This document shows positions 1 to 64,000 of a stretch of 64,000 nt of DNA, one piece after another. How positions within the stretch are numbered: position 1 is the first letter of the stretch; every line of letters starts with the position of its first letter. The DNA comes from Candidatus Lutacidiplasmatales archaeon (GTDB lineage Archaea > Thermoplasmatota > Thermoplasmata > Lutacidiplasmatales > UBA184). Under the pieces are notes generated by a model, which worked only from the letters and a program-made list of their open reading frames with translations, did not search any database and was not told the DNA's origin. The DNA is taken from assembly GCA_044451945.1 (NCBI GenBank), contig JBIOKR010000002.1:4411-68410 (forward strand), written 5' to 3'. The translations under genes and the position numbers were made by a program.

Positions 1-558
1 AACTGGAGCGGTCTACCGGGGGGTTGCACCGGGACCATCCAACTTAGGCTGCTCTGCCTTCCGCCCTCCCCCGGATGGTTCAACATCAGCGCGAGCGCGA
101 CCGACGCCGCCGGTTTCAAGGTGACCCATGCGGCGCTCACGCTCCACGTCTTCACGGCGATCTCGGTCGCCCTGACGGCGAGCCCGGTGAACTCGACGTA
201 CGGGGACACCGTGACGTTCGTCGCGACGATCACCGGCGGCAGCGGTTCGCCGACGGTCGTCTGGCTCAACATGCCGCCCGGCTGCGGTGTGAACAACCAG
301 AGCACCTCGAGTTGCATCCCGGGGACGACCGGTACCTTCGAGGCGGGCGTCTACGTCTCCGACGCGGGAGGCGGCCATTCGGAGGTCAACGTCACCGTGA
401 CGATCTCCTATGCGCCCCAGGGAGGGAGCGGGGTCTCCGGCAACGGCTCGCTTTTCATCGTCGTGCTCGGCGTCGGAGCGCTCGCGGCGGCCGGCGTGGT
501 CCTCTTCCTCCGTCGCCGCCGCGCGGCACCCCCGGCTGACGCCGGGGAATCGACGTAG
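1..558 (+). CDS. Partial CDS (5' end outside window): C-terminal part of a cell-surface protein with Ig/PKD-like repeats, Gly/Ser linker and C-terminal TM anchor followed by RRRR
   Basis: Frame 1 is open from nt 1 to the stop at 558. The C-terminus reads ...GSLFIVVLGVGALAAAGVVLFLRRRR, a hydrophobic anchor plus basic tail typical of archaeal surface proteins. N-X-S/T sequons are present. Confidence 0.5.
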   Translation, partial: NWSGLPGGCTGTIQLRLLCLPPSPGWFNISASATDAAGFKVTHAALTLHVFTAISVALTASPVNSTYGDTVTFVATITGGSGSPTVVWLNMPPGCGVNNQSTSSCIPGTTGTFEAGVYVSDAGGGHSEVNVTVTISYAPQGGSGVSGNGSLFIVVLGVGALAAAGVVLFLRRRRAAPPADAGEST

Positions 559-606
559 TCGACCGCCCCCGGCACCCCCGAAGGTCGGCCGGGTGGACCG
601 AGGGGC

Positions 607-999
607 TCAGCCGGAAGGCGAGAGGGAGAACTCGTTACCATCCGGGTCGGCGAAGATGCAGTACCAGCCCCACTCCATCTTCTCCGGAGGATTGGGGAAC
701 TTGACGCCACGCTTCTTCAGGGCCGCGTACGCCTTCGGCATCGAGGTATCGACCTGGAATAAAATCCCGGTGTTTCCGGGCTCGAGCTTTCCTTTCGGGT
801 CGTACTCGCTGACCTGACAGAGATGGATGGCGAAGCCGCCGTGCCTGCGTCCGACGACCGTCCAGTGTTCGTCCTCCGTGAGGACCTTGAGCCCGAGCTT
901 CTGCGTGTACCAGCGCTTCGCCCTCTGTCGGTTCGAGACGACGACAGCGACCGTCTTCGGCGTGAGCTTCATCGAACGGCCAAGAAGCCGTTCGTACAA
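607..999 (-). CDS. VOC/glyoxalase-bleomycin resistance family protein
   Basis: 130-aa ORF with a glyoxalase-like fold signature (HGGFAIHL, DPDGNEF near the C-terminus). Confidence 0.75.
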   Translation of the reverse strand: MYERLLGRSMKLTPKTVAVVVSNRQRAKRWYTQKLGLKVLTEDEHWTVVGRRHGGFAIHLCQVSEYDPKGKLEPGNTGILFQVDTSMPKAYAALKKRGVKFPNPPEKMEWGWYCIFADPDGNEFSLSPSG

Positions 1000-1146
1000 A
1001 GGGCTTGGCGGGCGGGAAGTTGGGCCCGAGCCTACCTCGAGAGGGTCGAGCGACGATCCCGGAGCGACTCCGGCCCAGGGGAGCCCGGGGAGAGGTCGGC
1101 CACCCGCCGTGCTCCCTGTGGGGAGGTAACCCTCCTGCCCCAGAGG

Positions 1147-1154
1147 CCTTTAAT
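1147..1154 (+). promoter_or_regulatory. TATA-like box (cctttaat) for a leaderless ribA transcript
   Basis: Located 23-30 nt upstream of ATG 1177. Confidence 0.4.
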
Positions 1155-1176
1155 CGGGTGCCCGGGTGGGAATCCC

Positions 1177-1890
1177 ATGCGCCTCCCCTCCGAGACGGTC
1201 CGCCAGCTCCTCAAGGAGAACGAGGAGCACTCCTGCCCGGATTCCCCCGAGATCTGCGTCCGGCTGATGGCGCTCGCCGACCTGCCGTCTCGCTTCGGGG
1301 AGTTCCAGATCGCCTCGTTCTGGAACAACTTTGACAAGAAGGAGCATGCCGCCGTCATCCACGGCAACATCCTCGACCGGGAGGACGTCGCGGTCCGCAT
1401 CCACTCCGAATGCCTCACGGGGGATGCGCTCGGCTCGCTGCGCTGCGACTGCCGAGACCAGCTTATCGAGTCGCTCGAAAGGATCGGCCGGATGGACCAC
1501 GGCCTCGTGCTCTACCTTCGGCAGGAGGGCCGTGGCATCGGCTTCACGAACAAGATCCGCGCCTACCAGCTTCAGGACGCCGGCTTTGACACCGTCCAAG
1601 CGAACGAACTGCTCGGCTTCAAGCCGGACGAGCGGGACTACGGGATCGCGGCGCACATCCTCGCTTCGCTGCACGTGAAGTCGATCCAGATCCTGACGAA
1701 CAACCCGGACAAGATCCGGGACCTCCAGTCGCACGGTGTGAAGATCAACGGGAGGATCCCGGTCGTCGTCCCGCCGAACCAGCACGACCGGCCGTACCTC
1801 GAGACGAAGGCGCGCAAGATGGGCCACCTGCTCGAGCTCGAGCAGCAGGACGATCTTTTCGTCCCGTCGGCAAAGAAGGCGAGCTCCTAG
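1177..1890 (+). CDS. ribA: GTP cyclohydrolase II (riboflavin biosynthesis)
   Basis: RIHSECLTGDALGSLRCDCRDQL matches the RibA zinc/GTP motif (E. coli VHSECLTGDA..SLRCDCG.QL). ATG at 1177 chosen inside ORF 823..1890. A TATA-like 'cctttaat' lies about 25 nt upstream, consistent with a leaderless transcript. Confidence 0.8.
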   Translation: MRLPSETVRQLLKENEEHSCPDSPEICVRLMALADLPSRFGEFQIASFWNNFDKKEHAAVIHGNILDREDVAVRIHSECLTGDALGSLRCDCRDQLIESLERIGRMDHGLVLYLRQEGRGIGFTNKIRAYQLQDAGFDTVQANELLGFKPDERDYGIAAHILASLHVKSIQILTNNPDKIRDLQSHGVKINGRIPVVVPPNQHDRPYLETKARKMGHLLELEQQDDLFVPSAKKASS

Positions 1891-1940
1891 GCCGCCTGAG
1901 GGTCGGCGAGGCTCGGGCGACCACTCTCGGGAAGCTCTTC

Positions 1941-2786
1941 ATGCGCGCGGTGGACCGTTCCCGGATGCGGGCGAACCTCGGGAAGTGGGACGAGAGCGTA
2001 CCCCACCACGTCGCTTCCCGGCTCTACCAGGTGCCCGCATTCCGACGCGGGCGCGACACGCTCAACTCGATCGAGGTGGCCGCGGTCGGCCCGGTGCGCG
2101 GCCTCTCCCTCCTCCACCTGCAATGCCACTTCGGCCTCGACACGCTCTCCTGGGCCCGCCGCGGCGCGAAGGTGACGGGAGTCGATTTCTCCCCGACGGC
2201 GGTCGTGACCGCCCGGACCCTCGCCCAGGAGACCGGGATCCCTGCCCGCTTTGTCGAGTCGAACATCTACGATCTTCCGAAGCGTCTCAAGGGAAGCTTC
2301 GACGTCGTCTACACGGCGAAGGGGGCGCTCTGCTGGCTCCCGGACCTCGACGCGTGGGGGCGAGTGGTGGCCCACTTCCTCAAGCCGGGCGGCCGGTTCT
2401 TCGTGCTGGACGACCATTCGGCCGCGGACATCTACCGCAACGAGCGGGAGACCCGCGCCTGGGAGCTCGAGGGCTCGTACTTCTCCCGGGAGCCGTTCCG
2501 CGAGGAGTCCGACGGGACGTACGCCGTCGCCCACGCGCCGTTCAAAAACAAGGTGAGCTACAGCTGGGTGCACCCGGTCTCGGAGGTCATCACGGCCCTC
2601 CTCCGGGCGGGGCTCGTCCTCGAGGAGTTCCGGGAGTTCCCCTACTCGTACTGGAAGAAGTTCTCCTTCATGCGGAAGGGCGCCGACGGATACTACCACC
2701 TCACCCTGGAGGAGGGGCGGGCGCCCCTCATGTTCTCCGTGACGGCGGTTCGTCCCGGCGGGCGGATGCGGGCCGGCCGCCGCTAG
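1941..2786 (+). CDS. Class I SAM-dependent methyltransferase
   Basis: Rossmann-type methyltransferase architecture (GAKVTGVDFSP; FDVVYTAKGALCWLPDLDAWGRVVAHFLKPGGRFFV). Confidence 0.7.
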   Translation: MRAVDRSRMRANLGKWDESVPHHVASRLYQVPAFRRGRDTLNSIEVAAVGPVRGLSLLHLQCHFGLDTLSWARRGAKVTGVDFSPTAVVTARTLAQETGIPARFVESNIYDLPKRLKGSFDVVYTAKGALCWLPDLDAWGRVVAHFLKPGGRFFVLDDHSAADIYRNERETRAWELEGSYFSREPFREESDGTYAVAHAPFKNKVSYSWVHPVSEVITALLRAGLVLEEFREFPYSYWKKFSFMRKGADGYYHLTLEEGRAPLMFSVTAVRPGGRMRAGRR

Positions 2787-2823
2787 CGGCCGGGGTATTG
2801 CGCCCCGCGGCCCCTTGGGCGGC

Positions 2824-3483
2824 CTAGAATCCGAGGTTCTCCTTCACCAGGACCATCGTGATCCGTCCCGGCTGGAACTCCTTTCCGATCACGAGCAGTT
2901 TCGCCAGCGCGCTGCCTCGGCCGTACGCCTTCTGGGCCCTGGCATCCTCCCGGGGGAACGTGTACTCCTGCACCCGGCGGACCCCCGTTTCAAGGTCCGG
3001 GACGATCTTCTGCGTGCCGACCACCCAGATCACCTTGCCCGCCCCGTAAACGTACGGGCCGAGCTGGCTTCCCGAAGCGGAGGCGACGACGACCTGCCCA
3101 TGCTCGGTGACCGCGTGGACGCTTCCGACAACGAACGCCGGCGCTGCGCCGATCTTTCTCTGCTCGTCCATCTTTCCTTCCTGGTAGAGCTTCATCAGGC
3201 GCGGACGAACCGCGTCGAACCTCGCCACATCGGAAAGGTCGGCGGATAGGCCGACGGCCTCGAGCGTCTGGGAGGAGGCGGCGAGCACCTCGGCACCCTT
3301 CGGCAGCAGCTCCAGGACGACGGTGCGCGCCGCCGCCCGGTCGGGGACGACGATCGCGTGGATGCCGTTCGCCTCCAACGCCTGAATGGTGCGCTCGACC
3401 TGCTCCTGCGAGGCGAGCTCCCCAAACGCGGCAGTTGGGCTCTCCGGGGCGGGAGGGGTGAGCGCGATCGGTCCGAGGCGCAT
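2824..3483 (-). CDS. LUD-domain (LutC-like, DUF162) protein
   Basis: 220 aa resembling the lactate-utilisation LutC/YkgG family. Start taken at MRLGPIAL; the ORF itself extends to 3513. Confidence 0.6.
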   Translation of the reverse strand: MRLGPIALTPPAPESPTAAFGELASQEQVERTIQALEANGIHAIVVPDRAAARTVVLELLPKGAEVLAASSQTLEAVGLSADLSDVARFDAVRPRLMKLYQEGKMDEQRKIGAAPAFVVGSVHAVTEHGQVVVASASGSQLGPYVYGAGKVIWVVGTQKIVPDLETGVRRVQEYTFPREDARAQKAYGRGSALAKLLVIGKEFQPGRITMVLVKENLGF

Positions 3484-3650
3484 GGGTCCGGGTCGAGAGG
3501 AAGCCGCTGACATCGTTCATTGCTATACATTTGGAAGTATTTATGTGGCCAGTAACGGCGACGTACGTCGCTTCCATGATCGGTAGCGACCTCCGGTCAA
3601 TGGCAATCCGTCCGGTCGGAATGGAAAGTTAAAATGCTATCAATGGTATA

Positions 3651-4082
3651 GTGTCAGGTGGGGTAACGATGTCGAGCCCGTCGAGCCCGGCGGCCCGCCG
3701 GGGCGTGGGAGGATCCCTGCCCGGCTCGCCCGCTGGCTGCCCGGTAGGCGAACTGTTCGCCATGCTCGGCCAGCCCCACATGCTGAGGATCCTGCACACC
3801 TTCGGCGAGCAGGGCGGACGTCCGGTCCGGTTCCGGGAACTCGAAACGAAGCTCTCCCTCTCTCCGAGAACTCTGAGCGGGCGGCTTCGGACGCTGGTCG
3901 AGGCCGGCTTGCTGACGCGGACCGCCTACGGTGAGGTCCCGCCGCGGGTCGAGTACGCCCTCACGCCCAAGGCGATCGACCTCGGTCACCTCTTCGACGA
4001 AATGGAGGCGTGGGCGCGCCGCAACACGCTCACGGCCGTCTCCTCGATCACCCGCACCGGCCCGACGAAGGCGAGCGCCTGA
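3651..4082 (+). CDS. HxlR-family winged-helix transcriptional regulator
   Basis: HMLRILHTFGEQGGRPVRFRELETKLSLSPRTLSGRLRTLVEAGLLTRTAYGEVPPRVEYALTPKA is the HxlR wHTH core. Transcribed divergently from the LUD gene across an AT-rich spacer. Confidence 0.75.
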   Translation: MSGGVTMSSPSSPAARRGVGGSLPGSPAGCPVGELFAMLGQPHMLRILHTFGEQGGRPVRFRELETKLSLSPRTLSGRLRTLVEAGLLTRTAYGEVPPRVEYALTPKAIDLGHLFDEMEAWARRNTLTAVSSITRTGPTKASA

Positions 4083-4295
4083 CGAGGTCGCGCCCCGCCA
4101 CGCCCCGACTCGGGTGGGGCCGGACGCAGGACTCCTCGCTTTCGCCCTGCCGGAAGGGACGGAGTCACCGTGGACCCACGGGGCCACCGGGAACTCGGGT
4201 ATCTGCATCTTATCATCATGGATTCCCTCTCCCCACGGACGGCCGGGCCGGGAGCCTAGAGAATGGGATGCCCGTGCTGGCCGGGGAGAAACAGT

Positions 4296-5165
4296 ATGGG
4301 AGGAACCACGGGCATGGGACGAGAGAGGACCGGCAACCGATTCTGGGGTCGGGCGGGGCTGACCGGAGGCACCTTGGCGGTCGTCGTCGTCATGGCACTC
4401 GGCTTTTCCGGCGTCGCGGCCGCGCACGCCCACCCAGCGTTCACCGCCCCCTACAAGGGGACGGTATCGGCTTCGAACACGCTGGGAACCAACGGATGCG
4501 CGAGCGCGAAGGTCGTCCAGGGGGCCCACTTCAAGCTCTTGACGGGAGTCGGCGGGTTTGAGGACTCCGCCAAGGCGAACTGGTGTTCCGCGGCGGCGAT
4601 CCCACCCATCACGGAGAGCTTCGCGGAGGCGGTCAGCGAGTTCCAGGTCGGCCTGAAGGTCGTCGCGCCGACGACCGGCGCCCACTCGGTCGCGGCGAAG
4701 CTGTCGTTCAAGGATTCGTGGAGCCAGTCGTTGACGGTCTCCGCCTGCGCCTCCACGACGGTCTACTCGGCCTGCTACCAGATCGCGGAGGTGTACGCTT
4801 CCGCGTGCGGTCAGCTCTACGACCTCACGAACGGGAGCATCATTTCCGCGTCGTACTGCTCGTTCTATCAGCTGAACATGACGTACAACTACAGCGACTG
4901 CTTCAACAACACCTGCTCCGCCTACGGCGGAGGGGGTGCGGGCAGTGGTTCCGGTATCACCTCCGGTGTGATCATGGTCAACGGCACGCTGATCTCAACC
5001 CACGTCTACGTTCTCGAGCTGCAGGTCTACGGTTTCGCCGCCGTCGAATCGTACTCCTACAACACGACGATGGTCGGCACGTCCTCGGGGGCCGCCGTCA
5101 TCAACTTCAACACGAACTCGCCGCCGGGAAACTACGCGAAGCTCGCGTCGGTCACCGTCACGTAG
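4296..5165 (+). CDS. Secreted cysteine-rich protein with signal peptide and multiple N-glycosylation sequons; paralog of 56129..57187
   Basis: N-terminus ...GGTLAVVVVMALGFSGVAAAHA is a signal peptide. There are more than 10 Cys and many N-X-S/T sites. It shares the PYxG...GCA(S/T)xK...A.F pattern with the 56129 protein. The start could also be 4263 or 4314. Confidence 0.55.
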   Translation: MGGTTGMGRERTGNRFWGRAGLTGGTLAVVVVMALGFSGVAAAHAHPAFTAPYKGTVSASNTLGTNGCASAKVVQGAHFKLLTGVGGFEDSAKANWCSAAAIPPITESFAEAVSEFQVGLKVVAPTTGAHSVAAKLSFKDSWSQSLTVSACASTTVYSACYQIAEVYASACGQLYDLTNGSIISASYCSFYQLNMTYNYSDCFNNTCSAYGGGGAGSGSGITSGVIMVNGTLISTHVYVLELQVYGFAAVESYSYNTTMVGTSSGAAVINFNTNSPPGNYAKLASVTVT

Positions 5166-5307
5166 GCGACCGACCGCCGGGCGGGGGTCCGACCCCTCGC
5201 CCGGCGAACCCATTCGCCCCGGTCGGGCCCGCGCCCGAGCCCTGATTCCGGCCTTATTTACCCCGCCAGCGTGCGGTGGCTCCCGCGGCCCACGCCGTAA
5301 ATCTCAC

Positions 5308-6981
5308 ATGAATCCTGCGGAGGAGACACCCCAGTCGGAGGTCGTAGGGTCGCCTCCCCGGCGCCCGGGGAGTGCTCGCCGACGGCCTGCGGGCCGTACG
5401 GGAGCGCGGTGGGGCCCGTTCCTGATGGCCGTCGCGGTTGCCGGCCTGCTGGCTGCATCGGCCCTAGCGTACCCGGGCGAATCACCCCGTCCCCGACCTG
5501 CCTCCCCACGTTCCGTTCTCACCGCCGCTCCGGCCGCATCCGGCGATCTTCTGACGGGCGGGCCGCTCGTGGCGGTGACTCCGAGCACCTTTTGGTCGAC
5601 CGACCTCAAGACGAACAACTCGAGCGGGATCTGGACCGACCCGCACGTCGGGGCGTTCCTCAACCAGACGCCGTTCGACTGGTCGCGCTACGGCACCTGG
5701 ACCGAGGAGTGCAACATCTCCTCCGACATCCAATACGGGCCGAACGGTTCCCAGCGGATTCCGTGCGCCTACAATCTGACCGCCTTCAAGCTCTGGTGCC
5801 TCTCGAGGAGCCCCCGGTGCCACGTGATCATGCCCCTCCCCGGGGAGAACAACAACTCCCGTGAGGACGCATCCATCGCGAAATTCATCGTGAAGACCCT
5901 CGGGTTCCAGCCGGACTACTTCTCCGTGGGGAACGAGCCCGACCTCTGGAAGCACTACGGCATCCCGTGGGCGAACTGGTCGTACCTCGACCACCGGCGC
6001 CCCACCCCTCTCGCCTACGCGATCGACCTCAGGAACGCCATCGGGGCGGTGCGCGCCGTCGACCCATCCGCCCGATTCGTCGGGATCGAGGCGACCTGCT
6101 CGTGCGACAGCTACCAGATCGGCCAGGTCCTGCATGTCGACGGTCCGAACATCTCAGCGGTCGCCTACCACTCCTACCCGTACCGGTCCACCGTCACCCC
6201 CACCCTCCAGAAGTTCCTCGACCCCCTCGTGGGCGCCGGGAACGTCACGAGCACCTACCAGCACGTCCGGGCGGCGGTGAACCGGCAGTGCCCGAGCTGC
6301 TCGGGCCTCCCGGTCTTCTTGAACGAGTTCAACGCAGGCCCCGGATGGACCCCCTCGGTGTTCAACGGGACGTACGCGAACGCGCTGTTCCTGGCCGCCT
6401 CGTCGATCCAGGCGCTCCGGGCAAACGTGAGCCAGTTCACGATCTTCAGCCTGCAGAGCAACCAGACGAGCTTCGGCTACTCGATGATGAACGGGACGAG
6501 CTCGGTGGGCCCGACCGGCCTGCTGTTCAGCCGCCTCATCGACCACCTGGCGATGGGGAGCGTCTATGCGACGCACATCGTCACGAACGTCCCGAGCGTC
6601 TGGTCGGTCCTGACGGAGAACTCGAGCAAGGCGAGCCTGTTCGTGGTGAACGCCAACCTCACTCGGACCGTCCACCTCCATCTTTCGCCCCTGATCCTGA
6701 ATGGGACGACCGGTGACGTCTACACGTGGGACCCCGGGAACGCATCGCCCAAGGTCGTCCACGGAAAGATCGCCGGGAGCTACGACGTTCCCCCGGAAGG
6801 CATGCTCCTCGTGCTGGTTTCACCGAAGGCGATCCATGGGCCCTCGCCCCACCCGGCGGCGACGATCGCCGTCAACCCCGTGCCCGCGGTCGACCGCGAA
6901 CCCCGGAGCCCGACTGGGAACGGCCCGCCGCGGGCGGCGCTCCCCCCCTTCGCGAGGACCGCACGGATGGAAGACCCCTAG
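5308..6981 (+). CDS. Secreted clan GH-A glycoside hydrolase-like glycoprotein
   Basis: Hydrophobic signal region (FLMAVAVAGLLAASALA). FSVGNEPDLW is a GH-A 'NEP' acid/base motif and LNEFN is a candidate nucleophile region. About 20 N-X-S/T sequons. Confidence 0.55.
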   Translation: MNPAEETPQSEVVGSPPRRPGSARRRPAGRTGARWGPFLMAVAVAGLLAASALAYPGESPRPRPASPRSVLTAAPAASGDLLTGGPLVAVTPSTFWSTDLKTNNSSGIWTDPHVGAFLNQTPFDWSRYGTWTEECNISSDIQYGPNGSQRIPCAYNLTAFKLWCLSRSPRCHVIMPLPGENNNSREDASIAKFIVKTLGFQPDYFSVGNEPDLWKHYGIPWANWSYLDHRRPTPLAYAIDLRNAIGAVRAVDPSARFVGIEATCSCDSYQIGQVLHVDGPNISAVAYHSYPYRSTVTPTLQKFLDPLVGAGNVTSTYQHVRAAVNRQCPSCSGLPVFLNEFNAGPGWTPSVFNGTYANALFLAASSIQALRANVSQFTIFSLQSNQTSFGYSMMNGTSSVGPTGLLFSRLIDHLAMGSVYATHIVTNVPSVWSVLTENSSKASLFVVNANLTRTVHLHLSPLILNGTTGDVYTWDPGNASPKVVHGKIAGSYDVPPEGMLLVLVSPKAIHGPSPHPAATIAVNPVPAVDREPRSPTGNGPPRAALPPFARTARMEDP

Positions 6982-7032
6982 GGCTCCACCGACCGAATCG
7001 ACGATCTGCTTGGGTAAGCGGGTGCGAACCGC

Positions 7033-8145
7033 CTACGCACGGCTGGGGCGCCGGGCGAGGAGCACCCGGCCGCCGGTCGGGGCGGTCGTCTCCGGTTCCA
7101 CCGCCCGATTGACGGTGGTCTCGTTGATCACCACGAGCAGCGCGTGCCCGGTACCGAGCTCGGATAGGATCCGCTGGAATCGGGCCGCGTTCTCCCGGTC
7201 TCGGGAGCGTCCGATGAGCGAGCCGGAGAGCTCCGCGAGCTCCTGGGTCGCCGCGTGGACCCCCTCGAGGGCGTCGTCGGCCTCGCTCGCCGAGTTCGAG
7301 CTGAAAGCGCGCATCGTCGCCGTGAGCGTCGAGCTGAACCGGACGAGGAGTTGGCGGATCTCCTCGGCGTCCTTTCCCCGGGGGAGCTCGGCCGCCAGCT
7401 CCCGCCCGATCTTGGCGATCAGGTCCGCGATCACCTCGAGCATCTTGGCGACGAGCCGGTAGCCCATCTGGTAGTGGTGGCTCTGGACCCCGATCTCCCG
7501 TGCGATCTCGTGATCGTTGGCGGCCAGGAGGAGCTGGCGGGCCATCAGGAGGTAGAACCGGTCGACCTCCTCCTCGATGTTCGGGAGTTGACCGAGTAGC
7601 TGGGGGTCTGCGGTCTCGAGAGAGCGGGAGCAGACCTCGAGCTCGAGCTCGATCATGCGGACGACGCGGCTCTGCAGGCTCGAGAGCCGATGCTTGCTCG
7701 CATCGAGGAAGACCCGCACCTCGAGACGACGGGGCTCCTCCTCCACGAGGCTCATGCCGAGGATGCGGTGGGCGACCTCGGCGACCTTGGCGCGGACCTC
7801 GGGGGAGAGGTCGCTGCGGGCGGTGATCAGGATGCGGTCGTTGCCGGTGATGTACGCCCCGATGAGGAGTCTCGGAAGCAAGCTGGGCGTCGCGTCGCTC
7901 GCGTCGATCTGAAGGATCTTGAGATGCTCGGGGGAAGTGGCGCGCCCGGTCGCGATGGACAGCTCGAGGCGACCGTCGCCCAGGTCCCTGAGCTCGATCG
8001 GAGTCCCGGTCACTACCCCATGAGAACCGGTCCACGCCTTCGGGAGGGTGACGGCAAGCGAAGTGCGGCCGGTCCTCTGCACCCTTCGGACGTTCGTCTC
8101 TTGTTCCTTCGAAGGGAGCTCCGCGGCTTCGCTGGCGAGCATCAC
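7033..8145 (-). CDS. AbrB/SpoVT-PhoU fusion regulator (phosphate uptake regulator-like), paralog 1
   Basis: N-terminal swapped-hairpin motif RRVQRTGRTSLAVTLPKAW, followed by two PhoU-like helical repeats. Confidence 0.8.
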   Translation of the reverse strand: MMLASEAAELPSKEQETNVRRVQRTGRTSLAVTLPKAWTGSHGVVTGTPIELRDLGDGRLELSIATGRATSPEHLKILQIDASDATPSLLPRLLIGAYITGNDRILITARSDLSPEVRAKVAEVAHRILGMSLVEEEPRRLEVRVFLDASKHRLSSLQSRVVRMIELELEVCSRSLETADPQLLGQLPNIEEEVDRFYLLMARQLLLAANDHEIAREIGVQSHHYQMGYRLVAKMLEVIADLIAKIGRELAAELPRGKDAEEIRQLLVRFSSTLTATMRAFSSNSASEADDALEGVHAATQELAELSGSLIGRSRDRENAARFQRILSELGTGHALLVVINETTVNRAVEPETTAPTGGRVLLARRPSRA

Positions 8146-8376
8146 GGGGAACTTCCCGGTCCAGAGAATAAGGAGCAGGTCAGGCGGAGTTGACGAGGTG
8201 GTTACTCCCTGGGCTCCTTGCGCTCCTTACGCCAAGGAGGGTACCCACTTGCCACCCCTCTCCCTAATCCTCCCCAAGGAGGCGACCATGGAGACAACTC
8301 TGAGCCGAGGGGCCGAGACGCAGCCGAACGCACTAGGAGGGGGCCGATAGGCCGACCTTCCGAGGAGAAGAGACCG

Positions 8377-9153
8377 ATGTTTATCGATAACCTCGCCCTG
8401 ACCGAAGCGCTCCTACTCTTCGCCGCCGCCGTGCTCACGTACGTGGGGCTCACCGCCTGGTGGGCGATGCGAAAGAACGATGTCGAAAAGGTGAAGGCGG
8501 CGATCCGAGGCGGCGCGGGCCCCGTCGGGGCGGTCGGCGTCACCGCGGTCGTACTAGGCTTCTGGTCGGAAATGGTGTGGCCGTACCCTTCGGTGATGGG
8601 CGGCTACAACATCCTGTTCAACGACATCACGGTCGTCTTCGGCATCGTGATGGTGTCGTTCGCGGCCGTGGCGTACCTCCACCTACGCCTGCAGTACGTC
8701 GGGGTCCTGGCGTTCATGGCCGGGGCCGTGACCGTGCTCTACGGATGGACCGCCTACGGATTCCACTACACCAAAGAGCCGTTCGACTTCCTCCTCCTCT
8801 ACCTGGGATTCGGAGCCGCGGGGATCTTCTCGCTGCCGGCCACGGCGATCGTGGACCACTACCTCGAGAACGTCTCGAAGAGCGACACCCTCTGGCGCAC
8901 CGACTCGAGCAGCGTTTCGACCCGCCGGTTCCTCGGGATCCGGGCGGTCGCCAAGTTCGCCGGTTCCACCACCTCTAACGACAGCGAGGCTTCGGGAGAC
9001 GGAGGCGCTCCCAAGCTCGCGTTCCGGATGCCGCTGTACTACCACGTGATCCTGCTGGCGTTCCCCCTGTTCATGGCGCTTGCCGGCTTCGCCGCGTGGT
9101 GGTTCCTCGGCACCACGATCCCGGGTCATTTGACCCCGGGACAGACCCCCTGA
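8377..9153 (+). CDS. Multi-pass membrane protein (archaeal DUF981-like), paralog 1
   Basis: ATG 8377 inside ORF 8218..9153. About 6 TM helices. Paralogous to 26973..27707, sharing TAYGFHYT/TAWYGYWGYT and a C-terminal PGHLT motif. The DUF981 family name is recalled, not verified. Confidence 0.65.
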   Translation: MFIDNLALTEALLLFAAAVLTYVGLTAWWAMRKNDVEKVKAAIRGGAGPVGAVGVTAVVLGFWSEMVWPYPSVMGGYNILFNDITVVFGIVMVSFAAVAYLHLRLQYVGVLAFMAGAVTVLYGWTAYGFHYTKEPFDFLLLYLGFGAAGIFSLPATAIVDHYLENVSKSDTLWRTDSSSVSTRRFLGIRAVAKFAGSTTSNDSEASGDGGAPKLAFRMPLYYHVILLAFPLFMALAGFAAWWFLGTTIPGHLTPGQTP

Positions 9154-9297
9154 CCCGCCTCCTCGGCGGTAGCGTCCGGTGGTCCCAGCTGCCGTCAGCC
9201 CACTCTCCCCGGGCCACCCCGGGGGACCTGAGCCGGTCCCCCGGACCCTCCCGGGGAGGGTGGGCGGCCACCAACCATTTCCTTGACCTTGAAACTC

Positions 9298-10194
9298 TCA
9301 ACCCAGGCGGGCCCTCAGGCTCTCGATGTTCGCCCGGAATCGGGAAGGACGGGCCCACGAAGCGTATTCGGTCGGCATCTCGGGCGTCCCGGGGCCTTGG
9401 GCGAGCGCCCGGACGCTCCTGAGGTAGGCCGCCGTCTCCCGGCAGGCGTCGACCGTCGTGACGGGCCCGTGGCCCGGGACGATCTTCCGAGGCGCCGACT
9501 CCTCCATTCGTGCAAGGGCCGTCAGCCAACGATCGACATCCGACGACCCTAGGCTCGGATGGGATCCGACCGTGACGAGATCCCCCGCGAAGTAGACCTC
9601 GGAGTCCGGCACGAAGAGGATGGAGTCGCTCTCGCTGTGGCCCGCCCCTTCGACGAGCATCACGTCGTTCCCCCCGGGATAGACAAAGCGGTCGGTGAAG
9701 AACTCGTCCGGCGGCCGCAGGTTGACCAGGTCGCGCGCGTCGGAGAGATCCCGGCGCGCCGCCGCCTCCTCCTCGAGCTCCTGACGCTCGAGGGGACGCT
9801 GCTCCTCCAGGGCGCGCCGGGCGAGCTGCGCTGTCCCCTGCGACCAGGAGGGGTCGCTGACGGCCGCAGGGATCGACGACCCGCGAGCCACCAGGAGGTC
9901 GTGGGTTCGGCGCGTGCTGCGGATCGTGCACCCGCCGAACACCCGGTTCCCTAGCGTGTGATCGAAGTGCCAGTGGCTGTTCGCCACCTCGAGGGGTTCC
10001 TTTCCGGAGAGGATGCGGGCCGCCACCCGAAGATCCTTGGCGGCCCTCGGGGTCTGGGACGTATCGAAGACCAGGCAGGCCCTCCCCAGGTCGACAATGC
10101 CGCTGTTGCTCATCGCGCTGGAGCCGGCGAGCGGGATCGCGGCCCACACGCCCTCCGCCACCTTCTCGAACCGGTAGACGTCGGAGCGGTGCAT
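9298..10194 (-). CDS. MBL-fold metallo-hydrolase
   Basis: HWHFDH metal-binding motif and a downstream GHG. Start taken at MHRSDVYRF; the ORF extends to 10347 through a low-complexity G/R/P-rich stretch that is probably non-coding. Confidence 0.7.
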   Translation of the reverse strand: MHRSDVYRFEKVAEGVWAAIPLAGSSAMSNSGIVDLGRACLVFDTSQTPRAAKDLRVAARILSGKEPLEVANSHWHFDHTLGNRVFGGCTIRSTRRTHDLLVARGSSIPAAVSDPSWSQGTAQLARRALEEQRPLERQELEEEAAARRDLSDARDLVNLRPPDEFFTDRFVYPGGNDVMLVEGAGHSESDSILFVPDSEVYFAGDLVTVGSHPSLGSSDVDRWLTALARMEESAPRKIVPGHGPVTTVDACRETAAYLRSVRALAQGPGTPEMPTEYASWARPSRFRANIESLRARLG

Positions 10195-10399
10195 CGTGCT
10201 GGTTTCAGCAGTACCCGGCCCCTCGTCTCCCTTGCGGGGGTCCGTGAATCTCGATCCCCGCCCAAGAGGCGGCCTGCGGGAGAGCTGTCCACGGGTACCC
10301 TGGCCCCACCGGCTTCCCCAGCGAACCGGATCCCCTGCGGTGGTCACTACCTTCCACGCGCGGACCGCAGGGTAGTGTGGCCCCCGAACCCCTTCATTG

Positions 10400-10460
10400 T
10401 CTATAGTGGCGCATGTTACTATATACTAACCGGCTGGCCTGCTTAACTACCATATATGCC
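10400..10460. promoter_or_regulatory. AT-rich divergent promoter region with two TATA-like boxes (tactatatact; accatatatg) between the MBL hydrolase and AbrB-PhoU genes
   Basis: Local AT-rich island in a 68% GC background. A TATA box lies about 40 nt upstream of the ATG at 10493. Confidence 0.45.
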
Positions 10461-10492
10461 TCTGAATCGCGCTCCGAATTACGGGAATACCC

Positions 10493-11509
10493 ATGGAGGG
10501 TCGAAAGCTGCAATTGGCGGGAGGTTCGACGTACGTCATCTCGCTGCCCAAACGCTGGGTGACGCACGCCGGGCTCAAGGCGGGCGACACCCTGTTCGTC
10601 GACACCGAGGCGGACGGGGCGATCTCGGTCCGCTCGCAGGCCGCCACGAAACCGGCGGTCCGTCGCAAGGTCTTCGAGGAGAAGGGCGAGGAGGCCCGGG
10701 AGCACCTCCTTCGCAAGCTGATCGGGGCGTACATCTCGGGGTACGGGCTTATCGAGATCCGTTTCTCGGCCGACAGAGGCCCGTTCGTCCGCCGTGTCTC
10801 CCGGGACTTCTGCCGCCTCGTGGTGGGGCCCGAGGTCGTCGAGGAAGGGCCGAACGCCCTCCTGATCCAGGACCTCTCCGATTCCTCCGAGCTCAGCACG
10901 GAGAAGTGTCTGCGCCGGATGCACCTCGTGGTCCGCGCCATGCTCGACGACGCGATCGTCGCGCTGCGGACGGGCCGCGCGGCGCTCGCCCACGACGTGG
11001 TCCAACGGGACCAGGACGTCGACCGCCTCTACTGGATGGTCGCCAAGCAGTACCACCTCACGCACACCGCCCCCGGGCGGGCGACCGACGGGGAGGCCGT
11101 GGCGGCGATCCACGCCCACCGGCTCGTCGCGAAACTGCTCGAGCGGATCGGCGACCACGCCGAGCGCATCGCGGGCACGTTCTCGACGATTGTCGAAGGA
11201 AAGGTGATCGATTCGAAGCTCGGAAAGGACCTGGAGGAGGCGAACGCCTCTGCGATCGCCATTCTCGACAAGGCGTTCCGGGCCCTCGTGACGGGGAACA
11301 TCGACCTCGCCAACGAGGCGATCGACGCCCGGGGCCCGCACCAGAAGCTCATAGACACGCTCTCGCACCGGGTCGCGACCCGCAAGGGCGAGGAGCTGCT
11401 CGCCCTGGGAGCGGTCGTCGACAGCCTCGGACGGACCGCGAGCTATGCCACCGACATCGCCGAGCAAGCGATCAATCTCGCCGTCCTTCAGGACGGAAAG
11501 CCGTCGTAG
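10493..11509 (+). CDS. AbrB/SpoVT-PhoU fusion regulator, paralog 2
   Basis: N-terminal LQLAGGSTYVISLPKRWV (AbrB swapped hairpin), followed by PhoU repeats. TATA-like 'accatatatg' sits about 40 nt upstream. Confidence 0.8.
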   Translation: MEGRKLQLAGGSTYVISLPKRWVTHAGLKAGDTLFVDTEADGAISVRSQAATKPAVRRKVFEEKGEEAREHLLRKLIGAYISGYGLIEIRFSADRGPFVRRVSRDFCRLVVGPEVVEEGPNALLIQDLSDSSELSTEKCLRRMHLVVRAMLDDAIVALRTGRAALAHDVVQRDQDVDRLYWMVAKQYHLTHTAPGRATDGEAVAAIHAHRLVAKLLERIGDHAERIAGTFSTIVEGKVIDSKLGKDLEEANASAIAILDKAFRALVTGNIDLANEAIDARGPHQKLIDTLSHRVATRKGEELLALGAVVDSLGRTASYATDIAEQAINLAVLQDGKPS

Positions 11510-11519
11510 CGCCCGGGGA

Positions 11520-12536
11520 TCAACGCGGGGACGCTTTCGCCCGGATCTCCGGGGTCGCCGGAAGTGAGGCGAGGCTCGGGGGGGCCTGGGGGAGAATCTT
11601 CGGTACGGCGCCCGAAGTGTCGAGCGTCGTCGTGGGGGGTATCGCCGCAGCGACCGTATCGGCGTCCACCCGGTAGGCGCGGTGCTCCACCGCGTATTCG
11701 AGCGCCCGGTCGGCGAGCTCCACGAGGCGTCTCGGGTTGGCCTGAGCGGCCGAGTTCAGCGCCGCCGCCGCATCCCGGTCGTACGGATAGAGCGGGTCGA
11801 GGTTCTGCACGATCCGCTTGGCGAGCAACTTCTTGGCGAGGAGGAGTGCCGCCTCGTCGATCGACAGGGTCGGCAGGAGGAACGTCCGGTTGATCCGGGA
11901 GCTGAGCGCCGGGTAGTTCGCGCCGAGCGTGACGAGAAAGCTCGGGGTGCAGCCGAACATCACGAGCGCCCCGGGCTTGAGCTCATCGCCGAGCTCCTGC
12001 AGGGCCTTGACGAACAGGTCGGAGTCCGGCATCTTCGCGACGTTCTGGAGATCGTTCAGGAGGAGGAACGACGGCGCGTTCATGTTGAGGGCGGCCGCGA
12101 GGACGTGCCCGGCCTGCCCCGGGTCGTACTTGCCGTCCTTCGACTTCTCGAGGGCGGTCAGCTGACGGTACCACGCCGGGGGGTTGAAGATCTTCGCGAA
12201 CCCCTTGAGATTCTTCGCGGCTTGGAACTCGTGGGCCAGGAGGGGCATGGTCAGGCCGGCTTTCTCGGGGACGTCCAGGTAGACGCAGTAGGCGCCCCGG
12301 TCCTTCGCCTGCGCCTGGGCGAGCCGAAGGCGGTGGGTCTTGCCGGTCCCCAGGCTGCCCACCAGCGCCACCAGGGCCTTGTTCTCCTTCTCGAGGACCT
12401 CGTCCTTGATGGTGTTGAGCGACTCGTCGATCTGAAGGTCGACGTGGAAGACCTCGATGTCCTCGAGGCTGTCGCTCGTCAGGTCTCGGAACGGGTTTCC
12501 CGTGAGACCGTATCGCTCGTACGAACCGCCCGGCAT
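11520..12536 (-). CDS. P-loop NTPase (AAA+-like), function unknown, in operon with the KaiC/FlaH-like gene
   Basis: Walker A GSLGTGKT and Walker-B-like LLLNDL. It lies 14 nt downstream of 12551..13180 on the same strand. Confidence 0.55.
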   Translation of the reverse strand: MPGGSYERYGLTGNPFRDLTSDSLEDIEVFHVDLQIDESLNTIKDEVLEKENKALVALVGSLGTGKTHRLRLAQAQAKDRGAYCVYLDVPEKAGLTMPLLAHEFQAAKNLKGFAKIFNPPAWYRQLTALEKSKDGKYDPGQAGHVLAAALNMNAPSFLLLNDLQNVAKMPDSDLFVKALQELGDELKPGALVMFGCTPSFLVTLGANYPALSSRINRTFLLPTLSIDEAALLLAKKLLAKRIVQNLDPLYPYDRDAAAALNSAAQANPRRLVELADRALEYAVEHRAYRVDADTVAAAIPPTTTLDTSGAVPKILPQAPPSLASLPATPEIRAKASPR

Positions 12537-12550
12537 CGAACCACCCGGAC

Positions 12551-13180
12551 CTACAGCACGCGCCGCCGCAGGTCCATCGCCATCCGTGTGCCATCAAAGT
12601 CATAATACACATTTCGGTCGACGAACTGCCCGTCGATCCATTTGGGAATTCGCAGGAAGCGGACGAGCCCCTCGGGCCCCTCCTTCGAGTGGAACTGGAC
12701 CACCCCATCCGAGAGATGGTTGGTCACCGCCTCGGCCCCGGGAGTGTGGATCCCGCGGTCCGTGGCGAGGAGCACCGTGGTCCCGTGCTCCCGGCAGAGG
12801 CCGCGCAGCCTCCGCATGAGACCGGCGAGGTCGGGCGTCTCGAGCTCGAGCGTGAGCATGGTGAACGAATCGAGCGCGAGGACGCCGTCCGAGCCAGCGA
12901 ACCCCTTGAGGTCGCGCAGCTCGTCGCGCTCCGAGATGTTCAGGCGCTGTGCCGCGTCGCCCGAGGGAACGCCCTCCCGCCGGAAGAGCGCCTCGACCTC
13001 GTCCCGCCCGCGGGTGGTGACGAACGAGACGCCCCCGTCCTGCCGCAGCGCGCTCAGGCAGAGCCTTCGCAGGAAGTAACTCTTGGCCGGATCCGGGCCG
13101 CTCTCGGCGACGAGCACCTGGCCCCCCCGGATCGTGGGGATGAGCGTGTCGAGGCCCGGGAGGTCGATCGGGATGTCCAT
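12551..13180 (-). CDS. RecA-superfamily KaiC/FlaH(ArlH)-like protein with degenerate Walker A
   Basis: Layout matches FlaH/KaiC (LDTLIPTIRGGQVLVAESGPDPAKSYF...VLALDSF). The P-loop is ESGPDPAKS rather than GxxGxGKS. Confidence 0.55.
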   Translation of the reverse strand: MDIPIDLPGLDTLIPTIRGGQVLVAESGPDPAKSYFLRRLCLSALRQDGGVSFVTTRGRDEVEALFRREGVPSGDAAQRLNISERDELRDLKGFAGSDGVLALDSFTMLTLELETPDLAGLMRRLRGLCREHGTTVLLATDRGIHTPGAEAVTNHLSDGVVQFHSKEGPEGLVRFLRIPKWIDGQFVDRNVYYDFDGTRMAMDLRRRVL

Positions 13181-13297
13181 CCCCGCCCCACGGGGTCAGC
13201 CGAGCATAACGATGCTATCGGTACACTACGGAAATGCCCCCCCATCTACGGTATCTATAGGGGGAGCGCGTATCCATCCCCCAAGGCTCGCCCCGGC

Positions 13298-14134
13298 ATG
13301 CGCCCGGTCCGTTCGAACCGCCGCGGGCTCTCCGAGATCGTCGGAACGCTCTTTCTCGTCCTCATCGTCGTCGGGGCGGCGACCGCGTTCGCCGCCTTCG
13401 TAGCGGGCTACCAGAAGCAGCTCCAGGCGGAGCAGCAGGCCGCGCACGAGAGGGCCCTCGAATCGATCCGGGTCCTCCACCTCACCCCGACCCCGAACGG
13501 GACTTCCGGGACCTGGGGGTGGCTCAACTTCTCCCTGGCGAGCCTCGACGTCAATCCGATCATCGTGACGAGCATCTCCGTGAACGACAACCCTGTGGCC
13601 AAGTACAACGTGAGTGGCCTCAACCTCTCGACCGGTACCTTCTGGAGCCAGACCGTCCTGGCCGGCGGGTACCTCTCGCTCTACCCCCGCGAGGCGTTCT
13701 CGGTGAACGTCAGCACCGCGAAGGGGCCGGCCCGCTCCGGTTTCTACGACCCCAACCTCACACTTTCTACCTCGAGCTATCTCAAGGTCGAGCTGTTCAC
13801 CTACAACAGCAACGCGTTCACCCAGACGTTCATCCCGCCGTCCGCGGTCGCCTCGATCAACTACCTGCAGACGTACAACGGCACCAACATCACGAACATC
13901 CCGGTGCTCGATGGGAGCAGCTCGTTCCAGCCGGGCAACGCGACGCTCGTCGCCTGGATCTGGACGGTCCATGAGAGCGCCCCCTCCGTCAAAACCTGGG
14001 GGCTCTCCGGGGAGAAGGTCGAGATGAGCAACCTCACCCGGGGCGGCTCGTACACGGTCGGACTCACTGTCGCCAACTCCGACGGGCTGCTCGGCCTGCT
14101 CAACCCGGCGCTATCGTTCGTCTATTCCGGGTGA
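13298..14134 (+). CDS. Class III signal peptide (type IV pilin/FlaF-G-like) secreted protein
   Basis: N-terminus MRPVRSNRRGLSEIVGTLFLVLIVVGAATAFAAFVAG matches the archaeal prepilin-like processing region. A coiled segment and a sequon-rich beta-rich domain follow. Confidence 0.55.
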   Translation: MRPVRSNRRGLSEIVGTLFLVLIVVGAATAFAAFVAGYQKQLQAEQQAAHERALESIRVLHLTPTPNGTSGTWGWLNFSLASLDVNPIIVTSISVNDNPVAKYNVSGLNLSTGTFWSQTVLAGGYLSLYPREAFSVNVSTAKGPARSGFYDPNLTLSTSSYLKVELFTYNSNAFTQTFIPPSAVASINYLQTYNGTNITNIPVLDGSSSFQPGNATLVAWIWTVHESAPSVKTWGLSGEKVEMSNLTRGGSYTVGLTVANSDGLLGLLNPALSFVYSG

Positions 14135-14161
14135 GGAGTCTCCCGCCCCTTCCTTCGCCCC

Positions 14162-15595
14162 TCAGGCGAAGTAGAGGAAGGCAACGATCGTCACGATGAG
14201 AAGCACGATCGAGTGGGTGAGGCCGTACCGGGCCTTCCCCTCGGTGAACGCCCCGATGATGATTCCGGTGCCGATCGAGTTGATCATCATCAGGTCGAAG
14301 AATCGCTGCTCGAGGGTGCCGAACGCCAGCTTCGGGATCGCGGCGGTTCCGCCGCTCTTGATGGAGGAGAGGGGGTTCCCTCCACCCCCCGAGAAGAAGG
14401 TGAGGCTGACGCCCCCCAAGGAAGGGGCGATGCTGAGCAGCGAGAAGAGGACGGCCATGAGCACCCCGAAAGCCACGTAGAGGACGGCGATCGGAAGGAC
14501 GAGCGCGTTTCGGCGCTCGAGGTCGATCTTGATGAAATCGTCCAAGTCCTTCGCCGCCCGATGGATGACCGACGCGGTCTCGCCGCCGATCGTGGAGGCA
14601 TCGGCGATGAGCTCGGCGTAGCGCGTGATGAGCGGGCTCTTCATCGGCACCGCCATGTTGCGGAGCACCTGGTCGAACGGTCGTCCGATGCGGACCCCGT
14701 CGGCCGCCACCTTGAGCGGCTTCTTCAGGATGTCCTGGTGCGTGGTCGACAGCTCGAGCAGGGCCTTGGCCGGGTCGAGCCCGCCCCGCATGGCGTCCGC
14801 CATCTCGAACAGGAATTGGGCGAACGAGCGCTCAAAGGCCCGCAGCCGGGTGAGCTCCCGGTTCGAGTCGACGGTGAACGCCGTGATGGCCACGAAGAAG
14901 CCCGCGATGACGACGTACTCGGGCGCGAGCAGGGGGAGCCCCGGGGTGCGAAGGACGTAGGTGAGTCCAAAGAGGATGACGAACACCGCGATGATCAGCG
15001 GGACGACGAGGACGAGGTACTCCTTGTTGACCGGGTGCGTGGCGAAGTACTTGTAGAACGCGAACCGCCGGGTGCGCTTGATGTAGAGGATGTACCCGCC
15101 GAACGCCCCGAGGCAGACCACGGCGCCGAGCGCGATGTCGATGACCACGCCTTCGAGGTTGAAGGAGAGCAGTGGACCCGAGGAGGAGCCCCCTGCGACG
15201 GTCGCGAACCCGAAAGAGATCTCGTTCGTGTGTCCGCTCGTGTCCGAGACGCTGATGTTGACGGTGTTGTTCCCGGAGCGCAGCTTGAAGATCGACGGGA
15301 CCTGGTAGGAGAGCTCCTTCGCCGAGATCCGCACGCCGTCGAAGCTCGTGACGTTCACGCCGTTGACGACGATGAAGACGCTCCCGGGATCGATGGTGCC
15401 GTTCGCATCGGAGTAGGTCACCGTGATGTTCGGCGTGAGGGTGTCGATCTGGGACCCGGGCAACGGGGAACTCGGCGTGATCGTGATCGGATTGGCGCTC
15501 GACTGCGCACCCCCCCCGGCGGCGATCGGTCCGGCGAGGAGGAGCCCCAGCGCAGCGATCAGCAGGAGGCTCGCGAGCTTCCTCACCGCGCTCAC
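14162..15595 (-). CDS. FlaJ/TadC-like polytopic membrane protein (T2SS-F domain) with an N-terminal signal peptide and ~150-aa extracellular domain
   Basis: Signal peptide LLIAALGLLLAGPIAAGG, then a sequon-rich soluble domain, then TM helices and a T2SSF-like region. Its start overlaps the upstream TadB-like gene by 4 nt. Confidence 0.6.
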   Translation of the reverse strand: MSAVRKLASLLLIAALGLLLAGPIAAGGGAQSSANPITITPSSPLPGSQIDTLTPNITVTYSDANGTIDPGSVFIVVNGVNVTSFDGVRISAKELSYQVPSIFKLRSGNNTVNISVSDTSGHTNEISFGFATVAGGSSSGPLLSFNLEGVVIDIALGAVVCLGAFGGYILYIKRTRRFAFYKYFATHPVNKEYLVLVVPLIIAVFVILFGLTYVLRTPGLPLLAPEYVVIAGFFVAITAFTVDSNRELTRLRAFERSFAQFLFEMADAMRGGLDPAKALLELSTTHQDILKKPLKVAADGVRIGRPFDQVLRNMAVPMKSPLITRYAELIADASTIGGETASVIHRAAKDLDDFIKIDLERRNALVLPIAVLYVAFGVLMAVLFSLLSIAPSLGGVSLTFFSGGGGNPLSSIKSGGTAAIPKLAFGTLEQRFFDLMMINSIGTGIIIGAFTEGKARYGLTHSIVLLIVTIVAFLYFA

Positions 15596-16548
15596 TCCGC
15601 CCTTCCGTAGGCCATCGAGATCGCGATCGAGGTCGCCGCCACGGCGGCCGGCATGAGACCGTACGTGAGGAGCAGGAGGAGCTCGTTCGCGTCGAGGCCG
15701 GCGGCCGTGCTCCCGAATGCGTTCAAGAGGAACGCCGCGACGGCGATCATCAGGACGCCGACCATCACGAGGCTCACGTACATGTCGACGAACGTCTGCA
15801 GGCGGACGATGAACTCCTTCTGGGCGTCGCGCTTGAGCTTGAGGACGTCCCCGGACTTGGTGCGCAGGTACTCGTCGAGGTCGCCCCCCTGGTGGATCAT
15901 GTTGGCGAGGTCCCAGAGCGATTCTCGAAGGGACGGGGAGGGGGACTCCTTCGCCGTCTCGGCGAGCGCGGTGATGAGGTCCTTTCCCTGGATGTCCGTC
16001 TTGTAGACGATCCGCTTGAACTCCCCGGTCATCTGCGGATCGTGGCGGCGGTTGGCCATCCGACGGACAAGCTCGATCGGGGACATGCCGGTGCTCGCCA
16101 GTACGGACAGCTCGCTCAGCGTGAACGGGAGCTCGCGCTCGAGCTGCGTCTTCCGGTTCGCGATGCGGGTGCTGACGATCGACTGGAAGGCGAGGAGCGT
16201 CGCACCGACGCCGACCAGGGTGATCAGCGCGACGTAGCCGTACCAGAAGGAGACGTGGATGAGGACGGTGAACAGGAAGAGCCCGACCGCCAATACGCCG
16301 ATCCCGGCGATCATCGCCGTGATCAGCATCTCGGCGTAGTGGAGGCCGACGGAGATGTTCACCCCGGCCTGCTTGAGCTGCTCGGCGAGCGATTCCGATT
16401 TGATGCGCTTGTCGAGGCGGTCACCTAGGAGCCGGTAGCAAAAGGCGCGGTACGCCTTGACGAACTGGTCCTCGGAGGGGACCTTCGGCTTGGCGATCGT
16501 GGTCCCGGTCGAACTGACCGCTCCGGAGGCTTCGGCGGGCTCGTACAC
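15592..16548 (-). CDS. FlaJ/TadB-like membrane protein (T2SS-F domain), first half of a split PilC/FlaJ
   Basis: Cytoplasmic helical domain plus TM segments typical of GspF/TadB. Starts 7 nt after the ATPase gene. Confidence 0.6.
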   Translation of the reverse strand: MYEPAEASGAVSSTGTTIAKPKVPSEDQFVKAYRAFCYRLLGDRLDKRIKSESLAEQLKQAGVNISVGLHYAEMLITAMIAGIGVLAVGLFLFTVLIHVSFWYGYVALITLVGVGATLLAFQSIVSTRIANRKTQLERELPFTLSELSVLASTGMSPIELVRRMANRRHDPQMTGEFKRIVYKTDIQGKDLITALAETAKESPSPSLRESLWDLANMIHQGGDLDEYLRTKSGDVLKLKRDAQKEFIVRLQTFVDMYVSLVMVGVLMIAVAAFLLNAFGSTAAGLDANELLLLLTYGLMPAAVAATSIAISMAYGRAE

Positions 16549-16554
16549 GCTCCC

Positions 16555-18378
16555 TCAACTGGCCGCGACCCGGTGCTCCAGGTCGCGAATCGCCCCGGCG
16601 GAATCGATGTAGTAAGAGGCGATCGCGCGGCTCACCTCCTTGAAGTACGAAAGATTCAGCTGGTTCATGAGCTCCAGATAGTGGGCCTTACCGTCCATCG
16701 ATTCCCTGAGCTCGGTGGCAGTGCGCCCCGAGGCCTTGGCGACCTTCTCGAGGACGAAGCTGCGGCCGAGCCAGTCGAACGCGTCCCGGACCGGGTCCCA
16801 CCGGAACACCTCGTTCGTCAGGAGCTCGTTCGTCGCCGCGTCGACCTCGAGGACCTCGGTGATCGTGGTGACGCGACGCACCCGGAGGTCCCGGATCGCC
16901 ACCTGGGCGGGGAAGGCGACCGTGTCCAGGGCCTGGAAGAGGACCCGGGGGATGTTCATCGGCTCGTTTTCCACCCGGTGAAGAAGCTCGCCGATCGAGC
17001 CCGCGTGCACGGTCGACATCGACGCGTGGCCCACCGAGATCGCCTGGAAAAGTGTGAACGCCTCCGCGCCCCGGACCTCTCCCACGATCACGTACTCCGG
17101 GCGCTGGCGCAGCGCGGCCACCAGAAGGTCGAACAGGGTGACGCTGCCCGGGGCCTTGAGCGCCGAGGCGCGGCCCGTGATCCCCGAGACACCGGAAGCG
17201 CCGGCGCCCATGCCGTAACCCGACCGGGCGATCGACTGGATCCAGTTCTCATGGTCGATGTGGATCTCCGGGGTGTCCTCGATCGAGACGATCTTGTCCT
17301 CCGGCCGGATGAACATGCTGATGGCGTTCAGGAGCGTCGTCTTGCCGCTCGCCGTTCCCCCCGAGATCAGGATGGAGCGGTGATTCTCGATGAGCGTCCA
17401 GAAGTAGGCGAGCTGCGCGGGGGACATCGAGCCGAAGCGCATCAGGTCGATCGGGGAGACCGGGTCTTGGGCAAACTTCCGGATGCTGAAGGTGGAGCCC
17501 TTGCGCGTCACCTCCGTCCCGAGGGTCAGGTTGACGCGGCTTCCGTCACGCAGCGTCGCGTCAAGGATCGGCTGGTAGATCGATACGTGCTTCCCTGAGA
17601 TCTGGGCGAGCCTCAGTACGTACTTGTTGAGCTCGAACTCGCTTCCGTACTGTACATTGGAACGAATAGAGCCGAAGACCCGGTGAAAGACGTAGAGCGG
17701 CACCTCGGGCCCGAGGCAGCTGATATCCTCGAGGAACGGGTCACGCATCACCGCGTCCGCCCGTCCCATCCCGACGAAATCGCGTTGGAGGTAGTACATC
17801 ATCACCGGGCGCCGACGCGGCGCCACGTCGATGTCGTAGAGGTCGAGGACGGTGAGGAACCGGCTGTCCAGGTACTTCCGAAGCTCCGGGGACTGGTCGA
17901 GCCCGATGCGCCCGACGACGGGGAGCTCCTCCTGCCCCATGATCACCTCCATCTTGTCCCGGATGGCCGAGATTTTGGCGGACTCGCCCTCGTGGAGCGT
18001 CGGTTCGAGGCAGGTGTACATCCACTCTTCCGAATCGGTATCGAAAGCGATGTGCACGAAGGCGTACGGCGGATTGACCGGATAGGTGACGTTCACCTTC
18101 CGACGGTCGCCCAGAAGTTGCCTACGCATGTAGCCGATCTCGGAGGCGACCAGTACCTTCTCCGAGAGCAACGGCCGCCGGGTGTAGAGGGCGTCGAGCT
18201 TCGCCGATTCCTGTAGCAGCGTGGCCCGGTCCTTCGGCAGGAGCTTGCGGCGCACCGAACGGGCTAAGGCGAGGGGGGAGCCCGTCGAACGATGCCCAAT
18301 TGACGCCTTCGAATCGGCACTCCCGGCCACGTCGCCGAGATACCGGAACGCTCGGTTAAGCGGACCCCACGGAATCAC
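16555..18378 (-). CDS. FlaI/PilB/GspE-family secretion ATPase (607 aa)
   Basis: Walker A GGTASGKTT, Asp box VSIEDTPEI, Walker B/His box ...PEYVIVGEVRGAEAF...VGHASMSTVHA. A Gly/Ser-rich insertion (SGYGMGAGASGVSGITGRASALKAPGS) precedes the TLFDLL helix. Confidence 0.85.
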   Translation of the reverse strand: MIPWGPLNRAFRYLGDVAGSADSKASIGHRSTGSPLALARSVRRKLLPKDRATLLQESAKLDALYTRRPLLSEKVLVASEIGYMRRQLLGDRRKVNVTYPVNPPYAFVHIAFDTDSEEWMYTCLEPTLHEGESAKISAIRDKMEVIMGQEELPVVGRIGLDQSPELRKYLDSRFLTVLDLYDIDVAPRRRPVMMYYLQRDFVGMGRADAVMRDPFLEDISCLGPEVPLYVFHRVFGSIRSNVQYGSEFELNKYVLRLAQISGKHVSIYQPILDATLRDGSRVNLTLGTEVTRKGSTFSIRKFAQDPVSPIDLMRFGSMSPAQLAYFWTLIENHRSILISGGTASGKTTLLNAISMFIRPEDKIVSIEDTPEIHIDHENWIQSIARSGYGMGAGASGVSGITGRASALKAPGSVTLFDLLVAALRQRPEYVIVGEVRGAEAFTLFQAISVGHASMSTVHAGSIGELLHRVENEPMNIPRVLFQALDTVAFPAQVAIRDLRVRRVTTITEVLEVDAATNELLTNEVFRWDPVRDAFDWLGRSFVLEKVAKASGRTATELRESMDGKAHYLELMNQLNLSYFKEVSRAIASYYIDSAGAIRDLEHRVAAS

Positions 18379-18558
18379 CGTATTGTCCGTAGCGCACCGT
18401 CCGCGCCGGTTTCCTACGTTGGCCGGACGGCCGTCTACGGCTACTTCGCCGGCTTACCGTTTCTCTTTCGACCCGGGTTATGGGCGACGGGGCGCCTCCC
18501 CCACCGTGGCGCCGCGAGGCGCCGCGAACAGCGAAGGAAGAAGGAGGAAGGAGAGAGA

Positions 18559-19998
18559 ATGAGAGAAGGAAGAATTCGAAAGATCGTCGCGATTCGGCGG
18601 GCCCGCCTTCGGCGGGATGCGCTGGCCGTGTCGCCGGTGGTCGCCACGTTGATCTTGATCCTCGTGGCGGTCGCGGCGGCGGCCGCGCTGTACCTGTGGC
18701 TCGTGGCATGGCAAGGGAACGTGACGAACGGAGTCGGAACCCCGGGCGCCCAGACGACCCTCTACATCGGCGGTAGCTCGTCGGTGTACCCCTGGTCGCA
18801 GAAGGCCGTGGCGTGGTTCGAACAGAACCAGTCGGATGTCGCGATCAGCCTGAACCAGGGCGGAAGCGGCGCCGGTATGGCCGCGGTCTGCTCGGGCCAG
18901 GTTGACATCGGCGCGTCCTCTTCGCCCCAGACGTTCAGCGCCTTGACGGCGCAATACGGTTGCCCGCAGACGGTCGTCCAAGAGACGGTCGCCTACGACG
19001 CGGTCGACGCGATTGTCCCGTCAGGTAACGTCCACGGACTCGTCAGCATCAGCTGGGACACGATGCAGGCCGTCTACGTCGCCGGCGTCGGGGGAGCCCC
19101 CGTCCCGGTCCAGGCACAGACCAACCTTCAGTCCTCGTCCACCTACGCGATGGACGGATCGGCGATCACCGGCTTCGCGGGCTACGCCGCCCCGGCCGCG
19201 AGCGGGTTCGCGTGGGACCAGATCCCCGCGTGCTCGATCCCCACCGTGGCCACTACGTGCGTTGGCACGACCAATGAAGCCGTGAACGCGGGCGGAATCG
19301 CTGCGGGCGTCACCGCCGCATGCGGTGGAACGTACGCCGGTCCGGCCCTCTGCTACACGGTCGCGGGTTCGCCCTGCGGGTTTGTAGTCTGCGCGGGCGG
19401 AACCGGTGCCGGTACCGCCGCGGGCCAGAACGGAGCGACGATCCACGCCTGGCAGCGCCAGGACTCGGGCGGAACGACCCAGTCGTTCACCGCGCGGCTC
19501 CTCGGCGTGGGCACGTCCTCGGCCGCCTCGACCGCCTCGGTCGGGTTCGGCGGATGCGCCCCCACTGGCCAGCTCACGGACTGCGGGATCGCCGGCTCCC
19601 ACCAGGGATTCGGTAACCCCGGCGTGATCTCCGGCGTCTCCGGAGACAAGGACGGTCTGGGCTACGCGTCGGACGGCCTCGTGGTCGCGTCCGGCTCGGG
19701 CGTGGTCGCGGTGGCCTTCCAAGGAATTGGACAGGCGAGCCCGGTCTTCCCGACGGTCGCATCGACCATCGTCGCGGGCATCGTTGCGGGCAACGGCGGA
19801 ACGTACGGGGCCAACACCTACATCGGCTGGCGCCCGTTCATCTACGTCGAGGAGAAGGCCCCGACGGGTGAGGCGCTCCGGTATCTGCAGTACGTCATGC
19901 AGCCGGGCACCAACCAGGACATCGCCCTGGCCTCGAACGAGCTCAGCCCCTTCCAGCCGGGTCTGGCGGGCCACGTGCCGGTGACACCGATTCCGTAA
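18559..19998 (+). CDS. PstS-like phosphate-binding periplasmic-domain protein with an N-terminal archaeal type IV pilin-like (class III signal) segment
   Basis: N-terminus RRDALAVSPVVATLILILVAVAAAAALYLWL resembles pilin_N (AVSPVIGVIL..). It is followed by YIGGSSSVYPWSQKAVAWFEQNQSDVAISLNQGGSGAGMAAVCSGQVDIGASS, which is the PstS signature. A purine-rich 'aaggaggaagg' lies upstream. Confidence 0.65.
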   Translation: MREGRIRKIVAIRRARLRRDALAVSPVVATLILILVAVAAAAALYLWLVAWQGNVTNGVGTPGAQTTLYIGGSSSVYPWSQKAVAWFEQNQSDVAISLNQGGSGAGMAAVCSGQVDIGASSSPQTFSALTAQYGCPQTVVQETVAYDAVDAIVPSGNVHGLVSISWDTMQAVYVAGVGGAPVPVQAQTNLQSSSTYAMDGSAITGFAGYAAPAASGFAWDQIPACSIPTVATTCVGTTNEAVNAGGIAAGVTAACGGTYAGPALCYTVAGSPCGFVVCAGGTGAGTAAGQNGATIHAWQRQDSGGTTQSFTARLLGVGTSSAASTASVGFGGCAPTGQLTDCGIAGSHQGFGNPGVISGVSGDKDGLGYASDGLVVASGSGVVAVAFQGIGQASPVFPTVASTIVAGIVAGNGGTYGANTYIGWRPFIYVEEKAPTGEALRYLQYVMQPGTNQDIALASNELSPFQPGLAGHVPVTPIP

Positions 19999-20139
19999 GG
20001 GCATCGAAGTCGCCCCGCGATAACCCCTTCATTTCCTCCGGGGGAGACCCCCCGGGGGATTCGATTTGTACACGACCGACCTTGCTCTCGAGGCCTCCTT
20101 CTCGGGACAAATCATGTTGACCAACGTCTACATATACTC

Positions 20140-20526
20140 ATGTCGATATGCGTGGACATGGCTACGTCGATCAGGGGTGGGAGGGTGCTCGACGAGCGCC
20201 TGGCCCGGCTCGGCGGAGAAGACGAGCTCTGCTGTGTGCCGGAGTATCGGGGTCTCGCCAGGGCCGTCCGGGAGTCGGAAGGATTCCCCGCGAGCCTGAA
20301 ACGGGCCAAGGCGCTCGCGGACGAGCACCGCCTTCTCGCGGTCGCACTTCTCAAGCGCCGCAAGGAGCTGTGCGCCTGCGAGATTCAGGCCGCTACCGGT
20401 CTCAGCCACGCCACCGTGAGCCACCACATGCGTGTCCTCGTCGATGCGGGCCTCGTAGAGGAACGCCGGCAAGGGAAGTGGATGTACTATCGACTGGCCG
20501 AGGGAGCCAGGGAGAACTTACCATGA
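20140..20526 (+). CDS. arsR: ArsR/SmtB-family metalloregulator
   Basis: ELCACEIQAATGLSHATVSHHMRVLVDAGLV carries the wHTH and metal-binding Cys. The start may instead be 20158. Overlaps arsM by ATGA. Confidence 0.8.
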   Translation: MSICVDMATSIRGGRVLDERLARLGGEDELCCVPEYRGLARAVRESEGFPASLKRAKALADEHRLLAVALLKRRKELCACEIQAATGLSHATVSHHMRVLVDAGLVEERRQGKWMYYRLAEGARENLP

Positions 20527-21317
20527 CGAAGAAGCAGGGAAATCTGGGCATCAACGAGGAGAGGCACGGCGCGGTCCGAGAGCGATACGGCGGCATCGCC
20601 GAAACTGGTGGATGTTGCGGCACCGGCTCCCCGGGCAGCTGCTGCGGGGACGCATCGGTCTCTTCCGAGCTCGGCTATAGCGCGAAGGAGCTCGAGAGCC
20701 TCCCGGAAGGTGCCAACCTGGGCCTGGGCTGCGGCAATCCGACGGCGCTCCTCGCCCTGAAGCCGGGGGAGGTCGTCCTCGACCTCGGGAGCGGCGCGGG
20801 GATCGACTGCTTCCTCGCGGCGAAGAGGGTCGGCGCCAAAGGCCGCGTCATCGGGGTCGACATGACGCCCGAGATGCTCTCGAAGACGCGGGAGAACGCC
20901 CGCAAGGGCGGATACAGGAACGTCGAGTTCCGGCTCGGGGAGATCGAGCACCTGCCGGTCGCCGACGGGTCCGTCGACGTCGTGATATCGAACTGCGTCA
21001 TCAATCTCGCCCCCGAGAAGGGTCCCGTCTACCGGGAGGCGTACCGGGTCCTCCGCGAGGGGGGGCGGTTCGCCGTCTCGGACGTCGTCGCGACTCGGCC
21101 GATCCGGGCCGCCGACCGGGCGAACCCCGCGCTCTGGAGCGCGTGCTCCTCGGGAGCGCTCGAGGTCAAGAAGGTAAAGTCGCTCCTTCGCGAGGCAGGT
21201 TTCGACAAGGTCGAGATCGAGCTCGCCCGGGGCACCGACACCCCGAGCTCCCTCAAGGACCAGGCATCGCTGGGGGTCGTGTCCGCCAGCATTCGCGCCA
21301 CCAAGACCGGGGGGTGA
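20523..21317 (+). CDS. arsM: Arsenite S-adenosylmethionine methyltransferase
   Basis: Cys-rich N-terminus (GGCCGTGSPGSCCGD) and SAM motif VLDLGSGAGID; C-terminal Cys present. Confidence 0.8.
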   Translation: MTKKQGNLGINEERHGAVRERYGGIAETGGCCGTGSPGSCCGDASVSSELGYSAKELESLPEGANLGLGCGNPTALLALKPGEVVLDLGSGAGIDCFLAAKRVGAKGRVIGVDMTPEMLSKTRENARKGGYRNVEFRLGEIEHLPVADGSVDVVISNCVINLAPEKGPVYREAYRVLREGGRFAVSDVVATRPIRAADRANPALWSACSSGALEVKKVKSLLREAGFDKVEIELARGTDTPSSLKDQASLGVVSASIRATKTGG

Positions 21318-21325
21318 GGCGGAAG

Positions 21326-21775
21326 ATGACTCGCACGGTCCTGTTCATTTGCGTCGAGAACGCCGGCCGCTCCCTCATGGCGGAGGCGATGTTCAACGCC
21401 CACCCTCCCGCCGGCTGGCACGCCATCTCGGCGGGGACCCAGCCGGCCTACGCACCGAACCCGAGGACGGCCACGATGCTCCAGGAGATCGGGCTCGAGA
21501 TCCCGGCCCATCCGCCGACCTTGCTCACCAACGATATGATGACCGAGGCAGGGGCCCGGATCACGATGGGCTGCCTCGACAGCGAAAGCTGCCCGGCGAG
21601 GCTCAAGACCCTCGAGGTGACGGACTGGGCGCTTCCCGACCCCGCGAAACTGGACGACGCCGGCTTCCGGGCGGTCCGGGACGACCTCGCCCGGCGGGTC
21701 GAGGGGCTCTCCCGGGATCTCGCCCTGCGCGACCGGATGCGGCCGCAGTTCGGTAGAAGGGAAACTCCGAGTTGA
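21326..21775 (+). CDS. arsC: Arsenate reductase, LMW protein-tyrosine-phosphatase family
   Basis: VLFICVENAGRS is the CX5R P-loop of LMW-PTP-type ArsC. Confidence 0.75.
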   Translation: MTRTVLFICVENAGRSLMAEAMFNAHPPAGWHAISAGTQPAYAPNPRTATMLQEIGLEIPAHPPTLLTNDMMTEAGARITMGCLDSESCPARLKTLEVTDWALPDPAKLDDAGFRAVRDDLARRVEGLSRDLALRDRMRPQFGRRETPS

Positions 21776-22425
21776 CGCGCCCGCTCCTCGAGCGCTGCGC
21801 CGCTGAGGCGGCCGGAACGTTCCTCCTCGTCGGGATAGGGACCGGAGCGATCGTCGCCGCGGCCAACGCCGGGGGCGTGTCCCAGTGGGTGATGGCCATC
21901 GCGTGGTTCGGGGCGGTCGCGCTCCCCGTCCTGGCGTTTGCGTTCGTGAGCGGCTCCCACATCAACCCGGCGGTCACCCTGAGCCTCGTCGCCGCGCGCC
22001 GATTTCCCCCGAGGGAGGCCCTGCCGTACGTCGGGGCGCAGCTCGTCGGTGCCTTTGCGGGCAGCGCCGTAATTTGGCTCGTCCTCGGGAACGCGGCCCA
22101 CCTGGGGGCCACCCTGCCGAGGAACGGGAACCTGCTCGCGACCTTCGCCCTCGAGTTCGCCTTCACCGCCCTGCTCATACTGACCGTGATGTTTCTCAGC
22201 ACCCCCGGAAAGATCCCCTCGCGATGGGAGCTGCTGCTCCCGGCGGGCGCTGTCGGGCTCTCCACATGGCTCATCGGACCCTGGACCGGCAGTTCCCTCA
22301 ATCCGGCGAGGACCGTCGCCCCGGCGGTGCTCTCGGGGGACTACGCCGGGATCTGGGTCTACTTCCTCGCCGTACCTCTGGCGGCGCTCGCCGTCGCCGT
22401 CACGTTCCGCAAGGCGGCGCCGTAG
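21772..22425 (+). CDS. MIP-family aquaglyceroporin (putative arsenite channel, AqpS-like)
   Basis: Two NPA boxes (HINPAV, SLNPAR) and 6 TM helices. TTG start overlaps the arsC stop (TTGA). Confidence 0.8.
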   Translation: MTRPLLERCAAEAAGTFLLVGIGTGAIVAAANAGGVSQWVMAIAWFGAVALPVLAFAFVSGSHINPAVTLSLVAARRFPPREALPYVGAQLVGAFAGSAVIWLVLGNAAHLGATLPRNGNLLATFALEFAFTALLILTVMFLSTPGKIPSRWELLLPAGAVGLSTWLIGPWTGSSLNPARTVAPAVLSGDYAGIWVYFLAVPLAALAVAVTFRKAAP

Positions 22426-22648
22426 CGCACGCGCTCGCCACCTCCGACCGCCGGGGGCCCGTCCCTTCGGGCTGCTTCCCCTGGAACCGGTGCGGACGAG
22501 CACCGCCCCCTTCCGCCGGGGTCCTAGCGTGGGCCCCGCCGCGTTGACGATAGGCCAGCTCTCGGCGAGCGCTGGCTGAAATCGGGTTACCGTCCGGGCC
22601 GGGCCCAACGCTACCTCGAGGTCGACGAGGACGGCCCACCGGCGGGGG

Positions 22649-23356
22649 CTAGTTCACCGCGAGGTTGGGTTTCTCGCCGAAGCCGGTCGCGCTCGGACGT
22701 CCGCTTCCGTTCAGGGAGAACCCTCTCAGGATCAACCATCCGGCGAGCGCCATCTCTTGGACCGCGATGGGCACGGCCAGAGCGTACTGGAAGCTGCCGA
22801 ACAGCCCCGTCAACCCCGCCCCGAACACGAGAACCGCGCCCGCCATCCCCCAGCCCGAGAGCCAGAGGGGAACGAGCCGGCTTCGGAAGAGGAGGTAGTA
22901 GAACAGCACAGCCCCGACCCCGAAGATGAGGGGGTCCGCGACGAACGCCCAGGTCCCGATTCCCTGCAACACGACCCCCGAGGTCGAGTACGATGGATCG
23001 GGTGGGGATCCCGCACCGACGTAGGCCTGACTCAGCGTGACCAGAAGGAGGGTTCCAACGGCACCTACGACCAGGATGACGGCTTCCACGACCCGGACGC
23101 CCAGGTACCCGGCGGCGATCCCTTCGTCATATCGGCGGAGGATGGGGAACAGGAAGGCGGCGATGAGGACAACGGCGAGCGCCGCTGTCAGTTGAAGCAG
23201 GGCGCCGGCCTTGACCTGGTCGGCATGGGCCGCCGCCTGGGTCAGGTAGTTCGAGGAGGTGCTCGGGGCGGTCAGCGAGGTCGCCGCCAGCGATGCGACC
23301 GTCGCGAGGACGAAGAGCCCTCCGACCACGATGGCGGTCTTCCGTGCGGCGTCCAT
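22649..23356 (-). CDS. Hypothetical polytopic membrane protein
   Basis: 235 aa with about 6 hydrophobic helices and no recognisable catalytic motif. Confidence 0.45.
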   Translation of the reverse strand: MDAARKTAIVVGGLFVLATVASLAATSLTAPSTSSNYLTQAAAHADQVKAGALLQLTAALAVVLIAAFLFPILRRYDEGIAAGYLGVRVVEAVILVVGAVGTLLLVTLSQAYVGAGSPPDPSYSTSGVVLQGIGTWAFVADPLIFGVGAVLFYYLLFRSRLVPLWLSGWGMAGAVLVFGAGLTGLFGSFQYALAVPIAVQEMALAGWLILRGFSLNGSGRPSATGFGEKPNLAVN

Positions 23357-23389
23357 GGCGACCTCGACGAGGGATCCCTCGTATCGCGT

Positions 23390-23671
23390 CTACGGGCGCT
23401 GGGCCCAGCCCTTGGCGTAGCTCGGGCCCCACCACATCCAGACCGCGCCCATCGTGCCTCCCAGGACGAGTGCCGAGACGAGGACGATGACCCCGCTCTG
23501 AAACAGCGTGAAGCCGGTGGCCCAGAACGCCACATACAGAAGCGAGAAGCTCAGCCACGCGATCGGAAGAACGATCGAGAACAGGACCCGTCGCCGGAAC
23601 CCTTGAAACCTCTCCCCCCACTCCCAGTCCGCATCGGCGCGCGCTCCGTGTGCGACTCCCGCTTCGGCCAT
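23390..23671 (-). CDS. Small membrane protein (hypothetical)
   Basis: Start taken at MAEAGV. Two to three TM helices (VLFSIVLPIAWLSFSLLYVAFW...). Confidence 0.3.
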   Translation of the reverse strand: MAEAGVAHGARADADWEWGERFQGFRRRVLFSIVLPIAWLSFSLLYVAFWATGFTLFQSGVIVLVSALVLGGTMGAVWMWWGPSYAKGWAQRP

Positions 23672-24047
23672 CGAAACCACCGAGATGGGATGTGAGGTCC
23701 CGCGGATAGGGCTCCCGTCGGTTCGAGTTGACCGACCGACGGTGGGGCACCGGAATGGCAAGGTGAGTGCATGCCGGACTGTGCAGGGAAGAACGGTCGA
23801 ATCCTGATACGGGCGTTTCCCCTGAGCGCTACGAGTCGCTGTCGGTCGGGGTTCGGCAATCCGCGCTTCCCGAGGGATATCCGCCCGAAGCCGCGGAGAC
23901 CGGCGGTTTGCGCCGGGGAATCCCCTCCCACCAGTTCATGCGGGCCGCGGAGGTGAGACCGAGGGAAACACCGGCATCTCGCCCTGTTTCGCCCCCTCTC
24001 TGTTCTCCCTTAAGCCGCGAATCCGGCATCGATGCCTCGACCTACCG

Positions 24048-24935
24048 ATGCTCGATCCTTCTCGCTGGGACGACGGGGCGATCCCGCTCGCTCCGCCGCT
24101 TCCCTCCCCGGAGCTCCTCGAGGAGCCTGACCTATCGGCACCGTCGCCGCCCCCGGAGGAGCTCGCCCGGATTGTCCGCAAGCGGCCGGGGGCGCGCCGA
24201 CGCAACCCGGCGACGCGCATCCTTCCCAGCGAACCGGCGCTCTTCGGCTGGCTCGCCGACCGTTTTTCCCCCGGGGAGGCGACCCTGTGGGCCGGCTCTT
24301 CCGCCGCGATCGAGCCGATGCTCGAGATGCTCTACGCCGGTTGCGCGCTCGCGGACGGGAGGGTCTCGCTGCTCGAGGGAGCGAACCGGTTCCATCCATA
24401 CCGCATCGGCGAGCGGGGCCGCAATCTCGGCGTCGCTCCCGAGGAGGTCCTCGAAAGGGTGCGGCTCGCCCGCGCGTTCACCGCCTACCAGCTGGTGGCG
24501 CTGGTCGACGCCTGGTCGAAGGAGGCCAAACGGAACCGGCCGACGCTGCTCGTCGCCCACGACCTTCCGGCGCTGTTCTTCACCGAGGAGGTCCCCGAGG
24601 CGGAGCGCGCTCCGCTCCTCACCTACGTTGCCGAGCGACTCTCGGAGGTCGTGAGCGAGACCGGTCTTCCGCTCCTCCTGACGCTCTCCGGCCCGCTCTC
24701 GCGCTTTCCCGGGCTCACGGAGAAGGGCCCGAGGTTCTTCGACTGGGTCCGGTTCCTGCCGGCCGGTGAGACCGGGATGAACGTCGAGGCGTTCCGCGAC
24801 GCTTCCCGACTGCGCTTGGTCACCCGGAGCGATGGGCAGCGCGGACTCGAGGAGTTCGCTTCCCAGGAGAATCAGGAGGTGATCATGTGGGGCGTACCGT
24901 CCCGACGTACCGCCAGGCGCTCGAGGAGCGGATGA
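24048..24935 (+). CDS. Hypothetical protein, possibly a RecA-superfamily (KaiC/RadB-like) homolog lacking a P-loop
   Basis: TLWAGSSAAIEPMLEMLYAGCALADGRVSLLE...TLLVAHDLPALFF resembles a RecA core with a degenerate Walker A. Confidence 0.35.
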   Translation: MLDPSRWDDGAIPLAPPLPSPELLEEPDLSAPSPPPEELARIVRKRPGARRRNPATRILPSEPALFGWLADRFSPGEATLWAGSSAAIEPMLEMLYAGCALADGRVSLLEGANRFHPYRIGERGRNLGVAPEEVLERVRLARAFTAYQLVALVDAWSKEAKRNRPTLLVAHDLPALFFTEEVPEAERAPLLTYVAERLSEVVSETGLPLLLTLSGPLSRFPGLTEKGPRFFDWVRFLPAGETGMNVEAFRDASRLRLVTRSDGQRGLEEFASQENQEVIMWGVPSRRTARRSRSG

Positions 24936-25227
24936 AACGGTGGGAGGCGTTCGGCCGGCTCCTCACGACGCCCGAGGAGAAGGAGGCGTTCGCGACGCTC
25001 GTCCAAGGCGCCCGACGCTACGTGGCCCAGGCGACGTACGTGGGGAGCCCGGACCTCCTCGAATCGATCCTCCTCTCCGTCCTCCTGGACATGGCCCGAC
25101 GGTTGCCGGCCGAGAGCCGGAGCGCCGCATGAGCCGCACGGGGGCCCCCGAGGGGACCGTCGCGCCGCGTCAAGCCGGCTTGACGCTCAGTTCATGAGAG
25201 GCCCGACCGCACCCGTGCGGTAGGAGC

Positions 25228-26331
25228 GTGGCCGAAGTGGGGCTGGTCGGAGGGTGGGCAGAGCGGATCCGGGTGCTGTGGACCCGGGACCCGAAGGGGA
25301 TGTCGATCGATCTATTGCGCGTCGGGATGGGGGTGGTGTGGGCGCTCAACCTGATCTTCATCCTCACCCCGAGCAACCAGTACTTCCCGATGTTCCAGTC
25401 GATGGCGAGCGGCTACGACCAGACCACGTTCGGCGGTCCGGGGTTCGCTGACTTCGTCGCCTCGTACCCTGTCTTCTTCGCGTGGGCGATCGCGATCGTC
25501 ACGGGCTATCTCGCGATCGCGTTCCTCGCCGGGTTCACGACCCGGCTCGCGTGCGTGCTGGGAGCGCTCGCGTCGATCGCATTCCTCCTGACGCAGTTCT
25601 ACACGACCTTCGCGCTCGACGGGAGCGGCACCGACGTCGGAGCCCACCCGCTCTACCTGCTCGTCTACGCAATCATGTTCACCGGCGGCGCCGGGCAGTA
25701 CTTCGCGATCGACCACTGGGTGTGGACGAGCGGAAACGCGCGGGTCCCCCGGATCTCCCGGTGGATCGCCGCGCCGCGCGACCTCCCATGCAACGCGAAT
25801 TGTCCGGCCGCAGGGATGCACGAGTCGCCGCGCGCGGCCGCGCCCGAGCCCGCTCGCCCCGTGCCGACCGTCTCCTCCGCCCCCCGGTCGAAGGGCCACT
25901 GGGTGCTCCCGATGGTCTCGGTGGTCGCGGCCCTCGGCCTGGCCTCCGCCGGCATCTTGGCGATGCACGCACCGACCGCCGCGCCGGGAGCCACCGACAT
26001 CTTCGTCCAGGACATCCAGATGACCATCGACTACGCCGGGAACGCGAGCCAAGGGGGGTTCGGCCCCTCGGTGCAGGACGGATGTTGGGCGTGCGCCACC
26101 CACCTGTCGCCCGGCACGACGCTCATCGCGATGGAGATGCTCACCGACAACCACAGCAGCCTTCCGATCACCGTGACCTCGATGGCGGTCGCCTCGCCGT
26201 TCGTGCTCTCGTCGGGTCCGCACTTCCCGAAGACCGTGCCCGCCGGTGCGATGTGGATGTTCGACATCTACCTCCAGGTCCCGACGACGCCGGGCCAGTA
26301 CACCGTCGACCTCGCCTTCACCACCGCGTAG
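25228..26331 (+). CDS. Membrane protein (DoxX-like N-terminal TM domain) with C-terminal extracellular Cys-containing domain
   Basis: Four N-terminal TM helices, a Pro/Ala linker, one more TM helix, then a soluble domain. Confidence 0.5.
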   Translation: MAEVGLVGGWAERIRVLWTRDPKGMSIDLLRVGMGVVWALNLIFILTPSNQYFPMFQSMASGYDQTTFGGPGFADFVASYPVFFAWAIAIVTGYLAIAFLAGFTTRLACVLGALASIAFLLTQFYTTFALDGSGTDVGAHPLYLLVYAIMFTGGAGQYFAIDHWVWTSGNARVPRISRWIAAPRDLPCNANCPAAGMHESPRAAAPEPARPVPTVSSAPRSKGHWVLPMVSVVAALGLASAGILAMHAPTAAPGATDIFVQDIQMTIDYAGNASQGGFGPSVQDGCWACATHLSPGTTLIAMEMLTDNHSSLPITVTSMAVASPFVLSSGPHFPKTVPAGAMWMFDIYLQVPTTPGQYTVDLAFTTA

Positions 26332-26972
26332 CGGGACCGCGCCGGGCCGATCGGTCAACTGCGGTTGAGCGGGGTGCGGCCGCGGGGAAACGCCTGCGGG
26401 GCCGACTCCTCCTGGCACGAGGGGGCCCGCGCAGTGCCGCGTGCCGTCGGGGAGGGCGAGGAGGGGAGGTGACGAGATTCGTGATCTCCGAGTCGGCCGC
26501 GCGGACCCGGGGGGGCTCGCGACCGCGTGGAGCGCGAGGAGCCGAGCCTCGATGCGTGGGAGAGTCCTGTCAGGGCCGAGAGGGTCGTGGCGGCACTGCA
26601 GATGATTCCCGGTGTTGCGCCGGGGTCGACCTCCGTTCGCAGGGAGGTCTGGATTATCGGAGACGAACCTCCTCCGGGGCGGGCGCCCTCCCGGCCGTCC
26701 GAGCACCGGACCGCTGCCTCCCGCTCGGACCGGCACCCTGAGGAACCCCGAATCCCGCCCCGGCAGCATCGAGTCGGGGCGGGCGAACAGCCGGTCGGCA
26801 GTCAGGCGGTGTTCATCGCCGCGATTTTCGACGCGACAGCGCGACGATCGGGATCCCACCGGAGTCTCCACCGTACCGGTGCGGTGGTCGAGCGCGATTG
26901 ACTTCCAGCTTATCCACTGAGTCCCTCCTGCCCGACTCAAGGGGTCCAAGCGGCCCCGAATTGGAGGAGAAC

Positions 26973-27707
26973 ATGGCTTTCACGCCGTTCGTGGACGACT
27001 TGGGCTTCATCGTCGCGCTGATCTTGGCCGCCGCCGGAGTGTTCACCTGGGTCTCGGTCCGGGCGTTCCTCGCGATCTTCCGGAACGACCCGAAGGCGTT
27101 GCGCGGGATCCTCAAGACATCGGCGGTCCCGGTGGGCACCATTGGGGTCACCAGCCTTCTCATGGGGCTCTACACCGAATTCACCTGGCCGTTCCTGCTC
27201 TCGGACGGACTGGGCTCGTATGACATCTTCTTCGGCGACGTCCTGATGATCTTCGCGATGGTGATGATCGTCTACTCGGTCGTCGCCTTCTTCGGCCTCA
27301 AGCTCGAGTACGCCGGCCTCTTCGCCCTCATCGGCGGGACGACCACCGCCTGGTACGGCTACTGGGGGTACACGACCCTCGTCAAGCCCGGCGTCCTCGG
27401 GCTGACGAAGGACCCTCTCGAGACCTTCCTCCTCTACCTCGCCTTCGCGGCCGCGGGCTTCTTCGCGCTCCCGGCCAGCCTCGCGGTCGACTGGTACCTC
27501 GAGCACCCCGGGCCGACCTGGACACCGTTCAGGTTCGCGCTCCGTCCGGTGGCGGAGATGACGGCGCCGGTCGAGGGGAGGTTCAAGCTTCCCATTTCGT
27601 TCTACCTGGCGACCGTCTGGTTCCCCCTCTTCGCCTTCTTGGCGTTCGTCGCAGCGTGGTTCTACATGGGGTCGATCCTTCCGGGTCACCTCACCAGCCC
27701 GCCCTGA
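26973..27707 (+). CDS. Multi-pass membrane protein (DUF981-like), paralog 2
   Basis: ATG 26973 inside ORF 26898..27707. Shares motifs with 8377..9153 (…LPGHLT at the C-terminus). Confidence 0.65.
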   Translation: MAFTPFVDDLGFIVALILAAAGVFTWVSVRAFLAIFRNDPKALRGILKTSAVPVGTIGVTSLLMGLYTEFTWPFLLSDGLGSYDIFFGDVLMIFAMVMIVYSVVAFFGLKLEYAGLFALIGGTTTAWYGYWGYTTLVKPGVLGLTKDPLETFLLYLAFAAAGFFALPASLAVDWYLEHPGPTWTPFRFALRPVAEMTAPVEGRFKLPISFYLATVWFPLFAFLAFVAAWFYMGSILPGHLTSPP

Positions 27708-28555
27708 GGGGAGGGCCTTCCGCGGCGGCTCCCGGGTGCCCCGGCTCCCCCGCCCCCGGAAGCCGTCCCCAGGTTGGGATGGCGCCCACGGCCTGCGTCA
27801 CGGGCCCCGAACATCGGCCGCTGCCCAATGGTCCGGGCCTCCGCCGGCTTCCCGCACCGGCGAGAGATCTCGAGCGACCGCCCCCGTGTCAAGGACAAAC
27901 CGGAGGCGGTCCCTTCCTATGGAATCGTCGGTGGCTACTGTGGGACGGGGGCATGCTCCGAGATCGCCGCGCCGGCGCCCTGTCACGCAGGCGACCCTCC
28001 TTCCGATGGTCCGACGCCGGTGGAGAGCGGATTCGACCCCTCCTACCCCCGGAACTCTCCCACATCCCCGGCGGGCGTCCTCGCGTCGGCGCCCGTCGCG
28101 GCTTGGAGACCTACCCCGAACCCGACGGCCCCTGCGCGGCGCCCTCCCTCGACACCAACGAGCGCTCCCTCGATGGCGTGCGGCTCTCCGAGGACCCCGC
28201 CACCCCGGCGACCGTTCGGTATCTCGAGGTCTCCCAGATGCAGCACCGCCGTTTCCTCCGGCGGCGCAGGCCCGGAAGCCGGAGGCGGCAACCGTTCTCG
28301 GAGAGATTCACTCGCCGAGGAGAGGGGGACGGGGACGGCGGCTAGGCCGGCGCCTCCGGGTATGGCCGTCGCGGGAGCTGCATCGGCAGATCGAGTGCAA
28401 GGCCGGGGAGCGGGGCGTCCCCGTTCTCAAGGGGAACCCCGCGTGCGCGAGGTGAGAACGAGGGAAACGGGAGCCCCTCGTGGCGTTTCGCCGCCTCTCC
28501 TCCCGGCTTCAAGTGGGCGGCCCGGGAATGCCGGTCCCTTCGGGCCCAGCGCTCC

Positions 28556-30871
28556 ATGCCGACCGCCTGCCTACTGGACATCTCCGACCGGCGCGACGGG
28601 ACCGGCGTCGTCCTGTGGGTGAAGGACCGCCGGACCGGAACGGTCACGTCCGAGCCGGTCGACTACCGGCCCCCGATCCTCATCGACGGTCCCCGCGCGC
28701 TGCTCGAGCGGGTCCGCAAGGATCTCGCCGCCTCGGAACGGATCCTCGAGGTCGACTGGACGACCCTCTCCCCCTCGCTCTTCGACCGTCGGCCGCGCCG
28801 GCTCCTCTCGGTCGTCGCCCGGCGCAACTTCGACCGTCGGAGGATCGCGGCGGAGGTCGACCGGGTCGGCGACTACCATCGGCTGACGCTCTACGACGTC
28901 GACCTCTCGGCGCCGCAGCTCTTCCATCTCATGCACGGCGTCTACCCGTTCGCCCCGGTCGTCCGGGAGGGAGGGCGCTGGGTCGCCACGGAGCGGGCCG
29001 AGACGGTCGACTTCGAGTTCCCGACCCTCAAAAGCGCCATGCTCCAGGTGACGCTCCAAGGGTACCGGCGGGGTGGCATCGCTCCCGGCGACCCGCCGAT
29101 CGGCGAGGTCCGGCTCGGGGACGCCACGCTGGCCGGGCCCGAGCGCGATCTCTTCGTGGAGCTGATGCGCGAACTCTCCCGACAGGAGCCGGACGTGCTG
29201 CTCACCGACGGGGGCGACGGCTTCGACGTGCCGCGCCTCTACCATCGGGCGCAGCTGAACGGGCTTTCGGACGAGCAGTTCTACCTGGGGCGGGAGAGCG
29301 CTTCGTTCCGGCCGACACGGCCGGCCCGCTCGTTCGAGACGTACGGGCAGGTCCTGCATCGGGACGCCGCGTTCCCGCTCCCGGGGCGCTTTCACATCGA
29401 CCGGGAGGATTCGTTCCTCTACGGGGACGCCGCCGTCGAGGGGCTCGTCGACGCGGCGCGGCTCTCCAGGCTCTCGTTGCAGACGGTCGCCCGCCAGTCG
29501 CCCGGGACCTGCTTCACCGCGATGGAGATGGCGCACGCCCTGGAGGACGGCGTCCACATCCCGTGGAAGAAGAACGAGCCCGAGCGGTTCAAGTCGGCGC
29601 GACGGCTCGTGGAGGCGGACCGCGGCGGCGTGATCTTCCTGCCGCCGGTCGGCGTGCACGATCTGGTCGACGAGTTCGATTTTGCGAGCCTCTTCCCGCA
29701 CATCATGGTGCGAAAGAACCTCTCGACCGAGACGCTCGACTGCCGGTGCTGTCCGAAAAGCCCGCTCGTCGTCCCGGGGCTCGGCTATCGCTCCTGCACG
29801 AAGCGCATCGGCCTCATCCCGAGGACGCTCGAGCCGCTCATCACCCGGCGCCTCGCGCTCAAGGCCCGCATGAAGGACAAAGGGCTCAGCAGCGAGGAGC
29901 GGGAGCGGGCGCGGCGGCGCGTCAAGATGCTGAAATGGATCCTCGTGACCTCCTTCGGCTACCAGGGATACCGCAACGCGCGGTTCGGCCGGATCGAGTG
30001 CCACGAGTCGATCAATGCCTACGCGCGCGAGCTCATCGCCGACCTCCTCCCGTGCGCGGAAGAAAGCGGGTACCGGGTGCTCCACGGCCTCGTCGACTCG
30101 CTGTGGCTCACGCCGATCGACCGCACGAAGGTCCCCGACGCCGAGGATTTCGCGCGGCGCATGAGCCGGCGCTTCGACATGCCGCTCGGCTACGAGGGGC
30201 GCTACCGGTGGGTCGTCTTCCTGCCGGCGGTCACGCACGGCCTCGGGGTGCCGAACCGGTACTACGGCCTCTACGAGTCGGGGGAGTTCAAGCTGCGCGG
30301 CATCGGATTGCGGCGGCACGACACCCCGACGCTCGTGCGAAGGTTCGAGACGGAGATCCTGAACGCGCTCTCCCGGGCGAAGGACGCGCCCGGGGTCCTC
30401 GAAGCGCTCCCGAAGGTCCTCGCCCGCGCGGACCTCTTTGCACGGGAGGTGAACCATGGCGGGTGGCCGCGGGAGGAGCTTCTGATCTCGCATCGTATCG
30501 GGCAGGACCCGGACGCCTTCGTCACGTTCACCGACAGCGTCGCCGCCATCCGGCAGCTCCAGGCGCTCGGCGCCTCGCGCTCCGCCGGGGAGACGGTGCG
30601 CTACCTCGTCCGGGACCGGCGCTCCCGATCCCTGAGGGACCGCGTCAAGGTCGCCGAGGCGCTCGAGGGAGATGAGTCGTACGACCCCGGTGCCTACCTG
30701 ACGCTGCTCGCCCGCTCGGGCGCCACGCTCCTCGCGCCGCTCGGCGTGAGCGAGGCCGGCCTCTTGGAGCGATGGCAGGTCGCGCCGCCCCCCGAGCGGG
30801 GCAGGTATCATTCTCCCGAACGGATGGGGCAGCGACGTTTGGAGCCCGAAGGAGCCTCGGCGGGGGCGTGA
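28556..30871 (+). CDS. Family B DNA polymerase homolog with degenerate motif C (possibly an inactivated PolB paralog)
   Basis: Exo II-like GGDGFDVPRLYHRA; motif A DFASLFPHIM; motif B KMLKWILVTSFGYQG. Motif C is HGLVDS instead of YGDTDS, so the first catalytic Asp is lost. Confidence 0.7.
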   Translation: MPTACLLDISDRRDGTGVVLWVKDRRTGTVTSEPVDYRPPILIDGPRALLERVRKDLAASERILEVDWTTLSPSLFDRRPRRLLSVVARRNFDRRRIAAEVDRVGDYHRLTLYDVDLSAPQLFHLMHGVYPFAPVVREGGRWVATERAETVDFEFPTLKSAMLQVTLQGYRRGGIAPGDPPIGEVRLGDATLAGPERDLFVELMRELSRQEPDVLLTDGGDGFDVPRLYHRAQLNGLSDEQFYLGRESASFRPTRPARSFETYGQVLHRDAAFPLPGRFHIDREDSFLYGDAAVEGLVDAARLSRLSLQTVARQSPGTCFTAMEMAHALEDGVHIPWKKNEPERFKSARRLVEADRGGVIFLPPVGVHDLVDEFDFASLFPHIMVRKNLSTETLDCRCCPKSPLVVPGLGYRSCTKRIGLIPRTLEPLITRRLALKARMKDKGLSSEERERARRRVKMLKWILVTSFGYQGYRNARFGRIECHESINAYARELIADLLPCAEESGYRVLHGLVDSLWLTPIDRTKVPDAEDFARRMSRRFDMPLGYEGRYRWVVFLPAVTHGLGVPNRYYGLYESGEFKLRGIGLRRHDTPTLVRRFETEILNALSRAKDAPGVLEALPKVLARADLFAREVNHGGWPREELLISHRIGQDPDAFVTFTDSVAAIRQLQALGASRSAGETVRYLVRDRRSRSLRDRVKVAEALEGDESYDPGAYLTLLARSGATLLAPLGVSEAGLLERWQVAPPPERGRYHSPERMGQRRLEPEGASAGA

Positions 30872-30948
30872 CCGACGGGTCGCGCCGGGTCCGGGGCCGC
30901 CGTGCGTTTCGCGTCACCCTCATATCTCTCCGTTCGCCGTAGTGGTTC

Positions 30949-32430
30949 GTGGTTTCACGAGCCAAGGCCAAGCGGGTCGAGTCGCCGCGCCGCCGGGAGA
31001 CGCCCGCGGGGATCCGCGAGCAGCTTCTGGCGATCCGTGCCGTCATGGAGGAAGGTGGCACCGAGGGGACGGACCTCCTGGTGCGCGCGCTCTCCGACGC
31101 GCAGCCGGCGATCCGCCAGGCGGCCGTCATCGCCTTGGGCCACCTCCGGGTGCATGAGCACCGCACCGCCATCGAGGCGTGCCTCGATGACCCGGACCCG
31201 AACGTGAGGGCGAGCGCCGCCGAAGGCCTCGGAGCCCTCGGTCGCACGGAGAGCCGGGAGCGCCTCGAGATCGCCCTTCGGGACCCGGTCGACCGCGTCC
31301 GTGAGCAGGCGGCGTGGGCGCTCTGGTCGATCGGCGACGAGAAGGCCGTGGAGAAGCTGCTTCCGCTGCTCGACGACCCGGCGCCGGGAGTCCGATGGAG
31401 CGGCGCCACGGCGCTCGGTCGCCTTCGCACTCCCGAGGGGTTCGAGCGCCTCATCACGGCCCTCACCGACGAGAACGACCGGGTGCGCCGCGAAGCGATT
31501 CTTGGTCTCGGCCACGCCGGGGATCCCAGGGTCCCCGACCTGGTCCGTCCGTTCCTCTCCGACCCGGCGCGCAGGGTGCGCATCGCCGCCTGCGTGGTCT
31601 TGGGCCAGCATCGAGACCGGGCCTCGACCTCCCAACTCATCGACCGAGTACTCCACGACGACACGTGGGTCCTTCCGGCGGCCCTGGTGGCACTCGGCCG
31701 GATCGGCGACCCTGAGGCGATCCCGACCATCATCACGGCCGCCGACGACCGGGGCTCGTGGGTGCGCGTCTGCGCCCTTCACGCGCTCGGCGAGATGCGG
31801 GCCGCCGAAGGTCGGGAAGTCGCGCGCCGGCGCTTGCTCGATTCCCACTGGTCGGTCCGCGGAGCGGCCGCGGAGGCGCTCGGCCATCTCGGCACGACCG
31901 ACGACCTTTCGCTCCTTCGAGCGATGATCGAGGACCCGCACCCGTGGCCCCGCCGCGGGGCCATTTACGCCATCGCCTACTTAGGACTCAACGAGGCGGC
32001 GCCCCGGATCCGGGAGGAGCTGGGTCACCCTATCGCGGAGGTACGGCTCGCCGCCGCTTGGGCGCTCGGACGCCTGGGAGACGATGGGGCGAAGGAGACG
32101 CTCGCCGTCCTACTGCGGCAGGCGAAGCCGACTGTCGGTGAGCCCCTCTTGCTCGCTCAGGGCGATGGCGCGGTCAAGCTTCAGAGCGACGCGCTCGGGC
32201 GGATGTTCGACACGCTCGTCCAGGCGCTCGGTCGGCTCGCCGAGCGCAGCCCCGACCCGTTCGTCCTTCGCGCCCTCGAGGAGGCGCGCGTGAGGGTTCC
32301 GGAGGAGGAGCTCGATCGCCCCGCGCGCCTCCCGGCCCCCGAGGTCCGAGGCGGGCAGGACGTCCCGACGCTCCGCTCGATCTTCGACGCGGCCCTCGTG
32401 GCGGTCGAAGAAGACGAACTCGGATGCTGA
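30949..32430 (+). CDS. HEAT/PBS-lyase repeat protein
   Basis: More than 10 tandem ~31-aa repeats of the form DPDPNVRASAAEALGALG. GTG start with 'tcatatct' about 25 nt upstream. Confidence 0.7.
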   Translation: MVSRAKAKRVESPRRRETPAGIREQLLAIRAVMEEGGTEGTDLLVRALSDAQPAIRQAAVIALGHLRVHEHRTAIEACLDDPDPNVRASAAEGLGALGRTESRERLEIALRDPVDRVREQAAWALWSIGDEKAVEKLLPLLDDPAPGVRWSGATALGRLRTPEGFERLITALTDENDRVRREAILGLGHAGDPRVPDLVRPFLSDPARRVRIAACVVLGQHRDRASTSQLIDRVLHDDTWVLPAALVALGRIGDPEAIPTIITAADDRGSWVRVCALHALGEMRAAEGREVARRRLLDSHWSVRGAAAEALGHLGTTDDLSLLRAMIEDPHPWPRRGAIYAIAYLGLNEAAPRIREELGHPIAEVRLAAAWALGRLGDDGAKETLAVLLRQAKPTVGEPLLLAQGDGAVKLQSDALGRMFDTLVQALGRLAERSPDPFVLRALEEARVRVPEEELDRPARLPAPEVRGGQDVPTLRSIFDAALVAVEEDELGC

Positions 32431-33368
32431 GGGAGTTTCGCCCCTCGGACGCCGAGGCGTTCTTCCAACTGATGCGCTCCCAGTTCCCCGAGGAGGAGGC
32501 GCTCCTCGGCTCCCGTCCCGAGGGCTTGCGGGACGTCGTCCGCCGGGTCTATCGATGGGACTACCGCCTCGTCCTCGGCCTACTTCGGATCCTGGGCCGC
32601 CCCGTCTTTCGATTCTTCGTCGTGGAGGATTCGGGGAAGCTTGCCGGGGTCGCCCTGCTGACCTACACCCAGGAGGCCGGTTACATCAGCGAGGTCGTCG
32701 TGGATCCGGCGTATCGCCGTCGAGGGCACGCGCGACGCGTGGTGGAGGCATGCCTATCCGGGGCGAAGGCCAGCGGGCGGCGGTACGGAGTCCTCGACGT
32801 CCTTGTGGGGAACGCACCGGCACGGGCTCTCTACGACAAGCTCGGTTTCCAGCCGTTGCGCTCTAAGTCGTACATGGTCAAGGATCTCCCCGCGGGGCGC
32901 CGAGGGGCCGGGGCCGGCCTACCGAGGAACGGCCGAGCGTTCCGACGGGCCGACGCGGCCGCGCTCCAAAAGGTCCTCGAGCGGGACCTTCCGGACCGCG
33001 TCCTCAAGGTGCTGCCGGTCGAGCGGGGCGCATTCTCGGTCCCCCAGGTCGTCGCCTACGGACTCGGGGCGACGACCGACGCATGGGTCATCGATGTCGG
33101 ACGTGGAGCGGAGGCGTTCGTGCGGGCCTCCGTCAGCACGGCGATGGCCGCGGGCAACCTGACGTGCCCGGTCATCGGCCCCGGGGTCTCTGACGAGGGG
33201 GCGCGCCAGATGGTGGAGTATGGCCTCGGATGGATCGCGGAGCGCGGGGCCCCGCGGGTCCTCAGCGAAGTCCCCGATTACGCTCCACGAGCGAAAGCCG
33301 CCCTCGAAGCGGCCGGATTCGTCGCCTCGTACCCCCTCCTCACGCTCTACCGGGACCTTGGTGCCTGA
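32424..33368 (+). CDS. GNAT-family N-acetyltransferase
   Basis: ISEVVVDPAYRRRGHARRVVEACL is the acetyl-CoA binding motif A. Overlaps neighbouring genes at both ends. Confidence 0.75.
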   Translation: MLREFRPSDAEAFFQLMRSQFPEEEALLGSRPEGLRDVVRRVYRWDYRLVLGLLRILGRPVFRFFVVEDSGKLAGVALLTYTQEAGYISEVVVDPAYRRRGHARRVVEACLSGAKASGRRYGVLDVLVGNAPARALYDKLGFQPLRSKSYMVKDLPAGRRGAGAGLPRNGRAFRRADAAALQKVLERDLPDRVLKVLPVERGAFSVPQVVAYGLGATTDAWVIDVGRGAEAFVRASVSTAMAAGNLTCPVIGPGVSDEGARQMVEYGLGWIAERGAPRVLSEVPDYAPRAKAALEAAGFVASYPLLTLYRDLGA

Positions 33369-34692
33369 GCCGACGCCCCGGGGACTCGGGGTCGACGTCT
33401 ACCTGTTCCCCGCGGTCGTGGGGGGAGGCCTCGGGGACATCGAGGAGGTCCTTGCGGCCGGACGGAGCTTGGAACGCGCCGGGTTTCCCGTCACCCTCTA
33501 CCGGTCACCCGGCCGCACCCTTCCCCCTTCGGTCGATGGGCCTTGGGATTGGCCCGTGGGGATCCGACGGACACGTCGGATACGTCCGCGGAACCGAAGG
33601 GCGCTGACGGTCAGCGCCTGGTGGGGGGTTTGCGCGGCCCCCGGACGCGACGAGCCCCTCGGGCGCGCCGGGGCCTGGAGCCTGGAGGCTCGTGCCGTCG
33701 AGGCGACGTACGGGCCGGACGCGGTGATCCACGTGAGCTTCGAGGAGTTCGCCCGGACCCTGATGAGCCGAGAGCAGACCATCGAGCGGTATCGGGAAGG
33801 AGGAGTGCCGATCCGAGAGATCGCACGACGGATGCGCCGCCCTGCCTCACGAAGGGAGGTCGTCCGATTCCACGAAGCCTACCGACGCTTTCGGGGATTC
33901 GACCGGCCGGACGTCCTCCACCTCTTCGCCTCGTTCGCCCCGTCGCCCGGATTCCGCCGCGAATTCCCGGAGGCGGTCCAGACCGGTCCGTTGTGGCCGG
34001 GTCGCAAGCGAACCGTTCGAGCCCATGGGACGAAAGTGGTTCGGCCGAGGGATTGGGTATGGTACGCGTCCCCGTCGAGTTCTGCGCTCCTGATCCCGCA
34101 GGTCCTGACGGGCCTATCGGCGTCACGCCGTACGACTCGCCTCTTCGTCGGACCCCGGATGCCTGCAACTCCCATACCAGAAGGTGGCCGAGTGCGCGTC
34201 GAGCCACTCCCCGTCGAGGCCGCCGCCGATTGGCAGCGACGGTTCGACTCGGCCGACCTGAGGATCGTGACCGGGAGTCGGACCCTGCTCGAAGCGCTAG
34301 AGCACCGGCTGCCGTTCCTCTACTTCAACGGGGTCATCGGGAGGGGGCAGAAGTTGCGTCGACATCGCCCGGAGAAGATCCAGGCATTGCTCGTCGCTTG
34401 GAAGCGGCAGGGTGTCGATCCCCGGTGGCGACGTGACCTTGCCAACTTTGCCTCCGGCCGGCAGGTTAGTGAGATCGTCCGTCGTGCGGCGGAGGACCCG
34501 GCGTGGTGCTCCCGATTCCCTCGGGGCGTGGAGATTACGGGGTATCGAGCTCCCTTCCACGACGCCGGAGAGCTTCTCCCGCAGATCGCCACCCGCTTCG
34601 CGCGTGCTGCCGGTGCGGCACAATTGGTCGCCGATATCCGCTTTGAAGGGCACCGATTCGCGCCGGCCCTTCGCGGGGAGATTTCCCGATAA
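33361..34692 (+). CDS. Hypothetical protein, GT-B glycosyltransferase-like (MurG/PseG-like C-terminal domain)
   Basis: ADLRIVTGSRTLLEALEHRLPFLYF resembles the GT28 C-terminal sugar-nucleotide pocket. GTG/TTG start overlaps the GNAT stop. Confidence 0.4.
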   Translation: MPEPTPRGLGVDVYLFPAVVGGGLGDIEEVLAAGRSLERAGFPVTLYRSPGRTLPPSVDGPWDWPVGIRRTRRIRPRNRRALTVSAWWGVCAAPGRDEPLGRAGAWSLEARAVEATYGPDAVIHVSFEEFARTLMSREQTIERYREGGVPIREIARRMRRPASRREVVRFHEAYRRFRGFDRPDVLHLFASFAPSPGFRREFPEAVQTGPLWPGRKRTVRAHGTKVVRPRDWVWYASPSSSALLIPQVLTGLSASRRTTRLFVGPRMPATPIPEGGRVRVEPLPVEAAADWQRRFDSADLRIVTGSRTLLEALEHRLPFLYFNGVIGRGQKLRRHRPEKIQALLVAWKRQGVDPRWRRDLANFASGRQVSEIVRRAAEDPAWCSRFPRGVEITGYRAPFHDAGELLPQIATRFARAAGAAQLVADIRFEGHRFAPALRGEISR

Positions 34693-34777
34693 ACCGACCC
34701 CGGTCGAGCGCTGCTCTAAGCCCCCCGCCCCATGCCCTATTTCCGCTGGATGAACAATCCCCCCAAGAGGCATTCAA

Positions 34778-35245
34778 TTGACCGCCTTGGGCAAAGTTGT
34801 GGTCTTCGGGCCGGGCGAAGGCAACGAGTTTCGGATCGAGGCGGACCGTTTCACCACCAAGGGCGATGCGTCCCAGCGCTCCGCACTGTTCTCGGTCGTG
34901 GAGTACGAAGGCGCGCCCGGGGTGCCAGGCCCACCCCCCCATGTGCACTGGGCTTTCGAGGAGGCATGGTTCATTCTCGAGGGGGAGGTGACCTTCACCT
35001 CGCAGGGCAAGCAGATCGCTGCGAGGAAGGGGACCTACCTGTTCGTCCCACGGGGCGTTCCGCACACCTTCGAGGTGGCGGGCAAGAAGCCGGCGCACTG
35101 GGTCGGCATCTTCTCCCCCGGGCGGTACGTGGGCTTGGTGGAGGAACTGGGAGCATTTCTCCCGGGGGGAAGACCACCGGAGCTCGAGGGGATCGTTCGG
35201 CTCTTCGCAAAGTACGATTCGGAGATGGTCAGCGGCAAGAGGTGA
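34778..35245 (+). CDS. Cupin-domain protein
   Basis: Two-His cupin motifs (PHVHWAFEEAWFILEGE... and PRGVPHTF). Confidence 0.7.
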   Translation: MTALGKVVVFGPGEGNEFRIEADRFTTKGDASQRSALFSVVEYEGAPGVPGPPPHVHWAFEEAWFILEGEVTFTSQGKQIAARKGTYLFVPRGVPHTFEVAGKKPAHWVGIFSPGRYVGLVEELGAFLPGGRPPELEGIVRLFAKYDSEMVSGKR

Positions 35246-35728
35246 GTTCGCAGGGCGTGCGGCCCCGCGGCCACGCCCGAACGGGGGTCGCGATCTTCGT
35301 GGTGAGACGGAATCCCCGATACCGCCGCCAAGGCGAGGAACCCGCCATCACCTCTCCGGGAAATCTCCCCGAGGTCTACGACATCCTCACCCAGCAGGGA
35401 GACGAGTCGTCCACGGGCAAGTGCCCGGAAGCTCGGTCCCGGGTCGGTCGAGGCTCGACTCGACATGATCCCCAGTGTCACCCGTTTTCGGTCCCTCCCG
35501 CTCGGAGCGAGGGCCGCCGTTTCTCCCGCGTGGATGCGCTCCGATAGGTCCACGCCCGGGAGAACGGATTCCCCCTCACGGACGCCCACGTTCGAGAAGG
35601 TTCCGGACGTGGTGCGTTTCATCCGAAAAGTCGGACGAATCCTGGATCGACCCCGCCGGCGATCGGTCGCGATTATCGACCTCGTTCCCCCTCGGTAACG
35701 TGGGCGGGCGGGGACAATAAGTTTGGCT

Positions 35729-35745
35729 ACCCTAATAATTAGGGT
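35729..35745. promoter_or_regulatory. 17-bp perfect palindrome ACCCTAATAATTAGGGT: candidate DtxR/SirR operator overlapping the BRE/TATA region of the sirR-znuABC promoter
   Basis: The palindrome is immediately followed by tttatatg (35750..35757) and the sirR ATG at 35780 (TATA at -30, leaderless). It resembles the TTAGG..CCTAA half-sites of iron boxes. Confidence 0.5.
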
Positions 35746-35779
35746 GTGGTTTATATGTACGCGTTCCCTCGAAGAATCC

Positions 35780-36202
35780 ATGGAGACGCTTCAGAAGCTC
35801 AGCCGTCGCCAGATCGAGGCGCTCCAGCTCATCGGCCGTGCCGCCACGCCGGAGCGGGGCGTCGCCCTCAATGTGATCGCCGCCGGTCTCGAGGTCCGAT
35901 CACCCTCGGCCTTGGGCCATGTGACGATGCTCGAGAACTTCGGCCTCGTCGTGCGGCACCGGGGCAAGACTCGTCTGACCCAGAAGGGGCAATCGACCCT
36001 GTTGGAGTATCTGCGGCATCACCGGGTCGCGGAGAATCTGTTCAGCAAACTCGGGCTGTCCCCAGACGACGTCTGCGCCGCGGCCCATGAGGTGGACCTT
36101 GCGATCTCCCACAAGACCATCGAGCGTCTATGCGAGGCCGAGAGGCATCCCAGCGTCTGTCCCCACGGGGCGCCCATTCCGCCCTGTTCGAAGGAGATCT
36201 AG
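35780..36202 (+). CDS. DtxR/SirR/MntR-family metal-dependent transcriptional repressor
   Basis: N-terminal HTH (LSRRQIEALQLIGRAA...) and metal-site residues (HEVDLAISHK, C-terminal CPHG). A TATA box lies at -30 and a palindromic operator just upstream. Confidence 0.75.
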   Translation: METLQKLSRRQIEALQLIGRAATPERGVALNVIAAGLEVRSPSALGHVTMLENFGLVVRHRGKTRLTQKGQSTLLEYLRHHRVAENLFSKLGLSPDDVCAAAHEVDLAISHKTIERLCEAERHPSVCPHGAPIPPCSKEI

Positions 36203-36214
36203 CGGACCCGCGCC

Positions 36215-37240
36215 ATGGCTCGGTCGGAGACGCCGGTACCGCCGCCTCGGCACGACCCGCCGATCGCCCGGTCCTCCTCCCCGCCGTGGATCCCGCCGGC
36301 CAAGCCTCTGCCCGTGGGGCGTATCGCGGCGGTGACGGCCGCGATTGTCGTTGTGATGGGCACGCTGGTGGCGGTGCATGCCATCCATCCGGCGAACTTT
36401 CCGGCCAACACCGGGAGCGTCGTGCCAATCGTCGCCGCCGAGAACTTCTGGGGAAGCTTGGTCGCTCAACTGGGCGGCTCGCACGTGAGCGTGCTCAGCA
36501 TCGTGTCGGACCCCAACGCCGACCCGCACGAATACGAGAGCAACACTTCGGACGCCATCGCCGTCTCTGACGCTCGGCTGGTCATCGAGAACGGTGCCGG
36601 CTACGACAACTGGTGCTCCCAGCTGGTCTCCGCCAGCTCCTCCCCGGGTCAGCGGGTGCTCAACGTCGCCGATCTCCTCGGAAAGCCGGCGGGGTCGAAC
36701 CCCCACTTCTGGTACGGCCAATCGTACGTCAACACGACGATCGCCGCAATGTACTCCGACCTGATCGCGATCGACCCCATCGACCAGGCGTACTACCAGC
36801 AACAGTACGCCGCGCTCAACACGTCGCTCGCCCCCGTCTGGTCCGATGAGGCGTACCTCCACGCCCACTGGGGTGGCGGGAAGGCCCAGATCGCCTCGAC
36901 GGAGAGCATCTTTGAGTACATGGCGAACTCGAGCGGGCTCGACCTCGTCTCCCCGGTGGCGTTCATGTCGGCGGTCAGCGAGGGGAACGACCCACCGACC
37001 CAGAGCGTCACCGAGTTCCAGGACCAGCTCGAGAGCGGGAACGTGAGCGTGCTCGTCTACAACAAACAAACGGTAACTCACCTGACCGACCAGATGCAGG
37101 CGATCGCCGCCCAATACAACGTACCGAGCGTCGGCGTGACCGAGACGATAGAGCCCTCGGGCGAGACGTTCGAGTTCTGGATGGCCTCCGAACTGTCCGC
37201 CCTAACGAGCGCGTTGGACCAGAAGGTGCCCGTCTCGTGA
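36215..37240 (+). CDS. Metal (Zn/Mn) ABC transporter substrate-binding protein, TroA/ZnuA family
   Basis: Cluster-9 SBP fold with signal anchor and a DPHEYE metal-binding segment. Confidence 0.75.
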   Translation: MARSETPVPPPRHDPPIARSSSPPWIPPAKPLPVGRIAAVTAAIVVVMGTLVAVHAIHPANFPANTGSVVPIVAAENFWGSLVAQLGGSHVSVLSIVSDPNADPHEYESNTSDAIAVSDARLVIENGAGYDNWCSQLVSASSSPGQRVLNVADLLGKPAGSNPHFWYGQSYVNTTIAAMYSDLIAIDPIDQAYYQQQYAALNTSLAPVWSDEAYLHAHWGGGKAQIASTESIFEYMANSSGLDLVSPVAFMSAVSEGNDPPTQSVTEFQDQLESGNVSVLVYNKQTVTHLTDQMQAIAAQYNVPSVGVTETIEPSGETFEFWMASELSALTSALDQKVPVS

Positions 37241-38139
37241 AGGCCGCCGAAACCCCCCACGAAAGAGCCACCGCCTTCGCTCCCGGCACGGCCGTCATCT
37301 CCGCCGAAGGGGTGGAGGTCGGCTACGAGGGCCGGCCCGTCTGGCGGGACGGAAGCTTCCGCATCGAGCCCGGAGAGTTCGTCGCCGTCATCGGCCCGAA
37401 CGGCGCCGGCAAGACCACGCTCTTCCGTCTCCTGCTCGGGCTCAACCGCCCGGCGGCCGGGCGCCTCACGGTGTTCGGCGACGCGCCGCGCCGGGGCAAC
37501 CCCGACATCGGCTATGTCCCCCAGCGGCACTCGATCGACTACGAGACCCACGTGCGGTGCTTCGAGCTGGTCCGGCTGGGATATTCAGGGCATCGTTGGG
37601 GCTTCCCCCTCTCGACCCGGACGGAGCGGGAAGCGGCCTGGAAGGCGCTCCACGCGGTCGGAGCGACAGCGCTCGCCGACCGGCCCCTGAGCGCGCTCTC
37701 CGGAGGCGAGCTCCAGCGCATCTTCCTCGCGGAAGCGCTCGTGAGCGACCCTAGGTTGCTCCTCCTGGACGAGCCGCTTTCGAACCTCGATCTTCGCCGG
37801 GCGGAGGAGCTCGTCGAGCTCGTCAGCGAGGTCGTCCGGTCTCGGGGTGTCGCCGCCCTCCTCGTGGCCCACGACATCAACCCGCTCATCCCGTACCTCG
37901 ACAAGATCATCTACGTAGCGAACGGCCGCGTCGCCGTGGGGCGGCCGAGCGAAGTGCTCACCTCCGAGCGGTTGACCAAGCTCTACGGGGTGCACGTCGA
38001 GGTCCTCAGGGACTCCCGGGGAAACTTCGTCATCGTCGGCGGCGACGGACACACCGAGGGGGAGATCGGGGGTGGTGAGGACCACCACGAAGGGGAGGTC
38101 CAGGGAGGCACCCTCGGGCGAGGGAGGAGGGGTCCATGA
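37237..38139 (+). CDS. Metal ABC transporter ATP-binding protein (ZnuC-like)
   Basis: Walker A GPNGAGKTT, signature LSGGELQR, Walker B LLLDEP. Confidence 0.85.
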   Translation: MKAAETPHERATAFAPGTAVISAEGVEVGYEGRPVWRDGSFRIEPGEFVAVIGPNGAGKTTLFRLLLGLNRPAAGRLTVFGDAPRRGNPDIGYVPQRHSIDYETHVRCFELVRLGYSGHRWGFPLSTRTEREAAWKALHAVGATALADRPLSALSGGELQRIFLAEALVSDPRLLLLDEPLSNLDLRRAEELVELVSEVVRSRGVAALLVAHDINPLIPYLDKIIYVANGRVAVGRPSEVLTSERLTKLYGVHVEVLRDSRGNFVIVGGDGHTEGEIGGGEDHHEGEVQGGTLGRGRRGP

Positions 38140-39038
38140 GCCCGGACTTCAGCTTCGATATCATCGGTGACGTCCTCGAGATGCTCCGCTACCCGTTCAT
38201 GGTGCACGCCTTCGAGGCGGGAGCGCTCATCGCGATCGTCGCGGGGTTCGTCGGCTACCTGGTGGTCCTGCGCCGCTCGTCGTTCGCCGCGCACGCCCTC
38301 GCCCACACCGGCTTTGCCGGAGGGGCCGCGGCGGTGCTCTTCGGGGTGAATCCGGTGTTCGGACTGCTCGCCTTCACCACGGCGAGCGGCTCCGGGATGG
38401 CCGTCCTCGGCCGGAAGGCTTCTTCCCGCGACATGGAGACCGGCACCGTGCTCGCGTTCATGCTGGGGCTCGGTCTCCTCTTTGTCAACCTGTACAAGGG
38501 GGGGAGCGCGAACGAGGTCTACTCGCTCCTCTTCGGGGAGATCCTCGGCATCAGCACCGCCTCGGTCTTGCTCACCTTCGAGGCGTTCCTGGCGATCCTG
38601 GCGATCTCCGCGCTCGTCTACCGCCCCCTCCTGTTCTCCGCGCTCGACGAGGACGTCGCCGAGGCGAAGGGGATGCCGGTCCTCGGGCTCAATCTGGTGT
38701 TCCTGGTCCTCGTGGCGATCGCGGTCTCGATGGCGATCCAGGTGGTCGGGGTCCTCCTGATCTTCTCTCTGATGGTCACGCCGGCGGCCATCGCCATCCG
38801 GGTCTCGAATCGGCCTCTGTTCGCCGTCCTGGTGGGGGTCGTCGTCGCGGTCTCCGCCACCTGGCTCGGCCTGTTCATCGCCTGGTACGAGCCGTACCCG
38901 GTGAGCTTTTTCATCACGACGCTCACCTTCGGCCTGTATCTCCTCGTCCGACTGACCGGCTGGCTCTCTTCGATCTCCCGCCCCCGACCCGCCGACCCCT
39001 CGGAGTCACCCGCCGTGGCGAATTCGAACTCGGCGTGA
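38136..39038 (+). CDS. Metal ABC transporter permease (ZnuB-like)
   Basis: Polytopic ABC-3 permease. Overlaps the ATPase gene by 4 nt. Confidence 0.8.
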   Translation: MSPDFSFDIIGDVLEMLRYPFMVHAFEAGALIAIVAGFVGYLVVLRRSSFAAHALAHTGFAGGAAAVLFGVNPVFGLLAFTTASGSGMAVLGRKASSRDMETGTVLAFMLGLGLLFVNLYKGGSANEVYSLLFGEILGISTASVLLTFEAFLAILAISALVYRPLLFSALDEDVAEAKGMPVLGLNLVFLVLVAIAVSMAIQVVGVLLIFSLMVTPAAIAIRVSNRPLFAVLVGVVVAVSATWLGLFIAWYEPYPVSFFITTLTFGLYLLVRLTGWLSSISRPRPADPSESPAVANSNSA

Positions 39039-39150
39039 AGAACCCGAAAAGGCACGTCATCGCTCGGCGGAAATGGCGGGAGAGAGCAGCGGTCTCTGCC
39101 GGCCCGACCGTGCCAGAACCCCTTAACAGGGGTCGCTCGTTGAGGGGCAC

Positions 39151-40260
39151 ATGACGCCGGACGACGGGGAGCCGGCCGCCCTCGCCCGGGCGATGCTGGG
39201 AAACGCGGTCGGCGTGAAACGCGGGGAAAACGTCGTCATCGAAACCTGGAACCACACGCTCCCCTACGCGACCGCCTGCGTCGTCGAGGCCCGCCGCCTG
39301 GGCGCCCACCCGATGTTGCTGCTCGAGGACGAGACGGCGTACTGGCGCAGCATGGACGTCGCGCCGGCGATCGGCAGCTGGAGCAAGGTCGGCGATCATG
39401 AGTGGGCGGCGCTCGCCAAGACGCAGGCCTACGTCTTCTTCTCCGGCCCGGCGGACCGGCCGCGGTTCATGGATCTTCCGGACACCCACAAGGCGCAGCT
39501 CGTCAGCTACGGGAGCGAATGGTCGCGACGCGCCCGCGCGGCCCGCGTGCGCGGCGTCCGCTCGATGCTCGGTGAGGCCTCCGAGCAGCAGGCGACCGCC
39601 TGGGGGGTCTCCGGGCCGACCTGGAGAAGCCAGCTCATCCAGTCGGTGGTCGAAGCCGACATGGCGGCGATCCGTCGGGACGCCGAGCGGACCGAGGCGA
39701 AGCTGCGACGCGGAAAGACGCTCAGGATCACGGCGAGCAATGGGACGGATCTCACCCTGAAGCTCAAGGGAAGGGCGCCGTACGTCGACGACGGCGTCGT
39801 CGGCCCGGACGACCTCAAGGTGGGGCACAACATCACCATCTCGCCGCCCGGCTACGTGGCCGTCGCCGTCGAAGAGCACTCGGCGGAGGGAATGGCGATC
39901 GCGAGCCGGCCGAGCTATCTGAGGAGCGGGAAAGTGGAGGGGGGCCAGTGGGAGCTCCACGAAGGGCACCTCGTGAACTTCTGGTACACAGACGGGCAGG
40001 CCACCTTCGAGGCCGCCTACGGAAAGGTCGGGAAGGGCCGGGACGTACTCTCCCTGTTCGGCATCGGGCTCAACGGGGCGCTCGCTCCCGGGGTCCCCCA
40101 GGCGGAGGACCAGGAGGCCGGGGCCGTCACGCTCGGCATCGGCGGAAACTTGCAGTACGGCGGCGCGAACCGGACCCCGTTCTTCTCGTGGATCGTCATC
40201 GGCGAGGCGACCGTCGCGGTCGACGGAAAGCCGCTCGCCGACCGCGGCAAGATCTTCTGA
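39151..40260 (+). CDS. M29-family aminopeptidase (AmpS/PepS-like)
   Basis: 369 aa with the thermophilic metalloprotease M29 layout (…GIGLNGALAPGVPQAEDQEAGAVTLGIGGN…). Confidence 0.7.
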   Translation: MTPDDGEPAALARAMLGNAVGVKRGENVVIETWNHTLPYATACVVEARRLGAHPMLLLEDETAYWRSMDVAPAIGSWSKVGDHEWAALAKTQAYVFFSGPADRPRFMDLPDTHKAQLVSYGSEWSRRARAARVRGVRSMLGEASEQQATAWGVSGPTWRSQLIQSVVEADMAAIRRDAERTEAKLRRGKTLRITASNGTDLTLKLKGRAPYVDDGVVGPDDLKVGHNITISPPGYVAVAVEEHSAEGMAIASRPSYLRSGKVEGGQWELHEGHLVNFWYTDGQATFEAAYGKVGKGRDVLSLFGIGLNGALAPGVPQAEDQEAGAVTLGIGGNLQYGGANRTPFFSWIVIGEATVAVDGKPLADRGKIF

Positions 40261-40859
40261 TGGGCCGACCCCCCCGACCCGCAACGACGGGGCCCGAGGG
40301 AACGCCGGCGGACTGGACGAGGCGCTTTCTCAAGCCTCTACCGGTCCGCTTCTACGACCGCCCCACGGTGGGGGTCGCGCGAGACCTCCTCGGTGTCTAC
40401 CTCCTTCGCAAGGAAGGGAACATGGTCCGGGCGGCCCGGATCGTCGAGACGGAGGCGTATCTCGCCCGAGACCCCGCCAGCCACTCCTTCATCGGGCCGA
40501 CACCGAGGAACCGGTCGATGTTTGGTTCGCCCGGCACGCTCTACGTCTACCGGATCCATCAGTCGCACTGTGCGAACGTGGTGACGCAGCGTGGAGAGGC
40601 GGTGCTCCTGAGGGCTGCCGAGCCGTTGACGAAGGGCCTTACGAGTCTCTCCGGGCCGGGGCGTCTGTGCCGCGGTCTCGGGCTGAGCCGCTCGGAGGAT
40701 GGCGAGAGCCTGACGAGCTCGTCGGTCCGCCTCTGGGGGGGAGGGATACCGGCGGAGAGAATCGTCACCGGACGACGGGTGGGGGTTCGCAAAGCGGTCT
40801 CCCGGCGGCTGCGATTCGCTCTCGCGGGGAACCCGCATGTCTCCCGCCCTCGCCCCTGA
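40260..40859 (+). CDS. DNA-3-methyladenine glycosylase (AAG/Mpg family)
   Basis: LLGVYLLRKEGNMVRAARIVETEAYLARDPASHSF...GTLYVYRIHQSHCANVV is the Mpg family signature. ATG overlaps the aminopeptidase stop. Confidence 0.7.
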   Translation: MGRPPRPATTGPEGTPADWTRRFLKPLPVRFYDRPTVGVARDLLGVYLLRKEGNMVRAARIVETEAYLARDPASHSFIGPTPRNRSMFGSPGTLYVYRIHQSHCANVVTQRGEAVLLRAAEPLTKGLTSLSGPGRLCRGLGLSRSEDGESLTSSSVRLWGGGIPAERIVTGRRVGVRKAVSRRLRFALAGNPHVSRPRP

Positions 40860-40931
40860 GCGGGCCGTGAGCGGCGCCCGCGCAGGATGAGAAGGAGCGT
40901 CTCGGCGTTCTGGCGGGGCCCGTGAGGGGGC

Positions 40932-41096
40932 TCAGTACTTCTGCTTCGCCCAGTTGTAGCTACGCCACCGGGCGGTGTCGCCGAAGCCGCACGACGAGCA
41001 CTTGCCGGCCTGGCGGTGATAGGAGTGCTTGCCGCACCGTCGGCAGCGCTGGTGAACGATCTTTCCGCCGCGTTGAGACGCTGTGCCCTTCGTCAT
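40932..41096 (-). CDS. rpl37e: 50S ribosomal protein L37e
   Basis: Hand translation of the minus strand gives MTKGTASQRGGKIVHQRCRRCGKHSYHRQAGKCSSCGFGDTARWRSYNWAKQKY, a C4 zinc ribbon typical of L37e. At 54 aa it falls below the ORF-track cutoff. Confidence 0.8.
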   Translation of the reverse strand: MTKGTASQRGGKIVHQRCRRCGKHSYHRQAGKCSSCGFGDTARWRSYNWAKQKY

Positions 41097-41115
41097 CCGA
41101 CTTTGCCCTCCAAAC

Positions 41116-41328
41116 CTACGGTGAGATGTAGACGATGCTGTCGCCGCGCAGAAGCGTCACGCCGGCCTTCGGGGTGACCTGGTCGTTGACGACCTCTTCG
41201 GCCCCGGAGAGGACCAGGTTGAGGTGCTGGTCGAAGCCGTCCAGGACCCCCCGGAACGAGTGGCCGCCCCGGAGCTCCACCAAGACTCGCTTGTGGAGGC
41301 TCTGCTGGAGGACGTCGAGGGGCTTCAT
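41116..41328 (-). CDS. Sm-like archaeal protein (LSm)
   Basis: MKPLDVLQQSLHKRVLVELRGGHSFRGVLDGFDQHLNLVLSGAEEV...LLRGDSIVYISP contains Sm1/Sm2 motifs. The Sm/L37e adjacency is conserved in archaea. Confidence 0.8.
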   Translation of the reverse strand: MKPLDVLQQSLHKRVLVELRGGHSFRGVLDGFDQHLNLVLSGAEEVVNDQVTPKAGVTLLRGDSIVYISP

Positions 41329-41423
41329 GAAGGGAACGGCGGGAGACCGGCCTCGCCACATAACAGTTACCGGCGACGGCCGCCGCATCTTCCGAGGAGC
41401 GAGCGGCCCGTGCGCCGGGGTCG

Positions 41424-42128
41424 TCAGGCCATGCCTTTGGCGAGAAGGCCGAGAAGGCGCTCTGCCTCGACCGACCGGCCGCCGACGGTCGGCGGGCGCG
41501 TGCGCACCCGTCGGTCGACCTGCTCGATAAGGCGGTTGAGAGGGGTCGCGGCCGTCAGGACGTGCACCCGCCCGGGCATCGACTCGCGGATCGGGCCCAA
41601 CCAGAGCCGCCGCTCGATCCGTGCCACCGCGGAATGCCTCGCCCTCAGTTGGGGAGGGTGCTTGGCGGGGGCTTCGGCGGCACGGCGGCGGGTGAGGTCA
41701 AGCCCGGCCGATAGGTACACCACGTGTTCCGGAAGCCCCCAGCTCCCTTCGGCGGCGAGGCCGCGCGCCCTGCGAAGGAGCCGATGGAACAGCTCGGGGG
41801 GCACGAGGCGCAGGTAGGCGAGGCCGAAGGTGTAGGTGATCGGGCTCAGAAAACTCGTGTCGGCCACCACCGTCTTGCCCTCTCGAAGCAAGGTCGACGC
41901 CTCGGTGAAGCGCCGGGCCTCCTCATCGAGGAGCCTCGTCTCGACGTCGAACAGCTCGTCGGGCCCGGCCAGCTCCAGGGACGGCCTCGGCTCGAGTCGG
42001 TAGTACGCCTCATCCATGTAGACCGCGTTCACGGCCTGGGCGAGCGCGCGGGAGAGGGTCGTCTTGCCGGCGGCCGATGGACCCTCGAGGGCGACCACCG
42101 TCGCCGGTCGCGGCGTCGCCACGGACAC
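41424..42128 (-). CDS. P-loop NTPase (kinase-like), hypothetical
   Basis: Walker A GPSAAGKTT and a Walker-B-like VVADTSF. Confidence 0.5.
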   Translation of the reverse strand: MSVATPRPATVVALEGPSAAGKTTLSRALAQAVNAVYMDEAYYRLEPRPSLELAGPDELFDVETRLLDEEARRFTEASTLLREGKTVVADTSFLSPITYTFGLAYLRLVPPELFHRLLRRARGLAAEGSWGLPEHVVYLSAGLDLTRRRAAEAPAKHPPQLRARHSAVARIERRLWLGPIRESMPGRVHVLTAATPLNRLIEQVDRRVRTRPPTVGGRSVEAERLLGLLAKGMA

Positions 42129-42269
42129 GGCCCGACAATACCGGCCGGGGTAAGACCTCCACTGGAGCGGAGCGGGTAGGTGAACGGCGGGCGCGGCGGG
42201 AGGGAGGGAACGCAGCGAAGGCAGCGAGGACCGCCTTTATGCCGGTCCGGCCATCCGACCCGGGCCCCC

Positions 42270-43562
42270 ATGACCCCCGCGGACGCTCGCGTCGCCGGTT
42301 CCCGAAGGTTCCGCGCCCGCGTGCTCACGGCGACGACCCCGGGAGAGCTCGCGCGCGAGATCGAGCGGACCGACAGCGACCCCGAGGGGGTCGGGATCAT
42401 GACCCGAAAGGGGAAGATCTACCCGATCCGGCTCGAGGACGTTCCACTGAAGGCGGCGCCCCTGCTCAAGCAGGAGCTCCTCTCGGTAGGAGGCGACGCG
42501 GCGCACGCGCGCGGGGTGGCCGACCTATCGGTCGAGAAGAGCCCGGTCGTGCTGCTCGCCACCGCGGGCCAGTATCGGCGTCTCATCCCGAAGCTCAAGC
42601 GTCAACCGTTCCAGCTCTCCCGGATCGCCGAGGCCATCGACGTCGCCTTGCGCGGATTCACTCTCCACAGCGCACGGACGATCCGGGGGGCGCACCGGTC
42701 GTTCGTGGTCGGCGAGCGCACCCTGGTGATGGGCGTCGTCAACGTGACCCCCGACTCGTTCTCCGACGGGGGCCGATTCCTCGCGCCGCGGGACGCCATC
42801 GCGCAGGCTCTCCGGCTCGAGTCGGAAGGCGCAGACCTGCTCGACATCGGCGGCGAATCGACCCGTCCGGGAGCGAAGTCGGTCGACCCCGAGGAGGAGT
42901 GGAGCCGGATCGCCCCCGTCTTTGAGGCTCTCGACGGGAAGGTCCGGGTTCCGCTCTCGGTCGACACCCGGAACTCCTCGGTCGCCCGGCGGGCGGTCTC
43001 GGCGGGAGCGGATTTGATCAACGACGTGAGCGGCCTCCGTGACCCGGCGATGAGGAAGACGGCCGCGGACACGGGCGCCGGCGTGGTGATCATGCACATG
43101 CGGGGAACTCCGGAGACCATGCAGGAGAACACCGAGTACGGGGACGTCCGCCTCGAAGTGTTCTCGGCCCTCCAGGACGCAACGGCGCTCGCCGTCGACG
43201 ACGGCATCACGACCGACCGGATCCTTATCGACCCCGGGCTCGGTTTCGGCAAGTCGTACGAGCAGAACCTCGAGCTGCTCGGTCACTTGGGCGAACTGAG
43301 GAGCCTCGGGTTTCCGGTGCTCGTCGGTGCCTCCCGCAAGTCGTTCCTCGGCAAGGCGCTCGGCGGGGCGGAACTAGGAGAGCGGCTCGAGGCGGGGATC
43401 GCCGCCGCCGTCATGGCGGCGATCCAGGGTGCGAGCGTCGTGCGGAGCCACGAGGTCGCGGCCACCCGGCGTGCCCTCGCCCTGGTCGACGCGGTTCAGC
43501 AGGCTCGTCCGCGCTCGGAGGTTCCGGTGGTGGCCCCCCCACCTCCGGACCCCGAGGATTGA
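42270..43562 (+). CDS. folP: Dihydropteroate synthase with archaeal-type N-terminal extension domain
   Basis: C-terminal 280 aa is a Pterin_bind/DHPS TIM barrel (VMGVVNVTPDSFSDGG, IDPGLGFGK). The N-terminal ~140 aa is the uncharacterised domain seen fused to DHPS in archaea. Confidence 0.8.
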   Translation: MTPADARVAGSRRFRARVLTATTPGELAREIERTDSDPEGVGIMTRKGKIYPIRLEDVPLKAAPLLKQELLSVGGDAAHARGVADLSVEKSPVVLLATAGQYRRLIPKLKRQPFQLSRIAEAIDVALRGFTLHSARTIRGAHRSFVVGERTLVMGVVNVTPDSFSDGGRFLAPRDAIAQALRLESEGADLLDIGGESTRPGAKSVDPEEEWSRIAPVFEALDGKVRVPLSVDTRNSSVARRAVSAGADLINDVSGLRDPAMRKTAADTGAGVVIMHMRGTPETMQENTEYGDVRLEVFSALQDATALAVDDGITTDRILIDPGLGFGKSYEQNLELLGHLGELRSLGFPVLVGASRKSFLGKALGGAELGERLEAGIAAAVMAAIQGASVVRSHEVAATRRALALVDAVQQARPRSEVPVVAPPPPDPED

Positions 43563-43995
43563 GCGGTGGACGCTGGGGCGGCCGCCCCTCGGAGACGATG
43601 CGGGAGAAGGTCGCCCCGCACCCTCCACCCCGGCAGAGTCCACGCCGAAATCGTCCGGGAGCTTTCCTTCGAACCGGCACCTCCCACCGAGCCGTGCCCG
43701 TGTCGAAACGGTCGGGAAAACATGTCCCGAAGGAGGAGCGGGCCGATGCCGACGAGGTCGTCGTGACCTCATTTCCGGTGGCATGTGCCGGAGAGGCATG
43801 CCATCGACGGACGACGTTCGCGTCGCCCGGGGACGCTCCGTACGAGTCCGGAGCGTTCCTGCGGACGGGTTGGAGGGTGGTGGCGGACGACGGGGCAGAG
43901 CCGGAGCTCGCCGTCCGGTGGGAGGCAGTCCCGGCAACACCCGAGTAAAGGTGCGCTGACGGTGCCCATTTCAAGGGACGGAAAGATGGCCGGCC

Positions 43996-44673
43996 GTGAG
44001 CGAGAGCGTCGTCATCGGGAAGGACGTCTGGAAAGTCTACGGGGCCGGTGAGACGGCCGTTCCAGCGCTCCGGGGGGTCTCGGTCGACATCCACCGGGGC
44101 GAGATGGTCGCGATCATGGGCCCTTCGGGCTGCGGCAAGACCACGCTCCTGAACTGTTTCAGCGGGCTCGACGACATCACCCGGGGGCAGGTGACCCTCG
44201 AGGGGACGGACATCCACGCGATGCCGGACAACCAAAAGAGCGAGTATCGTGCCCGACGGGCGGGGTTCGTCTTCCAATCGTACAATCTCCTGACCATCCT
44301 CACCGCGGCCGAGAACGTCGAGATGCCGCTCTTGGCCTGTGGCTTGAAAGGGGCGGAGGCCCGGGCGAAGTCGGTCGCCATGCTCGAGCAGCTCGGGCTC
44401 GGCGACCGCCTTCACCACCATCCCTCCGAGCTGTCCGGAGGGCAGCAGCAGCGGGTCTCCCTCGCCCGCGCCCTCGTCACCCGACCGGCGATCGTATGGG
44501 CCGATGAACCGACCGGAAACCTCGACAACGAGGGCTCCCGGCAGGTCACCGACCTGCTTCGCCAGCTCAACCGGGAGTTCCAACAGACGATGGTGGTGGT
44601 CACGCACGACTCCGATGTCGCCAAGTCGTGCGACCGGACCCTGAGAATGCGAGATGGGACGTTCGTCGAGTAG
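43996..44673 (+). CDS. ABC transporter ATP-binding protein (MacB/LolD-like)
   Basis: GTG start. Walker A GPSGCGKTT, signature LSGGQQQR, Walker B VWADEPTGNLD. Confidence 0.85.
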   Translation: MSESVVIGKDVWKVYGAGETAVPALRGVSVDIHRGEMVAIMGPSGCGKTTLLNCFSGLDDITRGQVTLEGTDIHAMPDNQKSEYRARRAGFVFQSYNLLTILTAAENVEMPLLACGLKGAEARAKSVAMLEQLGLGDRLHHHPSELSGGQQQRVSLARALVTRPAIVWADEPTGNLDNEGSRQVTDLLRQLNREFQQTMVVVTHDSDVAKSCDRTLRMRDGTFVE

Positions 44674-44688
44674 CGGGGTACTGCATCG

Positions 44689-47628
44689 ATGCCCGACCCG
44701 CTGCTCCTGTTCACCCTCATCGTCCTGGGAGGCGTCGGGCTCGTTTCGGCAGCGCTCGTCGCCCGTTTCCGACTCCCGTTCCGTATCGCGATCCGCAACA
44801 TCCGGCGGGCCCGGACCCGGTCGTTGCTCGTCGTCCTCGGGCTCCTGGTCGGTACCGCGATCATCTCGGGGAGCCTGAGCGTCGGCGACACGGTCAGCGC
44901 CGTCAACCTGCACTACACGAAGCTCGCGTGGGGCTACACTGATGAGGGGATCTTCAGCCTGAGCCCCACCGGAACCTACCAGTACTACCCGGCGTCGATC
45001 GTGAGCCAGGTGGCGAACGCCTCGGCGTCGAACCCCCAGATCGCCGGGATAACGCCCGAGGTCGTCGATACGGTACAGGTCTTCGACCGGGCTACCGGGA
45101 TCCCCCAGACCAACCTGCACCTCGTCGGGGCGGACGTCGGACCGAGCCACGCGCTCGGCTCGTTCACGACGACCGACGGGAGCATTTTGGCAGGGCCGGA
45201 CCCCGGGAAGGTCTTCCTCGACGTGCTGGCGGCGAACGCCCTCAACGCCTCGGCCGGCGACTCCCTCCTCGTTTACGGAGCTCTGCCGGTCCTCGCGAGC
45301 GTGCAGGCGGTCGTCAAGGACGACCTTAGGGGAGCGTTCCTCACGGGGGGGCTCACGGGCGGGACGGTCTTCACCGACCTGGCTACCGCCCAGCGGATCG
45401 AGAACGCCAGCGGGCTCGTGAATTTCGCCGCGGTGACCAACTCGGGCTCCCAGGACCACGGGGTCGGCCTTTCGTCGTCGGTGAGCGCGCAGCTCAACGA
45501 GACGCTCGCGGGGATCCCCGGCGCCTCCCGACTCGGGGCCCATCCGGTCTTCCAGGCTCAGCTCAACGACGCCATCGCCGCCGGCAACGGCCTCGTGACG
45601 ATATTCCTGGTCTTCGGTCTCTTCTCGATGGTCGCCGGGGCGATGCTGATCATCGGGATCTTCACGATGATCGCCGAGGAGCGCAAGGGCGAGATGGGGA
45701 TGCTGCGCGCCATCGGCCTCAAGCGGCGCGACATCGTTCTTTCGTACTACTTCGAAGGACTCGTCTACTCCGCCGGGAGCGCGCTGGCCGGAGTCTTCGT
45801 AGGGGTCGCGACCGGGTACATCCTGCTCTTCGCCTACGTGCAGCTGGTCGGGGCTTCCGAGCCCGGTACCGCCGCCGTGCTCACCTCCTTCACGGTCGCC
45901 AACTCGAGCCTCCTGGTGAGCTACCTCGCCGGATTCCTCCTGACGCTGGGGACCGTGATCGTCGCGAGCGTTCGGGTGAGCCGTCTCAACATCGTCCGCG
46001 CGATCCGGGGAGTCCCCGAGCCGCCTCCCCCGATCCGCACCTACACCTACCTCGCGTATCTGGGCGCGGCCGCGCTCCTCATCGGCCTCATCCTGTTCGC
46101 CACGACCTACCGAGGGACCGGCGACATCTCCGACCCGATGATCGGCGGGGGGCTCCTGATCATCGGCGGGGCGCTCGTTGCCTCGCGCTTCTTCCGCAAT
46201 CGCCCCGTCTTCACGGTCGCGGGGCTCGCCCTGATGGGGTTCGCGGGTTCCGAGGCGCTCCACAGCGTGCTCCTCGGTACCGGACACTCCGGCGGCATCT
46301 TCGTCATCTTCGTGGACGGGATCGAGCTCATCGGCGGGGCGATCCTGGCGTTCGCCTTCAACGCGGCGTCCCTCGCCAACGGCATCGAGCGCGGAGTCTC
46401 GGGCCGGGTGGCGACGGCCCCCGTGGCGAGGATGGGCCTCGCCTACCCGAGCCGCCGGGCCGCCCGGACCGCGATCACCACGACGATCTTCGCGCTCGTC
46501 CTGTTCGTCATCGTCGTGCTCGCCACCTACAGCGCGACCCTGACCGGGAACCTCAACGACTCGATCGGCGACCAGTCCGGGGGCTACACCTTCTTCGGCT
46601 ATTCGACGCAGCCGATCCCCGACCTTCCGGGGACGATCGCGGCGAACTCGACGTTATCGCCGCTCTACTCGGAGGTGGTCCCCCTCGTGCTCGGTATCGG
46701 CCACCTCACGATCCCAGGGTATCCGGCGAAGTTCTTCCGGGACGAGGTCTACTCCGCCCCCACCGGCGGTCCCGCCTCCGCGAACTTCTACGCCACCAAC
46801 GCCTTCTCGTTCCAATCGACCCTGGACGGACGGTCGGCCTCGGCGACGATGGGCATGCTCTCGACCAACGCGAGCGCGGCGATCGTCGACGACTCCTACG
46901 TGGGCGGCGGTTTTTCGACCTCGGGACATCCCCTCCTGACGGTGGGGACCGTCGTGAAGGTCGTGAACCCGGGGACCGGCTCCTCGACGAGCGTCACCGT
47001 CATCGGGGTCCTCAAGACGCTGGTCCTCGGTGGGATCTGGCTCAATCCGACGACCGCGACATCGATGGGGTACAACTCCACGCTCGGCTACCTACTGAAG
47101 ATCCCCGCCGGAATCTCCTCGACGTTCGCCTCCCAGAAGACGAAGGCGGCGTTCTATACGTTCGGTCTCGTCCTCGTCGAGTTCACCGCGATCCTCGCGA
47201 CGACGATCGCGATCATCTCGGGCCAGATCGGCCTCCTCGAGGTGTTCATCGGGCTCGGCCTGGCGGTCGGCATCGCCGCCCTGGGGATCGTCGCCAACCG
47301 CGCGGTCGTCGAACGACGTCGGGAGACGGGGATGCTCCGGGCGACCGGGCTCACCCGGGGGATGATCCTCAAGATGTTCCTGATCGAGTACACCTTCGTC
47401 ACGTTCATGGGAGGGCTCATCGGGGGTGCCACCGGGCTCCTCCTCGTCTACAATCTCGTCATCAGCCCCGGGGCGAGCGCGGCGGACGTCACGAAGCTCT
47501 ACATCCCGTGGGAGAACCTCGGCATCGTCATGCTCGTCACGGGGCTCCTGGCGACCCTCGCCGTGATCAGCCCTTCGCTCAAGGCCTCCCGGCTCCCACC
47601 GGCCGAGGCGATCCGGGCGATGGAGTAG
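44689..47628 (+). CDS. ABC transporter permease with two FtsX/MacB-like domains and large extracellular loops (979 aa)
   Basis: Two 4-TM FtsX-type modules separated by large Gly/Thr/Ser-rich extracellular regions. Confidence 0.8.
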   Translation: MPDPLLLFTLIVLGGVGLVSAALVARFRLPFRIAIRNIRRARTRSLLVVLGLLVGTAIISGSLSVGDTVSAVNLHYTKLAWGYTDEGIFSLSPTGTYQYYPASIVSQVANASASNPQIAGITPEVVDTVQVFDRATGIPQTNLHLVGADVGPSHALGSFTTTDGSILAGPDPGKVFLDVLAANALNASAGDSLLVYGALPVLASVQAVVKDDLRGAFLTGGLTGGTVFTDLATAQRIENASGLVNFAAVTNSGSQDHGVGLSSSVSAQLNETLAGIPGASRLGAHPVFQAQLNDAIAAGNGLVTIFLVFGLFSMVAGAMLIIGIFTMIAEERKGEMGMLRAIGLKRRDIVLSYYFEGLVYSAGSALAGVFVGVATGYILLFAYVQLVGASEPGTAAVLTSFTVANSSLLVSYLAGFLLTLGTVIVASVRVSRLNIVRAIRGVPEPPPPIRTYTYLAYLGAAALLIGLILFATTYRGTGDISDPMIGGGLLIIGGALVASRFFRNRPVFTVAGLALMGFAGSEALHSVLLGTGHSGGIFVIFVDGIELIGGAILAFAFNAASLANGIERGVSGRVATAPVARMGLAYPSRRAARTAITTTIFALVLFVIVVLATYSATLTGNLNDSIGDQSGGYTFFGYSTQPIPDLPGTIAANSTLSPLYSEVVPLVLGIGHLTIPGYPAKFFRDEVYSAPTGGPASANFYATNAFSFQSTLDGRSASATMGMLSTNASAAIVDDSYVGGGFSTSGHPLLTVGTVVKVVNPGTGSSTSVTVIGVLKTLVLGGIWLNPTTATSMGYNSTLGYLLKIPAGISSTFASQKTKAAFYTFGLVLVEFTAILATTIAIISGQIGLLEVFIGLGLAVGIAALGIVANRAVVERRRETGMLRATGLTRGMILKMFLIEYTFVTFMGGLIGGATGLLLVYNLVISPGASAADVTKLYIPWENLGIVMLVTGLLATLAVISPSLKASRLPPAEAIRAME

Positions 47629-47771
47629 GCTCCCCGATACGCGCGGGCATCGGCATGTCGAGGTCGCCACATCCTGCCTCTCCCAAAGCCCCGAGCATCG
47701 CCTCCCCACGCAAGCAAGAGCCTAGGACGCGAGCGGAATACCGCTAAGAGCCGGGCCGCCTGCGCCTCGGC

Positions 47772-48320
47772 ATGGCGGGCCGCATGCACTGTTCGCCGGC
47801 CGATCTGCTCGCCATCGCCGAGTACGATCGGGCCGTATTCGACCGATTCGTCCGCCGTGCCCGCCGCCTCCCGAAGAAGGGCGCCACGCGCCGCCGCGGG
47901 ATCGGCCACGAGTCGCTCTTCGACACCCTCGTCCACATCCTGAACGTCAAGGAGGTCTGGCTCGTCTACATCGTCCGCGGCCGCTCCTCGGAGAAGGAGC
48001 TCGGGGCGCTCTTCGAGCAGACCGGGCGCCATCCTACCGACTGGAAGGGGTTCGACGACTACTCCAAGCGAGTCTGGGCCGGAGTGGGCGAGACGATGAA
48101 AGGCCTCACCCCCCGCGACCTCGAGCGCCGCGTGAAGGTGTTCTGGATGCCCGGACGCTACACGGTCCGGGACGCGTGCCTTCAGACGACGATCGAGGAG
48201 GCCCACCACCTGGGAGAGATCATCGGGGCCCTCTGGCAGGAGGACCGCCGGCCGCCGGAGATGACGTGGATCGACGTGCGGAGAGCGCTCCCCTCGCCTC
48301 GAAAGCCCCGGACCCGGTAG
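47772..48320 (+). CDS. DinB/YfiT-like (DinB_2) four-helix-bundle protein
   Basis: Conserved His triad positions (…HILNVKEVW…EEAHHLGEI). Confidence 0.6.
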   Translation: MAGRMHCSPADLLAIAEYDRAVFDRFVRRARRLPKKGATRRRGIGHESLFDTLVHILNVKEVWLVYIVRGRSSEKELGALFEQTGRHPTDWKGFDDYSKRVWAGVGETMKGLTPRDLERRVKVFWMPGRYTVRDACLQTTIEEAHHLGEIIGALWQEDRRPPEMTWIDVRRALPSPRKPRTR

Positions 48321-48397
48321 GGGCCGAGCGCTCCGAGGCCCCGGGCGAGGCCAGGGAATGAAACCCGCCCGAATCCGATAAGTTGGGTGGCTCCGGG

Positions 48398-48586
48398 TCA
48401 CTCCGTCTTCAACGGCGGTGCCGGCTCGGCTTCGTCGGTCTCGATGACGAACGATCCGATGTAGTCGCAGTCGAGGCAATGGTAGACCTGGCCCATGATG
48501 AGGGCGCCTTCGTAGACGAGATGGTCGGAATTGCACTGCGGGCAGCGCAGTACCCGCTTACCCTTCCTCGGCCGGCGGTGCCGCAT
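48398..48586 (-). CDS. Small zinc-ribbon protein (CPQC…CLDC)
   Basis: 62 aa with two CxxC pairs. Overlaps the gyrA 3' end by 29 nt in another frame; the start is uncertain. Confidence 0.35.
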
Positions 48587-51170
48587 CGTCCTCCGTCTCG
48601 TCCTCGGGCTCTTCCTCGGCGGACCCCTCCGGAGGCTCGTCGGGAGGCGGCGGGCCCGCCGACGGCTCGACCAAGACATCGTGGCCCTCGAGGGAGGAGG
48701 CGAGCACGACGGCGGTCCGGACCTCGTCGCCTTCGTCGAGACGGATCACCCGGACGCCCAGGGTGTTGCGCATCTGCGAGCGGATGCTCTTGACCTCCAT
48801 GCGGATCGTGATGCCCCCCTGGGTGGTGACGAGGATCTCGTCGTCGTCGCGCGTGGGCAGGACCGCGACCACCGAGCCGTTCCTGCCGCCGGTCTTGATC
48901 GTGCGGACCCCGTGCGCGCCGCGCCGGGTCTTCCGGTAGTCGTCGGTCGGGCTCCGCTTGCCGTAGCCGGTCGAGGTGAGCGTCAGGAGGCAGGGATACT
49001 CCTTGCTGACGGGTGCCATGGCGACCACCCGGTCGTCCTTCTCGTCACCCAGCCGGGCCCCGATCACCCCGTAGGTGGCGCGGCCCATCGGGCGGACCTC
49101 GGCGAGCGGGAAGCGCACGAGTTGGCCGGCGTAGGTGGCGAGCGTGATCTCGGTCGTCTCGTCGGTGATCAGCTGGACCCCGATGAGCTCGTCGTGCTCC
49201 TCGAGGAGTATCGCCTGGATCCCGGAGGTCCGGATGTTCTGGAACTGGGAAAGCTCGGTGCGTTTGACGAACCCCTTCTTCGTCGCGAAGAACAGCGAGC
49301 CCTGGCTCTCGAGGTCCTTGAGCGGGAGCAGCGTCTGGACGCGCTCGCCGTCCTTGAGCTTCGGCAGCAGGTTGATCACCGCCTTGCCCTTCGAATGCCG
49401 GCTCCCCTCGGGGAGCTCGTACGCCTTGAGCCGGTAGACCCTTCCCAACGTCGTGAAGAAGAGGACGTCGTCGTGCGTCCGGGTCACGAAGGTCCGGATG
49501 ACGTAGTCCTCCTGCTTCGTCTCCATCTGGATGAGGCCCCGGCCCCCGCGGCGTTGCCGGCGGTACTGGTCGAGCGGCAGGCGCTTGATGTAGCCATCCC
49601 GGGTGACGAGGACGACGACCTCGGTGTCGGGGATCAGGTCCTCGAGCGTGCGTTCGGTGAACGCGGGGACGACGAGCGTCCGGCGCGCGTCGCCAAAGCG
49701 CTTCTTGAGGTCAGTGAGCTCCTCGACGATCAGTCCGTCGAGCTCTTTCGGGGAAGCGAGGATCGCCTTGAGTTGCTGGATCAGCGCCTCCTTCTCCTGG
49801 CGCTCGGTGTCGACCGACTCGCGCTCGAGCGCCGTCAAGCGGGCGAGCCGCATGTCGAGGATCGCCTTCGCCTGCTCCGTCGAGAGGAGGAACTTGCCCA
49901 TCAACGACGCTTCCGCCGCCGGGGCATCCTGAGAGCGCCGGATGATCTTGATCACCTCGTCGATGTGATCGATCGCGGTGAGGAACCCCTCCAGGATGTG
50001 GAGGCGCTCCTCTGCCTTGCGAAGGTCGAATTGGGTGCGTCGGGTGATCGTCGTCCGGCGGTGCGCGATGTGAAGGTGGAGCAGGTCCAGGAGGGGCAGG
50101 ACCTTCGGCTGCCCCTGGACGAGGCACAGGTTGATCACGCCGAAGCTCGTCTCGAGCGGCGTGTGCTCGTAGATCCGGTTGAGGATGATCTCCCCCGGGG
50201 CGTCGCGCCGTAGCTCGAGGACGACCGACGTCCCGTCGCGGTCGGACTCGTCCCTGAGGTCCGTGACCCCGTCGATCCGTTTCGTCTTGACGAGGTCCGC
50301 GATCAGCTGGAGGAGGGCGGACTTGTTGACCTCGTACGGGATCTCGGTGATGACGATCTCGTCCCTCCCGTCGCGCTCCCGGATCTCGGCCTTGCCGCGA
50401 AGGCGCAACGCCCCTCGGCCGGTCTCGTACGCCTCGCGGATGCCGCTCGAGGCGGCGAGATAGCCTCCGCCCGGGAAGTCCGGCGCGGGGAGTACCTGCA
50501 TCACTTCATCGAGGTTCGCCTCGGGTTTCCGAATCAGCAGGAGGAGGGCGTCGACGACCTCGCCCAGGTTGTGGGGCGGCATGTTGGTCGCCATGCCGAC
50601 GGCGATCCCCGCCGAGCCGTTGATCAGAAGGTTCGGGACCTTCGAAGGGAGCAGGAGCGGCTCCTTGAGCGTCCCATCGAAGTTGTCGTTCCAGTTGACC
50701 GTCTCCTTCTCGATGTCGAGGAGCATCTCCTCGGAAAGCGCGGAGAGCCGCGCCTCGGTGTACCGCATGGCCGCGGGCGAATCGCCGTCGATCGAGCCGA
50801 AGTTCCCCTGGCCGTCGATGAACGGATAGCGCAACGAGAACGGCTGCGCCATCCGGACGAGCGCGTCGTAGACCGACATGTCGCCGTGCGGGTGGTACTT
50901 GCCGAGGACGTCTCCGACGGTGCGCGCCGATTTCCGGTACGCCTTGTCGTGCGTCGCCCCGCTCTCCCACATCGACCAGAGGATGCGGCGGTGCACGGGC
51001 TTGAGACCGTCCCGCCCCTCGGGGAGCGCCCTTCCCACGATGACGCTCATCGCGTAATCGAGGTAGGAGGTGTGCATCTCCCGCTCGACGGGCTGGTCGC
51101 GGACCCCATGGTCCTCCTCGAGGACCGGCGGGGGGGGATCGACCGGCGCCTTCTGGGCCGGCGCGCTCAT
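48558..51170 (-). CDS. gyrA: DNA gyrase subunit A
   Basis: Active-site region ...AMRYTEAR..., GyrA-box QRRGGRG, and an acidic C-terminal tail. Start ATG overlaps the stop of the upstream DHH gene (ATGA). Confidence 0.9.
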
Positions 51171-52567
51171 CGGGCGGCCTCCTTCAGGAGGGGCGCGATC
51201 TGGAGAGCGATGATCCGGTTCGCTTCGGCGAGGAAGGCGTCACGGCTACCCGAGGGGATCGTGGCGCCGCTCGCGACGGTGTGGCCGCCTCCCTCTCCGT
51301 GGACGCTCGCGGCGGCGTCCCGCACCGCGCTCGAGAGGTCGAGGCCCTGGTCGACGAGCCATCGGGTTCCGCGCCCCGAGAGCTTGATGTCGTGCTCGCC
51401 GTGGGAGAAGACGAACACGGGGCGTCGCGGGTCGAGAAGGTAGTTCATCGCCAGCCCTGCCTGGGTTCCCGCCAAGGTCGTCTCCGCGCTCTCGAACCAC
51501 TGGAGCGCGCCCAACGAATTAACCCCGTCGTTCTCGATGCGGCGGAGCCCGTTCAAGATGCCCGTGCGCCATTCCTCCTCCGCCCGGCGCGCGCGCTCGA
51601 TCGCCGACCTGTCCCCGAAGCAGATGGCGACTCCGAGCCCGGGCGTGCCGATACGCCCCGTGGCGTTCTGCAGGTTCGAAAGCTCCTCCGCGCCGAGGCC
51701 GACCGACGGCAGCTCCCAGAGGTCACGGGCGACCAGCTCGCAGAACTCCGGCCGGACCCCCTGACGGGCGAGGCGGGCGGTGAGCGCGGTGACGAGCCGA
51801 CGCTCCTCCTCGGGCTCCAAGCGGTCGACCGGTCGGGCCGGGTCGATGCGAAGCTCCTGGAGGAACGACTTAGACTCCTCGGAGCGCCCGGAGAGGCCGG
51901 CGTAGTACGGGTCGATGCTGCGGCCGAGCGCCGCCCCGAGGCTCGGACCGTGAAGCGCGATCCGGTGGGCGCGCACGACCAGCGAGCGGCTGACCGCCTC
52001 CTCGAGGAGCCGCGCATTGAGCCCCCGCATCCCGCCGATATGCTGGCGGTCCGCGATCGCCCCTGAGATCCCCCACGGCGCGTTGTCCCAGTTCTTCGGG
52101 TCGAGAAAGACGGTGAACAGCCAGCTGAGCGTCGCGGCGCACATCTCGCTCATGCCGTCGACGCCCCAGTCGAGCGGGTTGACGAGTGCGACGTGGTCGG
52201 GAAGGGAGGGAGGATTCGGGAAGCCGGGGTACCGGTGGTGGTCGAGGATGATCACCGGTTGCTTGTGCTCGACGTAAAGGTCGAGCCAGCTCGCCCCGGT
52301 ATCCACGACCAGCACAGGTCCGGGCGTCGCCGTGAGGAGCTCCTGCATCCGTCCTCTTTCGACCGCCTTGAGCGGGGTCGTCTGGAACGGGTACCCGAGG
52401 CGCGTGAGGGCGCGGGCGATCGAGCAGGCGCTTGCGATCCCGTCCCCGTCGTAATGGTAGACGATCCGCCAGCGCTTCGGGTGGGCGAGAAGAAGGCCAC
52501 GGGCCTTGGTGAATTCGCTCGAGTAGCTCGGCTGGGTAACGAATCCTTCGGGCCCCGAGGGCATCAC
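51167..52567 (-). CDS. DHH-family phosphoesterase, archaeal RecJ/GAN-like
   Basis: DHH motifs ([15 protein letters not shown]; ILDHH), a DHHA1-like C-terminus with GGGH. Confidence 0.75.
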
Positions 52568-53004
52568 GCCACCTGAAAGCAGGCCGAGATCGAGTCGGCG
52601 TCCGTACGTGTCGACACAGTGTCCCCGGATTCACGCGTTGAGCGATGGGTGTACGACCATTCAACTCTATTTCAGGTCCACGCTACTTCGGCCCCGGCCG
52701 GGGTTGATATCCTCTAACGGAGTCGCTCTGGCGCCAGGACCAAGACGCGACCGCGCCTGAGACGGGGCAGGCCCGATTCCCCAGGAAGGGCCGTCACGAT
52801 CGGCCGGCCGGACGGATCGTCGCGATTCCCCGTGCTCAGAGGGCGGTCTGAGTGGGTCATGGACCGCGAATCCTCCCGTCTCCATTTTCCACGCCGCGCG
52901 ATCGAAATCTGTCGCCCGACTGTCACGGAGTCTCGAGAGCTATGGGGAGGGAAACCGCGAGGGATGCCGTCGAGTTCGTTCGCTCCCATTGACGGCCGGA
53001 TCGG

Positions 53005-53580
53005 TCATCGTACGCGATCGGTCGGACCGAATAGTCGTAGGGTCTCCTTGACTTCCTCAGTTCGAGCTCGGATTCTTTCAGCGATTCCGAAGTGTTTGGC
53101 GACCTCCAAGACGCCCTCAAAGGTGGACTCCGGAACTCCGGCACGGACGTCCCTTCGGATCTTTGCCACGTAGAGCCGCCAGTCGTCGGTGCAAAGCCGC
53201 ATGTACCACACAACCTCCGGCCGAGCCCAACGCACCGCGCCGTGGCGATCGGATCGATACTCGCCCACGTAGGCCACAAACGCATCTCCGCTCTGGGCTC
53301 CCGAAAAGGGGGTACCGACGATGAACTCCACTTCGACCCAACCCGAGCGGACGAGGATCCTCGTCGAGCCTATCGTGCCCGACGGCTCGAAGGGGGCGAC
53401 GTCATTCCGGTCCTCAAATGCGTGTTCGAGAGCATCGAAATCCCCGACGGCGACGAGGAGGTCAACGTCTCCCGTCCCGACCCCGAATCTCCGCTCGAGC
53501 GCTGGCCCTCCGACGACGACGAATTCGACACCGAGCTTCCGGAGCCTCTCTGCGATCAACTCGATATCGTCGGCGTTCAC
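53005..53580 (-). CDS. Nucleotidyltransferase-fold (MNT-like) protein
   Basis: VVVGGPALERRFGVGTGDVDLLV matches the hG[GS]-x(9-13)-DhD Pol-beta superfamily motif. Overlaps the upstream gene by 4 nt. Confidence 0.55.
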   Translation of the reverse strand: MNADDIELIAERLRKLGVEFVVVGGPALERRFGVGTGDVDLLVAVGDFDALEHAFEDRNDVAPFEPSGTIGSTRILVRSGWVEVEFIVGTPFSGAQSGDAFVAYVGEYRSDRHGAVRWARPEVVWYMRLCTDDWRLYVAKIRRDVRAGVPESTFEGVLEVAKHFGIAERIRARTEEVKETLRLFGPTDRVR

Positions 53581-54143
53581 GGAATCACCTGCTTCGGCGA
53601 GTTCTTACGCATCTGGCGCTCTAGGGTCGCCTTGGGAAGGGCATCCCCGACCGCTTCGATAGCCGGAGCGAAGTCTTGGAGTCGTACGAGGGTGGCTGCC
53701 CTCTCCAAGTTCTCCTGGAGAACCCGCTTGAGCAAGTAGGCCGGCCGAAGCTCGGCACGGTTCCTCTCTGCCACCGCACGAGCGGCGAGCTCGTCCAGTT
53801 GGAGCAGCATGACGATCACGTCCTCGATCCGCGGATCTCGGATGGCATCAACAGAGGTTGACGGGAGCTTGCGGAACTGGGTGTCCACGCCGGAGAGCGT
53901 CGGCTCAACGGAGAAGAGAACGGGGGGGAAGTTGATCGGATAGCCCAGCATGATGACCGTCTCCGGGCGCAGGAGATAGACCGGGAGGCCGGCCCGGTGC
54001 GCCTTCTCGGCCCGCTCGGGGGTGTCAATGCGTAGCCGGGTCCGCTGGACGGGTCGATGAAACGGCCGCGTCTCGGGCACGAAGAGATCACGCGGAATCG
54101 CCCTGTCCGACGGGCTTCGGACAAAGGACACGCTCGGCTGCAT
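53577..54143 (-). CDS. Hypothetical protein, partner of the nucleotidyltransferase (possible HEPN-like, Rx4H)
   Basis: 188-aa ORF translationally coupled to the MNT gene. It contains RAEKAH (R-x4-H) but no other recognisable motif. Confidence 0.35.
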   Translation of the reverse strand: MQPSVSFVRSPSDRAIPRDLFVPETRPFHRPVQRTRLRIDTPERAEKAHRAGLPVYLLRPETVIMLGYPINFPPVLFSVEPTLSGVDTQFRKLPSTSVDAIRDPRIEDVIVMLLQLDELAARAVAERNRAELRPAYLLKRVLQENLERAATLVRLQDFAPAIEAVGDALPKATLERQMRKNSPKQVIP

Positions 54144-54199
54144 GCCGTGTATGTGGGTTTGTAAGTATATAAGTAATGTGCGTTAGCAATTGGTATTGC

Positions 54200-54565
54200 G
54201 GCTGAACGCGAGTCGATGCGAGGGGATCGAACCGGTGCCCCGGCCCCTCAGGGCCACCGGCCTCCCGCTCGGCCCTCAGGAAGGGCCCGACATCAAAGAC
54301 CCACCTCAGACGAATCGACGCGGTGACGAACCCCGAAGGAACCTCACGCACCGCGTCAGAGTTCCTGCGCAGGCCGAGGGCCGTTCGGCTCGACCAAGTG
54401 CCGGTCCGAGGTTCTCCTCGTCCGGTATTCGCTAACGCCGGGTGTCGGACACCCTCGAGTCTGGACGTTCGAGCTGAGCACGGGGTGTTCGTGCTGCGAA
54501 CTCGGCCTTTGTAGATCGGCCTAGACCACCCGCGCCAGCGAATCCTGGCGGATTCGTCTCCCCGG
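54200..54565. ncRNA. Structured GC-rich non-coding region (candidate ncRNA or degenerate tRNA/intron remnant), strand undetermined
   Basis: No credible ORF. Several perfect hairpins (cgcggtg...caccgcg; gtctcccc-gggg-gagac; cgccagcgaatcctggcg) and a tRNA T-arm-like GGTTCGATCCCC on the minus strand. A TATATAAG box lies at 54166..54173. Confidence 0.3.
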
Positions 54566-54571
54566 GGGAGA

Positions 54572-55027
54572 CTACTCCACCTGGAGCACCGCGCCGGCGG
54601 ACGTGTACCGCCAGCTCTCCGGGAGGACCTTGCGCTGCCGATAGTAGCGGGCGAGGCGCCGGATCCGGGACTCCATCAGGTGAAGACCACGGCTGTTCGA
54701 GAGGTCCTTAGGATGGGTCAGGAGGTGGCGCTGGAGGTGGACGACGCGCTTGAGCAGCGCCTGGAGGTCTTCGGGGAGGTCGGGGTGGACGCCGTTCTCC
54801 TCGAGAAGCTTCGAAAGGCGCCGCCCGGTGACGGAACGGCTGGAGGGAACGCCGTGCGTGTCGCGTAGGATGGTGCCGACCTGGGCGGAGTTGAGGCCGG
54901 TCTTCGCGAGCTTGACCGCCTCCTCGGCGACCTCCTGGGGGTCGAGGGTCTCCCAGGTGGGTTTGGCAATCGGATAGGGCCGGTGCGAGCCGGCGCGACC
55001 CTTATGCCCGGAGTGGATGCGGGACAC
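54572..55027 (-). CDS. rps15: 30S ribosomal protein S15 (uS15)
   Basis: MSRIHSGHKGRAGSHRPY... N-terminus and a C-terminal S15 helical domain. Confidence 0.85.
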   Translation of the reverse strand: MSRIHSGHKGRAGSHRPYPIAKPTWETLDPQEVAEEAVKLAKTGLNSAQVGTILRDTHGVPSSRSVTGRRLSKLLEENGVHPDLPEDLQALLKRVVHLQRHLLTHPKDLSNSRGLHLMESRIRRLARYYRQRKVLPESWRYTSAGAVLQVE

Positions 55028-55081
55028 GGGAAATCCACCTACGTCGATTACTTAACGCTTCGTCCCGGGGGCCGTTTCCCC

Positions 55082-55423
55082 TCAGCCGATGCGGTCGGAG
55101 TCCTCGATCGACTCGGCGAGGAACCGCTTCCCGGGGGCGGTGATCAGGTAGCGGTGGGTCGACGCCCGCTGGCGCTGGAAGGAGTAGCTGGAGGGCTTCT
55201 GCGCTTCGACCAGGCCGTTGCGAAGCAGCAGGCCGAGCGCGAGAGCCACCTTGACCGATCCCTGCTTGACCGCCCAGAAATCCGTAAGGAGGCCCTCGAT
55301 CTCCTTCAGCTCGAGCGCCTGCTCCTCCGGGTCACCCTCGTGCACCGACGCGGCGTGGTTGAGCTGCTTGAGGATCGCGAGCAGCGTGGCCCGGTTCGGG
55401 TCTCCCTGAGCGGGTCGGGGCAT
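55082..55423 (-). CDS. Small winged-helix (PadR-like) protein, paralog A
   Basis: GLLLRNGLVEAQKP..YSFQRQRASTHRYLITAPGKRFL is a PadR-like wing. The C-terminus IEDSDRIG is shared with paralog B. Confidence 0.5.
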   Translation of the reverse strand: MPRPAQGDPNRATLLAILKQLNHAASVHEGDPEEQALELKEIEGLLTDFWAVKQGSVKVALALGLLLRNGLVEAQKPSSYSFQRQRASTHRYLITAPGKRFLAESIEDSDRIG

Positions 55424-55484
55424 CCGATGGAATCTACGCGGGGTTGTCTTACTTAACCCCCACTGGAACGGGGGGTCGGACGTC

Positions 55485-55853
55485 TCAGCGGATTCGATTC
55501 GAATCCTCGATCTGCCGGTTCAGGTAGTCCTTCCCCAGCGTCGTGATGACGTACCGGCGACCGACCAGGCGCTCCCTGTCCCAGGCGTAGACCTCGTTCG
55601 TCCGCTCCGCGAGCAGGCCATTCTCGACCAGGAGGGCCACGGCGTCCTCGAAGTTCTGGTCGCCGACATGCATCGCCCAAAAGAGTCGCATCGACCGGGC
55701 GAGCTCGATCATCTCGAGCCCCTCGACATCGTCCCGGCGGTCCTCGGCCTCCTTGTTGAGCCGTCGGAGGATCTCCATTAGGATCTCATGGAAGGCCCAG
55801 GCGATCTCTCTGGGCGTCTCGGCACGCACGACACGGTCAGGGAGGGCCCGCAA
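55485..55853 (-). CDS. Small winged-helix (PadR-like) protein, paralog B
   Basis: ALLVENGLLAERTNEVYAWDRERLVGRRYVITTLGKDYL, with C-terminal IEDSNRIR. Confidence 0.5.
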   Translation of the reverse strand: MRALPDRVVRAETPREIAWAFHEILMEILRRLNKEAEDRRDDVEGLEMIELARSMRLFWAMHVGDQNFEDAVALLVENGLLAERTNEVYAWDRERLVGRRYVITTLGKDYLNRQIEDSNRIR

Positions 55854-56128
55854 TAAACCCGCGTGCTCTGGTCATGCAGCCGTGCGGCACGGCAAGGGCT
55901 GAGCACCCCAGCAAGGCAGCCTCTCGGCGTTGGGGAGTTTCTTGCCCGGAGTGAGCGGACTGATTCGGCCCGCCATCGGGAGATCCGCGTTGCTGCGACC
56001 TCGGGCGGGATCCGCCGGCTGCGGTCTTGAAGCTCTACGCCGACGGGAACTCCAGGAATGTCCTTGCGTGACCTTAACAGGGGGGCGGGAGTCCCTTGGT
56101 CCGGTCCTGCGGGCCCGGATGGATAGGA

Positions 56129-57187
56129 ATGACAACCCTGAGAAGGTACAACACCCACTCCGAGGTCGCCCGTCACCGGTCCCTGGCGTGGGGCGGACCG
56201 GTATTCGCCAGCGTGCTCGTGGCGAGCCTGCTCATCGTGTCGCCCCTCGGAAGCGGGGCGGGAAGCGCCAAGCCTCCATACTTCGGCGCGATGAGGACCA
56301 ATTCCCTCCTCCAGGTCGACGGTTGCGCCACTTCGAAGATCCTCAAGGCCCCGGCGTTCAGCTTCAAGACCGGGCGGGGCAACCTGTCCGTCTCCTCCAA
56401 CCTGAGGAAGTGCAACCCGGGGCTCGGTTACGGGACGTACAACCTCTCCTATACGACGGGGGGGATGGTTATCGACATCAATCTTACCCACACCCTCGGA
56501 TTGGGGGGGAAGCAGTCGTTCGCCACGTTCACCAATTTCTCGGTCGGCGTGAGCCTTTCCGCCAGGACGCTTGCGCAAGTCGTCACCACGACCATGTGCC
56601 CCCCCGGTCCGGTGGTGGAGTACATCAGCCCCACGAACGCCAGCTATGATGAGAACACCAGCATGGCGGACTGTGGGGCCACCGCGCAGGCCTTCGAGAT
56701 CTTGACCGCGTTTGTAGTGGACGAGACGAACGACACGAGCTGGGCCGTCAACGGGAGCACGTTGCCCCCATCGTGCTCGTTCCTGAGCGTCTTCTGCTCC
56801 GAAAACCTGAGCGAGTACTACAACTACGAATCCGGAACCGAATTTGGTCCCGGGAACGCGTACGGGTACACTCCCAACGTTTGGGGCTGGACGAACCTCT
56901 CGTCATGGTCCAACTACTCGTATCCGTCTGCGACGGGGTACACGGGGAGCTTCTGGTTCAACTCCACCGACGGGCACTCGATGTGCGCGCCCCACAACAC
57001 GTGCGGCTTCCTGGTTGCACCACCGTATCTCAACGGGTGGAAGTTCAACTCGCACCACATCTACGCACTGCTGCTCTATGTCAATGCGACCGTGGAAGCC
57101 TACGGCTCCGGGTTCGCCGGAACCCGCGCCTCTGCGACGGTGAGCGACCCATCGGGATTTACCATTACCTCGGTGCGACAGTCCTGA
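56129..57187 (+). CDS. Secreted cysteine-rich N-glycosylated protein, paralog of 4296..5165
   Basis: Signal peptide VFASVLVASLLIVSPLGSGAGSA. More than 10 Cys and more than 15 sequons. Shares the PYFG...GCATSKI pattern with the 4296 protein. Confidence 0.55.
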   Translation: MTTLRRYNTHSEVARHRSLAWGGPVFASVLVASLLIVSPLGSGAGSAKPPYFGAMRTNSLLQVDGCATSKILKAPAFSFKTGRGNLSVSSNLRKCNPGLGYGTYNLSYTTGGMVIDINLTHTLGLGGKQSFATFTNFSVGVSLSARTLAQVVTTTMCPPGPVVEYISPTNASYDENTSMADCGATAQAFEILTAFVVDETNDTSWAVNGSTLPPSCSFLSVFCSENLSEYYNYESGTEFGPGNAYGYTPNVWGWTNLSSWSNYSYPSATGYTGSFWFNSTDGHSMCAPHNTCGFLVAPPYLNGWKFNSHHIYALLLYVNATVEAYGSGFAGTRASATVSDPSGFTITSVRQS

Positions 57188-57423
57188 GCCACTGCGGGCC
57201 AAACGAGTAGGAGCTGCCTTCAGGGCGGAGCCCCGGGAGGCCCCTCGCTCTCCCGGTGGCTCGTAATGGGCCGGGCTCCCCCCCGCATCCGCCCCTACCA
57301 TGACCTTGCCGGTCGGCGAGCCAGAAGGGTCGAACCCATCGCCATGAGCCCGGTTTCCGCCGCTCTCGACACACTGCAATTCGGGCCGAGACCTTATGTC
57401 GGGAGCGTCGCTGTATAGACTCG

Positions 57424-57732
57424 ATGGCCTGCACGTGCCGCGCTCCGGCGAGATGTCCGGTATGCAACACCCCCGTCCGGGTCCCGCTTTCCCACCTCGA
57501 GACGTCGAGCGGCGCCGCGGTTCTGGTCGACCGATTTGCCCGTCGCGACTCCTCCTCCAGCCGAGAGGGACTGCGCCGGCTCATCGAGGGCTCCTCCTCC
57601 TGCCCAAGCTGCGCCACCACGATCGTTCACGCCCACAGCCGCTCCTGCGTCGCGGACGCGCTCAGCGCTGCCGGCGTGCCCCTGAGCGAGCGCGAGGCGA
57701 TCCTCGCGAAGATCGTCTTCCCCGAGGGATAG
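57424..57732 (+). CDS. Small Cys-rich ORF (CPVC…CPSC), possible zinc-ribbon protein
   Basis: 102-aa ORF upstream of trpS with two CxxC pairs. GC3 is consistent with coding, but there is no homology signal. Confidence 0.25.
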   Translation: MACTCRAPARCPVCNTPVRVPLSHLETSSGAAVLVDRFARRDSSSSREGLRRLIEGSSSCPSCATTIVHAHSRSCVADALSAAGVPLSEREAILAKIVFPEG

Positions 57733-57749
57733 CCCGCGGGATCGACCGC

Positions 57750-58916
57750 ATGCCGGAAGAGCCGGAGTTCACGGTCACCCCGTACGAGGTCAAGGGCAAG
57801 ATCGACTACGAGCGTCTCCGGGAGCTCTTTGGGACCCAGTCGATCGGCCCGGAGCTCCTCGAGCGACTCGAGCGAGCCGCCGGGGGACCGCTCCCCCCTT
57901 CCTTGCGCCGGGGGATCTACTACTCCCACCGGGACCTTGGCTGGGTGCTGGACGAGTTCGGCAAGCACCACCCATTCTTCCTGTACTCCGGACGCGGTCC
58001 TTCCGGACCGCTCCACACCTCCCACCTGGTGCCGTTCGAGCTCTGCCAATGGTTCCAGGAGCGCTTCCACGTGCCGATGTACATCCAGATCACCGACGAC
58101 GAGAAGTTCTGGTTCCGGCCGAAGCTCACCCGGGAGGAGACGGCGCGCTGGGGAATGGAGAACCTGCTCGACATCCTCGCCGTCGGCTTCGACCCGAAGA
58201 ACACGCGCGTGATGTTCGACACAAGGTCGATCCGGGCCATGTATCCGCTCGCCGTCGAGGTCGCGAAGAAGATCCCCTACTCGACCGCGAAGGCGGTCTT
58301 CGGCTTTCCGCCCAGCACGAACATCGGTCTCGTCTTCTACACCGCCCTCCAGACGGTCCCGTGCTTCTACCCGTCGTGGGAGAGCGGCCGTTCCGTTCCC
58401 TGCCTGATCCCCTGCGGCATCGACCAGGACCCGCATTTCCGCGTTACCCGGGACATCGCCGAAGGGCTCGGCTACAGCAAGCCGGCCCTTCTCCACAGCC
58501 AGATGCTTCCCGGCCTGCTCGGGGAGCGGGTGATGTCGACGATGGGGGACACGAAGGACAACGCGCTCTTCCTGAACGACCCTCCGAAGGACGTGGAGAA
58601 GAAGATCCGCAATGCGTTCACCGGCGGCAGGAGCACGGTGGAAGAACAACGCCGGCTCGGCGCCGTCCCCGAGGTCTGCTCGGTGTGGGCGCTGTGGAGA
58701 TCCAAGTTCGCGCCGACGGACGCGGAGTTCGACGGGATCACCCGGGACTGCCGATCCGGCGCCCTGCTGTGCGGCGAATGCAAGGCCCGCCTCATCCCCA
58801 AGGTGCACGCCTTCTACAGCGAGCACGCGGCCCGACGCGAGAAGGCGAAGGAGTACGCAGAGTCGCTGATTGTGGTCGACGCGAAACGCTCGCCGACTGC
58901 ACCGTCCGCCGGCTAA
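57750..58916 (+). CDS. trpS: Tryptophanyl-tRNA synthetase (archaeal/eukaryotic type)
   Basis: YSGRGPSGPLHTSHL is the HIGH-region equivalent, and VMSTMG is KMSKS-like. ATG 57750 inside ORF 57396..58916. Confidence 0.85.
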   Translation: MPEEPEFTVTPYEVKGKIDYERLRELFGTQSIGPELLERLERAAGGPLPPSLRRGIYYSHRDLGWVLDEFGKHHPFFLYSGRGPSGPLHTSHLVPFELCQWFQERFHVPMYIQITDDEKFWFRPKLTREETARWGMENLLDILAVGFDPKNTRVMFDTRSIRAMYPLAVEVAKKIPYSTAKAVFGFPPSTNIGLVFYTALQTVPCFYPSWESGRSVPCLIPCGIDQDPHFRVTRDIAEGLGYSKPALLHSQMLPGLLGERVMSTMGDTKDNALFLNDPPKDVEKKIRNAFTGGRSTVEEQRRLGAVPEVCSVWALWRSKFAPTDAEFDGITRDCRSGALLCGECKARLIPKVHAFYSEHAARREKAKEYAESLIVVDAKRSPTAPSAG

Positions 58917-59698
58917 CCGACCTCGGGCCTTCGCTCCCTGCGCGAGGGGCCGACGGGGCGAGGGCGGTACGGCTCCTCTGGACCTTCGTCGTCCGGCGCG
59001 CTCGGACCGTCATCGACCGGTGCGCCCGCCGCCGCCGTGACCAGGCCTAGCATCGGCCGGAAAAGTGAGCGTCGAGCCCGTTCGGGGTCGAGATTGAACG
59101 CCCGTTCGTACGCGGACATCGCCTCCTCCTCCTCCCCGAGAGAGAGGAGGGAGAGGGCGAGGTCGATCCAGCTCCTCGCCTCGCGGCCGGTCTCCTTCTC
59201 CCCGGCCTCCTCGAGGTGGGTGTCGAGGTCCCGCCCGCGGATCGGCTCCTCGCTGGGCGACCGGCCGGTCTCCCGTGAGAGGACTAGGGCCCGTTCGAAG
59301 GCGGCGGCGCTCGCCGGTTCATCACCGGATTCCGCGAGGGCGACCCCTAACCGATGCCAGGCGACCATGTCCTCCGGAATGAGTGCGACCGCGTGGCGGT
59401 ACGCCGAGGCGGCCTCGGGCCACTCCTGGCGGAGGGAGCGGGCGATGCCGAGATGGAACCAGGCCTCCCCGTTCTGGGGAGAGATCGCGATCGCCCGCGA
59501 GAGGGCCGCTTCCGCCTCGGCCGCCTGGCCGAGGTGGGAGAGGGCGATCCCGAGGTACGCCCAGGCCCTCGCATGCTGCGGCTCCTCCCTTAGGACGAGC
59601 TGGAGGGCGCGCGCCGCGTGCGCGTAGTCCTTCGAGAGGAAATAGTGGACCCCGATGTCGAACTGCTGCGTCACGGGAGCCGCACCAACGAAGCTCAA
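58913..59698 (-). CDS. TPR-repeat protein
   Basis: About 5 TPR units (ARAWAYLGIALSHLGQAAEAEAALSRAIAISPQNGEAWFHLG...). Confidence 0.7.
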   Translation of the reverse strand: MSFVGAAPVTQQFDIGVHYFLSKDYAHAARALQLVLREEPQHARAWAYLGIALSHLGQAAEAEAALSRAIAISPQNGEAWFHLGIARSLRQEWPEAASAYRHAVALIPEDMVAWHRLGVALAESGDEPASAAAFERALVLSRETGRSPSEEPIRGRDLDTHLEEAGEKETGREARSWIDLALSLLSLGEEEEAMSAYERAFNLDPERARRSLFRPMLGLVTAAAGAPVDDGPSAPDDEGPEEPYRPRPVGPSRRERRPEVG

Positions 59699-59937
59699 GG
59701 TTCGGCGGAGGGAAATAGATGTCCTTCGTACCGAATCACCTGGGGAAGCCGTTCCGTGAGCCGCCTTCGCTCGGCGGGTGAGCGGTTAAATACCCCCCGG
59801 TAACTCACTCGGTAAGGACCCCGAGAGCCTCGCCGTACAGAGCGCCAGCGTCTAAGACGAGAGTTTTGACGTAAGTTAGCTCCGTTCGAACGACGGCCGA
59901 CGGTCCTCCCAAACGCGAAACGCGAAGAGGCGACGAA

Positions 59938-60426
59938 ATGGAGAAACCCCTGACAAAAGTGCGCGACCTGACGCCGAGCTCGAAGCAAGTGAACGTCCAC
60001 GCGAAGGTGACGAACGTGGGCGAGGCCAAGGAGGTCATGGGCAAGTACGGTGACCCCCGGAAGGTAGCCGAGGCCGTGATCGGTGACGAGACCGCAACGA
60101 TCACCCTCTCTCTCTGGAACGAGCAGATCGGGTCGATCGCCAAGGACGACATCATCCTGGTCGACAACGGCTACGTCTCCCTGGTGCGGGGCCACATGCG
60201 GCTCAACGTCGGGCGGTACGGCAACCTCACGAAGTCCGACCAACCGATCACCGAGGTCAACTCCTCGCTCGACATGAGCCAGCAGGAGTTCGAGAGCGAG
60301 CGCCGGTCCTTTGGTGGCGGCGGCGGCGGCCGGTACGGCGGCGGCGGTGGCGGCGGAGGCCGCTACAGCGGCGGTAGCGGTGGCGGCGGTGGCCGCGAGC
60401 GCTCCGACACGTACAAGCGCTACTAG
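59938..60426 (+). CDS. ssb: Single-stranded DNA-binding protein (single OB fold, crenarchaeal/Thermoplasma type) with Gly/Arg-rich RGG tail
   Basis: AEAVIGDETATITLSLWNEQ matches Sulfolobus SSB (EAIVGDETGRVKLTLW). C-terminus reads GGGGGRYGGGGGGGGRYSGGSGGGGGRER. Confidence 0.8.
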   Translation: MEKPLTKVRDLTPSSKQVNVHAKVTNVGEAKEVMGKYGDPRKVAEAVIGDETATITLSLWNEQIGSIAKDDIILVDNGYVSLVRGHMRLNVGRYGNLTKSDQPITEVNSSLDMSQQEFESERRSFGGGGGGRYGGGGGGGGRYSGGSGGGGGRERSDTYKRY

Positions 60427-60439
60427 GCCTGACAACCCT

Positions 60440-60490
60440 GGCGGCCTCCTTCGGGGGGCCGCCTTACCTCTTTTTCCCGGTTTTTCCTTG
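60440..60490 (+). terminator. Hairpin (GGCGGCC-loop-GGCCGCC) followed by T-tracts; intrinsic-like terminator after ssb
   Basis: ggcggcctccttcggggggccgcc, then ttacctctttttcccggtttttcc, 14 nt after the ssb stop. Confidence 0.5.
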
Positions 60491-60627
60491 GCACTTGACA
60501 GCGTGGGGCCAAGCGGCCGACCTACCCGGCGTCGCTCATCGTAGCAGACCATCCGGGGCGGCCCGTTCGTCCTGGGAGTCCCGCTCGCAATTACCTAAAT
60601 AGACCGGTCCCGTGGCGGGGCCACCCC

Positions 60628-61326
60628 ATGGCCGAAGAGAAACCCCGAGAGCTAACGCTCTACGTTCAGAGCAAGAAGGTCGTCACGAGCTTCTACCGGC
60701 CCTCCCAGAGCCGGATGACCGCGGGCACCGGCGGTCCCGTCGCGGCGCCCTCCGGCGTCGCCCAGTTCGAGGCCGGCCGCTCGGGGGATGAAGGCGCCGG
60801 CTCCGGGGAGGAGCACTTCTTCCTTTCCGACGACCAGGCGAGGGCACTTGCGATGGCGGAGGAGCTCGCCGGCAAGAGGGGTTTCAAGATCGACGTCGTG
60901 GACGTGGCGAAAGCCGGGCGCATCGAACGGTTGGTCGCCGAGCGGCTCCGCGGAGTCCAGAACTTCCCGGTGATGATCGACCCGACCGGTCGCCGACTCG
61001 AAGGGGTCGACCAGTTCACCGAGGAGCATCTCTGCGAGATGATGCCCACGGAGATGCGAAGCCTCAGAGCGTTCACCTACCTCAAGGTCCGCGGCGGAGA
61101 CCTCGACCGGATACGCCTGGCCTTGCTGGGATTCTCGGAAGTCCGGGAGCTCCACTTGCTCACCGGCGACTGGGACGTGTTCGTGGTCCTCGAGTTCTCC
61201 GGCCCCGCCACGCGGAAGCGCCAGGTGCTCGACTTCGTGACCGAGCGGATCCGGGGGATCCCCGAGGTGCTCGACACGAGCACCCTAGTCCCCGAGTTCT
61301 CGGTGACGAAGTTCCCGGTCGGCTGA
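60628..61326 (+). CDS. Protein with C-terminal Lrp/AsnC ligand-binding (RAM) domain; N-terminal region unassigned
   Basis: AFTYLKVRGGDLDRIRLALLGFSEVRELHLLTGDWDVFVVLEF is the AsnC_trans_reg fold. No HTH is recognisable in the N-terminal region. Confidence 0.5.
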   Translation: MAEEKPRELTLYVQSKKVVTSFYRPSQSRMTAGTGGPVAAPSGVAQFEAGRSGDEGAGSGEEHFFLSDDQARALAMAEELAGKRGFKIDVVDVAKAGRIERLVAERLRGVQNFPVMIDPTGRRLEGVDQFTEEHLCEMMPTEMRSLRAFTYLKVRGGDLDRIRLALLGFSEVRELHLLTGDWDVFVVLEFSGPATRKRQVLDFVTERIRGIPEVLDTSTLVPEFSVTKFPVG

Positions 61327-61367
61327 CCGGCGAGCGCCTCGCCCGGTGGCCACGGGAGCGCGAGAGC

Positions 61368-62159
61368 TCACGCGGGCGCTGCGGCCGGTAGGATCTCGGC
61401 GTACTGCAGGTAAAGGCACGCGACGACGATCGACGCGATCGCCGAGGCCAAGAGCCCCAGGGAGCCGCCGAGAACCGAGACATCGCTCGGCCCTCCCGAG
61501 AACGGCCCGGTCGTCATCAGCTGCGCCCCGATTCCCCGGAGGTGGTAGACGACCGTCAGGGCACGGATCGGGCCGGCGATCACGGAGACGAACGTCTCCC
61601 AGATGAAACCGAACAGGAGCCCGATCACCAGCGCCTGGCGGGAGAGCAGGCCTAAAAGGAGGAAAAACGCGCCGTAGGTGAGCACCGCGAGGACGGTCAG
61701 GAGGACGACAGTCTCGAGAAGCGCCGGGGAGCCGGTCGTCGGGCCGCTCGTGAATCCGGCGGCGATGCCGATGCCCGACAAGGCCGACGGCAGGACGACG
61801 CTCAACGCCGCCCCGGCAAAACCGACGTACTTCCCGACGACCAGGACGGGGCGGGGAACCGTCCGGTTGAGGGGATAGACGAGCGTGTCGTCCTCGAGCT
61901 CACCGCGGAACGGGCCCACTCCGAGCACCAGGCAGACGAGGAGGAGGATCACCGGCAGAAAGAGCGTGGAAAAAAGCGTCTCGGAGGCCCCGAGCAGGTC
62001 GAGGCCAGAGAAGCCCGCCGCGGCGATCCCCGCCACGATGACCGGATAGACCGCGGCCGCCCCGATGACCCCGTAGCCGGTCGAGCCGGAGAACGAAGCG
62101 CGGAAGGTCGCCCAAGCGACGACCCCTATTCTCGAAAACATCCTCGGCACGTTCGTCAC
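61368..62159 (-). CDS. ABC-2 type transporter permease
   Basis: Six TM helices. Start overlaps the upstream ATPase stop. Confidence 0.6.
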   Translation of the reverse strand: MTNVPRMFSRIGVVAWATFRASFSGSTGYGVIGAAAVYPVIVAGIAAAGFSGLDLLGASETLFSTLFLPVILLLVCLVLGVGPFRGELEDDTLVYPLNRTVPRPVLVVGKYVGFAGAALSVVLPSALSGIGIAAGFTSGPTTGSPALLETVVLLTVLAVLTYGAFFLLLGLLSRQALVIGLLFGFIWETFVSVIAGPIRALTVVYHLRGIGAQLMTTGPFSGGPSDVSVLGGSLGLLASAIASIVVACLYLQYAEILPAAAPA

Positions 62160-63076
62160 TCCGCGAGGTACCGAAAGACCGACTCGAGGTTGTCATCGGG
62201 GCTGCTCATCTCAAGGATCGAGAGCGACTCGTCGGTGACGAGGCGGGGTAGGGCCTGGTAGAATACGTCCGGGGCACGGGTGCGGACCGTAAGCCGGTCC
62301 GGGTCCTGGAATTGAACGCTCAGCACGTGGTCCCACGCCGAGAGGAGCTGGCCGAGCCGACGGGATTCGGCTGTGCGGATCTCGATGGAGTGCGGGTGGG
62401 CGTCCAAGGCGTCCCGGAGCCGGTGCACATTCCCCTCGGCGAGCACCCGTCCGTTGGAGACCATGACGATCTCCTCGGTAAGCCGCTCCACCTCGTAGAG
62501 GACGTGCGAGCTCACGACGAGGTGCCCACCGGAGGCAGCGTACCGCTCGAACAGGTCGAGCAGCCGCACCCGGCCGAGCGGGTCGAGCCCGTTGAGGGGT
62601 TCATCCAAGAGGAGCAGCTTCGGGCGGTGCGCGATCGCCTGGGCGATCTTGACCCGCTGACGCATCCCCTTGCTGTATCCCCTCAAGTGTCGGTGGGCGG
62701 CGTCGGTCAGACCAACTTGCTCGATGGCATCCGCGGTTCGGGCACGGGCCTCCTCCCGGGAGAATCCATCGAGCCGGAGCAGGTACTCAACGAACTCGAA
62801 ACCGGTCATCCAGCCGTAGACCGCAGGATGTTCCGGACAGTAGCCGATCTCGGCGGGATGCGGCGGCCGTCCCCAGGGGTTCTCGCCGAACCGCTGCAAC
62901 ATTCCTCCATCGGCGCGAAGCTGGCCGGTGATCAGTCGGAAGAACGTCGATTTGCCGGCCCCGTTCGGACCGATCAGCGCCGTGATGCCGGGGTTGAACG
63001 TGGCGCTGAAGCCGTTGAGGCCGAGCACCTCCCCGTAGCGCTTGGTGACGTTCTGGGCGACGATCGGCGCCGTCAC
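62156..63076 (-). CDS. ABC transporter ATP-binding protein
   Basis: GTG start at 63074-63076. Walker A GPNGAGKST, signature YSKGMRQR, Walker B LLLLDEP. Overlaps the upstream permease by GTGA. Confidence 0.85.
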   Translation of the reverse strand: MTAPIVAQNVTKRYGEVLGLNGFSATFNPGITALIGPNGAGKSTFFRLITGQLRADGGMLQRFGENPWGRPPHPAEIGYCPEHPAVYGWMTGFEFVEYLLRLDGFSREEARARTADAIEQVGLTDAAHRHLRGYSKGMRQRVKIAQAIAHRPKLLLLDEPLNGLDPLGRVRLLDLFERYAASGGHLVVSSHVLYEVERLTEEIVMVSNGRVLAEGNVHRLRDALDAHPHSIEIRTAESRRLGQLLSAWDHVLSVQFQDPDRLTVRTRAPDVFYQALPRLVTDESLSILEMSSPDDNLESVFRYLAE

Positions 63077-63912
63077 TCGGGCACCACCTCCGCGCCCTCG
63101 AGGCGCCAGTACGCGAGGAAGAATGTGGTCGCCGAGAAGCCGATCAGTATCACGGCCGCCACCCAGGGGCTCAGGGGATCCCCGCCGACCCCGAACGCCC
63201 CGCTCGCGACGGCGATCAGGTTCTCGTCCGGGCTCAGGTACCCGAACGACGGCTGATTCGAGATCGCTGCGAGGAGGACGGCGACGGCCTCCGAGCCGAT
63301 CAGCACGCCGAAGATCCCGGCACCGGCGAGGGCGCTGCGCGAGGAGAGCGACGAGAGGAACACCGAGATCCCGGTGAACGCCGTCACGGCCAGGAGCCCG
63401 ACCGCGAGGTCGCCCCCGAAGCCCTGCAGGGCCAGCGGGAGGGAGGCGTAGCCCAAGGAGAGCACGATGAAGCAGCCGATCGAGGAGGGGATCACCGCGC
63501 CGAAGAATATCCAGGCGGCGACCGCCCCGGATTTGGCCACGAGGTAGTCGAAGCGGGTGATGGGCCGGGCCAGATAGAGCGTGAGCGAGCGGCTGGCCAA
63601 GTCGCGAGAGACGATCCCGGCGCCGACGGAGCTGCTCAGGAGCACGAGCAGGAAGAACCAGACCCCCGTACTGAACGGGATGAAGAACAGCCGGGCGGAG
63701 ACCCCCGGGCCGAAACCACCCCGGAAGAGGGTCGCGATGTAGAACGGGACGACCGTCGACAGGAGCACCGCGGCCGATAGCAGCCCGAGAAGCACGAAGT
63801 TGAGCGCCTTGCCCCGCTCGAGAAGCTGCGACTCCAGGATCGCGCCCCATCGGTCCGGGCGGGGGCGCAGCGCCGGAGGCGGGAGGGAGTACTCGGGGGC
63901 GTGGATGCTCAT
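63073..63912 (-). CDS. ABC-2 type transporter permease
   Basis: Polytopic. ATG at 63912 overlaps the stop of a further upstream gene (ATGA). Confidence 0.6.
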   Translation of the reverse strand: MSIHAPEYSLPPPALRPRPDRWGAILESQLLERGKALNFVLLGLLSAAVLLSTVVPFYIATLFRGGFGPGVSARLFFIPFSTGVWFFLLVLLSSSVGAGIVSRDLASRSLTLYLARPITRFDYLVAKSGAVAAWIFFGAVIPSSIGCFIVLSLGYASLPLALQGFGGDLAVGLLAVTAFTGISVFLSSLSSRSALAGAGIFGVLIGSEAVAVLLAAISNQPSFGYLSPDENLIAVASGAFGVGGDPLSPWVAAVILIGFSATTFFLAYWRLEGAEVVPE

Positions 63913-64000
63913 GACACCGCTCCTTTCGCGCGGGCCTCGAGCAGGCTCAGGAAGAGCTCCTCGACGGTGTGCACGGCCGGCCGGAGATACCGGACCTGTA
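63909..64000 (-). CDS. Partial CDS (start outside window): C-terminus of an ABC transporter ATP-binding protein
   Basis: Minus-strand translation ends ...VHTVEELFLSLLEARAKGAVS*, an ABC-ATPase C-terminal motif. Confidence 0.45.
   Translation of the reverse strand, partial: QVRYLRPAVHTVEELFLSLLEARAKGAVS

Follow-up and report, generated by a model that had tools for sequence, protein, structure and literature searches.

We identified, in a Thermoplasmata (Lutacidiplasma) metagenome-assembled genome of an uncultured soil archaeon, a conserved module of eight genes that probably encodes a bindosome-like type IV filament system specific for phosphate. The module occupies positions 10493-19998 of the window (the whole stretch of DNA under study, 64,000 nucleotides). 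A previous, sequence-only reading had proposed a phosphate-responsive surface structure at this locus. Its core, a type IV pilus (T4P)-like machine functionally tied to a pilin-type PstS protein and to phosphate regulation, appears to hold, whereas its claims of bracketing by two regulators, of a rare KaiC component and of general novelty do not. Pfam and NCBIfam scans recovered every gene named in that reading, in the same place.

Conservation within the module is highest for the gene of an AbrB (SpoVT/MazE-fold)-PhoU fusion regulator (10493..11509, forward strand; Pfam PhoU, 1.6e-22; MazE_antitoxin, 1.5e-7), whose orthologues are 63-82% identical. A second AbrB-PhoU (MazE) paralogue (7033..8145, reverse strand; PhoU, 2e-6; MazE, 2e-5) is a neighbour outside the module, with approximately 25% identity to the module regulator of relatives and no orthologue at that position. 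The two genes had been thought to bracket the locus, but both lie on its left side and only that at 10493-11509 is conserved, which places the start of the conserved unit at 10493 and not at 11520. In 11 of the 17 relatives with enough flanking sequence, pstC, pstA and an ABC ATPase gene were found directly upstream of the regulator and co-directional with it, so that the regulator takes the place of phoU in a pst operon. No pstCAB genes were found in the window. Dozens of species share this order of eight genes, indicating that the arrangement is far beyond chance, and of the 35 loci flanked by 9 kb or more, 32 had the full set (all seven partner genes). Directly 3' of the module in the window we noted an arsenic-type gene cluster, which is not kept beside the module in relatives.

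The machine consists of a FlaI/GspE-type hexameric secretion ATPase (T2SSE; 16555..18378, reverse strand; Pfam T2SSE, 5e-33) and a platform split between a TadB-like protein (15592..16548, reverse strand; Pfam T2SSF, 9.2e-14) and a TadC-like protein (14162..15595, reverse strand; Pfam T2SSF, 2.9e-12, residues 261-387), with the last 4 bases of the TadB-like gene overlapping the beginning of the TadC-like gene, start codon included. The T2SSE and both T2SSF matches exceed the Pfam gathering scores. The TadC-like protein additionally starts with a signal peptide and carries an Ig-like ectodomain (approximately 130 aa); its methanogen orthologues give a weak Big_1 match. These components are accompanied by a class-III-signal pilin (13298..14134, forward strand; canonical signal RRG|LSEIVGTL; Pilin_N and TIGR02537, each slightly under its curated cutoff), the companion pilin, which reads RRG|LSEIVGTLFLVLIVV... 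at its signal, is rich in sequons and ends in an Ig/PKD-like C-terminal domain. Its N-terminus, R[GA]|[LI][SA]E[IV]VGTLMLVLIVV, is kept in approximately 37 of the 39 loci with a pilin match, the remaining two having been matched elsewhere in the protein; PKD/Big domains occur in its relatives, and orthologues are present in methanogen loci. The locus contains the T2SSE ATPase, T2SSF platform and class-III-signal pilin of a generic archaeal type IV pilus (TFF). Neither the Pfam lists nor a crude GxGD scan gave a prepilin peptidase in the window or in the related loci retrieved.

The best NCBIfam model for the ATPase was FlaI (NF058587, 397 bits), which, with a KaiC/ArlH-like protein also present, could point to a divergent archaellum whose archaellin had been overlooked. 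This score is however below the cutoff of 550, and the best solved relative of the ATPase is Archaeoglobus fulgidus GspE (2OAP, 2e-111), ahead of FlaI (7e-76). The platform is encoded by two T2SSF genes instead of a single ArlJ gene, and the TadB-like protein scored only 62 bits with ArlJ (cutoffs of 400-570 for the ArlJ models) and 40 bits with UpsF, both far under cutoff. Pfam and NCBIfam scans found no match to archaellin (ArlB/FlaB, PF01917) in the substantial window ORFs, with none listed in the related loci, and no ArlC/D/E (or ArlX), ArlF or ArlG in the same ORFs, in agreement with the reported lack of archaellum genes in the Lutacidiplasmatales (PMC9287336). We give an overlooked archaellin a vanishingly small chance. 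That this is not a standard archaellum, as had been claimed, was thus borne out: an archaellum is refuted as far as sequence evidence reaches, the archaellin, accessory proteins, platform and motor all failing to correspond.

Two further putative ATPases are encoded in the module. The first is a single-domain KaiC/RecA-superfamily protein (12551..13180, reverse strand), for which the single sequence gives a weak KaiC-like match (E 3e-4). Pfam KaiC was matched by 15/15 of its relatives, and the family profile recovered SSO2452 (2e-11), PH0284 (5e-10), KaiC (3e-8) and FlaH/ArlH (4WIA, 1e-5) from the PDB. Its Walker A is deviant but conserved (ESGPDPAKS; ESGxDPAKS in the family), with AKS replacing GKS/T, and its Walker B is conserved. 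The second is an AAA_22/ExeA-like AAA+ ATPase of the initiator-clade fold (11520..12536, reverse strand; AAA_22, E 1e-5), with a Walker A of GSLGTGKT, a Walker B and a conserved N-terminal YGLTGNPF motif, corresponding to the AAA_22 core of ExeA/GspA-like proteins (COG3267). Neither a transmembrane segment nor a peptidoglycan-binding domain was detected in this protein (338 aa), and the ExeB/secretin partnership of the ExeA/GspA type was likewise not found. The absence of a secretin is expected in archaea.

Divergent from the ATPase operon, across an intergenic region of presumed promoters (18379..18558), lies the PstS-pilin gene (18559..19998, forward strand). The intergenic region has a purine-rich GGAGG immediately 5' of the PstS-pilin ATG and weak inverted repeats only, and we could find no motif common to it and other intergenic regions. 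The protein consists of a basic leader of approximately 23 aa, a predicted cleavage site (A|VSPVV), a 28-aa pilin helix, a flexible linker of approximately 12 aa, and a PstS-fold domain carrying two Cys-rich insertions. Both halves were recognised above cutoff, by Pfam PBP_like_2 (44.5 bits, cutoff 27) and, at the N-terminus, by TIGR02537 (20.5 bits, cutoff 20), confirming the earlier description of a PstS-like protein with a pilin-like N-terminus divergent from the ATPase; the NCBIfam PstS models fell under cutoff (TIGR02136, 76 bits against 206).

The C-terminal domain is predicted to have a genuine PstS fold, i.e. the type II periplasmic-binding fold of the PstS family. With an AF2 model (pLDDT 74.6), the top 40 Foldseek matches in the PDB were all phosphate-binding proteins (E 1e-12, target TM up to 0.81), and the family profile also matched PstS structures. 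In the model a low-confidence linker joins the helix to the PstS domain, there is no classical pilin head, and the Cys-rich insertions (approximately 130 residues) are poorly modelled. Four anion-binding segments (IGGS[ST]S, GG[ST]GAG, GxxS and R..[SG]GT) show little or no variation among 31 homologues. We compared them with the phosphate-ligating positions of Escherichia coli PstS (T10/F11, S38, D56, R135 and S139-G140-T141). Asp56 is replaced by Ser, a feature of the PBP_like_2 class, and Ser139 by Gly in the window copy, so that phosphate is a putative ligand. These two substitutions and the large Cys-rich insertions, as well as the arsenic-type genes directly 3' in the window, would fit a PstS-fold domain that serves in adhesion or sensing, either at a pilus tip or along its length, feeding no transporter and binding phosphate groups on minerals, nucleic acids or phosphorylated glycans, or arsenate; Pseudomonas aeruginosa is reported to form adhesive appendages rich in PstS. 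We consider such a role improbable, given the near-invariance of the anion-binding segments across the family, the true pstC/pstA genes that go with the system in many lineages, and the lack of conservation of the arsenic cluster.

The N-terminus of the PstS-pilin is, as judged from profile comparison, a genuine pilin helix. The family profile matched the Iho670 adhesion filament subunit of Ignicoccus hospitalis (5e-7) and the 3J1R structure (1.5e-5), with the alignment starting exactly at VSPV, the mature helix of Iho670 reading VSPV[IV]ATL.... Iho670 differs in that it lacks a solute-binding fold and has a pilin head domain, and it is not known to be linked to a transporter or regulator. In the PstS-pilin family, by contrast, a binding-protein fold stands behind a [KR][AG]|VSPVV pilin N-terminus. 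In 36 of 40 species the helix follows a [KR][AG]|V site; the window copy has Leu and not Lys/Arg at position -2, the sole such case among the 40, and its cleavage is therefore uncertain. The 28-residue helix is essentially invariant in approximately 40 species, with nucleotide identities of 0.925, 0.997 and 0.590 at the three codon positions, indicating purifying selection and not recent transfer.

No Sec-type signal is present in the PstS-pilin, which bears on a parallel with bacteria. In Pseudomonas, the Hxc machine, also of the type IV filament superfamily, adjoins the gene of a PstS homologue (DING/Psp) and is required for the extracellular function of this homologue when phosphate is limiting, and in Pseudomonas fluorescens Psp/DING adjoins hxc and is mainly secreted by Hxc under these conditions (PMC2225411). 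A similar type II secretion system, in which a pseudopilus of the companion pilin releases soluble PstS into the medium, is nevertheless highly improbable here. The Hxc system is bacterial and crosses an outer membrane, and its PstS homologue is a soluble, Sec-dependent cargo and not a pilin-type subunit; the archaeal protein would retain its own pilin helix after class-III cleavage, and this group of archaea lacks an outer membrane.

The association between the PstS-pilin and the machine is obligate in its synteny and is not due to chance. A divergent PstS-pilin adjoins 43/43 close ATPase orthologues (at least 60% identical, with enough flank), and the ATPase lies within 1.5 kb in 41/49 PstS-pilin loci, the opposite of the result that would have undermined the sequence-only reading, namely that the two never occur together. 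We additionally noted extra PstS-pilin copies away from any machine in some genomes (L012, L038, L052), and pstS2-pstC-pstA genes 3' of the PstS-pilin in four loci (L004, L013, L014, L016). More distant relatives, among them Methanosarcina siciliae, Methanolobus tindarius and Methanolacinia petrolearia, have operons of the form pstS(class III)-pstC-pstA-ATPase-TadB-TadC-pilin, in which PstC and PstA exceed the equivalog cutoffs of NCBIfam. Such distant versions, which join the machine to pstC-pstA without pstB, also occur in Nitrososphaerales.

It may be asked whether the module reflects co-regulation only, with the machine building an ordinary adhesive pilus of the companion pilin (which might, e.g., attach starved cells to phosphate-bearing minerals or organic matter), and the PstS protein, held by its helix as a mere membrane anchor, serving the Pst permease independently. 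The flexible linker between helix and PstS domain would equally suit a simple membrane tether, the companion pilin bears Ig/PKD adhesin-like domains, PstS-pilin copies occur without an adjacent machine, and class-III binding proteins are usually encoded with ABC transporters and not with filament clusters (10.64898/2026.04.22.720090). A plain anchor, however, needs neither 28 invariant residues with free third-codon positions nor a conserved [KR][AG]|V processing site, and both the obligate adjacency (43/43) and the inclusion of machine genes in the methanogen pstS-pstC-pstA operons argue for direct functional dependence. We thus regard co-regulation alone as unlikely, albeit the most serious of the alternatives.

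The concept of a T4P-like machine that assembles binding proteins with class III signals is already published (PMC3047682; 10.64898/2026.04.22.720090). In the bindosome of Sulfolobus/Saccharolobus (BasEF with BasABC; GlcS, AraS, TreS), BasEF is needed for the function of class-III-signal sugar-binding proteins, and accessory pilin-like proteins are present (PMC3047682). The module resembles it, at the level of genes alone, in combining a T4P-like ATPase and platform with a class-III-signal binding protein. The components are not orthologous, however, with the ATPase scoring 169 bits against the BasE cutoff of 1000 and the TadB-like protein 20.6 bits against the BasF cutoff of 1300. The Sulfolobus binding proteins are encoded far off, beside their transporters, whereas here binding protein, machine, regulator and often pstCA form one conserved gene block. 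The substrate is presumably phosphate in place of sugars, one large Ig/PKD pilin replaces three small ones, and KaiC-like and ExeA-like ATPases and a split platform are added.

Sivabalasarma and Albers (bioRxiv 2026, 10.64898/2026.04.22.720090) identified 4364 class-III-signal binding proteins across archaea, including euryarchaea, and proposed that such proteins are inserted into TFF-made filaments for substrate scavenging. These proteins usually co-localise with ABC transporters and not with TFF clusters, in contrast to the present system, in which all partners are genetically joined; neither phosphate nor PstS is mentioned in the text of the preprint. Makarova et al. 2016 (PMC4858521) describe non-archaellum T4P loci of euryarchaea with a VirB11/FlaI-family ATPase, two TadC-like genes, PilA-type pilins and a KaiC-like ATPase, as in the module. 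In their census, KaiC-family ATPases are strongly linked to several non-archaellum T4P clades and are co-transcribed with ATPase/TadC in Methanomicrobia, and two tadC genes occur in clades 1 and 2, so that neither the KaiC/FlaH-like protein outside an archaellum nor the split platform is as unusual as had been supposed. Its main text does not link phosphate, ABC transporters or PhoU to these loci. The idea had been thought undescribed; this is not true of the general bindosome concept, but the literature searched gave no instance of a phosphate-specific system that co-encodes binding protein, machine, regulator and often pstCA.

From the gene identities, folds, signal and helix conservation and obligate synteny documented above, we infer cleavage, polymerisation, phosphate binding, delivery and regulation as follows. 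The PstS-pilin and the companion pilin would be class-III-signal precursors that enter the membrane through the N-terminal helix and are processed by a prepilin peptidase whose gene lies elsewhere. The FlaI/GspE-like ATPase, acting on the split TadB/TadC platform, would then pull the helices from the membrane and polymerise a short fibre or pseudopilus, from which PstS domains would dangle outside the cell on their flexible linkers; this step is suggested by homology to T4P and bindosome machines and by the invariant helix. The displayed domains may catch orthophosphate and pass it to the PstCA(B) permease, the genes of which adjoin the module in many relatives, although not in the window. AbrB-PhoU would tie expression to phosphate status, and the KaiC-like protein and ExeA-like ATPase may modulate or scaffold the motor, analogous to ArlH on ArlI.

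In many lineages the ATPase and platform genes stand in the pstB place of the pstS-pstC-pstA operon. We tentatively raise the possibility, which we consider a speculative one, of a widespread and unrecognised class of archaeal type IV filaments for phosphate acquisition (Thermoplasmatota, Methanomicrobia including Methanosarcina, and Nitrososphaerales), in which PstS is itself a polymerising subunit and the machine is physically integrated with PstCA. Were the machine so integrated, its position in place of pstB would suggest a dynamic capturing fibre or pseudopilus, which would bind phosphate away from the membrane and deliver it to the permease when its subunits return. The recurrence of the arrangement in many archaea, including cultured methanogens, points to a previously undescribed surface device for phosphate scavenging.

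We investigated the coding content of the window (66-70% G+C) by choosing frames on GC3 and then scanning them with Pfam and NCBIfam, and all of the genes named in the sequence-only reading proved to be real. These comprise an AbrB-PhoU regulator (10493-11509, +), a P-loop AAA_22 protein (11520-12536, -), a KaiC-like protein (12551-13180, -), a pilin that carries RRG↓LSEIVGTL, a canonical class III signal (13298-14134, +), two T2SSF platform proteins, TadC-like (14162-15595, -) and TadB-like (15592-16548, -), a T2SSE ATPase (16555-18378, -) and, divergent from the ATPase with 180 bp between them, a PBP_like_2/PstS protein with a pilin N-terminus (PstS-pilin; 18559-19998, +). The proposal that two regulators bracket this locus was not borne out: both AbrB-PhoU genes, the second being at 7033-8145, are to one side of it, and only the copy at 10493-11509 is kept with the module in relatives. 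We additionally noted two paralogous DUF981 membrane proteins (8218-9153, +; 26898-27707, +), one of them encoded between both AbrB-PhoU genes, and, 4 kb past the module, another RecA/RadA/KaiC-superfamily protein with weak Rad51/RadA matches (24048-24935, +) that has no obvious connection to it.

NCBI MFI5417404.1, encoded by a 'Candidatus Lutacidiplasma' Thermoplasmata MAG, matches the PstS-pilin of the window at 100% identity. Aligned with 31 homologues (46-74% identity to the window protein), the PstS-pilin shows a basic leader, the processing site [KR][AG]↓VSPVV, the essentially invariant helix SPVVATLILIL[IV]AVAAAAALYLWLV[AGS]WQ, a short variable linker, and a PstS domain carrying two variable Cys-rich insertions. 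The insertions (residues ~170-295) are rich in Gly, Ala, Thr and Cys, break up the PstS fold and are modelled with pLDDT <50. Six cysteines (C111, C135, C273, C278, C333 and C342) do not vary within the family, suggesting that they may form disulfides. The pilin-type N-terminus is under extreme constraint: the pairwise identity of the helix-encoding DNA in 40 loci is 0.925 for first, 0.997 for second and 0.590 for third codon positions, and the invariance of the helix is therefore due to purifying selection and not to recent transfer. The residues [KR][AG] precede the predicted cleavage site in 36 of 40 PstS-pilins. The window copy (predicted site RRDALA↓VSPVV) is the sole case among the 40 of Leu in place of Lys or Arg at -2, and its processing may thus be impaired or relaxed.

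Among solved PstS proteins, the family profile matches 4Q8R (1e-11); a separate match, from VSPV on, is to the filament subunit Iho670 of Ignicoccus (5e-7) and to the filament core 3J1R (1.5e-5). In the AlphaFold model (pLDDT 74.6), a low-confidence linker joins a helix (residues 26-53) to a two-lobed domain. Among PDB entries, the best 40 Foldseek hits are without exception phosphate-binding proteins, and the target TM reaches 0.81. The anion-binding segments IGGS[ST]S, GG[ST]GAG, GxxS and R..[SG]GT align to those of phosphate-bound 4GD5 and 4Q8R. All four are invariant across the family. A Ser occupies the equivalent of Asp56, as in the PBP_like_2 class, and a Gly the equivalent of Ser139 in the window copy (E. 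coli numbering).

We then mapped all window proteins onto two locus sets, one seeded with the PstS-pilin (one genome per species; 66 loci) and one with the ATPase (metagenome contigs, which carry no taxonomy; 80 loci). The ATPase gene is divergent and no more than 1.5 kb away in 41 of the 49 PstS-pilin loci whose upstream flank is 2.5 kb or longer, and all seven partner genes occur in the same order in 32 of the 35 loci whose upstream flank is 9 kb or longer. Each of the 43 ATPase orthologues with 60% identity or more and an upstream flank of 1 kb or more has a PstS-pilin. The T4P-type motor, the pilin, the two accessory NTPases and the PhoU-type regulator are thus obligate synteny partners of the PstS-pilin. 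The sequence-only reading would have been refuted if orthologues of the PstS-like protein never co-localised with FlaI/FlaJ-like genes in other genomes, and the counts of 43/43 and 41/49 clearly show that they do. Exceptions to the pairing are the apparent second copies L012, L038 and L052, probably also L015, the partial contig L069, and the Nitrososphaerales loci L064, L066 and L070, which have another gene order. Identity to the window protein is 63-82% for AbrB-PhoU, 63-72% for the ATPase, 35-60% for the PstS-pilin across mapped loci and 33-48% for the pilin; the cytoplasmic parts of the module are more conserved than the exposed ones. Two PstS-pilin loci occur in single MAGs in the cases of L027 and L032 (MFD09222.bin.2.161) and of L034 and L038 (JOPF047), one MAG having the full machine at both copies and another having one copy alone, which may reflect paralogy or strain mixture. 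Two short contigs (L046 and L053; 2.7-3.0 kb) whose PstS-pilin genes are typical were assigned to bacterial MAGs (Acidimicrobiales and Acidobacteriaceae), and are most likely mis-binned archaeal contigs.

We identified phosphate transport genes repeatedly around the module, and its fusion with pstCA is frequent. At L004, L013, L014 and L016, genes for a canonical PstS (TIGR00975, 306 bits versus a cutoff of 205), PstC and PstA come, in this order, after that for the PstS-pilin. At 11 of the 17 loci with enough flank, the AbrB-PhoU gene immediately follows co-directional genes for PstC, PstA and an ABC ATPase, and so occupies the phoU position of a pst operon. An ABC ATPase gene was found at none of the 15 loci where pstC-pstA abut the machine (within ±10 kb, or less on short contigs); behind the more distant pstCA sets, one is present in 12/12 Lutacidiplasmatales loci. 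This recurrent lack of pstB in machine-attached pstSCA sets is worth attention. A search for a shared operator or Pho-box-like motif in 10340-10500, 13175-13305, 18375-18565 and 8140-8225 yielded only weak, unshared repeats. Directly downstream of the PstS-pilin (20148-22425, +) are genes for an ArsM-like SAM methyltransferase, a low-molecular-weight phosphatase/ArsC-like protein and a MIP aquaglyceroporin, which together resemble an arsenic-detoxification cluster next to a binding protein of the phosphate/arsenate type. Relatives do not keep this cluster beside the module; we rejected the arsenate-specific role that it prompted, and regard the cluster as a local association or noise of the neighbourhood.

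The system extends beyond the Lutacidiplasmatales. At L127, L129, L131, L139/L140, L146, L148, L150 and L151, we identified operons of the form pstS (with a class III N-terminus)-pstC-pstA-ATPase-TadB-TadC-pilin, with ATPases of 46-58% identity and with a KaiC-like gene, and sometimes the AAA+ gene, nearby. Searching with the PstS of L146 recovered the pilin-N-terminus form in cultured methanogens as well, three of which have operons of the same kind flanked by AbrB-PhoU genes: Methanosarcina siciliae (L153, CP009508, around 3.63-3.65 Mb), Methanolobus tindarius (L154, AZAJ01000001) and Methanolacinia petrolearia (L152, CP002117). In these three, as at L146, L148, L150, L151 and L139/L140, the pilus ATPase (T2SSE) stands at the usual place of pstB, before two T2SSF genes. 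The PstC and PstA of the three methanogens score above NCBIfam equivalog cutoffs. The M. siciliae PstS begins MLFKNDKA↓VSPVVATL, above the TIGR02537 cutoff, and in these methanogens neighbours of ~370 aa start like the window pilin (e.g. DNRG↓VTVVFGTLLLIL). PstS-pilin, ATPase, TadB and TadC genes also occur on the Nitrososphaerales contigs L065, L066 and L070, suggesting that the system may have spread across phyla. On these contigs, binned as Nitrososphaerales/Thaumarchaeota, and on L064 and L067, PBP_like_2 proteins share the same AVSPVVATLILI N-terminus, and are encoded beside a FlaI-like ATPase and TadB/TadC, with pstA/ABC genes in some cases.

No archaellin or ArlC-G family member was detected in the window by Pfam and NCBIfam, in agreement with the earlier view that this is not a standard archaellum and with the reported lack of archaellum genes in Lutacidiplasmatales (PMC9287336). 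The archaellum reading was rejected on four membership tests. The ATPase falls below the NCBIfam FlaI cutoff, and its match to A. fulgidus GspE (2e-111) is closer than that to FlaI (7e-76). It also falls below the BasE family cutoff, and Bas orthology was likewise rejected. The KaiC-like family profile matches SSO2452 (2e-11), PH0284, KaiC and FlaH (1e-5), and 15/15 members match Pfam KaiC; the Walker A motif, ESGxDPAKS, is conserved although deviant, and the Walker B motif is intact. In the TadC-like protein, a signal peptide and an Ig-like ectodomain (N-terminal ~150 residues) precede the membrane domain, with a weak Big_1 match in the methanogen orthologues, and the pilin or PstS could dock on this ectodomain. 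No prepilin peptidase emerged when the hydrophobic ORFs of the window and of every fetched locus were scanned crudely for a GxGD motif.

We consider it reasonably probable that the module encodes a phosphate-specific, bindosome-like filament system. Both class III substrates, PstS-pilin and companion pilin, would be trimmed by a peptidase encoded elsewhere, and the motor would polymerise both helices into a short fibre or pseudopilus displaying tethered PstS domains, which would catch phosphate for a Pst permease. AbrB-PhoU would set expression by phosphate status, and the KaiC-like and AAA+ proteins may act on the motor, by analogy with ArlH on ArlI. The main rival, which we regard as rather unlikely, is that an adhesive pilus is simply co-regulated with a PstS that uses its pilin-like helix merely as an anchor; the linker between helix and PstS domain and the stray PstS-pilin copies would fit such an arrangement, but the invariance of the helix, the conservation of the processing site and the fused operons speak against it. 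Less likely still are an archaellum, an adhesin or sensor, and secretion resembling that of Pseudomonas Hxc (PMC2225411), a bacterial analogue that secretes a PstS homologue encoded beside it, although its logic differs in that this homologue is a soluble cargo.

Functionally, the filament system proposed here is closest to the Sulfolobus bindosome (PMC3047682), although its components are not Bas orthologues and its genetic organisation is different. A 2026 preprint (10.64898/2026.04.22.720090) extends the bindosome idea to 4364 class III binding proteins, usually beside ABC transporters and not filament clusters, and does not mention phosphate. Two-tadC loci and KaiC-family ATPases with non-archaellum pili were already reported by Makarova et al. 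(2016); therefore, neither the split platform nor the KaiC-like component outside an archaellum is unusual, although the latter had been called so. The main text of that paper makes no phosphate, ABC or PhoU connection, and its supplement may hold a table-level listing. Nothing specific turned up on PstS in connection with prepilin peptidase or class III signals, on AbrB-PhoU in archaea or on a pst/FlaI link in methanogens. In the literature searched, whose coverage is incomplete, we found no description of a phosphate-specific, self-contained bindosome-like system.

The bindosome has so far been a poorly understood curiosity of the Sulfolobales only, and whether class III-signal binding proteins outside this group are assembled by pilus machines is an open question. 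To date, the module makes the strongest genomic case in favour. Binding protein, machine, accessory ATPases, phosphate regulator and often the genes for the permease are passed on as a unit in dozens of species from several phyla. As homologous operons occur in cultured methanogens, including a genus with genetic tools, the hypothesis is directly testable. The module points to phosphate scavenging in phosphate-poor acidic soils and methanogenic habitats, where it would be ecologically important.

Follow-up and report, generated by a model that had tools for sequence, protein, structure and literature searches.

Do two adjacent genes in this genome encode the halves of one platform protein, and does the second half carry a domain outside of the cell? 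Among the core components of type IV filament machines, the platform proteins are the ones least understood. The usual picture shows membrane helices and bundles in the cytoplasm, and hardly anything exposed at the outer face. The gene pair studied here is located within a window of 64,000 nucleotides, i.e., the whole stretch of DNA analysed, from a Candidatus Lutacidiplasmatales archaeon of soil (Thermoplasmatota; contig JBIOKR010000002.1). An NCBI protein identical to one encoded nearby bears the name Candidatus Lutacidiplasma. We consider it probable that the pair provides the two platform halves of an archaeal type IV pilus-like machine (half 1 and half 2 in the following) and that half 2 bears an exported Ig-like domain. 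The two-gene split itself is already known in archaea and there is nothing new in it. The N-terminal module of half 2 is the less ordinary part, and it is real and conserved.

Gene pair, junction and start

Both genes are found on the minus strand. Half 1 (15592..16548, 318 aa) is the equivalent of an N-terminal repeat, while half 2 (14162..15595) comprises 477 aa, or 474 aa if the GTG at 15586 is its start. The coding signal is strong for both (GC3 0.93, GC2 0.41-0.44). The two genes had been described as overlapping by an ATGA at 15592..15595. They are indeed tightly coupled, whichever start is used, but the bases 15595..15592 read GTGA and the overlap itself is doubtful. That is, the 'gagTGAnnnnnATG' relatives show an ATG start 5 nt past the half-1 stop, and the window has a GTG at the same position (gagTGAgcgcgGTGagg). 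Since this GTG aligns with the ATG start of the relatives, half 2 likely starts at 15586, 9 nt downstream (MRKLAS..., 474 aa), such that a 5-nt gap and no overlap would separate the halves. A Shine-Dalgarno-like GGCGGAG precedes the half-2 start codon at the gene boundary.

We compared this arrangement with related loci from MAGs of Thermoplasmata, Thermoplasmatota and Methanomassiliicoccales. Separate, adjacent halves are present in 64/64 of them, at identities down to 34-36%. The junction is either a 4-nt overlap or a gap of 1-36 nt; the halves are in different frames in most loci, and an in-frame stop is found in some. A programmed frameshift that fuses the halves would be topologically viable, but overlaps, gaps and in-frame stops occur and no slippery site is shared. 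This lack of a conserved junction among the relatives led us to reject it.

Relation to single-chain platforms

Each half contains exactly one T2SSF domain according to the respective Pfam HMM (PF00482, cutoff 25.2 bits), as had been stated in the original prediction. The domains cover residues 144-270 of half 1 (15739..16119, minus strand; E 9.2e-14, 51.9 bits) and residues 261-387 of half 2 (14435..14815, minus strand; E 2.9e-12, 47.1 bits), both exceeding the cutoff. The relation between the halves is visible solely through this model, i.e., neither BLASTP nor hhalign reports a significant similarity of half 1 to half 2. No PDB chain is matched by the sequence of either half at E<=1, and the window contains no T2SSF or T2SSE locus besides this one.

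With regard to the NCBIfam profiles of single-chain platforms, half 1 maps to the N-terminal halves of ArlJ (positions 8-209 of 555, E 4e-17) and UpsF (positions 40-223 of 484) as well as to positions 141-340 of 656 of BasF. Half 2 maps, weakly, to the C-terminal half of UpsF (positions 284-414 of 484, E 1.2e-3), and it matches the C-terminal halves of 26/28 proteins of ~600 aa among its matches. The N-terminal halves of these ~600-aa proteins are undetected by the half-1 family profile, and we therefore do not term them fusions of half 1 and half 2. Judged by profile alignment, half 1 is the N-terminal and half 2 the C-terminal T2SSF repeat of single-chain platforms, in agreement with the earlier view of one platform whose two repeats are divided between the genes. 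The label 'TadC-like' given to the downstream gene suits its position only: by homology it is the C-terminal repeat, and the label is questionable because, for bacterial TadC, Denise et al. (PMC6668835) report the best alignment to be that with the N-terminal repeat.

Hydropathy, AF2 helices and positive-inside charges agree on a predicted polytopic topology with the T2SSF side in the cytoplasm. The layout predicted for half 1 from hydropathy is a cytoplasmic N-terminus and two TM helices, then the T2SSF domain and two further TM helices. Within half 2, two GG pairs (G271-G272, G337-G338) do not vary across the family. More than 120 full-length homologues were found for each half, with lengths of 311-324 aa (half 1) and 457-505 aa (half 2).

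These observations allow to weigh two other explanations of the split. The original prediction had itself pointed to a sequencing frameshift at ~15592 that could have broken one FlaJ-like gene, here during assembly or sequencing. The window is a single metagenome-derived sequence, and frameshift-like intragenic breaks do occur in a few related long-read MAG loci (L008, L016, L039, L052). However, the same gene boundary recurs in all 64 independent loci with varied frames and junction lengths, each half has over 120 homologues of half-size length in the databases, and the start codon with its GGCGGAG and the signal peptide are placed exactly at the boundary. Since the halves are separate in every related locus, an assembly frameshift is excluded and this explanation is effectively refuted. 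It is also very unlikely that the halves are independent platform paralogues, each forming a homo-oligomer with the ATPase and perhaps serving different pilin-like substrates. Such paralogues would fit the missing pairwise similarity, the unequal expression of the Cuniculiplasma halves (~2:1 by RNA-seq; PMC12448462) and the loss of one Tad platform gene in some Actinobacteria (PMC6668835). Against this, the halves are adjacent and tightly coupled in 64/64 loci, they match different (N- and C-terminal) parts of single-chain platforms as a fission predicts, and modelling of their bacterial counterparts gives a heterodimer (PMC11300603).

N-terminal module of half 2

We assessed topology and cleavage from hydropathy, counts of charged residues, AF2 and a check by eye of the signal-peptide-like N-termini. 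Half 2 opens with a positive n-region, a hydrophobic region of 16-19 residues and the small residues AAGGGAQS. Along with the AF2 helix at residues 2-20, which is followed by a low-confidence linker (21-35), this n/h/c organisation points to a Sec-type signal peptide at residues 1 to ~29 (15509..15595, minus strand), as had been proposed before; the organisation is seen by inspection, and from it we infer the cleavage. The organisation is shared by 37/38 aligned family members, the remaining one being truncated at its N-terminus. In most members, a hydrophobic region of ~12-18 residues precedes helix breakers and small residues. The segment varies in length and sequence and shows the lowest conservation within the protein, with a pairwise identity of 28% compared to 76% for the T2SSF domain and 48-78% for the true membrane helices. 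Among other signal types, we rejected a Tat signal and a lipoprotein signal given that the family has no conserved twin-arginine motif and no lipobox cysteine, respectively. A class III motif is absent from the half-2 N-terminus.

The AAGGGAQS stretch is followed by a hydrophilic segment with N-x-S/T sequons at N56, N65, N81, N109 and N113, while half 2 of the window has zero sequons outside of this segment. A sequon-rich soluble domain of ~150 aa (residues ~25-170) had been proposed here. The richness in sequons holds, but the extent is smaller: the soluble segment covers residues ~27-146 (~120 aa), composed of a beta-sandwich (37-132) and a linker (134-146), and the first membrane helix begins at ~147. 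In the AF2 model of half 2 (pLDDT 76.9 overall), residues 37-132 form 7 strands with a pLDDT of 84-89, flanked on both sides by low-confidence linkers. Foldseek against the PDB ranks CopC (5icu, E 8e-5, TM 0.70) as well as PKD and Rib domains highest. Several homologues score above the Pfam cutoffs for Big_13, Big_7, Big_5 or CopC; the Ig domain of the window's half 2 itself has weak Pfam scores below cutoff. Given the AF2, Foldseek and homologue-based Pfam results, we annotate residues 36-133 (15197..15490, minus strand) as a predicted Ig-like beta-sandwich ectodomain that holds the five sequons. The domain is also homologous, at 30-35% identity, to tandem repeats of multi-Ig proteins of ~1000-2400 aa.

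Two further candidate identities were discarded. A CopC-like copper site is not supported for the window protein, which has no histidine near its predicted mature N-terminus. A copied pilin head is not supported either: searching both pilin-like proteins and every ORF of the window with 80 aa or more with the Ig profile returned only the domain itself.

The module is completed by an extra membrane helix at residues 147-172 (15080..15157, minus strand), predicted by hydropathy and given as a helix of residues 147-177 by AF2. The N-terminal module is present in 72/73 loci and also in ~31 representative clusters at 50% identity. Minimal half-platforms without the extra membrane helix exist as well, e.g., P0282 (327 aa) and P0283.

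Location of the Ig-like domain

On which side of the membrane the Ig-like domain resides can be assessed from sequon and charge statistics of the family. There are 3.9 sequons per 100 aa in the Ig domain compared to 0.18 in the remaining protein, i.e., a 21-fold enrichment. The sole recurrent sequon elsewhere in the family is position 397, which is within the other predicted outside loop. In the family alignment, the ectodomain and the outer loops are poor in K+R while the cytoplasmic loops are rich in them; the basic loop KRTRRFAFYKYFATHPVNKE after the extra helix has a family average of 4.9 K+R in 18 residues. Big_1-like Ig domains are also found past the last helix of related half-platforms, at a C-terminus that is outside in the same topology model; one such example sits in a Thermoplasmata operon of ATPase, half 1 and half 2. 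Within that model, these C-terminal Ig domains support the topology independently. Both the charge distribution and the sequon excess thus agree with the extracellular placement that had been put forward. Judging from these patterns, the Ig-like domain is probably outside of the cell and N-glycosylated.

Two deviating topologies have to be considered here. The N-terminal hydrophobic segment might be an uncleaved signal anchor, i.e., a seventh helix of half 2, with the Ig domain as first extracellular loop. Since cleavage is inferred, the topology fits this equally well (N-terminus in, helix, Ig domain out, helix), and AF2 gives residues 2-20 as a helix. On the other hand, most members have only a short hydrophobic stretch, the helix-breaking and small residues that follow it are typical of signal peptidase I sites, and the segment is variable in length and far less conserved than the membrane helices. 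A short, variable and poorly conserved N-terminal segment fits a disposable targeting signal, and we regard the anchor as unlikely. An Ig-like domain within the cytoplasm, where the N-terminal hydrophobic stretch would be no targeting signal at all, is highly improbable. It would invert the core and place T2SSF outside, away from the ATPase, and it conflicts with the positive-inside charge distribution as well as with the sequon enrichment of the Ig domain. Further arguments against it are that the domain is homologous to repeats of large, surface-adhesin-type multi-Ig proteins and that paralogues have Ig domains at their C-terminus. We thus continue with the exported Ig domain behind a cleavable signal peptide as the preferred reading.

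Operon and conserved neighbourhood

The first gene of the operon encodes an assembly ATPase of the T2SSE/ArlI-like type (16555..18378, minus strand; Pfam T2SSE E 5e-33). Its best NCBIfam match is the archaellum/pilus FlaI model with 397 bits, which is under the 550-bit cutoff. The gene is directly upstream of the halves, and an ATPase gene is upstream in 56/56 related loci, too.

The operon is flanked by two proteins with archaeal pilin N-termini, an arrangement that is kept in related loci. The first is a pilin-like protein of 277 aa (13301..14134, plus strand) that matches Pfam Pilin_N and also DUF7289; the NCBIfam archaellin/pilin N-terminal domain scores 19.4 bits at a cutoff of 20. Its gene is downstream in 64/74 related loci and its N-terminus is conserved. 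The other is a PstS-fold protein of 479 aa with a pilin-type class III N-terminus (18559..19998, plus strand; Pfam PBP_like_2), which is divergently transcribed relative to the operon and found at the same position in 46/47 loci. It also matches the NCBIfam PstS family and pilin N-terminal domain, and the top 41 Foldseek PDB matches of its AF2 model are all phosphate-binding proteins. Within its N-terminus, S25-L48 are invariant in 40 homologues except for V36; W51 and Q52 are invariant, too.

Two P-loop proteins are encoded nearby on the minus strand, i.e., a small KaiC/RecA-like ATPase that is weakly FlaH/ArlH-like (12551..13180; Pfam KaiC ATPase E 3e-4, NCBIfam FlaH E 7e-3 and thus under cutoff) and an AAA_22-type protein (11520..12536; Pfam E 1e-5, just under cutoff). 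The KaiC-like gene is syntenic in 68/71 loci and the AAA_22-type gene in 64/65, always partnered with the KaiC-like gene; the pair is inverted in more distant loci. An AbrB/SpoVT-PhoU regulator marks the edge of the conserved block (10493..11509, plus strand; Pfam PhoU E 1.6e-22, MazE/AbrB-type N-terminal domain) and is syntenic in 45/63 loci. Among the scanned subset of window ORFs, there is neither a match to Peptidase_A24 (prepilin peptidase) nor an ABC transporter for the PstS-fold protein.

Proposed mechanism

By analogy with TadB/TadC (CpaG/CpaH), halves 1 and 2 would pair as a heterodimer. In the cytoplasm, its two helical bundles might bind to adjacent subunits of the ATPase hexamer whose gene is just upstream, and pilin-like proteins with processed class III signals would be extracted from the membrane at a site formed by its membrane helices. 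Half 2 seems to have gained its N-terminal module, which is absent from minimal half-platforms, i.e., the Sec signal peptide, the Ig sandwich of ~100 residues, the flexible linker and the extra helix. The signal peptide would export the Ig domain and the extra helix would return the chain to the cytoplasm, such that the canonical orientation of the core remains unchanged. At the outer face of the platform, near the filament exit, mature half 2 would then expose its Ig domain, which is probably N-glycosylated.

The function of this domain is the most tentative part of the model. It may contact the base or the head domains of filament subunits, or it may anchor the machine to the glycoprotein envelope. 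By analogy with the logic of ArlF/ArlG, its most likely role is that of a contact point on the outer side. A farther-reaching and rather improbable reading takes the conserved block as a phosphate-scavenging 'bindosome' of soil Thermoplasmatota, where the Ig ectodomain serves docking or gating at the outer face. If so, the block from the PstS-like to the AbrB-PhoU gene would not be an ordinary adhesive pilus. In this case, a short filament or pseudopilus of the machine would bear an oxyanion-binding protein, and the lineage-specific Ig ectodomain would organise the bulky 45-kDa subunits or tie the structure to the envelope.

To our knowledge, archaea are without the bacterial alignment and secretin complexes. 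The locus suggests that the archaeal platform itself can assume functions at the outer face, i.e., subunit guidance, gating or envelope anchoring: an entire lineage of archaeal half-platforms carries a folded and probably glycosylated Ig domain outside, and sister families have one at the other outside terminus. For structural work, the Ig domain is a natural handle, either as cryo-ET fiducial or as outside epitope.

Comparison with known systems

Archaeal platforms had been taken to be normally single polypeptides. This does not hold, since two-gene archaeal platforms are already published (PMC4858521, PMC6668835, PMC12448462). Many archaeal loci have two tadC-like genes (Makarova 2016, PMC4858521), fission to one T2SSF per gene is reported for Epd-like archaeal pili and Tad (Denise 2019, PMC6668835), and a Thermoplasmatales pilus with the split platform CdiPFa/CdiPFb was described in a 2025 Cuniculiplasma study (PMC12448462). 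The ectodomain, on the other hand, was rightly called non-standard: we found no description of one on archaeal TadC/FlaJ-type proteins in the searchable literature. The nearest statement is found in a 2026 preprint, which notes 'extra loops' at the ends of platform proteins from haloarchaea.

[quoted passage not shown] Its pilus is real and was imaged. It differs in being Aap-like and in having two ATPases (PMC12448462). Compared by description only, CdiPFb comes with no mention of a signal peptide or Ig ectodomain (PMC12448462).

Similarly, TadB/TadC (CpaG/CpaH) and EpdJ/EpdK are adjacent one-T2SSF genes beside an ATPase gene, and Tad/Epd loci also include a second ATPase, KaiC/FlaH-like or TadZ-like (PMC6668835, PMC11300603). 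CpaG/CpaH were modelled as a heterodimer that bridges two ATPase subunits via conserved glycines (PMC11300603). Judged by the genes around them, the halves studied here nevertheless do not appear to be specific orthologues of bacterial TadB/TadC. They are set apart by the ATPase, which scores 397 bits on the FlaI model compared to 150 on the TadA-family model (cutoff 373), and by pilin-like proteins of 277 and 479 aa in contrast to the short Flp pilins. An Ig ectodomain on TadB or TadC is not described in these papers (PMC6668835, PMC11300603).

The single-chain platforms ArlJ/FlaJ, UpsF, AapF and BasF share the T2SSF repeats, the polytopic topology, a VirB11/ArlI-type ATPase and substrates with class III signals. 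They differ in that both repeats are part of one polypeptide of ~480-660 aa; the NCBIfam scores of the window halves are all far under the respective family cutoffs, and the exported Ig domain is added. The system is also no archaellum: the platform is split, the ArlJ model yields 62 bits at a cutoff of 550, neither of the flanking class III-signal proteins (Pilin_N/DUF7289; PBP_like_2) matches an archaellin model, and FlaH is matched only weakly. This is in accordance with the reported absence of archaellum genes from the order (PMC9287336). ArlF/ArlG of the archaellum offer a functional analogy only; they are pseudo-periplasmic stator proteins, i.e., membrane-tethered beta-sandwiches at the outer face that are thought to link the machine to the envelope (PMC12448462). 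They are separate proteins with pilin-like N-termini, and Pfam scans show no sequence similarity between them and the Ig domain of half 2.

Finally, the Sulfolobales bindosome (BasEF with sugar-binding proteins that carry class III signals) likewise combines a type IV core with a binding protein that has a pilin-type N-terminus, here of PstS fold. The scores are low (BasE 169 bits at a cutoff of 1000, BasF 21 at a cutoff of 1300), and the binding protein is encoded beside the core in 46/47 of our loci while it is found with its ABC transporter elsewhere in Sulfolobales. The link of the machine to a pilin-tailed PstS-like protein may prove the more interesting lead.

Operon structure and gene junction

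The split platform with its ectodomain is a real, conserved feature, and the split itself is ordinary. The other element, a probably exported Ig-like ectodomain joined by an added helix to a C-terminal half-platform, is retained throughout a large lineage of uncultured Thermoplasmatota. In the window, three genes lie head to tail on the minus strand. The first encodes a 607-aa ATPase (16555..18378; Pfam T2SSE) and is followed by the two platform genes, half 1 (318 aa; 15592..16548) and half 2 (477 aa; 14162..15595). Each half carries a single Pfam T2SSF domain well over the curated cutoff (residues 144-270 and 261-387, respectively). Both show the codon-position pattern of real genes, with a GC3 of 0.93 and a GC2 of 0.41-0.44 in a genome of 67% GC.

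The junction between the two halves reads ...GCG GAG TGA GCG CGG TGA GG..., i.e., the overlapping bases 15595..15592 are GTGA instead of the ATGA given in the original prediction. Related junctions (n=60) fall into two classes. In class 1 ('...gaaTGA...'), the start is an overlapping ATG with a product beginning MR.../MK..., while in class 2 ('...gagTGAnnnnnATG...') it is an ATG located 5 nt past the half-1 stop. The window junction belongs to class 2 with GTG replacing the ATG of that class, which makes 15586 (MRKLASLLL...) the likely true start of half 2. A Shine-Dalgarno-like GGCGGAG precedes this start and extends over the two codons in front of the half-1 stop. The two genes are tightly coupled whichever start is used.

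Conservation of the split

Relatives of half 2 were sought in one genome per species, resulting in 80 loci with identities of 34-65%. With a bin labelled Woesearchaeota as the sole exception, these loci come from MAGs of Thermoplasmata, Thermoplasmatota or Methanomassiliicoccales. Respective neighbour counts were taken only from loci whose contig extends far enough. A half-1 gene is found immediately upstream of half 2 on the same strand in 64/64 loci, and the ATPase gene upstream of half 1 in 56/56. For 72/73 loci, the match includes the N-terminal part of half 2.

A single-base sequencing error that splits one continuous FlaJ gene, as considered in the original prediction, can be set aside given the separate genes in all 64 loci and the half-size homologues. 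Protein searches provide more than 120 full-length homologues per half, with lengths of 457-505 aa for half 2 and 311-324 aa for half 1, and none of the related loci compared shows a fusion of the two. The genes are mostly in different frames, in some loci with an in-frame stop between them, and at their junctions they overlap by up to 4 nt or are separated by up to 36 nt.

For four related loci (L008, L016, L039 and L052) from MAGs with 'MFD' isolate names, some with very long contigs, the tblastn matches of half 1, the ATPase or a PstS-like neighbour come in adjacent pieces. In L008 and L016, the breaks coincide with a shift of the reading frame. These breaks look like assembly indel errors and call for caution in gene-structure arguments.

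Architecture of half 2

The layout of half 2 was derived from hydropathy and from an AlphaFold2 model based on 38 homologues (mean pLDDT 76.9); the two methods agree. A hydrophobic helix (residues 2-20) and a low-confidence linker (21-35) lead into a seven-stranded beta-sandwich (37-132; pLDDT 84-89), which a G/S-rich, low-confidence linker (134-146) connects to a membrane helix (147-177). The basic loop KRTRRFAFYKYFATHPVNKE (173-190) precedes two further membrane helices (191-216 and from 224) and the T2SSF bundle, which ends at residue 364. The remainder consists of a membrane helix (366-393), a disordered loop (394-421) and the last two helices (425-452 and 455-476).

When comparing the model with the PDB via Foldseek, the sandwich is the only part of half 2 that is matched. 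The top match is CopC (5icu; E 8e-5, target TM 0.70); PKD, Rib and other domains of this Ig-like kind rank behind it. Pfam scores of this region are weak for the window protein, and individual homologues exceed the cutoffs of Big_13, Big_7, Big_5 or CopC. Minimal half-platforms, e.g., one of Methanoperedens type (327 aa) and a paralogue from Thermoplasmata (452 aa), start with a basic cytoplasmic stretch and two helices. The N-terminal module is therefore an addition, i.e., the half 2 family has the canonical core with a signal peptide, an Ig domain and one helix added in front.

About 20 of the 38 homologues in the family alignment A1 show a single His near the predicted cleavage site (residues ~20-40; e.g., A|HP, D-HP, S-HP), and half 2 of the window is without one there. 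With CopC as the best structural match, a copper-type N-terminal His site is conceivable for the His-bearing homologues.

Location of the Ig-like domain

In nearly all aligned members of the half 2 family, M-R/K opens the sequence, 12-18 hydrophobic residues come next, and small residues follow these. No other part of the protein is less conserved than this segment (28% pairwise identity vs. 76% for the T2SSF domain), and its length is variable. Such properties are the signature of a Sec signal peptide, which is predicted to be cleaved. Within the aligned family, the N-terminus has neither a lipobox cysteine nor a class III motif, and a twin-arginine motif is not conserved.

The charges of half 2 obey the positive-inside rule. 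On average over the family, K+R residues are frequent in the loop 173-190 (4.9 in 18 residues) and the T2SSF region (20 in 121), and rare in the ectodomain (3.1 in 121) and the loops 216-223 (0.2 in 8) and 394-431 (2.6 in 37). N-glycosylation sequons show a density of 3.9 per 100 residues in the Ig domain vs. 0.18 elsewhere, with N81 and N109 recurrent across the family. The sole recurrent sequon beyond the Ig domain, at position 397, is in the other loop predicted to be outside. Furthermore, three helices separate the Ig domain from the T2SSF bundle, such that the bundle, which would have to lie in the cytoplasm to meet the ATPase, is cytoplasmic only if the Ig domain is outside.

The next most similar half-platforms (~385-465 aa) are without the N-terminal module and carry a Big_1-like Ig domain past their last helix; by the same modelled topology, their C-terminus would be outside. 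These C-terminal ectodomains of sister families parallel the N-terminal one of half 2. Two homologous proteins, P0298 (1163 aa) and P0300 (628 aa), combine N-terminal Ig arrays with a C-terminal Big_1 domain. A Thermoplasmata MAG (locus L081, 1088..3323; GCA_030041295.1, JASHOD010000014.1) encodes a paralogous system, in which the ATPase gene is directly followed by those of half 1 (290 aa) and half 2 (452 aa). Here, half 2 has a Big_1 Ig-like domain with three sequons past the last membrane helix and none at the N-terminus.

The Ig domain of half 2 also shares 30-35% identity with the tandem repeats of large multi-Ig proteins (~1000-2400 aa), which have the architecture of surface adhesins. 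Seven such proteins (P0285, P0293, P0295, P0310, P0312, P0319 and P0332) have 5-12 tandem copies of the Ig-like repeat each. The Ig domain may have originated from these multi-Ig proteins, or they may bind it. Taken together, signal peptide, charges, sequons, helix count, the paralogues with C-terminal Big_1 and the adhesin-type repeats agree with the extracellular placement of the extra domain originally proposed, i.e., the Ig domain is probably outside the cell.

Conserved neighbourhood

The whole neighbourhood of the platform genes is conserved. A divergently transcribed gene for a 479-aa protein (18559..19998, +) adjoins the ATPase gene in 46/47 related loci, and a 277-aa pilin-like protein is encoded near the platform genes in 64/74. 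A weakly FlaH-like KaiC/RecA-like protein (209 aa; 68/71 loci) is paired with an AAA_22 protein (338 aa; 64/65); the pair is found at 11520..13180 (-) in the window and is inverted in more distant loci (~40% identity). The conserved block also includes an AbrB/SpoVT-PhoU fusion regulator (10493..11509, +; 45/63 loci). A second such regulator is located at 7033..8145 (-). DUF981 membrane proteins are encoded at 8218..9153 (+), just beyond the conserved pilus block, and at 26898..27707 (+).

NCBI assigns the 479-aa protein to the PstS family and to Candidatus Lutacidiplasma, and IMG calls it 'flagellin-like'. It fuses the fold of the phosphate-binding protein PstS to an archaeal class III pilin-type N-terminus (...A|VSPVVATLILILVAVAAAAALYLWLVAWQG), which is almost fully invariant among 40 homologues that are otherwise ~50% identical. 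For its AF2 model, the first 41 Foldseek PDB matches are all phosphate-binding proteins. As a lead, its R-x-D-x-S-G-G-T motif appears to align with R135...S139-G140-T141 in the PstS of E. coli; the D56 position appears not to be conserved. No ABC transporter for this protein was found among the window ORFs scanned, and the paper describing the order makes no mention of pili.

The AbrB-PhoU regulators and the PstS-like protein hint at phosphate control. The latter resembles the idea of a bindosome (Bas) and may mark a phosphate 'bindosome', while ATPase and platform of the window are not Bas orthologues. The idea was recently generalised in a preprint, in which phosphate is not mentioned. The PstS-like protein with its pilin-type N-terminus may prove the more interesting lead.

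On inspection of the translations by eye, the region 20140..22425 (+) looks like an arsenic-resistance cluster, with genes for an ArsR-like regulator, a SAM methyltransferase that resembles ArsM and has cysteine pairs, a protein similar to low-molecular-weight phosphatases/ArsC, and a MIP channel carrying two NPA motifs.

Proposed mechanism and relation to known systems

In a published model, CpaG and CpaH pair back to back, and their heterodimer connects two subunits of the hexameric ATPase via conserved glycines at helix tips (PMC11300603). In half 2, the GG pairs 271-272 and 337-338 are invariant within the family. By analogy, half 1 and half 2 would associate as a heterodimer and together correspond to one protomer with two repeats. 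The putative substrates are the two proteins encoded on either side that have an archaeal pilin N-terminus. The Ig domain, tethered to the extra helix by a ~12-residue linker, would be positioned at the outer mouth of the platform. We infer that its role is most likely an outer-face contact. Possible partners are the filament base, the head domains of subunits, or the glycoprotein envelope, which it would anchor to in the manner proposed for ArlF/ArlG; any single one of them we consider to have well under an even chance.

An Ig-like ectodomain on a C-terminal half-platform appears to be undescribed in the searchable literature. The split, which the original prediction regarded as unusual, is by contrast known from several archaeal systems. 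Many euryarchaeal loci of clades 1 and 2, as well as several clade 4 systems, have two tadC-like genes, and TadC families of half size, with 4 and 5 membrane helices, appear in the respective arCOG tables (Makarova et al. 2016, PMC4858521). Both in the Epd-like pili of archaea and in bacterial Tad, the platform is encoded by two genes with one T2SSF each, which was read as gene fission, and bacterial TadC resembles the N-terminal repeat (Denise et al. 2019, PMC6668835). For half 2, 'TadC-like' is a label by gene position only. Two-gene platforms for the systems 1, 4A and 4B are restated in a 2026 preprint.

Among profiles of single-chain platforms, half 1 aligns with the N-terminal half of ArlJ, UpsF and BasF, and half 2 with the C-terminal half of the UpsF profile as well as with the C-terminal halves of 26 of 28 ~600-aa proteins. 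For Thermoplasmatales pili, a 2025 study reports cdiPF to be 'split into two independent genes', of which the first corresponds to the N-terminus and the second to the C-terminus of AapF (PMC12448462). The two genes of the window show the same correspondence to single-chain platforms and, given the published two-gene platforms, their split is therefore not unusual.

Follow-up and report, generated by a model that had tools for sequence, protein, structure and literature searches.

A PstS-fold protein with a type IV pilin-like N-terminus, encoded beside filament assembly genes in Lutacidiplasmatales and other archaea, suggests a bindosome-like system for phosphate

The idea of a bindosome, a surface structure of binding proteins put together by pilus-type machinery, dates from about 2007 and remains a hypothesis based on a single crenarchaeal order; to our knowledge the structure itself has never been seen. 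In Sulfolobus and Saccharolobus the sugar-binding proteins GlcS, AraS and TreS carry class III signals, and the system comprises the pilin-like proteins BasABC, the ATPase BasE and the membrane protein BasF. A recent survey counted 4364 binding proteins with class III signals across archaea, euryarchaea included, which may functionalise type IV filament machines and which usually co-localise with ABC transporters, not with filament clusters (bioRxiv 10.64898/2026.04.22.720090). The general idea is already known from the Sulfolobus bindosome and this 2026 preprint. Phosphate, PstS and PF12849 are not mentioned in the text of the preprint, and our literature search found no specific description of a phosphate-capturing pilin system. 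In Pseudomonas aeruginosa, phosphate-binding PstS/DING proteins occur on extracellular appendages under phosphate limitation (PMC2242829, PMC3949141).

Here we describe a protein, hereafter PstS-pilin, encoded in the window, that is, the 64-kb stretch of Lutacidiplasmatales DNA that was analysed (Table 1). The reading frame and translation quoted in an earlier, sequence-only reading of this DNA were recovered, and the product (P0001) is a 100% match to MFI5417404.1, a deposited protein of a 'Candidatus Lutacidiplasma' MAG. Homologs fall into at least 288 clusters, and the family is large (116 representatives at the 50% identity level, E≤1e-30), with proteins of cultured Methanosarcina among its members. 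Overall identity between homologs is just 45-55%, whereas one N-terminal helix is nearly invariant. Rfam and tRNA scans of the 64-kb window gave no matches.

Table 1. Positions (numbered from the first nucleotide of the window) of the PstS-pilin gene, its neighbours and candidate regulatory sites.
Feature	Position	Strand	Remarks
AbrB/MazE-like + PhoU-domain protein, second paralog	7033..8145		
AbrB/MazE-like + PhoU-domain protein	10493..11509	+	PhoU 80.1 bits, MazE_antitoxin 31.7 bits, TIGR02135 77.9 bits
AAA+ P-loop protein (AAA_22 / Hda-like N-terminus)	11520..12536	-	AAA_22 26.2 bits, Hda 26.8 bits
Short KaiC/ArlH(FlaH)-like ATPase, DUF7125 type	12551..13180	-	209 aa; KaiC ATPase domain 20.5 bits
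Two CTACGG boxes, 20 nt apart	13226..13261	.	KaiC-like/pilin2 divergent intergenic region
Pilin2, second class III signal protein	13301..14134	+	277 aa; RRG/LSEIVGTLFLVLIVV... (slash, cleavage), Glu at +3
Platform protein, C-terminal half	14162..15595	-	one T2SSF domain, 47.1 bits
Platform protein, N-terminal half, FlaJ/UpsF-like	15592..16548	-	one T2SSF domain, 51.9 bits
Type IV filament assembly ATPase (FlaI/afGspE-like)	16555..18378	-	T2SSE 114.6 bits
Repeat CACGGAATCACCGTATTGTCCGTAGC (ACGGA/CCGTA boxes)	18368..18393	.	candidate operator
PstS-pilin promoter block, TTACCGTTTCTCTTTCGACCCGG + TATA-like GGTTATGGG	18454..18484	+	conserved across loci
PstS-pilin ORF	18559..19998	+	ATG at 18559, stop at 19998; 479 aa; class III signal-like N-terminus, then PstS-fold, predicted phosphate-binding domain
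Arg-rich n-region, residues 1-23	18559..18627	+	predicted removal by class III signal peptidase after Ala23
Hydrophobic helix, residues 24-56, VSPVVATLILILVAVAAAAALYLWLVAWQGNVT	18628..18726	+	putative filament-core helix
PstS fold, ~residues 66-460	18754..19938	+	four collinear profile segments aligned to 4Q8R/4GD5

The family consensus at the predicted cleavage site is [KR][AG]/VSPVV (alignment columns 18-24; the slash marks the cut), a canonical class III site. The full layout, [KR][AG]/VSPVVATLILIL..., puts a short charged n-region and the cleavage motif ahead of a hydrophobic stretch of at least 20 residues. In PstS-pilin the cut is predicted between Ala23 and Val24. The window copy reads RRDALA/VSPVV and is atypical, with Leu at -2 instead of Lys or Arg. 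TIGR02537 (arch_flag_Nterm) passes marginally on residues 23-49, with 20.5 bits against a cut-off of 20, and the M. siciliae homolog AKB37539.1 reaches 28 bits with this model; Pfam Pilin_N gives 13.1 bits, under its cut-off of 25.2. Of the checks that the sequence-only reading had proposed for this region, the cleavage-site prediction came out in its favour, whereas Pilin_N did not.

The hydrophobic helix resembles that of the Iho670 adhesion filament of Ignicoccus hospitalis (5KYH, 3J1R), whose mature helix, VSPVIATLLLILIAVAAAVLLYTWV, forms the filament core. Val24 of PstS-pilin aligns with residue 1 of mature Iho670, 18 of 25 residues are identical (72%, residues 24-48 against 1-25), and the profile match to Iho670 residues 1-35 has E=3.5e-7. 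In the AF2 model the N-terminal helix spans residues 26-56. Across 56 aligned homologs the helix is invariant or nearly so. Its identity is 93.5%, as against 36-61% in the remainder of the protein; the n-region shows only 31.5%, and the TM anchor of the canonical PstS of the same genomes (PstS2) is variable. The Arg-rich n-region, the predicted class III site and the match to the Iho670 core helix from the first mature residue thus bear out the type IV pilin-like N-terminus claimed earlier.

A Sec, Tat or lipobox signal was considered and rejected from the sequences, as the hydrophobic stretch, about 30 residues long, comes after the cleavage motif. The homolog N-termini have no AxA site, lipobox or Cys after the h-region and no conserved twin-Arg RR-x-F-L. 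Together with the conservation of the helix, this speaks against an ordinary Sec/Tat signal or TM anchor, the identity that the sequence-only reading had itself named as fatal to its proposal. A homolog search with the helix alone, aimed at other cargo, returned nine candidates, three of which are fragments; 599 matches to a helix pattern are uninterpretable because this Ala-rich pattern is unspecific. A motif search of the 64-kb window found neither a class III signal peptidase nor further 'VSPV' pilins, and the conserved block likewise has no signal peptidase gene.

The AF2 model of PstS-pilin (pLDDT 84.2, pTM 0.79) shows a PstS fold after the helix, as the sequence-only reading had expected of a structure prediction. 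The best 41 Foldseek matches in the PDB are all PstS/PBP phosphate-binding proteins (probability 1.0, E down to 4.9e-13, TM (target) up to 0.80). Pfam PBP_like_2 passes with 44.5 bits (cut-off 27), limited to residues 62-211, while the score falls below the cut-offs of the PstS family model TIGR02136 (76.2 bits, cut-off 206.6) and of TIGR00975 (30.4 bits, cut-off 205). The PstS signal seen earlier therefore holds by PBP_like_2, by fold and by the ligands described below, with the curated cut-offs missed. A conserved Cys-rich insertion of about 120 residues (176-295) precedes lobe 2, and six of the ten cysteines are invariant. The Gly/Ala/Thr/Cys-rich C-terminal stretch noted earlier belongs to the PstS fold, which extends to about residue 460: it consists of this insertion and lobe 2 and is no separate appendage. 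The head, at 45 kDa, is very large for a major pilin; that of the Methanosarcina protein has 270 aa.

Clostridium perfringens PBP-1 contacts phosphate through nine ligands, S11, T12, S13, S41, S59, R125, S129, G130 and T131 (PMC5381212). These map, in order, to S73, T74, S75, S/T103, S121, R300, S304, G305 and T306 of the PstS-pilin family, positions that are invariant or at least 82% conserved, with nine of nine in the consensus. The window copy has S73, S74, S75, S103, S121, R300, D302, (S303)/G304, G305 and T306 at the anion site and retains eight of the nine PBP-1 ligands, with Gly at the S129 equivalent (304) and Ser at 303. The R300-D302 pair is conserved in the family. The site is S-type, Ser121 occupying the Asp56 position, where high-affinity PstS proteins have Asp. 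From the fold and the conserved ligand residues, the head is predicted to bind phosphate.

PstS-pilin is the last gene of an eight-gene block comprising AbrB-PhoU, AAA+ and ArlH/KaiC-like proteins, a second pilin (pilin2), a split FlaJ-like platform, a FlaI/GspE-like ATPase and PstS-pilin itself. The neighbouring assembly machinery claimed in the sequence-only reading is real, as judged by the T2SSE score of the ATPase and the two T2SSF genes (Table 1). The ATPase operon and the PstS-pilin gene are adjacent and divergent in the window, and the likely true start of the ATPase is a GTG at 18330 (591 aa). Its counterparts in the Methanosarcina, Nitrososphaerales and L063 clusters share 45-56% identity with it. 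The N-terminal platform half aligns to ArlJ positions 8-209 and UpsF positions 40-223, and the C-terminal half to UpsF positions 284-414; the latter has a signal-peptide-bearing extracellular N-terminal domain of about 150 residues, and its Methanosarcina orthologs give a weak Big_1 match.

Pilin2 scores slightly under the cut-offs of Pilin_N (22.6 bits) and TIGR02537 (19.4 bits). Its N-terminus is conserved in 29 loci, though less so in the helix than that of PstS-pilin, while its C-terminus is variable and adhesin-like (260-930 aa), and the window copy has 10 N-glycosylation sequons. Orthologs occur in Methanosarcina, Methanolobus and Nitrososphaerales. The KaiC/ArlH-like ATPase matches FlaH weakly, its orthologs in two loci (L052 and L060) match ArlH with 44 bits, and DUF7125 is also present in homolog loci. 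The AAA+ gene is a constant member of the Thermoplasmata block. The AbrB-PhoU gene lies at the block edge, adjacent in nearly all loci; its product is no more than a candidate phosphate-responsive regulator, and archaeal AbrB-PhoU proteins have paralogs, a second one being encoded at 7033..8145.

We rejected an archaellum as the identity of this machine. The ATPase scores 397 bits with the FlaI model NF058587, below the cut-off of 550, and is closer to afGspE (best PDB match 2OAP, 2e-111, ahead of FlaI, 7e-76), and the platform is split. Among the cluster genes there are no ArlF/G/C/D/E/X-like matches and only the weak ArlH-like one. Lutacidiplasmatales have been reported to be without archaellum genes (PMC9287336).

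The block is syntenic in about 29 Thermoplasmata loci, being complete in 27 GTDB species representatives and two metagenome contigs. The cluster recurs in Nitrososphaerales and Methanosarcinales, making three archaeal lineages; its hosts are Lutacidiplasmatales and other Thermoplasmata, MAGs labelled Nitrososphaerales or Thaumarchaeota, and cultured Methanosarcina and Methanolobus. Three copies (L009, L011 and L043) are orphans with no machinery nearby.

The earlier statement that no pstCAB genes are nearby is correct for the 64-kb window, where tblastn found none, as it is for the conserved block, but does not extend to many orthologous loci. In 12 Thermoplasmata loci the block is bordered by pst genes: seven have pstS2-pstC-pstA(-pstB) immediately downstream, and five a pstB-like gene immediately upstream of the block PhoU gene. 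In roughly two thirds of the Thermoplasmata loci, pst genes are absent within 10 kb. The neighbouring PstS2 is a bona fide PstS (306 bits, cut-off 205), Asp-type and TM-anchored. PstS-pilin as a recent duplicate of this resident protein was rejected, PstS2 being TIGR00975-type and Asp-type and the pilin form TIGR02136-like and Ser-type. In M. siciliae and Methanolobus the genes run class III pstS, pstC (299.6 bits), pstA (261 bits), filament ATPase, platform, platform, all co-directional, and the class III PstS is the sole binding-protein gene in this run. In Nitrososphaerales the same gene set stands beside PstB (367.6 bits) and PstS2.

The PstS-pilin transcript would have an untranslated leader of about 60-75 nt, with a purine-rich SD-like run at its end (18543-18555). 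The repeat that is the candidate operator sits just upstream of the TATA-like box of the ATPase operon (18354-18363) and is visible in most loci. CCGTAG occurs in 21 of 36 intergenic regions (4.5 expected) and TACGGA in 15 of 28 KaiC-like/pilin2 intergenic regions (1.3 expected). The heptamer TCCGTAG has seven sites in the window, where it is too short for significance, so that only its positional conservation across loci counts; upstream of pstS2 the signal is weak (n=6 sequences).

Collectively, the fusion and its link to the neighbouring type IV filament machinery, as first proposed from the sequence, are supported by the fold, the conserved ligands, the pilin-type N-terminus with its extremely conserved helix, and synteny with the machinery in about 29 loci and with pst genes, spanning three lineages. 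Our preferred reading, with a probability of about 0.58, is of a type IV filament system dedicated to capturing phosphate in the manner of a bindosome, with PstS-pilin as its cargo (or main) subunit. On this view, a filament-like structure on the surface of these archaea would carry phosphate traps. What we infer are the cleavage, the polymerisation, the ligand, the hand-over to a transporter and the regulation. The precursor would insert into the membrane with its Arg-rich n-region on the cytoplasmic side and be cut after Ala23 by a class III signal peptidase whose gene lies beyond the window. The FlaI/GspE-like ATPase and the split FlaJ-like platform, with the ArlH/KaiC-like and AAA+ proteins as putative accessories, would then extract the mature helix from the membrane and stack it with pilin2 into a filament or short pseudopilus. 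The PstS heads, displayed extracellularly, would bind orthophosphate through the S-type site, in which Ser replaces the low-barrier Asp and which in characterised relatives gives micromolar affinity and weaker arsenate discrimination. Phosphate could pass from the heads to PstCA(B), directly or via the canonical membrane-anchored, Asp-type PstS, and the AbrB-PhoU protein and the conserved CTACGG boxes probably couple expression to phosphate status.

An adhesive or structural pilus, with the PstS fold merely co-opted as a globular head and no transporter being fed, is unlikely, though the most probable of the alternatives. Such a pilus might hold cells to surfaces that carry phosphate, such as Fe/Al-phosphate minerals or organic phosphates, or lack a ligand altogether. 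The near-invariance of the helix and its similarity to the core of an adhesion filament argue for a true polymer, and PstS-pilin misses the PstS model cut-offs, carries a large insertion and in most Thermoplasmata loci, the window included, has no pst permease genes nearby; the PstS-containing surface appendages of P. aeruginosa have been implicated in adhesion (PMC2242829, PMC3949141). However, all nine phosphate ligands are still under selection, pst genes flank the block in a dozen Thermoplasmata loci, and in Methanosarcinales no other binding-protein gene accompanies pstC and pstA.

That co-directional run in Methanosarcinales also bears on a bolder version of our preferred reading, in which an archaeal phosphate importer would include the filament machine as a built-in component that does mechanical work; we regard this as unlikely. 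A pseudopilus of PstS heads would be extended and retracted, or assembled and turned over continuously, by the FlaI-like ATPase, so that phosphate caught away from the membrane would be moved bodily to PstCA. The position of the filament ATPase and platform genes after pstC-pstA in that run would then make sense, as would the frozen sequence of the helix. If true, this would link a filament motor to solute uptake in a new way, in at least three archaeal phyla.

Bacterial PstS-PstCAB-PhoU also acts as a Pho sensor, and PstS-pilin could likewise serve as a sensor. As a minor subunit it would signal the level of external phosphate to the filament machine and the PhoU, KaiC-like and AAA+ proteins, so that a pilus made of pilin2 is switched on or off to control adhesion or biofilm formation under P stress. 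AbrB-PhoU, ArlH/KaiC-like and AAA+, three genes with putative regulatory or accessory ATPase roles, are fixed in the block, and pilin2, with its sequons and adhesin-like C-terminus, is a second class III protein. We nevertheless consider a sensor improbable, as the PstS-pilin gene has its own strongly conserved promoter and SD-like leader, its helix is the better conserved of the two, and the co-transcription with pstC and pstA suggested by gene order in Methanosarcinales points to transport.

It is still less probable that the head binds another tetrahedral oxyanion, such as arsenate, within a system for arsenic sensing or handling. The S-type site is without the Asp responsible for arsenate discrimination, and PBP-1 discriminates against arsenate only about 150-fold (PMC5381212). 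ArsR-ArsM-ArsC-MIP genes lie directly downstream in the window, and ArsC, MIP or ArsM genes occur within 7 kb downstream in seven loci, the window included (ArsC/MIP in the six others). In contrast, phosphate-bound PBP-1 has exactly the same set of ligands, and the association with pstC, pstA, pstB and phoU is broader than that with ars genes, which are absent from most loci. Under the preferred reading, the recurring ArsC/MIP/ArsM genes are consistent with an importer that admits arsenate.

Finally, archaeal binding proteins are often TM-anchored, as the canonical PstS2 next door is, and Pilin_N is under threshold, but an ordinary membrane-anchored protein, with the helix a TM anchor or Sec signal and the adjacent pilus genes coincidental, is strongly disfavoured and very improbable, since a plain anchor would not be conserved so far beyond the rest of the protein (the PstS2 anchor in fact varies), the hydrophobic stretch, which begins directly after the [KR][AG] site, corresponds from its first residue to the core helix of a filament, and the synteny with the machinery holds in some 29 loci and three lineages.

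If the preferred reading of a phosphate-capturing filament is correct, it would provide a second, phosphate-specific version of the bindosome, with binding protein, motor, platform, second pilin and PhoU-type regulator united in a single conserved module. This module is present in abundant acid-soil archaea, and in cultured Methanosarcina and Methanolobus it is joined to pstC-pstA. It is a candidate adaptation for scavenging phosphate where this is strongly sorbed, e.g. in acid soils, and offers a testable genotype within the genus Methanosarcina, for which, as a genus and without implying M. siciliae itself, genetic tools exist. Hundreds of proteins currently labelled 'PstS family' or 'flagellin-like protein' would also have their annotation corrected.

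Compared with the Sulfolobus bindosome, the present system likewise has a dedicated FlaI-type ATPase, a FlaJ-type membrane protein and one or more extra pilin-like proteins thought to assemble a surface structure. The block ATPase scores only 169 bits with the BasE model (cut-off 1000) and the BasF model only 20.6 bits (cut-off 1300); the block machinery is thus an analogue or distant homologue of the bindosome, not an orthologue. The predicted ligand here is phosphate instead of sugars, the platform is split into two genes, and ArlH/KaiC-like, AAA+ and AbrB-PhoU genes are added. The binding-protein gene lies within the machinery locus, and in Methanosarcinales also with permease genes, whereas in Sulfolobus the genes for the binding proteins lie apart from basEF. 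The hosts differ as well, being Thermoplasmata, Nitrososphaerales and Methanosarcinales here. Unlike the general pattern in the 2026 survey (bioRxiv 10.64898/2026.04.22.720090), a filament cluster here has the binding protein as a constant member. Iho670 differs in its globular domain and is not known to bind a ligand or to act in transport. The P. aeruginosa appendages are bacterial, with a PstS that has no pilin N-terminus and a different assembly route.

The S-type proteins (C. perfringens PBP-1, 4Q8R; B. burgdorferi PstS; Synechocystis SphX) share with PstS-pilin the PstS fold, Ser/Thr-rich ligands and the replacement by Ser of the Asp that forms the low-barrier hydrogen bond. They are bacterial, however, 240-300 aa long and soluble or anchored by a lipid, and their genes belong to pst operons, whereas PstS-pilin adds the pilin helix and the 120-aa Cys-rich insertion and has 10 cysteines. 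With PstSCAB-PhoU the system shares the binding-protein fold, a PhoU-domain gene that is nearly always adjacent and, in many genomes, adjacent pstC, pstA and pstB. It departs from it in that the window has no pstCAB, PstS-pilin fails both the PstS equivalog and subfamily cut-offs, and in the Methanosarcina run the usual place of pstB, after pstA, is taken by a type IV filament ATPase.

The best-supported reading of the PstS-pilin system is a bindosome-like assembly that captures phosphate. The translated reading frame agrees with the protein quoted in the sequence-only reading and is identical to one already deposited from a 'Candidatus Lutacidiplasma' MAG. In NCBI it carries the name 'PstS family phosphate ABC transporter substrate-binding protein', and JGI calls most of its homologs 'flagellin-like protein', a split naming that already reflects the two halves of the polypeptide. 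Judged by HMM cut-offs alone the fusion is marginal. Pfam PBP_like_2 passed (44.5 bits vs 27) over residues 62-211 only, and the PstS model TIGR02136 matched far too low (76 bits vs a cut-off of 206.6). For the proposed class III-type N-terminus the models disagreed, the archaellin/pilin N-terminal model TIGR02537 being narrowly passed (20.5 vs 20) and Pfam Pilin_N failed (13.1 vs 25.2). At the level of sequence comparison the fusion is settled by other evidence. Residues 24-48 are identical at 18 of 25 positions to residues 1-25 of mature Iho670, the adhesion-filament pilin of Ignicoccus hospitalis, and of the 3J1R 'filament core', and the alignment begins exactly at the first residue of the deposited chains. 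Cleavage is therefore predicted between A23 and V24, with the caveat that position -2 of the window copy is Leu, not Lys/Arg. In 120 homologs the variable basic n-region is followed by [KR][AG]-VSPVVATLILIL[IV]AVAAAAALYLWLVAWQGGVT with hardly any variation.

Structure prediction with AlphaFold2 from 56 aligned family members (mean pLDDT 84.2, pTM 0.79) gave a helix over residues 26-56, which a short linker joins to a two-lobed alpha/beta domain beginning at residue 66. The best 41 Foldseek matches of the model in the PDB are, without exception, phosphate-binding proteins (E down to 4.9e-13; target-normalised TM-score up to 0.80, for C. perfringens PBP-1, 4Q8R). When PDB sequences are searched by profile, PBP-1 is matched in four collinear segments (67-163, 281-300, 338-376 and 410-445), and the fold thus extends over the whole protein. 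What had been taken for a 'Gly/Ala/Thr/Cys-rich C-terminal region' is actually made up of lobe 2 and a conserved insertion some 120 residues long. Six of the ten cysteines are invariant. In longer members of 578-727 aa (P0010, P0039, P0057, P0086, P0098, P0102, P0106 and P0111) the profile match is split in two and one local alignment covers 42-65% of the query; judging by the alignments, their PstS fold seems to be interrupted by a far larger insertion or by an additional domain.

The phosphate ligands of PBP-1 are S11, T12, S13, S41, S59, R125, S129, G130 and T131 (PMC5381212). Their equivalents in the profile alignment are S73, T74, S75, S/T103, S121, R300, S304, G305 and T306, all of them either invariant among family members or conserved to 82% or more; the window copy keeps eight of the nine, with Gly at 304 and Ser at 303. 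Ser121 occupies the position of E. coli Asp56, which makes the site 'S-type', and in characterised relatives such a site has micromolar, not nanomolar, affinity (PMC13614923). An adhesive pilus carrying a co-opted head has the likeness to Iho670 beside it on the one side and these conserved ligand positions on the other, and we consider it unlikely.

The suspected assembly machinery does adjoin the gene, with a T2SSE ATPase, two platform genes matching the N- and C-halves of FlaJ/UpsF, and a second class III protein, pilin2, divergently upstream (see table). The nearest solved relative of the ATPase is afGspE (2OAP, 2e-111), with FlaI second (7e-76), and the platform is split; an archaellum is excluded. 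The order Lutacidiplasmatales has been reported without archaellum genes (PMC9287336). The mechanical start of the ATPase frame, GTG 18378, is probably too far upstream. Starting at GTG 18330 gives 591 aa (homologs, 590-592 aa) and leaves a TATA-like box at 18354-18363, some 25-30 nt before the start codon, a spacing that suggests a leaderless transcript. It is unusual for a FlaJ-type platform to have an extracellular domain; orthologs in Methanosarcina and Methanolobus give a weak Big_1 (Ig-like) match, and the partner of the domain might be the cell envelope or the PstS heads. A second AbrB/MazE-like, PhoU-domain paralog (7033-8145, minus strand) lies 2.3 kb upstream of the block PhoU gene and shares only some 27% identity with the cluster type. 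No tRNA genes or Rfam matches were found in the window.

Features of the window, and regions of the PstS-pilin protein with their identity to homologs
Feature	Position	Strand	Remarks
PstS-pilin gene	18559-19998	+	ORF
n-region	residues 1-22		identity 31.5%
helix	residues 24-56		identity 93.5%
lobe 1	residues 66-175		identity 60.8%
insertion	residues 176-295		identity 35.6%; lower pLDDT
remainder	residues 296-479		identity 50.0%
filament ATPase	16555-18378	-	FlaI/GspE-type
second platform gene	14162-15595	-	signal peptide, ~150-aa extracellular domain (residues 1-150), then T2SSF
pilin2			RRG/LSEIVGTL..., 10 sequons
ArlH/KaiC-like ATPase			short; in block, divergently upstream
AAA+ protein			in block, divergently upstream
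AbrB-PhoU protein			in block, divergently upstream
CTACGG-type boxes	18368-18393; 13226-13261
ArsR	20140-20526	+	arsenic set 20140-22425, directly downstream of PstS-pilin
ArsM, arsenite methyltransferase	to 21317	+	318.8 bits vs cut-off 263
ArsC, LMWP-type	to 21775	+
MIP channel	21772-22425	+
DUF981 membrane protein	8218-9153	+	flanking; unrelated to cluster
metallo-beta-lactamase-fold protein	9298-10347	-	flanking; unrelated to cluster
DUF4386 protein	22649-23356	-	flanking; unrelated to cluster
Rad51/RecA-like protein	24048-24935	+	flanking; unrelated to cluster

A scan of GTDB species genomes, together with look-ups of single homologs, found the eight-gene block with its order kept in 27 species representatives and in another two contigs, with differing flanks. 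Among 1.84 billion representatives, a profile search picked out 116 family representatives at E<=1e-30, and a class III-type N-terminus followed by GGS(T/S)TVY is obvious in 98 of 136 newly listed ones. ATPases of the Methanosarcina, Nitrososphaerales and L063 clusters are 45-56% identical to that of the window. Three orphan copies (L009, L011, L043) have no assembly genes within the flanks examined and a PhoU-domain gene nearby; they are possibly second cargo genes using machinery encoded elsewhere. Two short contigs from bacterial MAGs, an Acidimicrobiales bin (L037, 2.7 kb) and an Acidobacteriaceae bin (L044, 3.0 kb), carry the gene, most likely by binning error rather than bacterial occurrence.

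No pst permease or ATPase gene was found within the 64-kb window, so the earlier remark that pstCAB genes are not nearby holds here; elsewhere it does not, as pst genes flank many orthologous loci. In 7 Thermoplasmata loci the PstS-pilin gene is directly followed by a genuine pstS of the Asp type with a TM anchor (306 bits vs 205), then by pstC and pstA where the contig reaches, and in L036 also by pstB; in 5 further loci a pstB-like gene immediately precedes the block PhoU gene. MAGs labelled Nitrososphaerales or Thaumarchaeota have the same gene set beside a canonical PstS (PstS2), in one case adjoining PstB (367.6 bits vs 343). Methanosarcina siciliae (cultured, complete genome) and Methanolobus psychrotolerans share one co-directional order, namely class III PstS, PstC (299.6 bits vs 196), PstA (261 bits vs 193), filament ATPase, platform, platform, with ArlH-like and pilin2-like genes next and AbrB-PhoU near. 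The M. psychrotolerans locus (L061; 5739-6863 and 1-122, both minus strand) also has a second class III PstS-like gene, NDIA/VSPIVATLVLLVV..., and, beside the cluster, a sensor histidine kinase, a Phosphonate-bd protein and two more AbrB-PhoU genes, which makes it a dense phosphorus-acquisition island. Set against AbrB-PhoU genes on one side and these transport genes on the other, a minor subunit that senses phosphate appears improbable.

The two divergent promoter regions of the block have conserved ACGGA/CCGTA (CTACGG) boxes (loci L001-L057). Of 36 regions 21 contain CCGTAG, where 4.5 would be expected; for TACGGA the count is 15 of 28 and the expectation 1.3. The boxes suggest co-regulation of the block and are a candidate operator; the regulator would be specific to the cluster and is perhaps the AbrB-PhoU protein. 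Similar TACGG repeats precede the canonical pstS next door in L003, L012 and L013, but the 6 sequences available for this comparison are too small a sample. Downstream, ArsC orthologs 62-67% identical to that of the window lie 1.5-7 kb from PstS-pilin in five loci, beside ArsM (L016, L027), beside MIP (L035, L041) or alone (L019), and a distant locus (L063) has MIP and LMWP genes immediately downstream. PBP-1 discriminates against arsenate only about 150-fold (PMC5381212), and the ars genes could reflect arsenate leaking through an S-type phosphate system. Specificity for a different oxyanion is less probable still, the ligand set being that of phosphate-bound PBP-1.

Taking the window protein as reference, the helix is by far the best conserved region, whereas the canonical PstS proteins next to orthologs in the same genomes have a plain, unconserved TM anchor. 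Such conservation indicates specific contacts beyond membrane spanning, plausibly with the peptidase, the platform and neighbouring helices; that the helix is a plain membrane anchor is very improbable. Directly after it most class III PstS proteins (P0174-P0309) have W-Q-x-G-W-Q or W-L-V-A-W-Q (window residues 47-52), also in low-GC lineages, and in pilin2 proteins the corresponding place is taken by a conserved Y-Q-K-Q-x-Q; this is possibly a membrane-interface or subunit-contact region.

In the phosphate-capturing assembly that we favour, the precursor would enter the membrane and lose its n-region to a class III peptidase, and the ATPase and split platform would build the mature helix, with pilin2, into a filament or pseudopilus. 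The S-type heads would then bind phosphate and hand it to PstCA(B), either via the higher-affinity Asp-type PstS or directly; in Methanosarcinales the class III PstS is the sole binding-protein gene in the pstC-pstA run. What the analysis shows is the fold, the ligand positions, the pilin-type N-terminus, the conservation of the helix and the gene order; cleavage, polymerisation, the ligand, the hand-over and control by phosphate are inferences. Occurrence in cultured Methanosarcina makes the system accessible to experiment.

We found no description of such a system in the literature on bindosomes, PstS, or pilins and phosphate; phosphate goes unmentioned in Makarova et al. 2016, as do pili in the Lutacidiplasmatales and Gagatemarchaeaceae genome papers. 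A 2026 preprint reports thousands of binding proteins with class III signals across archaea, usually encoded beside ABC transporters and not filament clusters; its proposal is that type IV filament machines are functionalised by them, and it has no mention of phosphate or PstS (bioRxiv 10.64898/2026.04.22.720090). The likeness to the Sulfolobales bindosome lies in the proposed mode of working; the proteins are not Bas family members, and their scores against the models for BasE and BasF lie far below the cut-offs. What appears to be new here is a proposed phosphate-specific module with dedicated machinery and a broad distribution.
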